DNA from: Paragordius varius | Taxonomy: Eukaryota; Animalia; Nematomorpha | Direction: 5' to 3' | Assembly (NCBI GenBank): GCA_964247055.1 | Contig: OZ176056.1 | Coordinates: forward strand, 1,922,001-1,986,000 | DNA: 64,000 nucleotides | Shown here: positions 1-64,000 of the stretch, in pieces | Numbering within the stretch: the first letter of the stretch is position 1 | Layout of the letters: the number at the start of each line of letters is the position of its first letter | The notes under the pieces: model-generated | The model's database searches: none | The model's input: only the letters and a program-made list of their open reading frames with translations | What the model was told of the DNA's origin: nothing | Position numbers and translations under genes: made by a program

Positions 1-739
1 CGTACAAACGATAGGACAAATATTTTTTCAAAGGTCCGTTATATTGTTATTCTCACATAAACTGAATTAAAATTTAAAATTATGTAATTGAGTTAAATAA
101 CAATTTATATATCTATTTTTTGCAACCAAAAACAATAAGTTAAATTAAAAAAATCAAGATACAATAATATGGGTCTTTGATTCTTTTAGATTTCATGTTT
201 TTTCTGTATAATTTGAATTTTTACTGTAAATTAACTAAAAAACGGTAATAAATTTTTATTTTTACATAATCTCAAGGTTATATTAAAAATATTTTTACAT
301 ACTGATTTTTGCTTAAGGTTTATAACATAAATATTGGCTTTTTAAAAAAATGCATTATATTACGGTATGACAAAAGGGTTTTTTAATATTCCGGTACAAC
401 TAAATTTAGAGCGATATAAGTCTTATAATAAGTTGCAACATTAAAATTATAAAATATCACTATAATTTATTTTAATACAACAATATTTTTTACCATTCAA
501 CCATATATTGGTTCTTACTTTAAAATTATTATATGCACAATATCATATATATTTATAATTCAAAGTAAATTTGGAAAGTATGTAGCTTATGGTCTAATTC
601 TTTAATTGATGAATCATTTAAAATTATTAATTGATTTAACTAATCCCCATCAAATCAAAATAGAAACGTACGCCCAAACTTATAGGTTTTCAAATAGCCA
701 GAATTCCTTAATAAAACAAAAAGTATTTGTTGGAAATAA

Positions 740-1062
740 AACTCCTCTTTAAATTCCAAAAAATCATTCGCTTATATATTAAATTTCTTAGAAAAAAAAC
801 TCACAAAACCGTTTAAACCCTTCGGTATTTCTAACCTTGTTGAAAAACTCCCCTTTAAATTCTTATAATCATTACCTTATATATTCAATTTCTGCGCCAA
901 AAAACTCACAAAACCGTTTCAACCCTTCGGTATTTCTAACCTTTAAAACCACCCATCAAAAAACTTCAACACAAATCATTCGCTTATATATTCAATTTCT
1001 TAGCCAAAAAATTCACAAAACCATTTACAACCTTCGGTATTTTTAACCGTTAAACCACATTT
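740..1062. repeat. Degenerate ~105-115-bp tandem repeat in ACC intron 3
   Basis: Three imperfect units sharing aactcacaaaaccgttt..ccttcggtattt.taacc. Copy B has related units at ~38210-38410. Confidence 0.7.
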
Positions 1063-1202
1063 CAAACCTTTAAATTCTAATATCATATTCAATTCTTAAC
1101 CAAACCAAAACTCACAATAACCGTTAAAATAACAAAAATAATAAAAAATTCCTTAAAACTGAAAAAGTTTAAAAACTTCAACACAAATCTTAAAAGATTA
1201 AC

Positions 1203-1527
1203 CTGATCCACTCCAAGCCAGGGTAGGAACATGCGCGCTTTGTGCAATCAGCGTAGATGCTATTTTATCGCCCAGAGCATGCATAGCAAATGCCGAAGGG
1301 CCCAAGAAAGCCAGACAGCGGTCCGCTAAAGCGAAGGGCAGGGCTGGATTTTCACTGGCATGACCCCAGCCGGCCCAAACTGCATCCGCCCCTGTCCGCA
1401 CACAAATCTCTACAATGAGTTCAACGTTGGCGTAATTGTGATTGTTGGAACCGCCTGGAACCGGGACATATTGATCCGCCATTTTTATGTACTCTATATT
1501 CATATTCATATTATTAAGGGGGAATTA

Positions 1528-1562
<35 letters not shown>

Positions 1563-2426
1563 GATGAAAGGAAGTATATATATTTTAATTTTAGAAAACT
1601 AAGATATATATCTATAATTATATATATTTAAATTATTTAATAAGATAATCCCTATAAGGACCCCGAATATGGGAAAAATACATAATTTATTTATGCATCA
1701 ATCATGCATTTTTAAAGAATATATTAAAGTTAAATTGTGAGACTTAAAAAATAATTAATTTAGATAAAATAACTATTTTAATAAAATTTAATGATCCATT
1801 AGATGGTTTTATAAAAACCACAATTTATTTTTGGGAAAGTGTTCACTTTTAAACAATTATATTAGGGTTTAATTAAAAAATCAGAAAAGTAAAAAAAATA
1901 TATAATATATGAGCTATTATGGAGAGTACACTCTTATCGGAACAAAAATTAAATTATGTTCATAAATTAATTTTTTCATCAATTTCTCATTTTTATTTTA
2001 TATTTAAGTAAATGAAAACTACAGATAACATAAAAAACAAGACTTTAAATTAAACAACATTTAAAATAGAAAAAAGTAATTTTAAAATTAATTATAATTG
2101 CTTTTGCTTTTAATGATTGACGTATATTTTACCAGCATTAGCTTTTAAATCTTCGGGAGTCACCATGACAACAAATTTTATCGCTCGTTCGTTTCGAAAC
2201 ATTTCGTATGCCCATCTTCGAATAGATCGCATACATTTAACCGCAGCTATACCATTATTGGCAATAAGGATCTAAATTTAAACATTATAAAAATTACCTT
2301 TTGAATTAGAGTGGTTCCCCCAAATTTTATAACAAATTCTTCGGGATTGGATAGCGTAAGCGAGCCATGTTTTGAAGTACTTATATTATTAATCGATGTA
2401 TCCAAAACACTTATATCGGATGACAT
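1203..2426 (-). CDS. ACC: Acetyl-CoA carboxylase, copy A, exons 1-3 (partial; continues off the left edge)
   Basis: Exons 2298-2426, 2133-2271 and 1203-1493 have GT-AG boundaries. They translate [10 protein letters not shown]...[86 protein letters not shown]...[11 protein letters not shown]...WSGS, the canonical eukaryotic ACC biotin-carboxylase N-terminus. The start codon is tentative. Confidence 0.93.
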
Positions 2427-3504
2427 AAATTTGATTATAATAATTTAAAGCGAAAAAACACGCGTTTTTACGTGATTGTATGATATTGAAGCTGTGCCAA
2501 TTTATTATACGAGAACAAGGGTACTTTTTTGAGCTCAAAATTATTTTTGTAGGTCTTACTTATGATTTATAAAGTATAAAATACTATACTGTTGCAAAAG
2601 ACTAGCTAAATAAAAATTAATTGATCGAGAGTGCTCCCAATGGTATCCAAATCTTAAAACACGTATTCTATGGCTTTGGTGCAGTGTGCGAAAATATATT
2701 TAAAACTGTATTATTTAAAAAAATATATTTAAAGCTATTTTTTTGGTGTATATTTTTAAAAAAATTAAAATATACCATATATTTCCATTTTAACACTTTA
2801 TAACTTTTTGAGGGGGTGTTACAACCAAGTGCCCCTTAAAATATCATAAAAAAATTTTAACGTTAGGCTAAATTTAATGATATTAAAATATAATAAAAAT
2901 GCCTGTAAACTTTTTGATAATTTTGTTTTATATCGCAAATGCAACAGGCAAATAAAACCATCATTATGAAAAAGCTTTCGGATTATAGAAATTTATGATA
3001 TTTATCTAATATCAGCTACTTGCTTCAATCAAGTTTTGGAGTTATCCGTTAGAATTAAAAATGTTAACTAATAATTATAAATATTTTTATCTAAAAGACA
3101 TATTGAAAAACAAATTTCAGCCAAACTGATTTTGAAACAGTAGGATGTTACTAAAAGCTCTGATTAGGAAACCCCCTCAACATGCCATCTCAGATAATGT
3201 AATAAATTGTTGACTATTTAATTAGTTTTTGAGTGAGTCGTTGGTTGTGTGAAATTAGAAGTTAAGCTAGAATTTATAAAATATAATCTAATAAATTTAA
3301 AATTAATTTTTATTTTATGGTTCTGACGTACAAATACTCCAAAATATTTTTATCTATTCCACGTGCATAAAATGAAAGACATGTTTATTTATTGAGGAAA
3401 CATTTAAAGATTAGCGGTTTTTATATTGAAGAATGTTTGAAAAAATAAAAAAAGATAAAAGAGGAGTTAAATGGCCAAACTAAAATTATGTTTATATTTT
3501 AAAT

Positions 3505-3729
3505 CAGGGGTGTCTAAAGCAAATATTTCGCGAGCCGCATTTAAAATATATATGGGCATTTATAAATAAAATATTAAATTTCAAACGTAAAAATTTTTTT
3601 CTAGTTTTTACAAATCGGGTAGATTTATATGTAGAAATATTGTTTTAAAATTAATTTTAATAATGTGAGCAAATGTTTCCAATTATGATTTTCCGAATAT
3701 TTCGCGAGCCGCCTGTTGGATAACCCTAG
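3505..3729. mobile_element. Degenerate hAT-like MITE
   Basis: CAGGGGTGTCTAAA ... GTTGGATAACCCTAG ends and an internal direct repeat aatatttcgcgagccgc. Partly deleted in copy B. Confidence 0.55.
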
Positions 3730-4020
3730 CTTAAATCAATTATTTTCATGCATGTTATGTGCCGTTTCGAAAAGAATTTATAACCATCTATTTTTTTATA
3801 AGACCAATGCAGTTTCTGTTTTTAATTGTATTTTACAGGTTCTAATATTAACTAAAAGTTACTTCTAAACGATTAGTCTGCTTTATTTTTCCCTTCAATT
3901 TTCGAAATACAAACAATCAAATTTATTTATTGGATAAACAAATTAGTGAATTAACTACACTATTACATCTATAATATTTTTATGGAAAATCTTTCAAAAA
4001 TATTATATATGACAAATAAA

Positions 4021-6157
4021 TTATTCAGGTGCCGGCTTTAGATTTTTAATGGCTTCTTCCAAAACTTCTAAAATTATAAATTAAATACAGTTATGATTAA
4101 ATTTATAATTATAATGTTTAACACTGTAAGTTATAGTTTAAAATATATTTGTTATCTATATATACCTTTTGATATATCAGGATCCTCTAATAATGCATCT
4201 AGAATTAACATAAAAAATAGTTTATTTGGCCAAAGTGAAATTTATATTAACTATCGAATGTAGTGAATAACAAATTAGTTAATGAACTGAGTATATAATT
4301 AATTTTTTTTTCTTAGGAGATATATTGTATATAAAATTACTCAATTTATACATGGGTTATAAATTTTCTATTACTGATTATATTTAGTGATTATGACATT
4401 ATGTGTGACAGGATTATCAATTTGCTTAAATCAATCGAAATAATAAAATTAGTAAAAATATCTTTTTTAAAAAAATAAAATTATATTTTAAATTTTATAA
4501 AATATTTTACTTTCAAATCCTGCATCTGGAAACATGGCGCCTAGATCAATGAGAGAAATAATTAAAGTTATGTCATATAACCAGATATTTAAATATTTTA
4601 TAATTAACAATATTTTAAAAGAAAAAATTATATAATATATTAAAATTTTGTCAATTTTTATCTTAAATTTTTTTTACATTTTATTAAATAATAATATAAT
4701 AAAATTAATTACTTTCATTTGCTTTGTCGATTAAATCTAATTAAGGTAATATAATTATGAAAAAGTGATTTGCTTATATTTTTTAACCTAAGGGTTGATT
4801 GTCGAATGAGAAATTTAATTTTTTTAGGTTATCCGAATGTTTAAAAATATTTTTATTAAAATTACCTATTTTTTGGTTATAATATTAAATTTCATGGATG
4901 TTCATTCAAATTAAAACTATGTATATCCGTATCGTATTATAATTAACTTTAAAATATAATTAATAAACTATAAGTGGAGATTTATTTTAAAGTAACACAA
5001 TATTAAATTGACACTTTTTTGGAAATTTTGCGTTTGTTAATGTGATAAGATTAATGTCACCTTGAATAGTGTCCATCATATCTATATATACTGTTTAAAG
5101 CCAAAAATATTTTTTTGTATTTAAATACATTAACAAAAAATATACTGCTAATGCGCTCTTTCAAAGCTAAATTTGATATACATAATTTATTTAATGTGTT
5201 TTTTCAATTTTTAGAATTATAAAGCATACATTTTATGGATACTTTCATGCCGTCTATAAAATAATTTATATAAATATTAAACAAAACACAAAAACGTAAT
5301 CCTAAAAATTCTCAAATATAAAAGAGTACTTGAAAAATACAAGACTGTCATTTTTTTAAAAATATTCAACAATTTTAATCCTATATGTGCGGTTGGAAAA
5401 TCAGCGTGTCTCTGAAACCTAAATGGCTTAAATAAATATATTTTAAAAACCGGCAGTTTTAATAATTATTCGAATTTATTGTTATTACTAATTTAGGTGA
5501 TTTTAAACAAATGTCGTCAATTAATACACAATAATTTTTTTAAACATTATATAAATTTCATAACTTATCACAAAATTTATCACAATGTGGGCTCTTATAG
5601 TAATCTTTACATACAATTTTTTTTTCATTAAACCAATTTTATTTTAATTGTTTAAAAAAAATACCAATTTTGGCCCGATCTATATAAAATTTAATGATTT
5701 AATTAAAATTTTATAAATTATATTGCCATTAAAATTACTTATATTTTCTGGACCTAATCAAGAAGTAAAATATTTTAAAATATAATTTTTATAATGAAAA
5801 CTATATAATAAAAATATATTACTGATATTTCGCGTTTCCTCCAAAAAATTTTTTGATTCTAATTATATATATGGATAATTTTAATTAAAGATCTTTAAAA
5901 AATAAAAATAATTGCTACAAAATAAAACATAAAAATGTTAAGATTAGATCCTAAATTGTATTGAAGAGTATATTGAAATACAAAGCTATTTTGATTTAAA
6001 AATGAAAGGTAAGTAAAAAATAAATATATATGTCAATAAATTAAAAATTTGATGGTATTTAAAACTTTATTAGAGTCTTCAGGAGTTCTTGGGAAAAATA
6101 CAACATCATTTAATTAAAAAAACTTTTATAAGTTATTACGTATTAAATCACATGATT
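4021..6157 (-). CDS. Micro-exon chain 1, copy A (unknown acidic protein, C-terminal part)
   Basis: AG/GT-bounded phase-1 exons: 6140-6157 (18 nt), 5823-5858 (36), 5739-5753 (15), 5665-5679 (15), 5330-5344 (15), 5230-5253 (24), 5146-5166 (21), 5061-5081 (21), 4713-4736 (24), 4511-4540 (30), 4166-4198 (33), terminal 4021-4067. Translation: ..SCDLIQSKNFLEETRNISPENINRAKIVLYFSNGMKVSIKSLKERISNMMDTIQDLIDKANESAMFPDAGFENALLEDPDISKEVLEEAIKNLKPAPE*. An alternative ATG lies at 5351. Confidence 0.8.
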
Positions 6158-7060
6158 CTATAAAACATTTTTTACCAAACGCAACATTTTCTATCCAAAC
6201 GAAATAAAAAAAGTTTCTTTTAGTTGAAAAAATGTTGCGATGAATGAATGTTGCATTTGATTGAAAATGGTATAATTATAATTAAACGGGCTTTTTGAAA
6301 ATTCAAATTAAATTTTAAAAAAATCAAAATATATCAACTGCCATAAAGTAATTTTAAAAACCTTATTGGAATCTTTATAAATTATTATAAGTCATACAAT
6401 TAGATATAAAACATGAGATTTAAGCTTTTTCGATTTTTAAAATTTTGATATTTTTTGTTATTACAAATATGGTAAAATTTTTAAACCTTCTACATTTTAG
6501 ATAAAAGAGTTGAAACACAATCTATTTTTCTTGATTCACTTTTATTCTTTTAGGGTATTGGCCGCTAAAAAGATAAGGGAATTTGAAGAACAATCGCAGT
6601 GGTATTTCTTAAAAATTTTAACTAGCCGTAAAAGAGCTTTTAGGGCTGCGGTTTAAATTAAATTATTAGCTTTATACAAAAACCCAAGTCTCTTAAAAGC
6701 GTACAACCAGTATAAATTCACAAACGCCAATTAAAAAGAGTGGAAAATTATGAAGACTAGTGACCTGATTTTTAAAATTAGCCAGCAATATAATGTCCAC
6801 CAAGGCAACTCAAGTTTTTAGTAAGACTATGTTTTTAAACAAACTTCTTGAATATTTTTTATTTTTACAAATATTTTGGATCATTATAATTCATTAAAGC
6901 TAATGAATAAATTATACATTAACTTTCATCATTCTTCCAATAAATTTTAATTTATAACAGCTGAATTTTGGTTTATATTTTATAAAACGTATTTTTTGAA
7001 AAGTCAGTAACCATCTAAGAGAACGGTTCCAATGTTAAAAACCGGTATTAAAAGTTATAC

Positions 7061-8410
7061 TGTAAGCCAGGTCTTCCAAATTTTAAGAGATATGCTGTTT
7101 ATTTTAAATTTTTACAACCCGATTGTGATTATAAACGAGCAGAAACCATTGAAATTTTGGTTCCACTTTTTTTTGACTTGGTTTTCCGGGCGTTAGTTTT
7201 CATGTTTTGTCCTTATAATTTTAATTTTTATCAATATAGATTCTAAGTAAGACATATACCTTCCATAAGATTGGATCCTTCTGCAGAGGTAAAATAAATA
7301 TATTCAATACATCAGTAAATTACTAAGTACCTGTATTCAAATTTTCGACATCTGAAATATATGGTTTATATCATTAAAATCATAACGATATATGTGCAAA
7401 AATGATTTTCAAAAATTGCTCAATTATCTTTAAAAGATGTGTTTTATAAAAATATTTAATATATAAGAAATTTAGAATTGAAAAACATACGCTCCAATAT
7501 TTGTCGGCCTATAAAATTAAAGTGAAATAAAATTCTTTTTTTTTGAAAAAAATTAAATAATATAATTTTTTCGAATTGTACCTTGAACGATTCTGTCATG
7601 ACTAGTTTTAAATCTTTTGCCTTATGTAAAATATTATAAAAAGTATACTTGGTCGAAGTTCTAATTGATATAGAAACGAATTATAAATTGTTAATTTAAC
7701 CTTAATCGTATTTAGGTCAAATTTATCCAATCTATAATAAATTTTGATAGCGGTATTTTATGTGTTTATTTAAAGTAATAAAAAGTTTTTTGGTTACCCT
7801 TTTTTCAGAAAAAATATTTTTTTTTAACTTAATGCTAAATTAAATGAAATTTACAATCACAAATGACTTTATAAAATTAATTAATTCACTTATGTTCTTT
7901 AAGTGCTGATTACCCAATTTTATTTTTTGAAATTAATAAATTAAAGATTTAATATGTTATAAAAAATGAAGTCTAGATTACTTATAAATATGAAATAATC
8001 CCTCTATTTAAACAATTTTTTTATTATTTCAAAAAATATCGGCTTTTGAAATATAAATATTTCTTTTTTGCATTAAAATGTAAGTTATACCGCTTATATC
8101 ATCCTCACCTACATCATAGTCTAAATTTAGGGAAATATATATATATGTATACATTAATCTTTACAAGGATAATATAAATTAGCCAAATTTATAAAATAAT
8201 ATAATATTTCGTGATTATTCTTAAACTTTTATTTAAATTATGGTTTTTTATTGTCATACATCTTTTTAAAGATGTCTATTTTGATTGCATATTAATTAAA
8301 AGGTTAAAAAAATTTTCATCAGTTTTTTTGGAGACCTATTTTTATAATTTGGTTTCATGTTGTGTGATATGGAATCATACATTTCATAATTGATATAATA
8401 TTTAGCCGAC
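7061..8410 (-). CDS. Micro-exon chain 2, copy A
   Basis: Exons: 8381-8410 (30 nt), 8091-8120 (30), 7890-7905 (16), 7701-7731 (31), 7649-7660 (12), 7582-7601 (20), 7491-7508 (18), 7331-7351 (21), 7260-7280 (21), 7061-7094 (34). The lower part reads RQILEHVENLNTEGSNLMEAYLLKFG. Splice sites are conserved in copy B. The frame above 7601 is ambiguous, and the 34-nt exon is 33 nt in copy B. Confidence 0.65.
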
Positions 8411-8589
8411 CTAGGGTTAAACTGCTTATATGTTAAAAAACTTTGGTAGCAAAAAAATATATGTGCTAAAAAAGTTTGGTTTTTAAAATTATTTAAAAAA
8501 ATTACAAAACATTAATAAAGGTAATATTAATTAAATTAATACTGCAATTTTATCTAAAAATTGTACATCCACCATATCATATCATATTT

Positions 8590-11500
8590 TTAAAAATTTA
8601 TGAAAGGCACGGCTAAGGTCATATAAACTAATAATTTTTTTTATAAAAATCTACTTCTTTGAAGACCGGATGGTCCAGGTTGGGGTTCTGTGGCCTCTGT
8701 TTAAAATATAATTGGAAAAAATAATATGTATATCATAAAAATATTTAGCTAGTATTTTAATTAAAACCTGATGTGCTTGGGGTAATTTTAGATATGGTAT
8801 TATCAGAACCTGTAGAAAATATATTTTTTAATAAAAGTATATAAATCACAGCTAATTTTTCAACAACAATAGTATTTTCTAATTTTCTTATTTATATTAC
8901 CATAAAATAATGTATAAATAGATAGAGCCGAATTAAAAAAAACCTTCAGTTGATGCTGGATTTACACTGGGCCCTGATAAAAATTAAATATTTGCTTTTA
9001 GTTATAAAGTATGTTTTTTTAATTTTTGAACATAAACCGCCAAAGATACTTAGGTTAGGGTATAATACAGTCAATAAAGTAAAAATTGTTTCTAAAAATA
9101 ACAGTATTTGAACAAATTTTAAAATTTGTTAATTACTTTGTCACCAAAAATTAACACTAACTTGTCATTACCTGGTTCTAACTGAGCCAATTCGCCTCCA
9201 TCATCTAGATTTTTAGATTTATTTTTAATCATATCAATTTATAAAAATTTCCAAAATAGATTTTAATTGGTTTCAAATAGTTTAGCGAAGCAAATATTTC
9301 AATTAAATAATTTTATACAATTTGCAATGTGTTTAATTACTTATTGTAATATTGAAAAACCAGAAATTACAAAACAAAAAGTTATTTTTATATGAAACAA
9401 TTTAATTATTATATATATTATTACCAGTATTAGCAATTGTTTCAACCAATTTAGCTGCTTCAGTGATTTCCACTATTTCAAAAAAAATTAAATTTATAAA
9501 CCAAAGTAAAATTTATAATATATGGTTAATTTGATAATTAATTTTTATCATAACATATAATTTTTTGGATGATTAAATTATATACCTCCATCTACAACAT
9601 TTTAATTTTTAAAAAATTATTTGAGTTTTACCTGTGAGGACAGTGGCTATATATTGAAAATATTAAATTATAATTTTATATAATTTATAATATTAAAATT
9701 TATCTTTGAAGTGACCGTTTTTTTAACAAAGCAATTAGTAATAAAAATTTAATTGAAATACTTAATTGCAAATTCATACAAAAATTAAATCACAAGGCCA
9801 AAGTTTATGTTTCTATGGTTATATTAGGTGAATAACTTATCCAAATTCTACTCGTAATTAAAGAAAATTTTTTTAAATTTTAAATATTTTATCAATAACT
9901 CTACAATTTCCTGTTAAAAAAATGTGCTAAAATTATTATGTATAAAAATCAGAGTCCTTATACATTCGACCCACCTTAAATGGCCCTCCCAGCAAACTAT
10001 AGTAACGCGCTAAAAAATAAGCTCATGTTTCGATGTTTAAATAAAGTCTTGGCTTTAAATTATAATTTTCACTAGTTGTTAAGTCAGAGAGCAAATAGCA
10101 ATAAAATCAATTAAAATGTAATCATTTTTTAAAACTTCAAAAATAGTAAAGATATATTGTTGATATTTTACAGTTCTTGCGAATAAATCGGTTTTTTTAA
10201 TTATTTATTGGTAATGTTGTCGGTGTTGAATATACAATAAAAATTGAAATTATACGGACAAATCGTAATAATATAAAGACAAATATTATCTTTCCAAAAG
10301 ACAACCATACTTTTTAAATCTTAATTTATATAAATATAATTTATTGTTTTGAACTGTAGTAAAGTATGTAATAGAGATGTATATTGGAAACACAATCAAT
10401 TAAGTATTTTTTTGCGATTAAATGATTTTTATGGGATTTTATGGTTTAAAAAAGTATGCTTGTCTTTTGAAATAAAAATTTTGTCTTTATATTTTTACTT
10501 TTTGTCCGTATATTATCAATTTTTACTGTACTGTATATATACATACAAGTTTAAATGGCGTAACCTTAAATGCGATCAAAGAAAATAAGTAATGACTGGA
10601 CTGAAACAATATTTACATATTTTTACTTCATAAAATAAAAGATTCTAGCCAATAATTTTTAATTAAGATAGGGAGAGTTAGGATCAAATATATACATTAG
10701 ATATATTCATACAAGCCAATATAATAAATTCATATCTTAAAAAGGTCAAATCAATTAACCACTTTGTAACAAAACTTGTTCTTTATGCAAGACTATGCTT
10801 TGTGATACTATACGGACAAAACGTACAAAAAAGGATTTCTCACAAAGTCAAATATTGATTTGCCCTAATTTTTCCCCATTTTAATTTTATGTTTTTATTT
10901 AATTTTTTAAGAATTTAAATCTCAATTTATCATTTTGTAAACGACAAAAGGCTGAGTTGATTTTCAATGTCAACATTTTAAGAAAGTGTTGTCTCTTATA
11001 GAAAGCCCTTCTTTGAGTTTTTCCGTTTTGTTTGTATGATTATGGTAAAATATTAATTTGAAAATAAAATTACATTTTACATTATAAAAATACCCGAACT
11101 TTTATCCGGTAATATTAAAACATTTGCAATATAAATTAAATCATTATCGTTTACCTGCCACTGAAAATATTAAATAATATAACTTTATAAAAAATATTTT
11201 TGTGATTCGAATTGGTAAATTTTAACCAAAAGAATTATTACACATTGCTGAGCCTAATATTTATCATTTTAAACATTATTAATAACTAGTTTGAAATATG
11301 GATGTAAAATTTAAAATTTTTTTGTCCATAACATATAAACAAATTTAAAGTTATAAAAAAATTAAATGAATTTTACAATAAAATAACTCACCAAAAAAAT
11401 GTAAATAATTTATCAATATTGGATAAAATATAATTTAGTTTTGATTATTTCTATATTTTTTTATTAATCTCAACGGTTAAAATTACTAACTTTTTTGTTT

Positions 11501-13545
11501 GATATAAAGCAATTATGAAGAAATACCTTGTGGAGCTAAAGCACCTAAGAAGTTTATAAAGCAAATTATATTTCGAGAGATACAAATATGTCGTACCAAT
11601 TCCGATCGCTGCAACAACTAATTTAAATCAATGATAAAATAAAATTAGTAATTAAATTTTTAAAACAAAACTCTTCGATATTTAAACAAAAATTTTTAAA
11701 TAACTGGTGTAATTATTCTTTTTAGGATTAAATAATGATGTAATCCTTAAAATAATGTTTTATCCAGGGGCGTATCTTGCACCGCTATCCTCCAACATTT
11801 TTGTGAATTATCAATTAAATATGAAATATAATGAATGGTAAAATATGCCCATAAAATTTTTAAATGTTGATATTTATTTTATTCAAATTTTTCTGGATAT
11901 ATTTTGCTAAATTGGTGAATTAGTATATATTAAGAACGCGATTACAGTAATGTTCCCTTTATTTTATCAAAAATTTATTTTTTTTCGTTAAATTGGCATA
12001 AATATTTGGTAAAGAATGGAAAAACAAGAGCTTTATGATAATTCTTATACCTTTTTGATGAATATGATATACTGTTAATACCATAGAGCACTTGTTTTTT
12101 CCATTCTTTAACAAATGTTTATACCCATTTAACGAAAAAAAAATAAATTTTTAATGAAATAAAGGATACATGACTGTAATTTGAAAATGCGTTCCATGAA
12201 GCCATTTGTATTAATTACCCTTTTTTTACCCATTCTTATATTATTTATTTGTATAAATTGTGAGTTAATCAAAGTAATTAATTTTATTATATCCTTAAAT
12301 GTAAATGTACTGTTTTTATTTTTATTTATAAAATCCTTAAATTTTCTACTGTTTGAAATCATGTAAATGTTGACAATAAATGCCATTATGTCTAATTATT
12401 TGTCCAAACTGTCCCATTTAAAGAAATATATAATAGAAATATGAGTAGAAATAGTATACCAGGAGAAGCATCTAAAAGTTTTTTTCCATCAATGCCAGAA
12501 TCCTTTTTATGTTAAATATATTTTTATACTTGAGTCCGACCTTTGATTGGGTTTGTTTTGTTGGGCCTTTCATACTTCTTCTAAAAAATATAACATTACT
12601 ATAAAGTTTTATTTAATGGCAATTTTATATCATTGAATTTATTTCAAACGTGTAGATATAAACTTTTATACACTAAAATTCTAAGCACGGAAAAATATCA
12701 GTTAAAATCTTATGAATATAAAAAGTAGCAAATTATTTTTTTATAATAATATGATGCAATATCAGTAAAAAATTAATTTATTGAATTTTCGTAGATTTCT
12801 CTAACTTCTTCGGACGAACACAAAAATAAAGCCTGATTATTAATGCATTTTTAAATATAAATACCGTTGTATTAGGGTCTTTCTTTATATTCGCAGCTAT
12901 ATTGAAAATGAATAAGATTCACAATTATTATATAAAAACATCACATTAACTTTAACCATTTCACGTTAAAAAATGATTCGACATTGTATTCCAAATCGGT
13001 CAAAGCACTTTCTTATTTTTATTCTTATTATTATCGTTAAGCTTTTTTATTTCAAATAAACGGACGCTCTTCATTCCTAACTATGAGCTTTAAAATACTG
13101 CCTGCATTTTCCAAATATATAAACAAATTTTTTTATAAAGATCGTTGGTTAACATTGTGTAAAAATATAAAAACCTTTAGACTAAAAAATGAGGTAATCA
13201 ATTATTTAACATAAAAATAAGATTTACAATTGAGCAAAGGCAGTTAATATACAGTATGCATTTTAATGGTTGCTTATTTTATAGTAGAGTAATTTGCAAC
13301 ACAGGAGTGTATGTATGGAAAAAAGAAAGGATTAAATTGTTTATTTTATATTTTGTTGTTTTTTCCATACACTAATACTGTGTTGCAAATCGTCTATAGT
13401 GTGAAATAATCAGCCATCAAAATGCATACTGTAATAAAAATTTATATGTATTCTTAATTATCTATTTTTTTTAAAGCATGTTCAAATACTTATAATTTAG
13501 ATAGAATAAAACCCACACGCTTTTACTTGTTTCACCGGGCCCTGC
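8590..13545 (-). CDS. Micro-exon chain 3, copy A (13 exons)
   Basis: Exons: 13527-13545 (19 nt), 12865-12896 (32), 12576-12580 (5), 12530-12540 (11), 12460-12471 (12), 11597-11617 (21), 11527-11544 (18), 11155-11160 (6), 9632-9646 (15), 9425-9472 (48), 9172-9204 (33), 8655-8696 (42), 8590-8627. Translation: AGPGETTANIKKDPNTTKKSDSNASPVVAAIGIGALAPQVAATVLTVEITEAAKLVETIANTDDGGELAQLEPEATEPQPGPSGLQRIYMTLAVPFINF*. Confidence 0.8.
10235..10528. mobile_element. MITE family 2 (TA|CAGTAAAAATTGAAATTATACGGACAAA termini)
   Basis: Inverted ends ...TTTGTCCGTATA...TTTTACTG|TA. Related pieces occur at ~1-230, ~13790-13855 and ~37460-37710. Confidence 0.75.
11945..12176. mobile_element. MITE family 1 copy (shared with 54041-54262)
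   Basis: Same termini and hairpin-like arms as 17602-17832; intronic in chain 3. Confidence 0.85.
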
Positions 13546-14304
13546 CTAAAAAAGTATGATTAATTTTTTTGTAAAGCCTAAATTTATATTGTACAGTAAA
13601 AATCGGAATTTTGAGACAAAACCTGAAAACATAAAGACAAATATTTTTTTGAAAAGCAATCATATTTTGAAATCCTCTTTATAAGTAGAATATATAAATT
13701 GTGTTACGAATTAACATCTTTATTTCATACTTTGCAGTTTGATATAATGAGTTATAATTAAAATAATCAAGTCTTAAAAAAAACGATAGCCGTGTTGAAA
13801 TAATTTGTATTTATATTTTTACATTTTGTCGGTATAATTTCAATTTTCACTGTAATTATATATTATGCAGAACAGTTTTCAATTACAAGACCTAATAAAA
13901 ATATTTATCCATCAACTGAGTTTCATTTGAATCTGAAAAAATAAAACAGATGATACAATTATTTCCTTATTGAGTTTGACCCGGCTTATAATTCGCGCTT
14001 GTGATTATTAAAAATAACCAGTCAATACTTAATAACATATTTTAGAAATACAAATATGAATTTGACATATGGTAGATTTAATTTTATGTCCAAATAAATA
14101 TATATAATCATATATATGGTCATAGAAAAATTGAATTTTCACTCTCTGTGCCATTTAACTACTTATATTATTAAAGCGGAAATTGCATTTATAAGCAATA
14201 AGATCGTTATTTTTTAATCGGTCAAACCAAAATTTCTTGTATATGGTGTAAATTAAACAATGAATCACTACAATACGTAGTTTAATATCATATTATCATA
14301 AAAC

Positions 14305-14572
14305 CAGGGGTATCCAACACAAATGGCTTCGCGGGTCTTTTTGAATCAAAAAAATCGGCGGACCGCATTTGAAATATTTTGTATATATAGGTATTTATAA
14401 ATATTTGATTTGAATAATATTACAAAATACACTAGTTTGTTGCCTATCGAATCAAATAAATCAGGAGTTTTGTTTGAAAAATATTGATTTTATATTCATA
14501 GGTATATTTTTAATATTTTTCCAAATTTTCCCCGTGCCTCACGACTTATCACGGAAGTGTTGGACACCCCTA
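14305..14572. mobile_element. Old hAT-like MITE
   Basis: TIRs CAGGGGTATCCAACAC / GTGTTGGACACCCCTA. No clear TSD; degraded in copy B (~56350-56557). Confidence 0.65.
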
Positions 14573-14900
14573 TTTTAATGAAAATATTTCATATACCATT
14601 TCCATTCAAATTTACCCCTGAACAATTAAATCACCCTAAAAATAAATTAGGTGTTTTCGGGCTAATATAACTCCTCATTTATATGAAATATATCTTATTA
14701 GCTTAATTTATTTCTTTTCAATATTATTATAATTACAAAATTTCATTCTTTCAAATATAAAAAAATATAAGGTTTTAATCTTACACTTAATTTATTTAAG
14801 GGTGTTGAATTGTTCGAGGGCGAATTTGTTTGTTTAAGGGGGAATTTGAATTGTAAATGGTATATATAAAGATTATATATTGGATTCCAAAATATATTAC

Positions 14901-16997
14901 TTATTGCGAATTCTGTAACAGACACGTTGGGTATTTTAGTGAGATTCTGCAAATTCAAAAATTTGATAAATAATGATCCCAAATATAATTATGCAACAAA
15001 AAAGGGATTATTTTTAATTATAACTTGTATATTTTCTGAAATTCCTAATAATAAATATGTACAAAAATATAAATTATAAATCGATTGAAACAGCAAAACA
15101 TTTAAAAATTCTCATTTTCCTTTTTAAAAGTCTCTTATAATGTATGATTCAGAATCATACGATGTCCGCTTTATAATGGTATTTTAAAAATATGGAATAA
15201 AGATTTGACAATGACTTAAAAAACCACGAACTATAAAAGTTTTTTTTTTCATAAAATTTTGCGGAAAAGTCGAAACAAAAAATTGCTTATTTGAAACCAA
15301 TTTTAAAATAATTCTAGTATCAACCATTGTAATGCATATTTAGAGTTTTTTTCGACAAAAGCATATATGTATACTTTGTTCAATGTCCGTTCTGGATTGA
15401 TTAGTATTAGGTGAATTATTGTCATCCTTGATCTCAATAACTAATTTACAATAAAATGTTAACTATATGTAAAAAATATCAATTGACTTTGGCTTATATA
15501 TTTTTTTGAAAAAAAATTTATTCATATTAGTTAATCATAAATATTAATATTCTGAAGTAATTTAACAAATTATAATCAGGTAAAAATATAATAATATGTA
15601 AGTGTATATCTTTACCGAATACAATTTGTTTACGATATGCTATATAATTTTATAAAAAAATTATTAAAATTCGTAAAGCACAGATCAATATATTAAACCG
15701 GTCGATTGGCTTTATAATACCATTATTTGCAAACTTTTATCAATATTTAAAAAATATACCATTGCTCTTCTTTATTCTTAAAAACTTTAAATTCACCTTC
15801 AAGCATTTTAAATAACTCTAAAAATTGTGTTTTTGAATATCTTAAATTACATATAGTTTTGTAAAATAAAATTTTAATATTATTATTACATACGGAAAAA
15901 CAATGCCATGGCATTGAGAAAGATACCATTCAATAAATACAGTCATGTATCCTTTATTTTACCAAACATTTATTTTTTCGTTAAATGGGTTTAAATATTT
16001 GGTAAAGAATGGGAAAAACAAGAGATCTATGGTAATTCTTATACTTTTTTTGATGAATTTGATATTGTTAATACCATAGAGCTCTCGTTTTTTCAATTCG
16101 TTAACAAATATTTATACCCATTTAACGAAAAAAAATAAATTTTTGATAAAATAAACGATACAAGATTGTAAGTTCACTCATAATTTTTTAGGAGTATTTT
16201 AATTGCATGAAATCATCAAGGTAAGGAGGTGTGAACTCCATCAAATCACTTTCAATATTACAAATTAATAAAATAATGCTATCAATTAAAAATTTTCAAA
16301 TTTTTTTACAATTAATATAACTTAAATAAAATAATTATATTTAAATAACATTTACAATTTTTTCATATTTTAAGCAAATAATTTAGTTATATATATATTT
16401 TCTCTATCAAATACCAAATTAAAGGTTAATCACAAATTATTGTTTATTCTAAAGAAATTTTAAACCGACTAGCCTAAAATACTAAAATATACGAATGCCA
16501 TTTATCACATAATGTTCAGGTCATGATGATGAATCGTTTATATAATGATTGATTTTACATATCGATTTAGTTATATATATTTAGTATTATAATATGTCAA
16601 ATTCATATTTTGTTGGAAATTTATAGAAACTCAAAATTTAGAAATTTACTGCATAGCTAAAGTCTAAAAAGGTTATTGGTCGAATATGAAGTAGAGACAT
16701 ATTATTAGTGTTAAAGGTATTTAATAAGTGACTGACTGCTTTTAGTATATTTATTTACTAACGTTGTAGAGGTGTAAAGGTAAAAAAGCGAATAATTGCA
16801 ATGAATTACAAATCCTTACTCTATTAACTAATTTTAAGACCATATCACTCAAATATAAATTTTTGAAAATCTAAGAATCTGTAAATTATTTTAAAATCAA
16901 AAATTAACATAATTTGCCATTTAAAGCAATCAAAAAGGTTTTCGTAAAAGCACAAATCGGTGCAAATTACCTGTCGTTTGGCTTAGTAGAATACATG
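14901..16997 (-). CDS. Upstream candidate micro-exons (chain 4), copy A
   Basis: Exons: 16971-16997 (27 nt), 15721-15733 (13), 15616-15639 (24), 15375-15440 (66), 14901-14946 (46). Segments read FANNAYRKQIVFVIEIKDDNNSPNTNQSRTDIEQ and NLTKIPNVSVTEFAI. Synonymous changes in copy B: GCA/GCG, AGC/AGT, ACA/ACT, TTC/TTT. The full connectivity is unresolved. Confidence 0.5.
15940..16168. mobile_element. MITE family 1 copy (shared with 57946-58175)
   Basis: TACAGTCATGTATCCTTTATTT left end and a degenerate right TIR. Confidence 0.85.
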
Positions 16998-17601
16998 CTA
17001 TAAAATTATAAATTAATGTTCGCATAATAGCATTCATCATCGGAATATTTAATAAAATACTTTTTAAAAAAATATTTGGTTATTCACGTTAAAAAACATT
17101 TTATAAGGTCAGATATCCATAGTACAAGGTACGTTTCAACTACAATGTAATTATAAACAAGTTAACAAACATTCTTTCTTAAAAGTTATAACAGCCTAAG
17201 CAAAACAAAGTTAAATTACGTTTAGGATTAAAAATTATTTTGCATAAATACTTTGTGAACAATTTTAATTTTAAAGGGATTTATAAATCCGTGCGAAATT
17301 AAGCAACAATATAAGTTTTTAAGTATATAAATCAATAATTTGAAGCAAAAAACATCCTTTTTCACATTATTTCAGGTTAAGTATTAATAAATACTTATTC
17401 TTGTAATATTTTAATTTTTAATGTTACGATTAGGCCATTTATTATTTAAGTTTCGCTAATTAAACTTAAATGCAAAAAGGATGAATTAATGATAACTGAT
17501 TTCTTCGAATTGAAGGGAGTCAACTCATTTCAAAAAAATCGTCAAATATTTTTAATAGATTTAAGAAACGCAAGACCATTACAGCCATTATATATTAATT
17601 A

Positions 17602-17832
17602 CAGTCATGTATCCTCTATTATATCAAAAATTAACATTTTTTTCGATAAATGGGTATAAATATTTGGTAAAGAATGGAAAAAACAAGAGCTCTATGGTAT
17701 TAACCATATCATATTCATTAAAAAGAAAAGAACTACTATAGGGCTTTTGTTTTTTCCATTCTTTACCAAATATTTCTACCAATTTAAACGAAAAAAAAAT
17801 AAATTTTTGAAAAAATAAAGGATACATGACTG
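17602..17832. mobile_element. MITE family 1 (TA-flanked, Tc1/mariner-like), copy A only
   Basis: TA|CAGTCATGTATCC...GGATACATGACTG|TA with long inverted arms. The TA site is empty in copy B (~59628). Confidence 0.9.
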
Positions 17833-19359
17833 TATTGCAATAAATATTGGGAAGAGAGAGAGAATAGTTACGAGAAAACTTATGCAATAATATTCTTAGT
17901 AAGCACAATCACACGTATTTTAATATAAATTATAATACAAATAAATATATTAATTTATAAATATTAACGAAAAACAACGTTTTGATATAGAGGAATTGAA
18001 AGAAATAAATAAAATTACCAAAAATATTTAAACTAATATATTTAGATCTTGGAATTTAAATCGCATTAGTTTGTAAAATTAAAAATCTTAAAGAATTGCC
18101 GGAACCAGTTGATCAAAAAAAAACATTTTTGTGGGACATTTTTAACCCCTTGAAAATTCAAAGATTTGGTTGTCGCATGATATCAATTATAAATCAATAG
18201 CAGATCCAGTATTCCTCACATTACTATTGAAAGCTGGACATACATGACGAACGTTCAATAAATCCTTAAAAAACTTCTCCAAACAAATATGTCAGACAAA
18301 ATACCCAACCTTTACTATTTTAAACAAAATTAATTCTGAAATGCCTCTAATTGGCAATACACCAAAAACTCTCCTATTAATAAACTTTTTTATAAAATTC
18401 AATGAAACTAAACTTAAACAAACTATTTTTTAATCAAAAATCTGGGGTGATATGTTAAGCATTATTAAATGATGTAAAAAAGTCTTTATATGATTTTTTA
18501 AAGCGTATTTAAACCATTTCCATCATGTTTGAAAATGGCATGCAATACGGCTTCAACAAAAAATTTGCCAAAATTTTAGGTTTAAAACATTTTTCTAAAA
18601 ATAAATTTTTATTAATGTCGCGCGATCTGGGCATTTTGCGTTATTTTAGGGGAACCATTCATTTTAGGATTCTTCCGTGGTTCACAATCTAATGGTAAGA
18701 CCCAAAACAAAAGCAACATATAATTTTTAACATTTTTTATCACAATATATAATTGGGTATTTTTTTATACCACCCCCGATTTGTGAACATTTAAATTTAT
18801 TAATATTTACCTACTACTAATAGACAATTCCTACATAAACCAATAAGTATATAATATGATCGTAGATAAATCGATATTACTTTGCAACACAAAACGGTGA
18901 TTCTATATAATATGGTAATCTTTTATAAAACCTTTATGTTTTTAGTTTTTAAGTTTTATCTCTACTGTATAATTTTTAAGAATTTTTAAATAAATCCTGC
19001 CAATAACTTTTAATTTGGTTAAAAAATTGAAGGTAGTATACGAAATCGCTGTCTGCCCTCATTAATTTATATCAAGATATCTAAACTATAATAAATAAAT
19101 TATCCACACAATATTTGAATATTATATACGATATTATTTATTTTTTATTTTGTAAGGTGTTATGACCCCATATTTGGGGTTATATATGTATTATTTAATA
19201 AAACATTAATAAATATTGGATATCAAAATAAATGTAATGGCTGCAAGTCTTTTGTAGTTTGTTTTGAGAGTTGGAGAATAAGATATGTGACAAAAATAAG
19301 AGTGAGAAAGGCAAATTGAAATCGTATGAAAAATGTGGTAATGCTATTAAGATGTTTGT

Positions 19360-22300
19360 TTTAGTTGTTAACGAGTTGAGATTTGATTGAAAACAGATTT
19401 TGCCGGACGGTTTATTGGATTTGGCTAACTTGAGTTTACTGTAAAGGACTAAACAGATTAAAGTATTATTGTGTACATCCACTCATCACCGAAGCCCCAA
19501 TTCAGTAACAAGATAGACGGTGTTTTGGTTGTTAATGAGTTGAGAATTGATTGAAAACAGATTTTGCCGGACGGTTTATTGTAAAGACTTGGCTAACTTG
19601 AGTTTACTGTAAAGGACTAAACAGATTAAAGTATTATTGTGTACATCCACTCATCACCGAAGCTCCAATTCAGTAACAAGATAGATAGTGTAGTGTTTGT
19701 TAACAAGTTGAAAATTGTTTGAAAACTGATTTCGCCGGACGGTTTTTTGTAAGACTTGGCTAACTTGAGCTTGCTGTAAAGGACTAAACAGATTAACGTT
19801 TTATTGTGTACATCCACTCATCACCGAAGCCCCAATTCAGTAACAAGATAGATGGTGTTTTGGTTGTTAACGAGTTGAGAATTGATTGAAAACAGATTTT
19901 GCCGGACGGTTTATTGTAAAGACTTGGCTAACTTGAGTTTACTGTAAAGGACTAAACAGATTAAAGTATTATTGTGTACATCCACTCATCACCGAAGCCG
20001 CCATTCAGTAACAAGATAGATGGTGTTTTGGTTGTTAACAAGTTGAGAATTGATTGAAAACAGATTTTGCCGGACGGTTTATTGTAAGATTTGGCTAACT
20101 TGAGTTTACTGTAAAGGACTAAACAGATTAAAGTATTTGTACATCCACTCATCACCGAAGCCCCAATTCAGTAACAAGATAGACGGTGTTTTGGTTGTTA
20201 ACGAGTTGAGAATTGATTGAAAACAGATTTTGCCGGACGGTTTATTGTAAGATTTGGCTAACTTGAGTTTACTGTAAAGGACTAAACAGATTAAAGTATT
20301 ATTGTGTACATCCACTCATCACCGAAGCCCCAATTCAGTAACAAGATAGACGGTGTTTTGGTTGTTAACGAGTTGAGAATTGATTGAAAACAGATTTTGC
20401 CGGACGGTTTATTGTAAGATTTGGCTAACTTGAGTTTACTATAAAGGACTAAACAGATTAAAGTATTATTGTGTACATCTACTCATCACCGAAGCCCCAA
20501 TTCAGTAACAAGATAGACGGTGTTTTGGTTGTTAATGAGTGTAGAATTGATTGAAAACAGATTTTGCCGGACGGTTTATTGTAAGATTTGGCTAACTTGA
20601 GTTTACTGTAAAGGACTAAACAGATTAAAGTATTATTGTGTACATCCACTCATCAACGAAGCCCCAATTCGGTAACAAGATAGACGGTGTTTTGGTTGTG
20701 TTGTTAACGAGTTGAGAATTGATTGAAAACAGATTTTGCTGGACGGTTTATTGTAAGATTTGGCTAACCTGAGTTTACTGTAAAGGTTTAAACAGATTAA
20801 AGTATTATTGTGTACATCCACTCATCACCGAAGCCGCCATTCAGTAACAAGATAGATGGTGTTTTGGTTGTTAACGAATTGAGAATTGATTGAAAACAGA
20901 TTTTGCCGGACGGTTTATTGTAAAGACTTGGCTAACTTGAGTTTACTGTAAAGGACTAAACAGATTAAAGTATTATTGTGTACATCCACTCATCACCGAA
21001 GCCCCAATTCAGTAACAAGATAGACGGTGTTTTGGTTGTTAACGAATTGAGAATTGATTGAAAACAGATTTTGCCCGACGGTTTATTGTAAGATTTGGCT
21101 AACTTGAGTTTACTGTAAAGGACTAAACAGATTAAAGTATTATTGTGTACATCCACTCATCACCGAAGCCCCAATTCAGTAACAAGATAGACGGTGTTTT
21201 GGTTGTTAACGAATTGAGAATGGATTGAAAACAGATTTTGCAGGACGGTTTATTGTAAAGACTTGGCTAACTTGAGTTTACTGTAAAGGACTAAACAGAT
21301 TAAAGTATTATTGTGTACATCCACTCATCACCGAAGCCCCAATTCAGTAACAAGATAGACGGTGTTTTGGCTGTTAACGAATTGAGAATTGATTGAAAAC
21401 AGATTTTGCCGGACGGTTTATTGTAAGATTTGGCTAACTTGAGTTTACTGTAAAGGACTAAACAGATTAAAGTATTATTGTGTACATCCACTCATCACCG
21501 AAGCCCCAATTCAGTAACAAGATAGACGGTGTTTTGGTTGTTAACGAGTTGAGAATTGATTGAAAACAGATTTTGCCGGACGGTTTATTGTAAGATTTGG
21601 CTAACTTGAGTTTACTGTAAAGGACTAAACAGATTAAAGTATTATTGTGTACATCCACTCATGACCGAAGCCCCAATTCAGTAACAAGATAGACGGTGTT
21701 TTGGTTGTTAACGAGTTGAGAATTGATTGAAAACAGATTTTGCCGGACGGTTTATTGTAAGATTTGGCTAACTTGTGTTTACTGTAAAGGACTAAACAGA
21801 TTAAAGTATTATTGTGTACATCCACTCATCACCGAAGCCCCAATTCAGTAACAAGATAGACGGTGCTTTAGTTATTAACCTGAGAATTGATTGAAAACAG
21901 ATTTTGCCGGACGGTTTATTGTAAGATTTGGCTAACTTGAGTTTACTGTAAAGGACTAAACAGATTAAAGTATTATTGTGTACATCCACTCATCACCGAA
22001 GCCCCAATTCAGTAACAAGATAGACGGTGTTTTGGTTGTTAACGAGTTGAGAATTGATTGAAAACAGATTTTGCCGGACGGTTTATTGTAAGATTTGGCT
22101 AACTTGAGTTTACTGTAAAGGACTAAACAGATTAAAGTATTATTGTGTACATCCACTCATGACCGAAGCCCCAATTCAGTAACAAGATAGACGGTGTTTT
22201 GGTTGTTAACGAGTTGAGAATTGATTGAAAACAGATTTTGCCGGACGGTTTATTGTAAGATTTGGCTAACTTGAGTTTACTGTAAAGGACTAAACAGATT

Positions 22301-25300
22301 AAAGTATTATTGTGTACATCCACTCATCACCGAAGCCCCAATTCAGTAACAAGATAGACGGTGTTTTGGTTGTTAACGAGTTGAGAATTGATTCAAAACA
22401 GATTTTGCCGGACGGTTTATTGTAAAGACTTGGCTAACTTGAGTTTACTGTAAAGGACTAAACAGATTAAAGTATTATTGTGTACATCCACTCATGACCG
22501 AAGCCCCAATTCAGTAACAAGATAGACGGTGTTTTGGTTGTTAACGAGTTGAGAATTGATAGAAAACAGATTTTGCCGGACGGTTTATTGTAAGATTTGG
22601 CTAACTTGAGTTTACTGTAAAGGACTAAACAGATTAAAGTATTATTTTGTACATCCACTCATCACCGAAGCCCCAATTCAGTAACAAGATAGACGGTGTT
22701 TTGGTTGTTAACGAGTTGAGAATTGATTGAAAACAGATTTTGCCGGACGGTTTATTGTAAGATTTGGCTAACTTGAGTTTACTGTAAAGGACTAAACAGA
22801 TTAAAGTATTATTGTGTACATCCACTCATGACCGAAGCCCCAATTCAGTAACAAGATAGACGGTGTTTTGGTTGTTAACGAGTTGAGAATTGATTGAAAA
22901 CAGATTTTGCCGGACGGTTTATTGTAAGATTTGGCTAACTTGAGTTTACTGTAAAGGACTAAACAGATTAAAGTATTATTGTGTACATCCACTCATCACC
23001 GAAGCCCCAATTCAGTAACAAGATAGATGGTGTTTTAGTTGTTAACAAGTTGAGAATTGATTGAAAACACATTTTGCCGGACGGTTTATTGTAAGATTTG
23101 GCTAACTTGAGTTTACTGTAAAGGACTAAACAGATTAAAGTATTATTGTGTACATCCACTCATCACCGAAGCCCCAATTCAGTAACAAGATAGACGGTGT
23201 TTTGGTTGTTAACGAGTTGAGAATTGATTGAAAACAGATTTTGCCGGACGGTTTATTGTAAGATTTGGCAATGAGTTTACTCTAAAGGACTAAACAGATT
23301 AAAGTATTAGTGTGTACATCCACTCATCACCGAAGCCCCAATTCAGTAACAAGATAGACGGTGTTTTGGTTGTTAACGAATTGATTGATTGAAAACAGAT
23401 TTTGCCGGACGGTTTATTGTAAAGACTTGGCTAACTTGAGTTTACTGTAAAGGACTAAACAGATTAAAGTATTATTGTGTACATCCACTCATTACCGAAG
23501 CCCCAATTCAGTAACAAGATAGACGGTGTTTTGGTTGTTAACGAGTTGAGAATTGATTGAAAACAGATTTTGCCGGACGGTTTATTGTAAGATTTGGCTA
23601 ACTTGAGTTTACTGTAAAGGACTAAACAGATTAAAGTATTATTGTGTACACCACTCATCACCGAAGCCGCCATTCAGTAACAAGATAGACGGTGTTTTAG
23701 TTGTTAACAAGTTGAGAATTGATTGAAAACAGATTTTGCCGGACGGTTTATTGTAAGATTTGTCTAACTTGAGTTTACTGTAAAGGACTGAACAGATTAA
23801 AGTATTATTGTGTACATCCACTCATCACCGAAGCCCCAATTCAGTAACAAGATAGACGGTGTTTTGGTTGTTAACGAGTTGAGAATTGATTGAAAACAGA
23901 TTTTGCCGGACGGTTTATTGTAAAGAATTGGCTAACTTGAGTTTACTGTAAAGGACTAAACAGATTAAAGTATTATTGTGTACATCCACTCACCACCGAA
24001 GCCCCAATTCAGTAACAAGATAGACGGTGTTTTGGTTGTTAACGAATTTAGAATTGATTGAAAACAGATTTTGCCGGACGGTTTATTGTAAGATTTGTAT
24101 AATTTGAGTTTACTGAAAGGACTAAACAGATTAACTTTTATTTGTACATTCACTCATCACCGAAGCCCCAATTCAGTAACAAGATAGACGGTGTTTTAGT
24201 TATTAACCTGAGAATTGATTGAAAACAGATTTTGCCGGACGGTTTATTGTAAGATTTGGCTAACTTGAGTTTACTGTAAAGGACTAAACAGATTAAAGTA
24301 TTATTGTGTACATCCACTCATCACCGAAGCCCCAATTCAGTAACAAGATAGATGGTGTTTTAGTTGTTAACAAGTTGAGAATTGATTGAAAACAGATTTT
24401 GCCGGACGGTTTATTGTAAGATTTGGCTAACTTGAGTTTACTGTAAAGGACTAAACAGATTAAAGTATTATTGTGTACATCCACTCATCACCGAAGCCCC
24501 AATTCAGTAACAAGATAGACGGTGTTTTGGTTGTTAACGAGTTGAGAATTGATTGAAAACAGATTTTGCCGGACGGTTTACTGTAAGATTTGGCTAACTT
24601 GAGTTTATTGTAAAGGACTAAACAGATTAAAGTATTATTGTGTACATCCACTCATCACCGAAGCCCCAATTCAGTAACAAGATAGACGGTGTTTTGGTTG
24701 TTAACGAGTTGAGAATTGATTGAAAATAGATTTTGCCGGACGGTTTATTGTAAGATTTGGCTAACTTGAGTTTACTGTAAAGGACTAAACAGATTAAAGT
24801 ATTATTGTGTACATCCACTCATCACCGAAGCCCCAATTCAGTAACAAGATAGATGGTGTTTTAGTTGTTAACAAGTTGAGAATTGATTGAAAACAGATTT
24901 TGCCGGACGGTTTACTGTAAGATTTGGCTAACTTGAGTTTACTGTAAAGAACTAAACAGATTAAAGTATTATTGTGTACATCCACTCATCACCGAAGCCC
25001 CAATTCAGTAACAAGATAGACGGTGTTTTGGTTGTTAACGAGTTGAGAATTCATTGAAAACAGATTTTGCCGGACGGTTTATTGTAAGATTTGGCTAACA
25101 TGAGTTTACTGTAAAGGACTAAACAGATTAAAGTATTATTGTGTACATCCACTCATCACCGAAGCCGCCATTCAGTAACAAGATAGATGGTGTTTTGGTT
25201 GTTAACGAGTTGAGAATTGATTGAAAACAGATTTTGCCGGACGGTTTATTGTAAGACTTGGCTAACTTGAGTTTACTGTAAAGGACTAAACAGATTAAAG

Positions 25301-28300
25301 TATTATTGTGTACATCCACTCATCACCGAAGCCCCAATTCAGTAACAAGATAGATGGTGTTTTGGTTGTTAACGAGTTGAGAATTGATTGAAAACAGATT
25401 TTGCCGGACGGTTTATTGTAAAGAATTGGCTAACTTGAGTTTACTGTAAAGGACTAAACAGATTAAAGTATTATTGTGTACATCCACTCACTTCCGAAGC
25501 CCCAATTCAGTAACAAGATAGACGGTGTTTTGGTTGTTAACGAATTGAGAATTGATTGAAAACAGATTTTGCCGGACGGTTTATTGTAAGATTTGGCTAA
25601 CTTGAGTTTACTGTAAAGGACTAAACAGATTAACTTTTATTTCACTCATCACCGAAGCCCCAATTCAGTAACAAGATAGACGGTGTTTTAGTTATTAACC
25701 TGAGAATTGATTGAAAACAGATTTTGCCGGACGGTTTATTGTAAGATTTGGCTAACTTGAGTTTACTGTAAAGGACTAAACAGATTAAAGTATTATTGTG
25801 TACATCCACTCATGACCGAAGCCCCAATTCAGTAACAAGATAGACGGTGTTTTGGTTGTTAACGAGTTGAGAATTGATTGAAAACAGATTTTGCCGGACG
25901 GTTTATTGTAAGATTTGGCTAACTTGAGTTTACTGTAAAGGACTAAACAGATTAAAGTATTATTGTGTACATCCACTCATCACCGAAGCCCCAATTCAGT
26001 AACAAGATAGACGGTGTTTTGGTTGTTAACGAGTTGAGAATTGATTGAAAACAGATTTTGCCGGACGGTTTATTGTAAAGACTTGGCTAACTTGAGTTTA
26101 CTGTAAAGGACTAAACAGATTAAAGTATTATTGTGTACATCCACTCATGACCGAAGCCCCAATTCAGTAACAAGATAGACGGTGTTTTGGTTGTTAACGA
26201 GTTGAGAATTGATAGAAAACAGATTTTGCCGGACGGTTTATTGTAAGATTTGGCTAACTTGAGTTTACTGTAAAGGACTAAACAGATTAAAGTATTATTG
26301 TGTACATCCACTCATCACCGAAGCCCCAATTCAGTAACAAGATAGATGGTGTTTTAGTTGTTAACAAGTTGAGAATTGATTAAAAACACATTTTGCCGGA
26401 CGGTTTATTGTAAGATTTGGCTAACTTGAGTTTACTGTAAAGGACTAAACAGATTAAAGTATTATTGTGTACATCCACTCATCACCGAAGCCCCAATTCA
26501 GTAACAAGATAGACGGTGTTTTGGTTGTTAACGAGTTGAGAATTGATTGAAAACAGATTTTGCCGGACGGTTTATTGTAAGATTTGGCAATGAGTTTACT
26601 CTAAAGGACTAAACAGATTAAAGTATTATTGTGTACATCCACTCATCACCGAAGCCCCAATTCAGTAACAAGATAGACGGTGTTTTGGTTGTTAACGAAT
26701 TGATTGATTGAAAACAGATTTTGCCGGACGGTTTATTGTAAAGACTTGGCTAACTTGAGTTTACTGTAAAGGACTAAACAGATTAAAGTATTATTGTGTA
26801 CATCCACTCATTACCGAAGCCCCAATTCAGTAACAAGATAGACGGTGTTTTGGTTGTTAACGAGTTGAGAATTGATTGAAAACAGATTTTGCCGGACGGT
26901 TTATTGTAAGATTTGGCTAACTTGAGTTTACTGTAAAGGACTAAACAGATTAAAGTATTATTGTGTACACCACTCATCACCGAAGCCTTAATTCAGTAAC
27001 AAGATAGACGGTGTTTTAGTTGTTAACAAGTTGAGAATTGATTGAAAACAGATTTTGCCGGACGGTTTATTGTAAGATTTGTCTAACTTGAGTTTACTGT
27101 AAAGGACTAAACAGATTAAAGTATTATTGTGTACATCCACTCATCACCGAAGCCCCAATTCAGTAACAAGATAGACGGTGTTTTGGTTGTTAACGAGTTG
27201 AGAATTGATTGAAAACAGATTTTGCCGGACGGTTTATTGTAAAGAATTGGCTAACTTGAGTTTACTGTAAAGGACTAAACAGATTAAAGTATTATTGTGT
27301 ACATCCACTCACCACCGAAGCCCCAATTCAGTAACAAGATAGACGGTGTTTTGGTTGTTAACGAATTGAGAATTGATTGAAAACAGATTTTGCCGGACGG
27401 TTTATTGTAAGATTTGTATAATTTGAGTTTACTGAAAGGACTAAACAGATTAACTTTTATTTGTACATTCACTCATCACCGAAGCCCCAATTCAGTAACA
27501 AGATAGACGGTGTTTTAGTTATTAACCTGAGAATTGATTGAAAACAGATTTTGCCGGACGGTTTATTGTAAGATTTGGCTAACTTGAGTTTACTGTAAAG
27601 GACTAAACAGATTAAAGTATTATTGTGTACATCCACTCATCACCGAAGCCCCAATTCAGTAACAAGATAGATGGTGTTTTAGTTGTTAACAAGTTGAGAA
27701 TTGATTGAAAACAGATTTTGCCGGACGGTTTATTGTAAGATTTGGCTAACTTGAGTTTACTGTAAAGGACTAAACAGATTAAAGTATTATTGTGTACATC
27801 CACTCATCACCGAAGCCCCAATTCAGTAACAAGATAGACGGTGTTTTGGTTGTTAACGAATTGATTGATTGAAAACAGATTTTGCCGGACGGTTTATTGT
27901 AAAGACTTGGCTAACTTGAGTTTACTGTAAAGGACTAAACAGATTAAAGTATTATTGTGTACATCCACTCATTACCGAAGCCCCAATTCAGTAACAAGAT
28001 AGACGGTGTTTTGGTTGTTAACGAGTTGAGAATTGATTGAAAACAGATTTTGCCGGACGGTTTATTGTAAGATTTGGCTAACTTGAGTTTACTGTAAAGG
28101 ACTAAACAGATTAAAGTATTATTGTGTACACCACTCATCACCGAAGCCTTAATTCAGTAACAAGATAGACGGTGTTTTAGTTGTTAACAAGTTGAGAATT
28201 GATTGAAAACAGATTTTGCCGGACGGTTTATTGTAAGATTTGTCTAACTTGAGTTTACTGTAAAGGACTAAACAGATTAAAGTATTATTGTGTACATCCA

Positions 28301-29980
28301 CTCATCACCGAAGCCCCAATTCAGTAACAAGATAGACGGTGTTTTGGTTGTTAACGAGTTGAGAATTGATTGAAAACAGATTTTGCCGGACGGTTTATTG
28401 TAAAGAATTGGCTAACTTGAGTTTACTGTAAAGGACTAAACAGATTAAAGTATTATTGTGTACATCCACTCACCACCGAAGCCCCAATTCAGTAACAAGA
28501 TAGACGGTGTTTTGGTTGTTAACGAATTGAGAATTGATTGAAAACAGATTTTGCCGGACGGTTTATTGTAAGATTTGTATAATTTGAGTTTACTGAAAGA
28601 ACTAAACAGATTAACTTTTATTTGTACATTCACTCATCACCGAAGCCCCAATTCAGTAACAAGATAGACGGTGTTTTAGTTATTAACCTGAGAATTGATT
28701 GAAAACAGATTTTGCCGGACGGTTTATTGTAAGATTTGGCTAACTTGAGTTTACTGTAAAGGACTAAACAGATTAAAGTATCATTGTGTACATCCACTCA
28801 TCACCGAAGCCCCAATTCAGTAACAAGATAGATGGTGTTTTAGTTGTTAACAAGTTGAGAATTGATTGAAAACAGATTTTGCCGGACGGTTTATTGTAAG
28901 ATTTGGCTAACTTGAGTTTACTGTAAAGGACTAAACAGATTAAAGTATTATTGTGTACATCCACTCATCACCGAAGCCCCAATTCAGTAACAAGATAGAC
29001 GGTGTTTTGGTTGTTAACGAGTTGAGAATTGATTGAAAACAGATTTTGCCGGACGGTTTACTGTAAGATTTGGCTAACTTGAGTTTACTGTAAAGGACTA
29101 AACAGATTAAAGTATTATTGTGTACATCCACTCATCACCGAAGCCCCAATTCAGTAACAAGATAGACGGTGTTTTGGTTGTTAACGAGTTGAGAATTGAT
29201 TGAAAACAGATTTTGCCGGACGGTTTATTGTAAGATTTGGCTAACTTGAGTTTACTGTAAAGGACTAAACAGATTAAAGTATTATTGTGTACATCCACTC
29301 ATCACCGAAGCCCCAATTCAGTAACAAGATAGATGGTGTTTTAGTTGTTAACAAGTTGAGAATTGATTGAAAACAGATTTTGCCGGACGGTTTACTGTAA
29401 GATTTGGCTAACTTGAGTTTACTGTAAAGGACTAAACAGATTAAAGTATTATTGTCTACATCCACTCATCACCGAAGCCCCAATTCAGTAACAAGATAGA
29501 CGGTGTTTTGGTTGTTAACGAGTTGAGAATTGATTGAAAACAGATTTTGCCGGACGGTTTATTGTAAGATTTGGCTAACTTGAGTTTACTGTAAAGGACT
29601 AAACAGATTAAAGTATTATTGTGTACATCCACTCATCACCGAAGCCCCAATTCAGTAACAAGATAGACGGTGTTTTGGTTGTTAACGAGTTGAGAATTGA
29701 TTGAAAACAGATTTTGCCGGACGGTTTATTGTAAAGACTTGGCTAACTTGAGTTTACTGTAAAGGACTAAACAGATTAAAGTATTATTGTGTACATCCAC
29801 TCATCACCGAAGCCGCCATTCAGTAACAAGATAGATGGTGTTTTGGTTGTTAACGAGTTCAGAATTGATTGAAAACAGATTTTTCCGGACGGTTTATTGT
29901 AAGATTTGGCTAACTTGAGTTTACTGTAAAGGACTAAATAGGTTACCGTTTTATTGTTTTTTACCACCACTCATCACCGA
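19360..29980. repeat. 167-bp satellite array A (~63 monomers)
   Basis: Head-to-tail unit gtacatccactcatcaccgaagccccaattcagtaacaagatagacgg...ggactaaacagattaaagtattattgt, with 166-168-bp variants. The period is visible in the ORF track (e.g. 21300, 21467, 21634). Confidence 0.99.
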
Positions 29981-30470
29981 ACCCACCGATTTTCAAAACA
30001 AGGGAAGGTTGTAGGGTTTATGTATTCTATTTGTGTGTTATTATTTAAAAAACATTAACTTTAATAAAATGATTGTTGCTTAAATTATATATGCTCATGT
30101 TTTAAGCATTTTGTACAATAACGAGAAAAAGCTATTTCACAAATATTAAAATTACAAACATAACATGGAAAAATTGAAAAAGATTTTTTTAAAAGACTAC
30201 TATACTTATTCATAAATTATGATTCCCATAATTATAATAATGAGCTCTTACCAATTTACATCTCTAATCCCCATTTCACAACCCAAAAAGTGTATTAAAA
30301 TTTAATAAAAAGATATGGTTGTTTTTAATTTTTACATGTTGTGTCTGTAATTTGAATTACTGTAAGTTAAAAAATAATGCGAAAATTTTGAAAATATTAA
30401 AGATAATAACTTATAAGAAAATCGACTTTTTATAAGATATCCAGGTCTCATATTTTTACGAACCATTTTA

Positions 30471-30608
30471 AGTTTTACAATAAACCGACCTCCACAATCA
30501 GCTTGCAATTTATCCGTATAACAAAACTTAAACATCAATCTTGTTACTGAAAAATGGCGACTTTGTTAATCAGTGGATGTAAACATAATAATACGATTAT
30601 CTGTGTAG
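30471..30608 (-). repeat. Single diverged, inverted relative of the satellite monomer
   Basis: The reverse complement reads ctacacagataatcgtattattatgtttacatccactgattaacaaagtcgccatttttcagtaacaagattgat...cggtttattgtaaaact. It aligns in order with the monomer's ctaaacagattaaagtattattgtgtacatccactcatcaccgaagccgccattcagtaacaagatagat...cggtttattgtaaagact. Confidence 0.75.
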
Positions 30609-31031
30609 ACCGAAAATCAATTTAGATTCCTATCGGTAGGTTAGTGATAATAAAATTCCTAAATTTGATATTGATTAATGTTTACAACAACTCTTCCTAA
30701 TGATACTCAATTTAAACTGGGGTACATAAAATAGATGACGGTGAATTATTGAATCATCGAAGAGAGATCTTTATCAACAAAAGCGTAATGTAGAATATTA
30801 AGCAAACAAAACCCCAACACATTCGATTAAGTATATATTTATATCTATTAGCCATAATAACTAAAATTTATTTGTAGTTTCCAGGATATACTATAGATAG
30901 ATCATTAAAAAAAGTTAGTTAATCTGTAAATGTAATAATCAAACATATCACATCGTAGTTTAAACCACCGCCCGATAACCCATATTTATTTTAATTATAT
31001 AATAGTTTTTTTTTAAAATTTAGTTTCATGA

Positions 31032-32007
31032 TTAGCAGTGATTCGTTTGAACGTAAACACGATGGGAACTTGCTTCTGTGGAAGTGGCATCTTGATCTAT
31101 AAAGATTGGTCTAACCACAATCTCGTATTCCGTATCGGGCAAAACATATGGGAAGCGATAATTATCAGAAACCGCCTAAAAAAAGAAATGCACACATTAG
31201 TTATTATACAAATACATAAAATTTTTGGGTCATACGATATATATATATAAGAGAAATTTTAATACAGTAAAAATTGATGCTTATACAGACAGAACATCTC
31301 TCAAAATATTTTACAGTAAAAATTGGAATTATAGAGAGAACAGTAAAAATATAAAGACATATACTTATTCAAGATAACCATACTATAAGTATAAACCATT
31401 TACAGAAATTATTTTATTACAATTGGAAATTAACGTAATTAATCGTATTACCAAAATACATTTTTATTTCATACTTTGAAATATTCAAAAACTATGAATA
31501 ATATTTAAAAATACGTTTAATAAATTACAGCATACTTTAAAAATGTATTGTCTTTATATTTTCACGTTCGTCCGTATAATTTCATGATTTACTGTAAAAA
31601 AGGCAATATAAAATATAAATTCAGACAACTAGTTAAAAAACGTACTCGTTTGCCTTTATATTATGATTCAAATATGACTCCTGTTAACCATATTTACATT
31701 ATCATAAATTTCGTCGTTTAAAACCGCAGATATTTATAGTTTCAGATTTTGGGTAAAAAAGCTTGTCATAAATTTAATATTATTAAAAATCTATTAAAAA
31801 TATACCGAAATAAATCCTCCTTTAATTGGTAAATCTTTCCCCGGGCTACTCAAGAAAATGTCTAGGCCACGGATGTCTTTTGCTTTTTCAGGATAATTAA
31901 TTAAGGGGTTGGCAAGAAAAACTAATAAATCTAAAGAATTTGTATTTCCAGCGGTTGTGCCATTTATCAGGGATAGCCTTTTATTTTGACCACCCATCTT
32001 GACAAAT
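31032..32007 (-). CDS. Orphan 3' exons of a non-ACC gene ending in a fibronectin type III-like segment
   Basis: Exon 31806-32007 (FVKMGGQNKRLSL...KDIRGLDIFLSSPGKDLPIKGGFIS) splices in phase 0 to terminal exon 31032-31175 (AVSDNYRFPYVLPDTEYEIVVRPIFIDQDATSTEASSHRVYVQTNHC*). LPDTEYEIVVRP resembles the FN3 L-x-P-x-T-x-Y strand motif. A possible further exon at 32077-32136 is out of phase. Confidence 0.55.
31265..31594. mobile_element. MITE family 2 copy in the intron of the FN3-like gene
   Basis: TACAGTAAAAATTGA ... TCCGTATAATTTCATGATTTACTGTA termini. Confidence 0.6.
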
Positions 32008-32520
32008 CTATATATAACGTTAAAAAGATGTTTTTAAAAAAATATGCGTAAAATTACAAAATTTAATGTATATTACCTTCCTGATTAAGAACATATTGTC
32101 CCACATTGTTAAGACTAACTACACCATATATCAAAGCTTGTTTAAAATCAATCAAACATCAATCTAATTAAAACCGTTTATACAATAAAAACGATGTAAA
32201 ATTTTGTGAAAACCAAACGTTAACTTTTTAATATAATTATTGCTTTATTTAAAATTATATGACGCGTTCAATTGTTTTTAAAAGATCATATAACTGAGAA
32301 ACTATTTATTCCAATTACAATTTAAAATTGAAGTTTTCAGGAATCAGTAAAAGTAAGAAAATGTATAAAATTCCATTTTATATATACTTATAATAAATTT
32401 AATGGCCTTAAATACATAAATTTAAATATAATTAAGCAAATATTTAATACTTTAAATCTTTATTTAATAAAAAAAATCCTAAAAATTGTATCTTAGGTAA
32501 AATAAATTAACATATAATAC

Positions 32521-35500
32521 TTGAAATTTTTCAGCAATAAGTTTATCCAACCATTCGGTATCAAAATTATTTTTTTGAAAACTTTCCGTCAACAAAGTTA
32601 TAAGGTATTCAACAGTAGTTCTAAAATCACCCTTAATCGATAACTCTTTAAGGCCAACAACCAAATTCCTAAATTAATTAAGAATTAAGCGAAACAAACT
32701 GTAAATTATTCGAAATTAAATTGGAAATGTACTAAATTTGTAAAAAAAAATTATTTAATAAATTAAAAATTTTTAAAAATAATACCCGGAAAATGTAATT
32801 CAAAAATTATATTTAACACCCCAAAATAACATATTTTTTAAAAAAGTTTATGAAAGATTAATATTATTGTTAAACTTTGACTCAAAAATCCGAAATCTAA
32901 TATATGACTAATATATATATATATATATATATATTAATAGAAATAAAGTTCAATAAATATATAGAAAAGCCAACATTATATTTTACAAAAACCAAAAAAT
33001 TTAAAATTATCACTCTATATATATATATGTCTATATATATATATATATATATATATAAACATACATATAAATGCTAGGTATCACTTTTTTAGATAGACAC
33101 CCAAAATCTTTAATAAATTATAAATCCACACATTACCCTTTCCCTTTTTAAAATTAAAAAATTTATAAAATACTTTAACTATACTCTATACATATCTATT
33201 TTTTCAAAAAAAACTCCAACATTTTTATAAATTATTCTATTATGTGAACATTTTTTGTCAAAAGTTAAAATAGATTTAAAAGGAATACTGTCTAGCTTCA
33301 TCTCGGTTTTCACCCCACAAAAAGCAATGCCCAAACTGGGAATCGGCAAATTCATGCAAACCGCCCGAAGCTCCAACACTAAAATATCCCCAAATATTTT
33401 CGTTACTCCGGAAATTTAGTTCCTAAAAAAATGTATGTATGTTCAAATAAATAAATAATTGATTATATCAAGTTTAAAATGAGTAGTTAAAAGATAACTG
33501 TAATGAACTAATCTCTTTTTTAACCTCAAAAAACACAATTTTTCAAAACAACTAATAAAAACTTAACCCACTTTACAAAACTTAAAACCCTTAAAATCAT
33601 ATATTTAACAAAAAATTGCTTCAAAAAAGCTATCTCACTTGAATTTGCCCCGACGTTGGTTTAAAACCTTCGTCAGGATTTTAACTCGTTTTCCTACAAG
33701 CTATGACATGTCCCCGGGGTCGGGGTTTATATTGAGAATCTACGCTGGCTGCTGACAAGATTGAATATCCATCAGTGATTGAATTATTTAGGCGTTGATT
33801 TCGAACCAAAATATTTTCTAGCGGGCCGCTAGAATTAGCATTTTCGTTTTCATTGATAAAATTTTCAGATATTTCAGTTTTTTGGCTTGAAATTTGCATT
33901 TCATCGTTTTGGTTTGTAAGGGGTGTTTCCGCACCAGTTTGTTTTACTATGGCATTTGTATTAGCAGTAATGGGTACTAAAAAAACACCATAAAAGATTA
34001 TAATAAGGCATTTAAGAATGAATCTAAGCAAATTTTTTGGAAAAGTAAATTATATGTAATAATTTTTTGAATTATGGTTTAAAGCGTATATAATATATGT
34101 TATTAAATAAATCTTATTTACAATCCAAAACAAGATAGTTATATAAAAAAATTATATTTCTCTAGATTATGATTGGTTATAAATATTTTTAGAATCTAAA
34201 AAATAAATTATAATAAAATTAATTTTATAATTATATAAAAACCCGCAAAAATTCCTAATTCATTTACCGATTCCCAAATTATCTTTAATTTTGATTTTAC
34301 TTTGGAGTGAGGGTGATTCCACCATAAACCACGGAGATAAACCCATATAAACTCGAATATCTTTTATACGGTATAGTGGTAAGCTTATAGCAATCTAAAA
34401 AAATAAAATTTAATCGATAATTTAAAAGTAATAATTTGTATTAAAGGACAACTTTGCAATATATATTTTATTTGGTGTTGTAATAAATCGACTTTAGAAT
34501 TGAAATTCACAAAAATTTGACAATAATAATGCATTATATATAGTTTTATAAAAATTATTAAAATAATTTATATTTCATTATTAAAAACTATCCGCTCAAT
34601 AGATTTCTTTCATAATTCTTACATATATATATATATATATAAATAATCTGTACTGTAAAATATAAAGTTATTTTTTCCCAGTAGGATAGATCATTTTACA
34701 ATTAAGAAAAGTATTCTTTGTGAAAGCGAAATTTTCAATGCTTTAATTTTAATATTTGCCCCCTATCACATAACATATTTTAATAAAAAGTTCAATTATT
34801 CAAAAAAATCAGAAACTTATTTTCCAAATACAATATAATATAAATGAAGTTTAGTTGACAGGCACTTAATTAAACTAACTTATATTTCAGAAAATATTAT
34901 AACAACTTGATTGCGTCACTTATCCATGTCATAAAAACTTCAAAAATATATTAACAAATTTAAATTCTCCAAATCTAAAAGACTATTTCCTTTAATAATA
35001 TTTAAACTCTTTGAGGTGTTAGGAAGTTAGATTTTCGAACTTTTAAATAATCTTAAATTACCTGTAATTGACAAGCCGGTAAATTAATGTCACAAATCAT
35101 TTCTGTACACGGGTGTTCAACTTGAAGTCTAGGATTTAGTTCTAAAAAGCAAAAAGTGCCTTTCGCCGTATCATACAAGTATTCAACAGTTCCTGCACTA
35201 ACATATCCTACCATACGAGCTAACCTTACAGCGGCCTACATATATATAAAAAGATTTTTTTCCTATTTGCATCTCATTAATTTAGTTAATTAAATTGTGG
35301 ACAAATTTTGTTTTATCTTATATGCTACAGTAACAATTATGTGAATTGGACAACACAAATGTTACTCTATATATACATGGTTGGTTCAAATATTTGGGTA
35401 TAATAAAAGAGTATTTAAGGTTTTTTAATTTTCCTAAAATAAATGTAGCTACTGAGTCTAAAACAGCTTAAAATCCAAATTGTTGGATAATAAAGTTTGC

Positions 35501-38500
35501 ATTATTCTGATAAAAACGAACGATTCTGTAAATTTGGCTGTGAAGATAAACACATACATTGATAAGGCAAGTTTTTAATGTTATAAGCTATATCAACTTA
35601 AATCTTGATAATTATAAAAAGCACCAAAAAGTATTACCTTTTCGCTAGCTCACAAGAAACTTACACTTTTTGGTGTTTTTTTAAAAAAATAATGTCATAT
35701 TGACCAAATATTAGAACATATCTATCATTTATTTTTCAGTTTTTAACACAATGCAATTACCTAATACCTTTTAATAGTCCCCAAAACCAAAAAACTCTAA
35801 AACTTTAAAATCAACCTTCTCCATTTCTTCAATGACGTGGGCGGTTGCTATGGTAACCGGTGCTTCTTCAATAATCTTTTGATGACGTCTTTGAATGGAA
35901 CAATCTCGACCAAAGAGAGAAATAGCTGTTCCATAACTATCAGCCAGCAATTGAACTTCCAAATGCCGACAATGGCTAGCAAGGGCCATCAAGAAAATGG
36001 GTGATCCTGGGACTTCAGTTTGGACCTTTTAGTTAAATAGCATTGTAAAATTTAATTCTTGATAATTAAAAAAATATTTTGGTTCAAAAACGTAATTTTA
36101 TATTTCGTTTACCACGGTAGTTTTTGCAATATGTGTATACTGTGCTATTAATTTTCTTCCATGATTAAATAGAAAAAAATTATCACACTTGAACCATAAT
36201 TTATTTTTATGCGAAATATCAATATATTGTGTTGAAGAAAAAAATACATATTTTTTAATAAAAATACTGCATATATAAATATGTATATTAAAAATTTTTT
36301 TTAATTATTTAAATTTAAATTATATATATAAACGAGTGGTATTTTTAAAGAGGCAACCTAATTGAAGATTAACAAACTTAGTAATATAATTGCTAAGAAA
36401 AAATTAAACATTAATCATGTTTTGCAATTATAATAAACGAATCAATTTCCGTATTTTAAGTCGATTATATTGAACCAAATTTTTAGCTAATAAATTTGGA
36501 AAGGGATAATAAAAATATAATTTATTATTCACTGTTTTTGATGACCTATTTTACAGATATGATCATAACACTTTAAAACAAATAATGTAAATTTTATAAA
36601 TTTTTCATCTAAAAATTTTTTAAAAAAAAATAATTTACCTGTTTGAAAGCTATTGGAAAATCTTCAGGTTTTAATACTTTACGTATTCCTTTCCCTCCGC
36701 CACCTTCGGAAGCTTTTATCATAATGGGGTATCCAATTTTTTTGCTCATCTAATAAATTTTTTGTTTAAAATAAAAAAAAAAATATGAAAAATGAGATAT
36801 AAATGCCATAATTTCAAACTTTAAGTAAAGACAGAAATTTCTTTTTAAAAAAAATTTGCTTTAACTTGATTTTTTTGACATAATATATTTCGTTTTGGGT
36901 TGCGATACAAATAAAATATTTAATTTTAAATTTCTCTAAATAGCAAAGATTATAAAGAGTAAATTAAAAATAAAAATATATGGTTTTTTACAAAAATATA
37001 TTATTCTTCATTGGTTTTTATAATTCATAAATACGTTATATATATATATATATCATTTAAACAAATTTTGACAAAACCTTCAAAAAACTAATAAATTATA
37101 ATTAAAAAAACTCTGCACCCTTAAAAACCCAAAAAAACTCGAAAAAAAATCTCTATATTGACTTGTAATCCTTGTTCACAGTTTGAGATACAAGCCGATT
37201 CATATATTTCCGTTGGGATCAAATTATTCAAATTATCCAAATCATAATAGGTTGCAGAGTTTTGCGATGCTGAAGTAGAAACACTATTTCCTACATTAGT
37301 TATTTGTTTGGTTGTGGAAACAGTAATACTTTTAACCATGAGGGATTGATTAACAAAATGTTCGGCATTTATACTTTGTTGTAGGGAGCGACTTTTGACC
37401 TCTAAATTTTCAATCTCTATGCCTGCATTTAAGTTTCAATAATAAAATTATTTCAATAAAAAAACGGACAAAACGTAAAAAAATAAAATTCTTTTTAAAA
37501 GACTGCTAATCTTTTTAAACCTTAGTTTTCTAACAAACTGAATAACAACTCTAAATTATAATTAAGTTTAATAGCAATTTATATCACTATTTTTGGAACC
37601 AAAAACAATAAGTTAAGTTTGAAAAAAATTAAGATACAATAATATGGGTCTTTTGGAACATTTGTCGATTTTATGTTTTGTCTGTATAATTTGAATTTTT
37701 ACTGTAAATTAACTAAAAAACGGTAATAAATTTTTATTTTTACATAATCTCAAGGTTATAATTAAAATATTTTTACATACTGGTTTTTGCTTAAGGTTTA
37801 TAACATAAATATAATTTAAGGATTTGCTTTTTAAAAAATTATATTGCGGTAAATATTCCGATATAATTAAAAAATTAAGGCCAATATAAGACTCATATTA
37901 AGTTGCAACATTAAAATTATAAGCTATCACCATAATTTATTTCAATAAAATATTTTTTACCATTCAACCATATATTTGTTCCTTATTTTAAGACTTTTTA
38001 CGCACAATATTTTAAATATTTATAGTTTATAGCAGATATTAAAAACATGTAACTTATTTTCTAATTCTTTGACAATTCATGAATCATTTGAAATTATTAG
38101 AAGATCTAACTAATCTCCATCAAATCAGAATAGAAACGTACGCCCAAACTTATAGGTTTAAAGTTTAAATAGCCAGGATTCCCTAATAAAACAAAAAATA
38201 CTTGTTGGAAAATAAACTCCCCTTTAAATTCTTATAATCATTACCTTATGTGTTAAATTTCTTAGCCAAAACTAACAAAACCATTTAAACCTTCGGTATT
38301 TTTAACCGTATTGAAAAACTCCCCTTTAAATTCTAAAACTCTCATTACCTTATCTATTAAATTAACTCACAAAACCATTTAAACCTTCGGTATTTTTAAC
38401 CGTTAAACCACATTTCAAACCTTTAAATTCTAATATCATATTCAATTCTTAACCAAACCAAAACTCACAATAACCGTTAAAATAACAAAAATAATAAAAA

Positions 38501-40094
38501 ATTCCTTAAAACTGAAAAAGTTTAAAAACTTCAACACAAATCTTAAACATTAACCTGATCCACTCCAAGCCAGGGTAGGAACATGAGCGCTTTGTGCAAT
38601 CAGGGTAGATGCTATTTTATCACCCAGGGCATGCATAGCAAATTCCGAAGGGTTGAAATTATACCCTTATATATAATCTCCTAGTCAATATAACTAGACT
38701 TTAAGTAACTACTACAACAATAAAAAATCAAAAACTTCTCAAAATCCTTTAAAAACCTTATTATAAAACGACAAAAATAATAATAATTCCTTAAAACTGA
38801 AAAAGTTTAAAAACTTCAACACAATTTTTTTCAAATCTAAACCTGATCCACTCCAGGCTAGGGTAGGAACATGAGCGCTTTGTGCAATCAGGGTAGATGC
38901 TATTTTATCGCCCAGGGCATGCATAGCAAATGCCGACGGGCCCAAGAAAGCCAGGCAGCGGTCCGCTAAAGCGAAGGGCAGAGCCGGATTCTCACTGGCA
39001 TGACCCCAACCGGCCCAAACTGCATCCGCCCCCGTCCGCACACAAATCTCTACAATGAGTTCAACGTTGGCGTAATTGTGATTGTTGGAACCGCCTGGAA
39101 CCGGGACATATTGATCCGCCATTTTTATGTACTCTATTATCCATATTCATAATATTAATAAGGGGGATAAATGGTTAAAGGAAGGTATTTTTTAATTATT
39201 GTAAAACTAAGGAATGATATTCACTTTATAATTATATATATTTAATTATCTAATAAGATAATCTTGGCCATAAAAACTCCAAATAGGGGAAAAATACATA
39301 ATTTATTATAGGCATCAATCATGCTTTTTTAAAGAATATATTAAAGTTAAATTGTGTAATTTACAATTTAATCTTTTGTTATGATATAAAAAAATTATTA
39401 ATTTATATAAAATTTAAAATAATATAAATTGAATGGTGAATCAGAGTGTTTTATAATATCCACAAACCAATTCGGGAAGAGGTTCACTTTTAAACGATTA
39501 TATTAGGGTTTAATTTAAATTAAAGAGTTCATGAAAAACAGCAAAAGTTAATTATTTTATAGGCGTTTTTTTAGAAAATCTTATATATGAGGTGATTAAA
39601 GGGAGTACATTTTTATTGGAAAATCGAAAATTAAATTACGTCAATAAATTAATTTTTGATTTAAATTTTCATTTCGAAACTTATGTTCTATAAAAAAAGT
39701 AAACTATGGAAAAACAAGCCGAATTTAATTAATCAACAGTCAAAATAAAAAAAAGTAATTTTAATATAATTGTTTTTGCTTATAATGACGTATATTTTAC
39801 CAGCATTAGCTTTTAAATCTTCGGGAGTCACCATGACAACAAATTTTATCGCTCGTTCGTTTCGAAACATTTCGTATGCCCATCTTCGAATAGATCGCAT
39901 ACATTTAACCGCAGCTATACCATTGTTGGCAATAAGGATCTAAATTTAAACATTATAAAAATTACCTTTTGAATTAGAGTGGTTCCTCCAAATTTTATAA
40001 CAAATTCTTCGGGATTGGATAGCGTAAGCGAACCATGTTTTGAAGTACTTATATTATTAATTGATGTATCCAAAACACTAATATCGGATGACAT
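32521..40094 (-). pseudogene. ACC: Acetyl-CoA carboxylase, copy B: 11 exons, biotin-carboxylase domain only, with an in-frame stop
   Basis: Exons: 39966-40094, 39801-39939, 38843-39133, 37163-37422, 36639-36749, 35816-36025, 35062-35235, 34268-34394, 33639-33976, 33289-33422, 32521-32668 (2061 nt, phases consistent). Motifs: [59 protein letters not shown]. There is a TAA at 33681-33683 inside GHVIACRKTS*NPDEGF. I found no BT, BCCP or CT exons downstream in the window. Confidence 0.85.
38555..38652 (-). repeat. Partial tandem duplicate of the 3' ~98 nt of ACC exon 3, including its donor site
   Basis: cctgatccactccaagccagggtaggaacatg...ccgaaggg is repeated ~290 bp from the full exon (38843-39133), together with the adjacent intron start. 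It has no acceptor. It is absent from copy A. Confidence 0.9.
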
Positions 40095-40602
40095 AAAATT
40101 TGATTATAATAATTTAAAGTAAAAAAACACGCGTTTTTACGTGATTGTATGATATTGAAGCTGTGCCAATTTATTATACGAGAACAAGGGTATTTTTGTT
40201 AAGCTCAAAATTATTTTTGTAGGTCCTTACTTATGATTTATTTATAAAGTATGGCAAATACTTTACTGTTGCAAAATACTAGCCAAATAAAAACTAAAAA
40301 AAAATAATATTTTAAATTCAAGATAAAAAAAGAGTTTATAAATTAGTTTAGAATATATGTTTGGTAATTATGATTTGTGCTTAAAATTTTGACCGCGATT
40401 ACATATAGGGTGATTATTGATCGAGAGTGCTCCCAATGGTATCCAAATCTTAAAACACGTATTCTATGGCTTTGGTGCAGTGTGCGAAAATATTATATTT
40501 AAAACTGTATGATTTAAAAAAATTTACTTAAACCTATTTTTTTGGTGTATATTTTAGAAAAAACTAAAATTCTTTATATTTTTCTATTTTAACACTTTAT
40601 AT

Positions 40603-43056
40603 CAGTGGTACTCACCAAAAAAATTTAATGGAAATAAAATATATATTTTTTCCGAGGGCCATGAACCTTATAATGGCAAATATTCCATAGCTATTTAACA
40701 CATATGCACATAATTTACTCTAAATCAGCACAATGAATTTTTTGCGGATCGCATGTGAATCCAGCTAAAAACTGATTTACCATTTAGTTTAAAAAATTAA
40801 AATATTTTGATAACAATTTTTATTTCGATATTAACCAATATTTGACAAATGTGGTTTCACCTCATGACAGGCCAATCTTAATACGTCGTCCATATAATCA
40901 TCGGTTAAGCAGTTTCTGTATGTATTCTTGACATATTTTATTTTTGAATATGACGTCTCGCACGTATAAGTTAAGGTAAAATGAGTTAGGATAACTTGAG
41001 CACATTTTTTTATATTTTCATATTTATTTGGCACATCTTGCCAAAACTCTACATATCCTTCTCTACGATTCTCTTTGAATATCCAAATTGGAATTTTCAA
41101 AACCTACGAAGTCATCAATAATATGCGCCTGATCAAAACCGAAATGCTCAAGTTGTTTAATATCCATGGATTTTCAACGAGTTTTTAAGCAATTTTTAAT
41201 ATATTTTTATTTTTAAAATCTGAATATCTCATTAGATAAATTAGATGATCTATTATTAAATTAATCCCCGCGGTAAATTCCATATTTTCTTCATGAATCG
41301 TTTTAAGTGTTGGAAAATATAGGAGAGTTTAATATTTAAAATTTAGTTTATATTATTAATTTTTAAAAGATATTTCATTAGCAGGGGTTATTATTTTACT
41401 TCCTTGACGACGTATTAAAAAAGTTTATAAGTAATTTCGCAAAGGTAGGCTAATAAAACACCATATGTCACTATTAATTTCCTCGTCAAACTTTCTGTTA
41501 TCTTTTATAAATAATAGAATATGTCTTAAAACAAAAAATGTATTTTATACTTCGCTAAGGCTTAGCCATCTCTCAGCGGTGTACAAAGAATATAATCAAA
41601 CTCCTTGTAGATATCTTTCAGAAGGTTTTTGAATTTACGGCGGTTGAATTCTCTGCCACGGATGTGGTTATCTATATCCACAACTGTTTTAATTACTGAA
41701 TTGAGTGATCAATCTTTTACACGCGAAACCAAGTTTTGCTGATGAATAAAGCAGTGAAAGGATAAAATATGTCAAATTATATTTGTTTTTCAAAAGAGGA
41801 ATAAATCCTTTGTTATTTCCAATCATGGGACAGACTGTGCAGATCGAAACCAATTTTTCATAGATATATCATTATTATCGAAAAAAAGTGTTAATTATTT
41901 CGAGAAAATAACTTCCTTTAGTGGTATTATTTATTGGTAAAAATTTTAAATATTTATCTTTGATTATGTTGTCGTTGTAAAATCTTACGAAGAGCGCACA
42001 TTGAGGTGTTGTACTAATATCAGTGCTAGAATCAATAGCATTACTAAAATATTTGCAGTTTTTCAGAGTTAATAATGTATTGAAAATATATTTAGACATA
42101 TCTTCAATGCGTCGAGCACATGTTGCAGATAGTTGAAGTTTTTTAATTTGCCTCATGATTTGATCTTTATATGGAATTTATCAAATAAAAAACTGCGACC
42201 ATTTATTAGACTTTCTTTTAGTTGGGAACCAGTAAACGGTTTCATATTTTTTCCTTAAATATAACAAATTTGATACGAAGCTAATTATACAACTGTTTCC
42301 TGGGAGAAAGCTATGGACATAATAGATTTTTCTAGTATAATTCCTTAATCTTTTTATATTTTTCGTTTTTTCTCATGATTTTCTGGTAATTTATAAGAAA
42401 AATGGATTGTAAAATTTCAATATTGTATTTTTTTATAATTATGTTGTCCTTACATATAAGGCAGGTAACAACATTTTTATTTTAAACGACAAAGAATTTT
42501 TCTTCCCATTCTTTTTTAAAGGGCGATTTTCATCAAATAATTTACGTTTTTTAGCATTAGATGTCATCCTTTGAATTTATGTTTAAATATTATGTAAATT
42601 TTTTCAAAAAATAAATAATTTAAATTACGCTATAAAAAACTAGTTGAAATTTAATGATGTTTATTTGAAATATATTTTATGGGAATGAGTTATAAAAAAT
42701 GAGGCAGGATAGCTAGGAAAAGATTATGTAAAAGCAAGTTTGGGTGAAAGGCTTGCTTAAATACAAAAAAGGAATGCAAAATTTTAAAATAGAAAAGAAA
42801 ATAGAATACAGAAATAGAAACAACATGTGCCAAAACTTTGAAATTATTTTAATGTAAGGAAATTTTTCTGCATTTCAAATTGGGTAAAATATAAAAACAA
42901 CCAAAATTAAATCTAAAAAAATAAATTAATATTAAAATAATCGAAAATTCGTTTATGTGTTAAAAAAATAATATAAGTATCAATATGGTCATAGGGCAAT
43001 TTTAAAGCACTCTTAAGGCCGCTTGCGGCCCGCGGGCCGCGGTTTGAGTATCACTG
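40603..43056 (-). mobile_element. Decayed hAT DNA transposon (Buster/Charlie-like), copy B only
   Basis: TIRs CAGTGGTACTCA / TGAGTATCACTG, with 8-bp TSD CTTTATAT at 40595-40602 and 43057-43064. The site is empty in copy A (~2805). Broken transposase fragments: MTSNAKKRKLFDENRPFKKEW.., LQLSATCARRIEDM..AIDSSTDIS..FVRF, LTHFTLTYTCETSYSKIKYVKNTYRNCLTD. A subterminal gcggcccgcgggccgc palindrome is present. Confidence 0.92.
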
Positions 43057-44278
43057 CTTTATATCCTTTTGAGGTAGTGTTACAACCAAGTGCCCCTTAA
43101 AATATCCTAAAAATATTTGAGTTAGGCTAAATTTAATGATATGCTGTTTTAGCCTCTTAATATGATAAAATAAGGTAAAAATGCCTGTAAACTTTTTGAT
43201 AGTTTTTTTTCATTAACTTTTTTATATCGTAAATACAACAGGCAAATAAATGTATCATTATGAAAAAGCTTTCGGATTATAGAAATTTTTGATATTTATC
43301 TAATATCAGCTACTTGCTTCAATCATGTTTTGGAGTTATCTGTTAGAATTAAAAATGTTAACTGTAAAAATTATAAATATTTTTATCTAGAAGACATATT
43401 GAAAAACAAATTTCAGCCAAACTGATAACAGTTATGTTACGAAAATCTCTGGATTAGAACCCCTCAACATGCCATCTCGTACAGATAATGTAATAAATTG
43501 TTGACCATTTATTTAGTTTTGGAGTGAGTCTTTGGTTTTAAGTGTGAAATTAAGAGTTAAGAAACTAGAATTTATAAAATATAACACTTATCCAATAAAT
43601 TTAAATTAATTTTTATTTTATGGTTCTGACGTACAAATACCCCAAAATATTTTTATCTATTCCACGTGCATAAAATAAAAGAAATGTTTATTCATTGAGG
43701 TAACATTTATAGAACAGCGGTTTATATATCAAAGGAAATAGTTTGAAAAAATATAAAGATAAAAGGGGAGTTAAATGGCTAAACTAAAATTATGTAATAT
43801 AGGCATTTAAAAATAATTTATTAAATTTCAAACGTAAAAACAATTGTTTCCCGTTTTTTCCAATCGAGTAGATGTACATGTAGATATATTGTTTTAAACA
43901 TTAATTTTTATAAGATTTTGTGAGCAAATGTTTGCCATTATGATTTTCCTAATATTTCCCGCCTATTGGACAAATCTGGCTTGAATCAATTTTTTTCGAA
44001 GCATGTAATGCGCCATTTTGAGATGTATTTATAATTATATATTTTTTCAGAAGCAATGCAGTTTCTGTTTTAAATTGTATTTTACAGGTTATATCTAATA
44101 TTTACTTAAAGTTGCTTCTAAACGATTATTCTTTGTTTTATTTTCCCTTTAATTTTAAAATATAAACACATATCAAATATATTTATTGGATAAATAACTT
44201 AGTGAATAGTTGCTACAATATATAATCTATAATATTTTTATGAAAAATCTTCCAAAATTACTATATATGACAAATATA

Positions 44279-46444
44279 TTATTCAGGTGCCGGCTTTGGA
44301 TGTCTAATGGCTTCTTCCAAAACTTCAAAAATAATTAATTAAATACAGTTATGATTAAATTTATAATTATAATGTTTAATACTGTATGTTATAGTTTATT
44401 GTTATCTATATATACCTTTTGATATATCAGGATCCTCTAAGCCTAATGCATCTAGAATTATCATAAAAAAATAGTTTATTTGGCCAAAATCGGTATATAA
44501 TTATGGTGTGCAGGGAATAAAAAAATAGATAATGTTCTGCTTTTTAATTAATATCAGTATTTTTTATCATATGAAATATATTTTATATAAAACACTGTCA
44601 TACACGGTTTTAAATTTTTTATTCCAAATTATATTTACTGATTTCGACATTATGTATGACAGGATTATTAATTTGCTTAACAATCGAAATAATAAAATTA
44701 ATCCAAATTTTCTAAAAAAATAAAATTATATTTTAAAAATTTATAAAAAATTTATTACTTTCTACTCCTTCTGGAAACATGGCGCCTATATCATTAAGAA
44801 AAATATATAATGCCATATAACCAAATATTTGATATATTTAAATTAACAATATTTTAATTAAAAAAAATATATAATTAATTAAGTAATTTGTCAAGTTTTT
44901 TGATAATTTTTTTTCCTGCATTTTATTTAACAATTAATAATAATAATAATAATATTAAAATTAATTACTTTCATTTGCTTTGTCGATTAAATCTAATTTA
45001 AGGTAGCATAATTGTGAAAAAGTGATTCGCTATTATTTTTATAACATAAGGGTTTAATTGTTGAATGAATAAATATTTGATTTTTATTGATTAATTTTTT
45101 TTGAACATTCATAATTTTTTTGGGTTTATTACAGTGCTTCATGAATGTTCTTTCAAATTAAAACTTTAAATATCCCCATATTGTAATTAACTTTATAATT
45201 TAATTAATAACTAAGCGGAGTAAAATGATTTATTTTTAAAGTAATATAATATAAAATAGTTATAATGACACTTTGCGTTTGATAAAAAGATATGCTTTAT
45301 ACCTTGAATAGTGTCCACCATATCTATATATATTGTTTAAAGCCAAAAATATTTTTTTGTATTTGAATACATTAAAATACAAAAAATATACTGCTAATGC
45401 GCTCTTTCAAAGCTAAATTTGATATATATAATTTATTAAATTTGTTGAAAATTTTTTCAATTTTTAGTATTATAAAGCATACATTTTATGGATATCTTCA
45501 TGCCATCTATGAAATAGATTACATAAATATTGAATTAACAAAACACAAAAAAGGTAATCTAACAAAAATCTTTCTCAAATATAAAAGAGTACTTGAAAAG
45601 TACATGTCATTTTTTTCAAAATATTTAACAATTTTCCTATATGTGCGGTTGGAAAATCAGCGTGTCTCTGAAACCTAAATGGCTTAAATAAATATATTTT
45701 AAAAACCGGCAGTTCTAATAATTATTCGAATTTATTGTTATTACTAATTTAGGTGATTTTTTAAACTAATGTCGTCCATTAAAACACAATATTTATTTTA
45801 AGCATATTTCATATAATTTATTTCATTTTTTATCACAAAATTTATCCCAATGTGAGATCTTAAATTAATCTTTACTATATTTATTTATTTTATTAAACCA
45901 AGTCACATTTAATTATTTGAAAAAAATTACCAATGTGGGCCCGATCTATCCGAAATTTAAAATTAAAATTTTATAAATTATATTGCCACAAATATTACTT
46001 ATATTTTCTGGACCTAATCACGAAATAAATATTTTAAAATATAATTTTTATAATGAAAACTATGTAATAAATATATCACTAATATTTCGCGTTTCCTCCA
46101 AAAAGTTTTTTGATTCTAATTATACACACATATATATATATATATATATATGGATAATTTTAATTAAAATTTAAAAAATAAAAATTAAAAATGCTACAAA
46201 ATAAACATAAAAATCATAGAATTAATATTGGCCCTAAAATGTATTATAGTATATTGTAATACAAAGCTATATTGATTTAAAAATAAAAGGTCATTGAGTT
46301 ATAAAAATCGGTATATATGCCAAAAAATTAAAAATTTTATGGTATTTAAAACTTTGTTAGAGTCTTCAGTAGTTCTTGGGAAAATACAACAAACATATAA
46401 TCAAAAAAACTTTTATAAGTTATTACGTATTAAATCACATGATT
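44279..46444 (-). CDS. Micro-exon chain 1, copy B
   Basis: Exons: 46427-46444, 46080-46115, 45999-46013, 45931-45945, 45483-45506, 45392-45412, 45303-45323, 44969-44992, 44759-44785 (27 nt), 44416-44451 (36 nt), 44279-44322. Versus copy A there are synonymous changes (AAT/AAC, ATC/ATT) and +/-3-nt indels. The 15-nt exon's acceptor is lost, but an in-frame ATG is present at 45605. Confidence 0.78.
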
Positions 46445-46955
46445 CTATAAAACATTTTTTACCAAACGCACATTTTCTATCCAAACGAAATAATAAATGT
46501 TTCTTTTAGTTGAAAAAATGTTGCGATGAATGAATGTTGCTTTAGATTGAAAATAGTATAATAATAACGGGCTTTTTGAAAATTCAAATTAAATTTTAAA
46601 AAAATCAAAATATATCAACTGCCATAAAGTAATTTTAAATCCCTTATTGGAATCTTTAAAAATTATTATAAGTCATACAATTAGATATAAAACATGAGAT
46701 TTAAGCTTTTTCGCTTTTTAAAATTTTGATGTTTTTTGTTATTACAAATATGGTAAAATTTTTAAACCTTCTACATTTTAGATAAAAGAATTGAAACACA
46801 ATTTTTTCTTGATTCACTATTATTCTTTTAGGGTATTGGCCGCTAAAAAGAATTTAAGGGAATTTGAAAGACCTCGCAGTGTTCCCCAAATAATTTTAAC
46901 GGGCCGTAAAAGAGCTTTTAGGGCTGCGGTTTAAATTGAATTATTGGCTTTATAC

Positions 46956-48247
46956 TAATGTGACCATATATTTTAAACTTTGACGCAGTACAAAATAAAA
47001 ACATACTTTGCAGTTTTTACACCATCGGTGTGGTATATTACAGTTTCCACAAAAATTATAAAATATATATATTCTGATAGGAATATTAGGATTATAATGG
47101 TGCTTGTGGTTAAAATGTTTAGATATGAGCTCTGAAAGTCCCAAATTTTTTAGTTCTTTTAAAATGGACTGTTTTATTAAAATGAACGGGAAAATTCCGA
47201 CATTGTGCAATATTTTTTAATATATGCTAAATTGATATCAATTAAATATATTTTTTAAAAAATGCATTTCAAAATTTATAGCATTTTGTTAAAGCGTCAT
47301 ATTATTTTAAGCATGATGGAAACGAATATACACGTTTGAGATGTTATACCATTTATATATATAATTACGATAATGGTTAACATTTTTTTCGCTCAGAATT
47401 TTGAGTGAATTATTCGTTCGTTTTCAAATTTATGTTAAATAAGAATTGTGTTTGTTACAAAAATTCACCAAAATTTGCAAGCAAACAAACCTTTAAATTA
47501 AACAACCTATAGTAATGTTCAGCATCCTTGAGTTATTTAGAAAAAGGGTTTATTATATTTTAAAGCGTTAAACCGTTTCCATCATGCTTCAAAATAGTTT
47601 GAAGAACGCTTCAACAAAATATCTCAAATTTGTTAAGGCAAAAAAAAGAAAATTCAAAAAATTAAAGTTTAGTAATATCATACCTCCCACCTAATGAGTA
47701 AACGTAAATAAAAACTCTTAATTTTTACGAAAAAAGGGTTCAAAATTATGCCATTATAATAAATTTAAAAGTTATGGTAACAATTTTCCATACAATTTTC
47801 GATTTGATATAACAAAAAATTAACTTTCTAAACTTGATCAAACATTTATTCAAATATTATAAATATTTTTTTAAGCCCCGAGTGAAAGAGCCATCAGCCT
47901 GAATCTTACGGTGTCTAAATATAGTTTCGCCACTTCGCGAAAGCCTGCAATCATAAGCGGTGATACAAAATCCAATCTTTATAATTCGAGAAGAAAATAA
48001 AATATTAACCAATTAAAAATAGGCTAATCTTAGTTTTTTACCGCAAAATGAACCATTTCTTTACAGATTATGGGTTTGTTTATACAGAGGGAATATATCT
48101 TTTCGAATAAATAAAAGTTAATTAATATATAATTATTAATAATTATTTTTTTTAAAAAAGCAGTACAAAAATGGGCGCAGTACAGTCGCAGTATTTTTCT
48201 GAATATCCAGTACTGTACTGCGAAAAACAGCCTATCTGGTCACATTA
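46956..48247. mobile_element. Non-autonomous hAT-type element (1.29 kb), copy B only
   Basis: TIRs TAATGTGACCATATA / TATCTGGTCACATTA, with 8-bp TSD CTTTATAC at 46948-46955 and 48248-48255. The site is empty at ~6670 in copy A. Subterminal GCAGTACA repeats are present. Confidence 0.9.
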
Positions 48248-48658
48248 CTTTATACAAAAACCCAAGTCTCTTAAAAGCGTACAACCAGTATAAATTCACA
48301 AACTACGCCAATTATAAAGAGTGGAATTATGAAGACTACTGACCCGATTTATTAAAATTAGCCAGCAATATAATGACCACATAGGCAAGTTTTTAGTAAC
48401 ACTAAGTGTTTAAACAAAATTTCTTTATAAATTATATATTTGATTTTACAAATACTTAATTTTTTAAGAATGTGAAAGAATAAATTATACAATAACTTCA
48501 CACTTTTTATATCATCATTCTTCCAATAAATTTTAATTAATAACAGTTGAATTTGGGTTTATATTTTATAAAAAGTATTTTTTTGAAGAGTCAGTAACCA
48601 TTTAAGAGATCGGTTCCAATGTTAAAAACCGGTATTACAAAATAACCATAAGTTATAC

Positions 48659-50094
48659 TATAGCCAGATTTTCCGAATTTTAAGAGATATGCTGTTAATT
48701 TAAATTTTTTTCCAACCCGATTGTGGTTATAACCGAGCAGAAACCATTCTGATTTTGGTTCCACCTTTTTCGGTCTGGTTCAAAGCGCTCGCAGTTTTTT
48801 ATGTTTTGTTAAAATTTTAATTTTTTCTCCATGTTAAAATTTTATATAGATTTTAAAACTAGCTAATATCACCTTCCAAAAGATTAGATCCTGCTGCAAA
48901 TTTAAATTTAAAAAAAATCATAACATAAATATATTTCATTTATCAATTAATAACTAAATACCTGTATTTAAATTCTCGACATCTAAAATATATCGTTATA
49001 ATTAAAATCAAAACGATATATTAATATTTGCAAAAAGGGTTTATAAAAATTGCCCAGTTAGCCCTAAAAGATATTTTCTTTAATATATAGGATATTGAGA
49101 TTTTAAAACATACGCTCCAATATTTGTCGGCCTTTAAAATTAAAGTGAAATAAAATTCTTTTTTGAAAAAAAGTTTAGAAAGTATTATTTTTTAGGATTT
49201 TACCTTGAACGATTCTGGCATGGCTAGTTTTAAATCTTTTGCCTTATGTAATATTATAAATAGTATACTTTTTTGAAGTTCTAATTGATATGAGAAACGA
49301 ATTATAAATTGTTGGTTCAACCTTAATCGTATTTCAGTCAAATTTATCCGTTCTGAAATAAATTTTGATAACGGTAATTTATGTGTTTTTTTAAAGTAAT
49401 AAAAAGTTTTTTGGCTATCGTTTTTAGAAAAAAATATATTTTTTGTAAATAAATGAAGCTAAACTAAAAAGAATTACCTCACTTAGGTTCTTAAAGTGCT
49501 GAGTACCCAATTTTATTTTTTGAAATTTATTTTATAAATAAACCAAGATTTTATATGTAACAAAAAATGAAGTCTAGATTACTTATATACATAAATAATT
49601 ATATTTAAACAATATTTTCATTATTAGCAAAACATAATGGCTTTATTTTTTGGATTAAAATGTAAATTATACGGCTTATATCATCGTCAACTACATCAGA
49701 GTCTAAATTTATGGAATTATATATAAGTATATTTCATCAGAACTGATATCAGCAAAATTAAAATGGAGTCTTAAGAACTAACTTAATTTCGGCCTTAAAT
49801 TTTGAATATCGGTCTACTGACCTCTGAGTTTATGCTTTAACCTTTAAAAAGAAAATATAAATTAGTCAAATTATATATAAAATTAATATTTCATGATTAT
49901 TTTTAAACTTTTATGTGGAATATGGTTTTTTTAAATTGTCATACATCCTTTTAAATGTGTCTATTTTGATTGCATATTAAAAGGTTAAAAAATTATCAGT
50001 CTTTTTGGACATCTATTTTTTATAATTTGGTTTCATGTTATATAAATGTGATATGGAATCATACATTTCATAATTGATATAATATTTAGCCTAC
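48659..50094 (-). CDS. Micro-exon chain 2, copy B
   Basis: Exons include 50065-50094, 49114-49131, 48962-48982, 48873-48893 and 48659-48691. Synonymous differences from copy A include GAA/GAG, TTG/TTA, CGG/AGG and TTT/TTC. Confidence 0.65.
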
Positions 50095-50271
50095 CTAGGG
50101 TAAAACTTATGTGTTAAAAAACTTTGGAAGCAAAAATAATATAGGCATTATTAATTTATTTTAATAAATTACAAACCAAATATTAATTAAATTAATACGC
50201 TTGCAAATTTTTTAACTAAAAATTTATTTTAATTAAACATAACTTTACATCCTTTATATCATATGATATTT

Positions 50272-53200
50272 TTATATATTTTTGAAAGCGGGCACGGCTA
50301 AGGTCATATAAACTAAAATAGTTTCGTATAAAAATCTACTTCTTTGAAGACCGGATGGTCCAGGTTGGGGTTCTGTGGCCTCTGTTTAAAATATAATTAG
50401 AAAAAATAATTATATATAAAATAATTTTCCCGTAAAATATTAAAATATATATATAAATTAAAACCAGATGAGCTTTGTGGGGTGATTTCAGATATGGCAT
50501 TATCGGACGAAACTAAAGAGAAAATGGATAATTTTTAGTTCAAATTTATATACATCAAAATTGATTTATCATAGTATTTCCAACTTTTTTGTTATTAGTC
50601 TTAAACTTGTATGGACAATATTTGATAATGCAAACAGAGACTTATTCAAAAATACCTTTAGTTGGTGGATTCACGCTAGGTCCTGATAAAAATAAAATAT
50701 TTGGTTTTAGTTTTAAACTAAGATTTTTTATTTTTGAACATAAACGGCCAAAAATACTTAAGTTAGGGTATAATACAGTCAAAAAAAGTAAAAATTGTTT
50801 CTAAAAACAACGGTATCTGAACAAATTTTAAAATTTGTTAATTACTTTGTCATCAAAAATAAACACTAATTTGTCATTACCTGGTTCTAACTGAGCCAAT
50901 TCGCCTCCATCATCTAGATTTTTAGATTTATTTTTAATCATATCAATTTATAAAAATTTCCAAAATAGATTTTAATTGGTTTCAAATAGTTAGCGAAGCA
51001 AATATTTCAATTAAATAATTTTATACAATTTGCAATGTGTTTAATTACTTATTGTAATATTGAAAAACCAGAAATTACAAAACAAAAAGTTATTTTTATA
51101 TGAAACAATATTATATATATTATTACCAGTATTAGCAATTGTTTCAACCAATTTAGCTGCTTCAGTGATTTCCACTATTTAAAAAAAATAAAATTTATAA
51201 ACCAAAATATAATTTATAATATATGGTTAATTTGATAATCAATTTTTATATAACATATAATTTTTTGATCAAATATACCTCCATCTAGAATATTTGGATT
51301 TGTAAAAGATTATTTGAGTTTTACCTGTGAGTACAGTGGCTACATATTTAAAAATGTGTATTATAAATTATATTTTTATCTAATTAAAAATATTAAAAAT
51401 TATCGATGAAGTGACCGTTTTTTAACAAAGCAATTAGTAAAAAAAATTTATTTAATGAAAATACTAAAATAAAGTTGCAAATTCATACAAAAATTACAAG
51501 GCTATAATTTATTATGGTTATATTAGGTGAATAACTTATTAAAACTCTGTTTGTAATTAAAGAAAATTAATAATAATATATATTATTTTATTGGAATTTT
51601 TAAAGAACTCTTTTGTCTTTGTAAAAAAGAAAAATGACAATATGCAAAAATTAATTTTTATAAAAATCAGAGTCCTTATACATTTCGAGACCCGCCTTAA
51701 TTGGCCCTCCCAGCAAACTATAGCAACGCGCAAAAAAATAAACTCATGTTTCGATGTATATAGAGTCATGCTTTAAATAATAGTTTTGGCTTGTTAGGTT
51801 TTTGGGGACCTCATAAAGAGCAAAAAGCAATAAAATCAATTAAAAAGTAATCATTTTTAGGCTTTTAAAAATAAATATGGAAATTTATTTAAAAACGTGT
51901 CATAGAATAAATAAAATTTGCGAACGGTTTCGGAGACTATAACGTACGTCCGTCCTCAGCGTTAAAAAATGGCCAAAATATATTGTTGATATTTTGCAAA
52001 TAAATCTGGATTTTTTTTCCGTATCAAATTTCTCGGTATGGTAATGTTTCGGTTTATTGTTAAATGTACAGTAAAAATTGAAATTATACGGACAAATTCT
52101 AATAATATTAAGACAAATATTTTCTTTCTAAAAGATAACCATACTTTTTAAATTTTAATTTATTTAAATACAGTAAAATTGAAATTATACGGACAAAATC
52201 TAAAAATATAAAGACAATAGACAGTCACACTTTATAAAACTGAGATTTCAAAATTTTAATTGTTAAAAAATTGTAAAATAGGATATATAAATATATTGAT
52301 AACACAATCAATAACATATTTTATATTTTGTATGTAAATAATTTATATGGAAAAATTTAGATTTAAAAAAGTATGGTTGTCTTTTAGTAAAAATATTTGT
52401 CTTTAAATTTTTACATTTTGTCCGTATAATTTCACTTTTTACTGTATAATTCCTTGTTTTAAACTGTAAAGTATGAAATAGAGATATATATTGAGAACAT
52501 GATTAATTATGTATTTTATTGCGATATTTATAGGATAAATTTATGGGTTAAAAAATATGGTCATCTTTTAAAATAAAAATATTGTCATTACATTTTTACG
52601 TTTTGTCCGTATAATATCAATTTTACTGTACTGTATATATATAAAGGTTAAATGAAGCAATTTTAAATGCAGCTCAAAGAAAATAAGTAATGATTGGACA
52701 GAAACATTATTTTCATATTTTTATTGTATCAAATAAAAGATTCTAGGCAATAATTTTGAATCAGAGGGAGAATTAGGATCAAATATATACATTAGATATA
52801 TTCATACAAGCCAATATAATAATTTCATATCTTAAAAAGGTCAAATCAGTTAACCACTTTGTAACAAAACTTGTTCTTTATGCAAGACTATGCTTTGTGA
52901 TACTATACGGACAAAACGTACAAAAAAGGATTTCTTACAAAGTCAAACATTGATTTGCCCTAATTTTCCCCATTTTAATTTTATGTTTTTATTTAGTTTT
53001 TTAAGAATTTAAATCTCAATTTATCATTTTGTAAACGACAAAAGGCTGAGTTGATTTTCAATGTCAACATTTTAAGAAAGTGTTGTCTCTTATAGAAAGC
53101 CCTTCTTTGAGTTTTTCCGTTTTGTTTGTATGATTATGGTAAAATATTAATTTGAAAATAAAATTACATTTTACATTATAAAAATACCCGAACTTTTATC

Positions 53201-55594
53201 CGGTAATATTAAAATATTTGCAATATAAATTAAATCATTATCGTTTTACCTGCCACTGAAAATATTAAATAATATAACTTTATAAAAAATATTTTTGTGA
53301 TATTTTTCGAATTGGTAAATTTTAACCAAAAGAATTACACATTGCTGAGCCTAATATTTATCATTTTAAACATTATTAATAACTAGTTTGAAATATGGAT
53401 GTAAAATTTAAAATTTTTTTGTCCATAACATATAAACAATTTTAAAGTTATAAAAAAATTAAATGAATTTTACAATAAAATAACTCACCAAAAAAATGTA
53501 AATAATTTATCAATATTGGATAAAATATAATTTAGTTTTGATTATTTCTATATTTTTTTATTAATCTCAACGGTTAAAATTACTAACTTTTTTGTTTGAT
53601 ATAAAGCAATTATGAAGAAATACCTTGTGGAGCTAAAGCACCTAAGAAGTTTATAAAGCAAAATATATTTCGAGAGATAAGACAAATATGTCGTACCGAT
53701 TCCGATCGCTGCAACAACTAATTTAAATCAATGATAAAATTAAATTGGTAAATAAATTTTAGGACAAAACTCTTCGATATTTACACAAAATTTTAAATAA
53801 CTGGTGTAATTATTCTTTTTAGGCTTAAATAATGATGTAATCCTTAAAATAATGTTTTATCCAGGGGCGTATCTTGCACCGCTATCCTCCAACATTTTTG
53901 TGAATTATCAATTAAATATGAAATATAATGAATGGTAAAATATGCCCATAAAATTTTTAAATGTTGATATTTATTTTATTCAAATTTTCTGGATATATTT
54001 TGCTAAATTGGTGAATTAGTATATATTAAGAATGCGATTACAGCAATGTTCCCTTTATTTTATCAAAAATTTATTTTTTTTTCGTTAAATTGGTATAAAT
54101 AGTTGAAGAATGGAAAAGAGCTCTATGGTATTAACAATATCATATTCATCAAAAAAATATAAGAATTACCATAGAGCTTTTGTATTTTCAATTCTTTAAC
54201 AAATATTTATACCCATTTCACGAAAGAAAAAAATTTTTAATAAAATAAAGGATACATGACTTTAAGTCGAAAATGCGTTCCATGAAACCATTTAAATTAG
54301 CTACCCCTGTTTTTTACCCATTCTTATATTAAATTGTGAGTCAATCAAAGTGAGTGATTTTATTATATCCTTAAATGTAAATGTACTGTTTTTATTTTTA
54401 TTTATAAAATCCTTAAATTTTCTACTGTTTGAAATCATGTAAATGACAATAAATGCCATTATGTCTATTTTTTGTTTACTGTCCTATTTAAAATGTATAT
54501 AATAAATGAATTATGAGTAAAAATAGTATACCAGGAGAAGTAACTAAAAGTTTTTTTCCATTAATGACAGAATCCTTTTTTTGTTAATTATATTTTCATA
54601 CTTGAGTCCGAGCTTTGTAAATTGAGTTTGTTTTGTTGGGCCTTTCATACTTCTTCTAATAATTATAATATTTCTATAAAGTTTTATTTAATGTCAATTT
54701 CATATCTCTGAATTTATTTCAAACGTGTGGCTATGATATTCGAAATTTTACACTAAAATTCAAGCACGGAAAAATATAAGTATGAAATCTTATAAATATA
54801 AAAAAATTACTAATTATATTTTTTTTAGAATAATATGATGGAAATATCAACAAAATTAATTAATGAATTTTCGTTCAATTCTTCTAACTTCTTCGGATCA
54901 ACTCAAAAATAAAGCCTGATTATGAATGCAATTTTCAAATATAAATACCGTTTTAATAGGGTCTTTCTTTATATTCGCAGCTATATTGAAAATGAATAAG
55001 ATTCACAATTATTATATAAAAACATCACATTAACTTTAACCATTTCACGTTAAAAAATGATTCGACATTGTATTCCAAATCGGTCAAAGCACTTTCTTAT
55101 TTTTATTCTTATTATTATCGTTTAGCTTTTTTATTTCAAATAAACGGACGCTCTTCATTCCTAACTATGAGCTTTTACTGCCTGCATTTTCCATATAAAC
55201 AAATTTTTTTATAAAGATCTTTGGTTAACATTGCATAAAAATTGTTCAAATTCAATTGTAACCGAAATAAAAACTAAACTAAAAAATGAGGTAATCAATT
55301 CTTTTACATAAAATTAAGATTTATACAATTGGCAAAGGCAATTAATATTAATGGTTGCTTATTTCACACTATAGTTGGGCATATGCAACACACAGAAGTG
55401 TATGGAAAAAAGAAAGGAATAAATTGTTTATTCAACATTTTGTTGTTTTTTCCATATATTACTATGTTGCAAATTGCCCTACTATAGTGTGAAATAAGCA
55501 ACCATTAATATGCATGCTGTAATAAAACTTTATATTTCTTAATTATCTATTATCTTTGTTAAAACACACTTTTACTTGTTTCTCCTGGCCCTGC
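50272..55594 (-). CDS. Micro-exon chain 3, copy B (13 exons)
   Basis: Exons: 55576-55594, 54949-54980, 54651-54655, 54602-54612, 54532-54543, 53697-53717, 53624-53641, 53250-53255, 51325-51339, 51127-51174, 50881-50913, 50340-50381, 50272-50312. The frame is open. Synonymous changes vs copy A: CCC/CCA, GGT/GGA, ATT/ATC, GTC/GTA, CCT/CCC. Confidence 0.8.
52069..52628. mobile_element. MITE family 2, with a second family-2 copy nested at 52171-52444
   Basis: Two left TIRs (52069, 52171) are followed by two right TIRs (52444, 52628). Copy A has only the single element (10235-10528). Confidence 0.75.
54041..54262. mobile_element. MITE family 1 copy (duplicate of 11945-12176)
   Basis: Same element at the orthologous position in copy B. 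Confidence 0.8.
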
Positions 55595-56890
55595 CTAAAA
55601 AATGATTAATTTTTGTAAAGGCTAAATTTATATTATACAGTAAAAATCGGAATTCTAAGACAAAATTTGAAAACATAAAGACCAATATTTTTTTCAAAAG
55701 CAATCATATTTTGAAATCTTAATTTATAAGTAGAATATATAAATTGTGTTACGAATTAACATCTTTATTTCATACTTTGCAGTTTGATATAATGAGTTAT
55801 AATTAAAATAAACAAGTCTTAAAAAAACGATAGCCGTGTTCAAATAATTTGTATTTATATTTTTACATTTTGTCGGTATAATTTTAATTTTCACTGTAAT
55901 TATATATTATGCAGAACAAGTTTTCAATTACAAGACCTGATAATAATATTTATCCATCAACTGAGTTTCATTTGAATCTGAAAAAATAAAACAGATGATA
56001 CAATTATTTCCTTATTGAGTTTGACCCGGCTTATAATTCGCGCTTGTGATTATTAAAAATAACCAGTCAATACTTAATAACATATTTTAGAAATACAAAT
56101 ATGAATTTGACATATGGTAAATTTAATTTTATGTCCAAATAAATATATATAATATATATATGGACATTGAAAATTGAATTTTCACTCTCTGTGCCATTTA
56201 ACTACTTATATTATTAAAGCGGGAATTGCATTTATAAGCAATAAGATCGTTATTTTTTAATCGGTCAAACCAAAATTTCTTATATATGGTGTAAATTAAA
56301 CAATGAATCACTACAATACGTAGTTTAATATTATATTATAATCTTAAAACCCAGGGTATGCCCCGAATATATATATTTAGTATAAATATTTAATCTTTTG
56401 AATAAATATTACAAAATACACTAGTTTGTTGCCTATCGGATAAAATAATTCAGAAAATATTTTAAGAAATAATAATTTTATATAGGCATATTTTTTAGAA
56501 ATTTTCCAAATTTTCCCCTTGCCTCACGAATTATCACGAAGTGTTGGACACCCCTACTTTTAACCAAATGAAAATATTTTACAATTCAAATTTACTACAG
56601 AACAATTAAATCACCATAAAAACAAATTAAATGTTTTCGGGCTAATATAACTCCTTATTTATATGAAATATATCTTATTAGCTTAGTTTATTACTTTTCA
56701 GTATGATTATAATTTTAAACAAAATTTTATTCTTTCAAAATATATAAAAATATAAGGTTTTAATATTAAAAAACACTTAATTCATTTAAGGGTGAATTTG
56801 AATGTTCGAGGGCTAATTTGATTTTTTGAGGGTGAATGAATTGTAAACGGTCTATATAAAGACTATATATTTGATTCCAAAATATATTAC

Positions 56891-59007
56891 CTATTGCAAA
56901 TTCAGTAACAGACACGTTGGGTATTTTAGTGAGATTCTGCAAATTCAAAAATTTGAATTAAATAAATAATGATTGCCCAAATATAATTATGCTAACAAAA
57001 AAGGGATTATTTTTAATTATAACTTGTATGTTTTCTGAAATTCCTAATAATAAATATGTACAAAAATATAAATTATAAATCGATTGAAACAGCAAAACAT
57101 TTAAAAATTCTCATTTTCCTTTTTAAAAGTCTCTTATAATGTATGATTCAGAATCATACGATGTCCGCTTTATAATGGTATTTTAAAAATATGGAATAAA
57201 GATTTGACAATGACTTAAAAAACCACGAACTATAAAAGTTTTTTTTTTCATAAAATTTTGAGGAAAAGTCGAAACAAAAATTGCTTATTTGAAACCAATT
57301 TTAAAATAATTCTAATATCAACCGTTGTGATACATATTTAAATATTTTTTTCGACAAAAGACTATATATATATACTTTGTTCAATGTCCGTTCTGGATTG
57401 ATTAGTATTAGGTGAAGTATTGTCATCCTTGATCTCAATAACTAATTTACAATAAAATGTTAACTATATGTAAAAAATATCAATTGACTTTGGCTTATAT
57501 ATTTTTTTGAAAAAAAATTTATTCATATTAGTTAATCATAAATATTAATATTCTGAAGTAATTTAACAAATTATAATCAGGTAAAAATATAATAATATGT
57601 AAGTGTATATCTTTACCGAATACAATTTGTTTACGATATGCTATATAATTTTATAAAAAATTTATTAAAATTCGTAAAGCATGGATTAATATATAAAACC
57701 GGTCGATTGGCTTTATAATACCATTATTCGCAAACTTTTATCAATATTTAAAAAATATACCATTGCTCTTCAAATTTATTATTAAAAACTTTAAATTCCC
57801 CCTCAAGCATTTTAATTAACTCCAAAAAAATTGTGTTTTTGAATATCTTAAATTACATATAGTTTTGTAAAATAAAATTTTAATATTATTATTACATACG
57901 AAAAAACAATGCCATGGCATTGAGAAAGATACCATTCAATAAATACAGTCATGTATCCTTTATTTTATTAAAATATTATTTTTTTTCGTTAAATGGGTAT
58001 AAATATTTGGTAAAGAATGGGAAAAACAAGAACTCTATGGTAATTCTTATACTTTTTTGATGAATATGATATTGTTAATACCATAAAGCTCTTGTTTATT
58101 CCATTTGTTAACAAATATTTATACCCATTTAACAAAAAAAAAATAAATTTTTGAAAAATAAAGGATACATGATTGTAAGTTCACTCATAATTTTTTAGGA
58201 GTATTTTAATTGCATGAAATCATCAAGGTAAGGAGGTGTGAACTCCATCAAATCACTTTCAATATTACAAATTAATAAAATAATGCTATCAATTAAAAAT
58301 TTTCAAATTTTTTTACAATTAATATAACTTAAATAAAATAATTATATTTAAATAACATTTACAATTTTTTCATATTTTAAGCAAATAATTTAGTTATATA
58401 TATATTTTCTCTATCAAATACCAAATTAAAGGTTAATCACAAATTATTGTTTATTCTAAAGAAATTTTAAACCGACTAGCCTAAAATACTAAAATATACG
58501 AATGCCATTTATCACATAATGTTCAGGTCATGATGATGAATCGTTTATATAATGATTGATTTTACATATCGATTTAGTTATATATATTTAGTATTATAAT
58601 ATTTCAAATTCATATTTTGTTGGAAATATAGAGAGGCTCTAAATTTGGAAATTTACTGCATAGCTAAAGTCTAAAAAGGTTATTGGTCGAATATGAAGTA
58701 GAGACATATTAGTGTTAAAGGTATCTAATAAGTTACTGACTGCTTTTAGTATATTTATTTTCTAACATTGTAGAGGTGTAAAGGTAAAAAGGCGAATTAT
58801 TGCAAGCTTGAATTACAATCCTTACTCTATTAACTAATTAAAAGACTTTAACACGCAAAAATGTAAGTTTTATTGTGAAAATCTAAGAATCTGTAAAATA
58901 TTTTTAAAATTAATTGACATAATTTGCCATTTAAAGCAGTCAAAAAGGTTTTCCTAAAACTACAAATCGGCGAAACTTACCTGTCGTTTGACTTAGTAGA
59001 ATACATG
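56891..59007 (-). CDS. Upstream candidate micro-exons (chain 4), copy B
   Basis: Counterparts of 14901-16997 (e.g. 56891-56936, 58981-59007) with the same AG/GT boundaries. Confidence 0.5.
57946..58175. mobile_element. MITE family 1 copy (duplicate of 15940-16168)
   Basis: Same element at the orthologous position in copy B. Confidence 0.85.
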
Positions 59008-59678
59008 CTAGAAAATTATAAATTAATGTTCGCATAATAGGAATCATCATCATCGGAATATTTAATAAAATACTTTTTAAAAAAATATTTGGATATTCAC
59101 GTAAAAAAACATTTTATAAGGTCAGTTATCTATAGTACAAGGTACGCTCCAGCTACAATGTAATATATAAACAAGATAACAAACATTCTTTCTTAATAGT
59201 TATAACAGCCTAAGCAAAACAAAGTTAAATTACGTTTAGGATTAAAAATTATTTTGCATAAATACTTAGTGAACAATAATTTTAAAGGGATTTGTAAATC
59301 CGTGCGAATAACAAGTATTTAAGCAACAATATAAGTTTTTAAAATGAATAAATGTATAATTTGAAGAAAAAAACAACCTTTTTCACATTATTTCAGGTTA
59401 AATAAAATATATAAATACTTATTCCTGTAATATTTTAATTTTAAATGTTACGATTATGCCATTTATTATTTAAGTTTCGCTAATTATGGAACTTAAATGC
59501 AAAAATCATGGATCAATGATAACTGATTCCTTCAAATTGAAGGCAGTCAGCTCATGTCAAAAAAAAAATCGTCAATTATTTTTAGTAGAATTAAAACGCG
59601 AGACCATTACAGTCACCATATAATTAATTATTGCAAAAAATATTGGGAGGAAGCAAGTAGTTGAATTATATATATATA

Positions 59679-60576
59679 CTGTGTGCAAAAAAGAGGGTCA
59701 TTTTGATTTAACGAAATTTTTTTTAATGAGATAGCTTATGACCAGCGTAGCCGCAAAATTTTTTATTTGTTGACAACCTAGTTTTTGAGATACTGAAAGA
59801 AAATCGAAATCGGGCAAAAAGGGAAAAATAAGGATAATTAAGGATAATTAAAAAAATAATGATAAAATTTGAAATATTACGGTTTATTATCATTTTGGGA
59901 GATATTTTCAATATATCAACCAACAATCCTTACAATTTCCTGTAACAAGTCTGTATGACAAATTAATATTTGTGTTGGCATTTGTACGGATTGTTGGTTG
60001 ATATTCCACTAATTTTCAATCCTATCATGCATAAATTAATACTTAAAAATTCCCACTCATTTAAGAATTCAAAATAAAACAGTATAAATTTTTTATACGC
60101 TCATAAACCAGATGACAAAAAAGTGCAAAAATAAAAAACAATATTTTTGGTTTTATTTTGATATAGAAGTTTATTTTACTGAATAAAATATAAATGTTAA
60201 GATTATAATAGTGAGTTTAGGTAGTAAATAATTACAAAAATATATTTTAATATAGTTTCATTAAAATTTTGTCTTTTAAGTGTGATAAAAAAACGCCATC
60301 TTTTGACCTGAAATTTTATAGAAACCCAAACTATATGATTTTAGGCTCTTTATATATTGAAAACCTAAAATGATAATAAACCATATTATTTCAAATTTTA
60401 TTATTATTTTTTGAATTATCATTAATTATCCTTAATTTTCATTTTTTGCCCGATTTTCTCTCAATATCTCAAAAACTAGGTTGTCAACAAATAAAAATTT
60501 TTGCGGCAAATGAATACGCTGGTCATAAGCTATCTCATAAAAAAAATTTTTGCGTTAAAATTTTTTTTCCATACAG
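59679..60576. mobile_element. Long-TIR (foldback-like) non-autonomous element in a (TA)n tract, copy B only
   Basis: ~200-bp inverted arms (gagatagcttatgaccagcgta..gttgacaacctagtttttgagat.. vs ..atctcaaaaactaggttgtcaac..acgctggtcataagctatctc). No counterpart at 17850-17990. Confidence 0.85.
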
Positions 60577-62012
60577 TGTATATATATATATATATATATA
60601 AGATATTATGGAAAAACGACGTTTTTGATAAATCAAAGGATGAAATTATCAAAAATATTTAAACTAGTATATTTTAATTTTGGAATTCAAATAATATATT
60701 TTATAATTGTTTGCATTAGTTTATAAAATTATAACTCTTATGAATTGCCGGAACCAGTTCACCAAAAAAAACATTCTTTGTGGGACATTAACCCCTTAAA
60801 AATACAATAAGATTTGGTCGTCGCATGATATCGGAAAAGCTGGACATACATGACGAACGTTCAATAAATCCTTTAAAAATTTCTCCAAAGAAATTTGTCA
60901 GACAGAATACCCAACTCTCTACTATTTTTAACAAAATTAATTCTGAAATGCCTCCCATTGGCAATACACCAAAAACTCTCCTATTAATAAACTTTTTTAT
61001 AAAATAAAATGAAACTAAACTTAAACAAACTATTTTTTAATCAAAAATCTGGGGTGATATGTTAAGCATTATTAAATGATGTAAAAAAGTCTTTTTATGA
61101 TTTTTTAAAGCGTATTTAAACCGTTTTCATCATGTATGTTTGAAAATGGCATGCAATACGTTTTCCATAAAATTTTGCCAAAATCTTAGTTTCAAAACAT
61201 TTTTCTTAATGTCATAGGTGTTCAATATTTTTGTGTGCGATCTCAGTTCCGTTATTTTAGGGGAATCATTTATTTTAGGATTCTTCCGTGGTTCACAATC
61301 TAATGGTAAGACCCAAAACAAAAGCAACATATAATTTTTAACATTTTTTATCACAATATATAATTGGGTATTTTTTTATACCACCCCCGATTTGTGAACA
61401 TTTAAATTTATTAATATTTACGAACTTCTAAAACTAGATAATTCCTACATAAACCAATAAGTATATAATATGATCGTGGATAAATCGATATTACTTTGCA
61501 ACACAAAACGGTGATTCTATATAATATGGTAATCTTTTATAAAACCTTTATGTTTTTAGTTTTTAAGTTTTATCTCTACTGTATAATTTTTAAGAATTTT
61601 CAAATAAATCCTGCCAATAACTTTTAATTTGGTTAAAAAATTGAAGGTAGTATACGAAATCGCTGTCTGCCCTAATTAATTTATATCAAAATATATAACA
61701 TATATTATTAAAAAAATGACCATACAATATTTATATACGATTAAAATTATTTATTTTTTATTTTGTAAGGTATTATGACCCCATTTTTGGGGTTATATAT
61801 GTATTATTTAATAAAACATTAATAAATATTGGATTATATAAAAATAAATGTAATGGCTGCAATTCTTTTGTAATTCGAATCAAGACGTGGGGAATAAGAT
61901 ATGTGACAAAAATAAGAGTGAGACAGGCAAATTGGAATTATATGAAAAGCAAAATGTGGTGCTGCTATAAGATGTTTTTGCTGTATCGATAAAACGTGCC
62001 CTAGTCTTTTAA

Positions 62013-64000
62013 ATCCACTCATCACCGAAGCCCCAATTCAGTAACAAGATAGATGGTGTTTTGGTTGTTAACGAGTTGAGAATTGATTGAAAACAGATTT
62101 TGCCGCACGGCTTATTGTGAGACTTGGCTAACTTGAGTATACTGAAAGGACTAAACAGATTAAAGTATTATTGTGTACATCCACTCATCACCGAAGCCCC
62201 AATTCAGTAACAAGATAGATGGTGTTTTGGTTGTTAACGAGTTGAGAATTGATTGAAAACAGATTTTGCCGCACGGCTTATTGTGAGACTTGGCTAACTT
62301 GAGTATACTGAAAGGACTATACAGATTAAAGTATTATTGTGTACATCCACTCATCACCGAAGCCCCAATTCAGTAACAAGATAGATGGTGTTTTGGTTGT
62401 TAACGAGTTGAGAATTGATTGAAAACAGATTTTGCCGCACGGCTTATTGTGAGACTTGGCTAACTTGAGTATACTGAAAGGACTAAACAGATTAAAGTAT
62501 TATTGTGTACATCCACTCATCACCGAAGCCCCAATTCAGTAACAAGATAGACGGTATTCTGGTTGTTAACGAGTTGAGAATTGATATAAAACAGATTTTG
62601 CCGGACGGTTTATTGTAAAGACTTGGCTAACTTGAGTTTACTGTAAAGGACTAAACAGATTAAAGTATTATTGTGTACATCCACTCAGCACCAAAGCCCC
62701 AATTCAGTAACAAGATAGACGGTGTTTTGGTTGTTAACGAGTTGAGAATTGATTGAAAACAGATTTTGCCGGACGGTTTATTGTAAAGACTTGGCTAACT
62801 TGAGTTTACTGTAAAGGACTAAACAGATTAAAGTATTATTGTGTACATCCACTCATCACCGAAGCCCCAATTCAGTAACAAGATAGACGGTGTTTTGGTT
62901 GTTAACGAGTTGAGAATTGATAAAAACAGATTTTGCCGGACGGTTTATTGTAAAGACTTGGCTAACTTGAGTTTACTGTAAAGGACTAAACAGATTAAAG
63001 TATTATTGTGTACATCCACTCATCACCGAAGCCGCCATTCAGTAACAAGATAGATGGTGTTTTGGTTGTTAACGAGTTGAGAATTGATTGAAAACAGATT
63101 TTGCCGGACGGTTTATTGTAAAGACTTGGCTAACTTGAGTTTACTGTAAAGGACTAAACAGATTAAAGTATTATTGTGTACATCCACTCATCACCGAAGC
63201 CCCAATTCAGTAACAAGATAGACGGTGTTTTGGTTGTTAACGAGTTGAGAATTGATTGAAAACAGATTTTTCCGGAAGGTTTATTGTAAAGACTTGGCTA
63301 ACTTGAGTTTACTGTAAAGGACTAAACAGATTAAAGTATTATTGTGTACATCCACTCATCACCGAAGCCCCAATTCAGTAACAAGATAGATGGTGTTTTG
63401 GTTGTTAACGAGTTGAGAATTGATTGAAAACAGATTTTGCCGGACGGTTTATTGTAAAGACTTGGCTAACTTGAGTTTACTGTAAAGGACTAAACAGATT
63501 AAAGTATTATTGTGTACATCCACTCATCACCGAAGCCGCCATTCAGTAACAAGATAGATGGTGTTTTGGTTGACGAGTTGAGAATTGATTGAAAACAGAT
63601 TTTGCCGGACGGTTTATTGTAAAGACTTGGCTAACTTGAGTTTACTGTAAAGGACTAAACAGATTAAAGTATTATTGTGTACATCCACTCATCACCGAAG
63701 CCCCAATTCAGTAACAAGATAGACGGTGTTTTGGTTGACGAGTTGAGAATTGATTGAAAACAGATTTTGCCGGACGGTTTATTGTAAAGACTTGGCTAAC
63801 TTCAGTTTACTGTGAAGGACTAAACAGATTAAAGTATTATTGTGTACATCCACTCATCACCGAAGCCCCAATTCAGTAACAAGATAGACGGTGTTTTGGT
63901 TGTTAACGAGTTGAGAATTGATTGAAAACAGATTTTGCCGGACGGTTTATTGTAAAGACTTGGCTAACTTGATTTTACTGTAAAGGACTAAACAGATTAA
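62013..64000. repeat. 167-bp satellite array B (~12 monomers; runs off the right edge)
   Basis: Same monomer and orientation, at the equivalent position of duplicate B. The first three units are a 166-bp variant; later units are mostly the 168-bp gtaaagactt variant. Confidence 0.99.

What the first reader, a model, noticed from the sequence alone, without database searches (positions are those of the whole stretch)
4021..16997. Hidden micro-exon gene system: ~40 exons of 5-66 nt over 13 kb, invisible to ORF calling
Seen: a run of AG/GT-bounded islands on the minus strand, nearly all multiples of 3 in phase 1, which join into stop-free frames (chains 1-4). The independent duplicate at 44279-59007 keeps the splice sites and differs mainly by synonymous changes and 3-nt indels, the signature of coding constraint. 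Known: this symmetric micro-exon architecture defines Schistosoma MEG genes, where exon skipping generates protein variants. Inference: this is an analogous combinatorial protein-diversity locus in a different lineage. Chains 3, 2 and 1 are partly phase-compatible, so they may form one long gene with alternative 3' ends. I recognise no known domain in the products.
Basis: partly seen in the sequence, partly recalled or inferred. Interest (0 to 1): 0.92.

Follow-up and report, generated by a model that had tools for sequence, protein, structure and literature searches.

The report
Duplicated hidden micro-exon gene
This AT-rich animal DNA very probably holds a real gene cut into about 31 tiny, mostly frame-neutral exons that join into a roughly 294-residue acidic secreted or membrane protein. 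It is built like the micro-exon genes of blood flukes and the bicycle genes of aphids, and it is present twice in a tandem duplication, but no RNA data could be obtained to show the splicing.

Summary
On the minus strand, 17040-4021, 31 exons join into one ATG-to-TAA frame of 885 nt (294 aa): a first exon that looks like a signal peptide, 29 internal exons of 6-66 nt, and a last exon. Of the internal exons, 25 are multiples of 3 and 27 start in phase 1. The four odd ones form two adjacent compensating pairs.

Support that does not depend on my exon choice:
- About twice as many splice-bounded GC islands on this strand as in three controls, with an excess of multiples of 3.
- Strong codon periodicity in the joined exons.
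- An AG|GTA donor consensus.

Support from copy B (59050-44279):
- Exons diverge 6.0% against 9.0% for introns.
- All 6 exon indels are 3 nt, against 30% of small intron indels.
- Splice dinucleotides are kept at 92%, against 75% for intronic AG/GT.
- dN/dS is 0.49.

It has about 31-36 exons, not 40. Substitutions are mostly non-synonymous by count. Copy B has lost 5 splice sites, and copy A has a TAG in one candidate exon.

No RNA evidence was obtainable, so splicing and exon skipping remain unshown. The scan has already reported many such genes in this genome, on other DNA.

The parts
16971..17040 (-). Exon 1, copy A: ATG at 17040, 70 nt. It encodes a signal-peptide-like start (basic residue, then a 12-residue hydrophobic core) and ends in phase 1.
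   Evidence: Sequence read; translation; donor CAG|GTAATT.
15797..15817 (-). Exon 2 (21 nt, phase 1 to 1). The copy B homologue (57821-57801) has lost both its acceptor (GG) and its donor (GG).
15375..15440 (-). Exon 3 (66 nt, the largest internal exon, phase 1 to 1).
15025..15044 (-). Exon 4 (20 nt, phase 1 to 0). First half of a compensating pair with exon 5.
   Evidence: The A/B change here is synonymous in this frame.
14901..14946 (-). Exon 5 (46 nt, phase 0 to 1). Second half of the pair; 20+46=66.
13892..13932 (-). Candidate exon 6 (41 nt, phase 1 to 0), uncertain. Its last codon is TAG in copy A (13894-13892) and CAG in copy B (55939-55937). It pairs with the 19-nt form of the next exon.
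13527..13545 (-). Exon 7, with two acceptors 4 nt apart. The 19-nt form (13545) follows exon 6. The 15-nt form (13541) keeps the frame when exon 6 is left out.
12865..12896 (-). Exon 8 (32 nt, phase 1 to 0). First half of the second compensating pair.
12541..12580 (-). Exon 9 (40 nt, phase 0 to 1; 32+40=72). The copy B homologue has a 3-nt insertion and a lost donor (CT).
12460..12471 (-). Exon 10 (12 nt).
11597..11617 (-). Exon 11 (21 nt). Start of the central hydrophobic segment.
11527..11544 (-). Exon 12 (18 nt).
11242..11253 (-). Exon 13 (12 nt).
11155..11160 (-). Exon 14 (6 nt, TGGCAG). Identical in copy B. Too short to test from sequence alone.
9964..10009 (-). Exon 15, boundaries ambiguous. 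The modelled form is 10009-9971 (39 nt). Alternatives are 9996-9964 (33 nt) and 10009-9964 (46 nt, coupled to a 5-nt exon at 11098-11094). Copy B has lost the 10009 acceptor (TG).
9632..9646 (-). Exon 16 (15 nt).
9586..9591 (-). Exon 17 (6 nt, ATGGAG).
9425..9472 (-). Exon 18 (48 nt). Identical in copy B.
9172..9204 (-). Exon 19 (33 nt). Open only in phase 1; phase 0 meets a TAG.
8944..8973 (-). Exon 20 (30 nt). Copy B has a 3-nt deletion.
8768..8809 (-). Exon 21 (42 nt). Copy B has two 3-nt insertions.
8655..8696 (-). Exon 22 (42 nt, 55% GC, the strongest island). Identical in copy B.
8091..8120 (-). Exon 23 (30 nt).
7491..7508 (-). Exon 24 (18 nt).
7331..7351 (-). Exon 25 (21 nt).
7260..7280 (-). 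Exon 26 (21 nt).
5739..5753 (-). Exon 27 (15 nt).
5665..5679 (-). Exon 28 (15 nt).
5146..5166 (-). Extra candidate exon (21 nt, phase 1 to 1, good splice sites, identical in copy B). Not in the 31-exon model. Including it keeps the frame.
5061..5081 (-). Exon 29 (21 nt).
4511..4540 (-). Exon 30 (30 nt). Copy B has a 3-nt deletion.
4166..4198 (-). Exon 31 (33 nt). Copy B has a 3-nt insertion.
4021..4067 (-). Last coding exon (47 nt), ending in TAA at 4023-4021. The copy B acceptor is lost (TG), but an AG 3 nt further in would keep the frame.
3922..3931 (-). Two overlapping AATAAA signals about 90-100 nt after the stop codon. Probable end of the transcript.
   Evidence: Sequence read.
44279..59050 (-). 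Copy B of the whole gene. All exon homologues are present, and the exon chain that includes exon 6 has no internal stop (311 aa). Five splice dinucleotides are lost: both sites of 57821-57801, the donor of 54655-54613, the acceptor of the exon starting at 51730, and the acceptor of 44325-44279. A 1.28-kb insert with inverted ends lies in an intron (46951-48252).

Best explanation
This is a real protein-coding gene of the micro-exon type, present as two tandem paralogues. Copy A runs 17040-4021 and copy B 59050-44279, both on the minus strand.

Shown from sequence:
- A first exon begins at an ATG, encodes a signal-peptide-like start and ends in phase 1.
- It is followed by 29 internal exons of 6-66 nt (mean 26.5) and a short last exon with TAA and AATAAA.
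- The exons join into 885 nt (294 aa) spread over 13 kb.
- Exons are GC-richer islands (39%) in very AT-rich introns (21%) of 40-1506 nt, with canonical AG|GTA donors and T-rich YAG acceptors.

Inferred:
- The spliceosome recognises each island by exon definition, helped by the GC contrast.
- Nearly every exon is symmetric in phase 1, and the four exceptions sit in two adjacent compensating pairs. So exons can be gained, lost, resized by 3 nt or skipped without breaking the frame. The two paralogues differ in exactly these ways: 3-nt indels, and loss of the splice sites of a symmetric exon.
- The product is an acidic (pI 4.5), Cys-poor protein without internal repeats. All six N-glycosylation sequons lie in the 84 residues between the signal peptide and a central hydrophobic segment that is borderline for a membrane span. 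This segment is itself spread over 4-5 micro-exons. A 168-residue acidic tail follows.
- The most likely product is therefore a small type-I surface glycoprotein, or else a secreted protein.

Whether isoforms are made by exon skipping is unknown. Each copy carries possible lesions, so one of them may be decaying. Copy B is the more likely, because the loss of one donor breaks a compensating pair.
For: - One closed ATG-to-TAA frame in copy A; copy B's chain has no internal stop.
- Frame-blind excess of splice-bounded GC islands and of lengths that are multiples of 3, on the minus strand only (p values).
- Codon-position composition of the joined internal exons: chi2=83.5, p=7e-16.
- Over the whole coding sequence, GC1>GC2>GC3 = 0.50/0.40/0.29 and purines at position 1 are 72%. 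The proposed frame has only its terminal stop; the other two frames have 17 and 33.
- Donor consensus not used in the selection: A at -2 in 21/30, G at -1 in 21/30, A at +3 in 23/30.
- A versus B: exon divergence 5.95% against 9.0% for introns (p=0.0013) and 9.9% for near flanks (p=0.0002).
- Exon indels are 3 nt in 6/6, against 59/197 small intron indels (p=0.0007).
- Splice dinucleotides kept 57/62, against 580/775 intronic AG/GT (p=0.0017).
- dN/dS 0.49, Fisher p=0.011.
- Rejected candidate islands show 1-nt and 4-nt indels between the copies.
- Protein features: pI 4.47, one Cys, hydropathy peak 1.61 at residues 108-126, six sequons all at 38-97, C-terminal part with 32 D/E against 11 K/R.
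- The published gene-structure classifier for aphid bicycle genes scores this gene at p>0.999 (coefficients from PMC9168663).
Against: - There is no RNA evidence at all.
- I chose exons partly by their openness in phase 1, so the closed frame is partly built in.
- 6-nt exons cannot be tested from sequence.
- Several boundaries are ambiguous (exon 15; exons 6 and 7).
- Copy A has an in-frame TAG if exon 6 is used with the first acceptor of exon 7. Copy B has lost 5 splice sites.
- The constraint is only moderate, and the copies are young (85-100% identical, with conversion patches).
- No homology search or structure prediction of the spliced protein was possible.
- The membrane-span call is borderline, and the segment has P, Q, G and S in its middle.
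Confidence: 0.8

Rival explanations
1. Both copies are decaying pseudogenes of a once functional micro-exon gene. The islands are real former exons, but no protein is made now.
For: Copy A carries TAG at the end of candidate exon 6, and skipping that exon while using the first acceptor of exon 7 also meets a stop. Copy B has lost both splice sites of exon 2, the donor of exon 9, the acceptor of exon 15 and the acceptor of the last exon. dN/dS is 0.49, not low. No RNA run holds the last exon.
Against: All 62 splice sites of copy A are intact. Copy A has a stop-free path through the second acceptor of exon 7. All exon indels are 3 nt. Exons and splice sites are better kept than introns. Exon 6 has only 27% GC and may not be an exon. 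Three of copy B's lesions are frame-neutral if the exon is skipped or if an AG 3 nt away is used.
Confidence: 0.12
2. It is a chance pattern. AT-rich DNA holds many AG...GT intervals, and GC-richer patches (transposon remnants) were strung together by eye into an apparent frame.
For: Stop-free stretches of 6-45 nt are common. A naive chain finder also builds a 22-exon chain on the plus strand, with score 53.5 against 94.6. Some GC-rich islands in the region are repeat pieces.
Against: Strand-specific excess of islands and of lengths that are multiples of 3. Codon periodicity p=7e-16. Donor consensus at unselected positions. Only 3-nt indels in exons. Splice sites and exons conserved above the intron background. 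ATG plus signal-peptide-like start at one end and TAA plus AATAAA at the other.
Confidence: 0.04
3. The exons are real but belong to a larger transcription unit, for example alternative 5' exons of the acetyl-CoA carboxylase gene that starts 1.5 kb downstream on the same strand.
For: Same strand and close spacing in both copies. The pair is duplicated as one unit.
Against: The chain ends in an in-frame TAA followed by AATAAA signals. ACC has its own ATG and a conserved N-terminus. A 2.4-kb insert with a hAT remnant separates the two genes in copy B without other change.
Confidence: 0.04

Closest known systems
Micro-exon genes (MEGs) of Schistosoma and other flatworms
   Same: Most of the coding region lies in very small symmetric exons of 6-81 bp separated by introns of 0.1-5 kb. 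A few exons are not divisible by three. There is a signal peptide. Products are small and are secreted or anchored in the membrane. The genes are missed by automatic annotation and are duplicated locally (PMC4350168, PMC10526429; here).
   Different: No sequence relationship was tested or is known. MEGs are described as restricted to platyhelminths, and this organism is unidentified (other agents of this scan guess a horsehair worm). This gene has more exons (31 against 10-20) and a longer product. Isoforms by exon skipping and expression in glands are documented for MEGs and are untested here.
bicycle genes of gall-forming aphids and other Hemiptera
   Same: Many unusually small internal exons, nearly all starting at codon position 2 (the same phase class as here), and an N-terminal secretion signal. 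The published structure-only classifier scores this gene at p>0.999 (PMC9168663).
   Different: The defining paired Cys-Tyr-Cys motifs are absent: the whole product has one Cys, in the signal peptide. The classifier was trained and validated only within Hemiptera. Expression in salivary glands is unknown. The 26-nt intron in the neighbouring gene is, to my knowledge, unlike hemipteran genomes.
Neuronal micro-exons of bilaterian genes (SRRM3/4-regulated cassette exons)
   Same: Exons of 30 nt or less, mostly multiples of 3, that need special recognition and are missed by aligners (PMC7821500).
   Different: Those are single, highly conserved cassettes inside ordinary genes. Here nearly the whole coding sequence is made of micro-exons and the gene evolves fast.

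Membership tests
Micro-exon genes (MEG) in the architectural sense | Most of the coding region is made of very small symmetric exons (length a multiple of 3) | tested here: met
   25 of 29 internal exons are multiples of 3. 22 are 36 nt or shorter and hold 50% of the coding sequence. Internal exons of 51 nt or shorter hold 79%.
Micro-exon genes (MEG) in the architectural sense | The product has a signal peptide and is secreted or membrane-anchored | tested here: inconclusive
   The first exon encodes a basic residue, then a 12-residue hydrophobic core, then small polar residues. There is a central hydrophobic segment with hydropathy 1.61. No dedicated predictor was available.
Micro-exon genes (MEG) in the architectural sense | Protein variants are produced by skipping of symmetric exons | not testable with these tools
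   No RNA run holds the gene.
Schistosome MEG families (homology) | Sequence similarity to one of the roughly 25 MEG protein families; platyhelminth origin | not tested
The organism was not identified.
bicycle genes | Gene structure: many small internal exons, almost all starting at codon position 2 | tested here: met
   27 of 29 internal exons start at codon position 2. The published classifier gives a linear predictor of 11.5, p>0.999, against a cut-off of 0.72 (PMC9168663).
bicycle genes | One or more Cys-Tyr-Cys (CYC) motifs in the protein | tested here: not met
   Copy A has one Cys, in the signal peptide. Copy B has two Cys. No CYC motif is visible in either printed product.
bicycle genes | Hemipteran origin and expression in salivary glands | not testable with these tools
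   Organism names are coded and there is no usable RNA.

The most novel reading that the evidence does not exclude
This locus is one member of a genome-wide, independently evolved micro-exon gene system in an animal phylum where none has been described (possibly Nematomorpha). Phase-1 symmetric micro-exons would be skipped, gained and lost to diversify secreted and surface proteins at the parasite-host interface. That would make it a third convergent origin, beside flatworm MEGs and hemipteran bicycle genes. The exon-by-exon differences between the tandem copies here would be snapshots of that process.
Probability: 0.25. Interest if true: 0.8.

Novelty: new variant of a known kind. Interest (0 to 1): 0.55.

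Why it matters
Genes made almost wholly of micro-exons are known from parasitic flatworms and from sap-sucking or gall-forming Hemiptera. In both they encode fast-evolving secreted proteins aimed at the host. Another lineage with the same design would argue for repeated evolution. The shared elements are a phase-1 signal-peptide exon followed by dozens of symmetric exons. That in turn would suggest the design is favoured when a parasite needs protein variation that tolerates change.

Practically, such genes are invisible to ORF finders and to most gene predictors. The secreted-protein repertoire of this genome is therefore probably under-annotated. This locus offers a ready comparison of two, probably three, young tandem copies. 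It shows which changes such genes tolerate: only 3-nt indels, and loss of the splice sites of single symmetric exons.

Tried and rejected
1. RNA evidence. Two searches for sequencing runs found only runs of unclassified library type (probably DNA) that hold the locus. The RNA runs under the same species label hold none of the sampled words. So I have neither junction data nor a comparison with the other samples that hold the locus.
2. A naive dynamic-programming gene model, using GC log-odds plus simple splice scores. It recovered the central run of phase-1 exons but picked repeat-derived GC patches elsewhere. I used it only as a lead.
3. Exact look-up of the neighbouring ACC ORF in public assemblies, to learn the organism: not on record.
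4. Literature. No paper in the library links micro-exon genes with Nematomorpha. One horsehair-worm genome has 26.9% GC. That is compatible with this window but is not a test.
5. Homology search, family scan, atlas search and structure prediction of the spliced protein were left out. Single exons (22 aa at most) are too short for those tools.
6. Extra candidate exons at 7211-7137, 7072-7061, 6190-6176 and 13101-13066 were rejected, because the copies differ there by 1-nt or 4-nt indels. Candidates at 7620-7582, 7660-7649, 5253-5230 and 5166-5146 stay open.
7. Rfam found nothing in the window. There are no internal protein repeats and no further paralogue in the window.

Full report
**What the window is**

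The window is very AT-rich: 19-29% GC outside a satellite that has 36%. It holds a tandem segmental duplication of about 37.5 kb. Window 535-30000 matches 38000-64000 at 78-95% identity by blastn, introns included. A global alignment of the two gene regions shows 76-100% identity per 300 columns, with patches of 99-100% that look like gene conversion.

Read on the minus strand, each unit holds three things in order:
- a 167/168-bp satellite (19357-29981, 64 copies; 62013 to the window end);
- the micro-exon locus;
- 1.5 kb further on, the 5' part of an acetyl-CoA carboxylase (ACC) gene.

The ACC identification rests on Pfam matches to Biotin_carb_N and CPSase_L_D2; a weaker match to Biotin_carb_C falls below Pfam's own cut-off. 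The ACC N-terminus reads correctly only if a 26-nt GT...AG intron (2297-2272) is removed. Rfam finds nothing in the window.

Reading the minus strand shows GC-richer islands flanked by T-rich ...YAG and GTA.... A frame-blind search asked only for YAG, a GC-rich island of 6-80 nt in AT-rich flanks, and GTR. At three thresholds it finds 42, 30 and 22 islands on the minus strand. The plus strand, the reversed sequence and the complemented sequence give 22-26, 13-17 and 8-10, although they keep the same GC islands.

On the minus strand, 24/42 and 18/30 islands have lengths that are multiples of 3 (binomial p=0.0013 and 0.0025). The controls sit near one third. So the run of splice-bounded islands, its strand and its excess of multiples of 3 are more than chance.

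**The gene model**

I joined the islands by phase. This gives one chain of 31 exons in copy A:
- Exon 1 (17040-16971) starts at an ATG, encodes a signal-peptide-like start and ends in phase 1.
- 29 internal exons of 6-66 nt follow (mean 26.5 nt).
- The last exon (4067-4021) ends in TAA, with two AATAAA signals 90-100 nt further on.

The sum is 885 nt, or 294 codons plus the stop, over 13,020 bp. Introns are 40-1506 nt. 27 of 29 internal exons begin in phase 1 and 25 are multiples of 3. The four others form two adjacent compensating pairs, 20+46 nt and 32+40 nt.

Because I used openness in phase 1 while choosing exons, the closed frame is not independent evidence. The following points are:
- In the joined internal exons, base composition differs by codon position (chi2=83.5, p=7e-16). 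G is 36% at position 1 and 12-15% elsewhere.
- Over the whole coding sequence, purines at position 1 are 72% and GC1>GC2>GC3 is 0.50/0.40/0.29.
- Donors show the metazoan AG|GTA pattern at positions I did not select on: A at -2 in 21/30, G at -1 in 21/30, A at +3 in 23/30.

**The duplicate as a test of constraint**

Copy B (59050-44279) holds a homologue of every exon.
- Substitutions: 55/924 aligned exon positions (5.95%), against 1043/11593 in introns (9.0%, Fisher p=0.0013) and 284/2873 in the 50-nt near flanks (9.9%, p=0.0002).
- Indels: all six inside exons are exactly 3 nt. Of 197 intron indels of 9 nt or less, 59 are multiples of 3 (p=0.0007).
- Splice dinucleotides: 57 of 62 kept in B, against 580 of 775 intronic AG/GT (p=0.0017).
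- dN/dS by Nei-Gojobori: pN 0.049, pS 0.096 (close to the intron divergence), ratio 0.49, Fisher p=0.011.

So constraint is real but moderate. Islands that I had rejected differ between the copies by 1-nt or 4-nt indels, as non-coding DNA should.

**Lesions and uncertainties**

Copy B has lost five sites:
- both splice sites of the 21-nt exon 2;
- the donor of exon 9;
- the acceptor of exon 15;
- the acceptor of the last exon, where an AG 3 nt further in would keep the frame.

Loss of exon 2 or exon 15 is frame-neutral. Loss of the exon 9 donor breaks a compensating pair unless exons 8 and 9 are both skipped.

Copy A keeps all 62 sites. However, a candidate 41-nt exon 6 (13932-13892) ends in TAG in A and CAG in B. 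It pairs with a 19-nt form of exon 7. Leaving exon 6 out and using a second acceptor 4 nt further in (the 15-nt form) gives copy A its open frame.

I cannot tell whether exon 6 is a real exon (it has 27% GC), a cassette, or a fresh nonsense mutation. Exon 15 has three possible boundary pairs. Four further small islands may be exons, so the count is 31 to about 36, not about 40. The two 6-nt exons cannot be tested from sequence.

**The product**

The 294-aa product of copy A:
- pI is 4.47. There is one Cys, in the signal peptide, and no internal repeats.
- A hydropathy peak of 1.61 over 19 residues at 108-126 is followed by Arg. The segment is encoded across exons 11-15.
- All six N-x-S/T sequons lie at residues 38-97, between the signal peptide and this segment.
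- The 168 residues after the segment have 32 D/E against 11 K/R.

I infer a small type-I surface glycoprotein with an acidic cytoplasmic tail, or else a secreted protein. This is inference from composition only.

**Expression**

This is the weak point. Runs that hold the locus have an unclassified library type and are probably DNA. RNA runs under the same species label hold none of the sampled words, even for the 163-nt last exon plus UTR. Splicing, expression and exon skipping are therefore unshown.

**Comparison with known systems**

[quoted passage not shown] This allows alternative splicing to make near-identical variants. All have a signal peptide, and the products are secreted or membrane-anchored. 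They appear restricted to platyhelminths (PMC4350168). Their exons are 6-81 bp, mostly multiples of three with occasional exceptions, and their introns are 0.1-5 kb (PMC10526429). The architecture here matches on every structural point.

Aphid bicycle genes have many small internal exons, nearly all starting at codon position 2 (PMC9168663). That is the same phase class as here. Putting this gene's numbers into their published classifier gives p>0.999. But the protein has no Cys-Tyr-Cys motif, so it is not a bicycle gene by that family's defining motif.

Homology to any MEG family was not testable. I therefore file it as working like a micro-exon gene, with membership in either family unproven or failed.

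**Organism and earlier notes**

I could not identify the organism. Earlier agents of this scan call it a probable horsehair worm and report many similar micro-exon genes elsewhere in the same genome. One of these lies about one duplication unit beyond this window and is probably a third copy of this gene. These are unchecked leads.

A published horsehair-worm genome has 26.9% GC, which is compatible. No paper in the library links micro-exon genes with Nematomorpha.

**Verdict**

This is a real, hidden micro-exon gene (confidence about 0.8) in two young tandem copies, with moderate purifying selection and exon-wise divergence. The architectural analogy to MEGs is sound. The claim of combinatorial diversity is untested. 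The find is interesting mainly as one instance of what seems to be a genome-wide feature of an under-studied animal.

Noticed in passing
window 1203-2426 (-) and 32482-40094 (-): The 5' part of an acetyl-CoA carboxylase gene is duplicated together with the micro-exon gene. Copy B runs through the biotin-carboxylase domain exons (Biotin_carb_N, CPSase_L_D2, and a sub-threshold Biotin_carb_C match) and then meets the 10.6-kb satellite. Copy A continues beyond the window start. It is unclear which copy, if either, is the functional ACC.
   Followed up: partly
window 2272-2297 (-): A 26-nt GT...AG intron in ACC. The conserved N-terminus of the biotin-carboxylase domain reads through only if it is removed. 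It sits beside a 638-nt intron in the same gene and kilobase introns in the neighbouring gene.
   Followed up: yes
window 19357-29981 and 62013-64000: A 167/168-bp satellite of about 64 copies at 95% identity, with 36% GC and a strong GC skew. It forms one end of each duplication unit.
   Followed up: partly
window 40601-43057, with 40834-41100 (-): A copy-B-only insert of 2.4 kb between the micro-exon gene and ACC. It holds a remnant of a hAT transposase dimerisation domain (Pfam E=1.4e-6).
   Followed up: partly
window 46951-48252: A copy-B-only insert of 1.28 kb in an intron, with 20-nt terminal inverted repeats (85% complementary). It is probably a non-autonomous DNA transposon.
   Followed up: partly
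window 11942-12182, 15938-16173, 17596-17836, 54037-54267, 57940-58181: A repeat of about 240 bp present in both orientations within introns and upstream of the gene, 77-89% alike. It looks like a MITE.
   Followed up: no
window 33684-34031 (-): A 116-aa ORF with a signal-peptide-like start and an Asn/Glu/Ser-rich remainder. It lies between ACC exons of copy B and has no Pfam match. It may be the first exon of another secreted-protein gene.
   Followed up: partly
window 16554-16254, 15661-15362, 11558-10964 (copy A coordinates): Stretches of 99-100% identity between the two copies, introns included, within a background of 85-92%. This suggests gene conversion between the tandem copies.
   Followed up: partly
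window 738-1054: A 105-bp tandem repeat of three copies (81% matches) inside an ACC intron.
   Followed up: no
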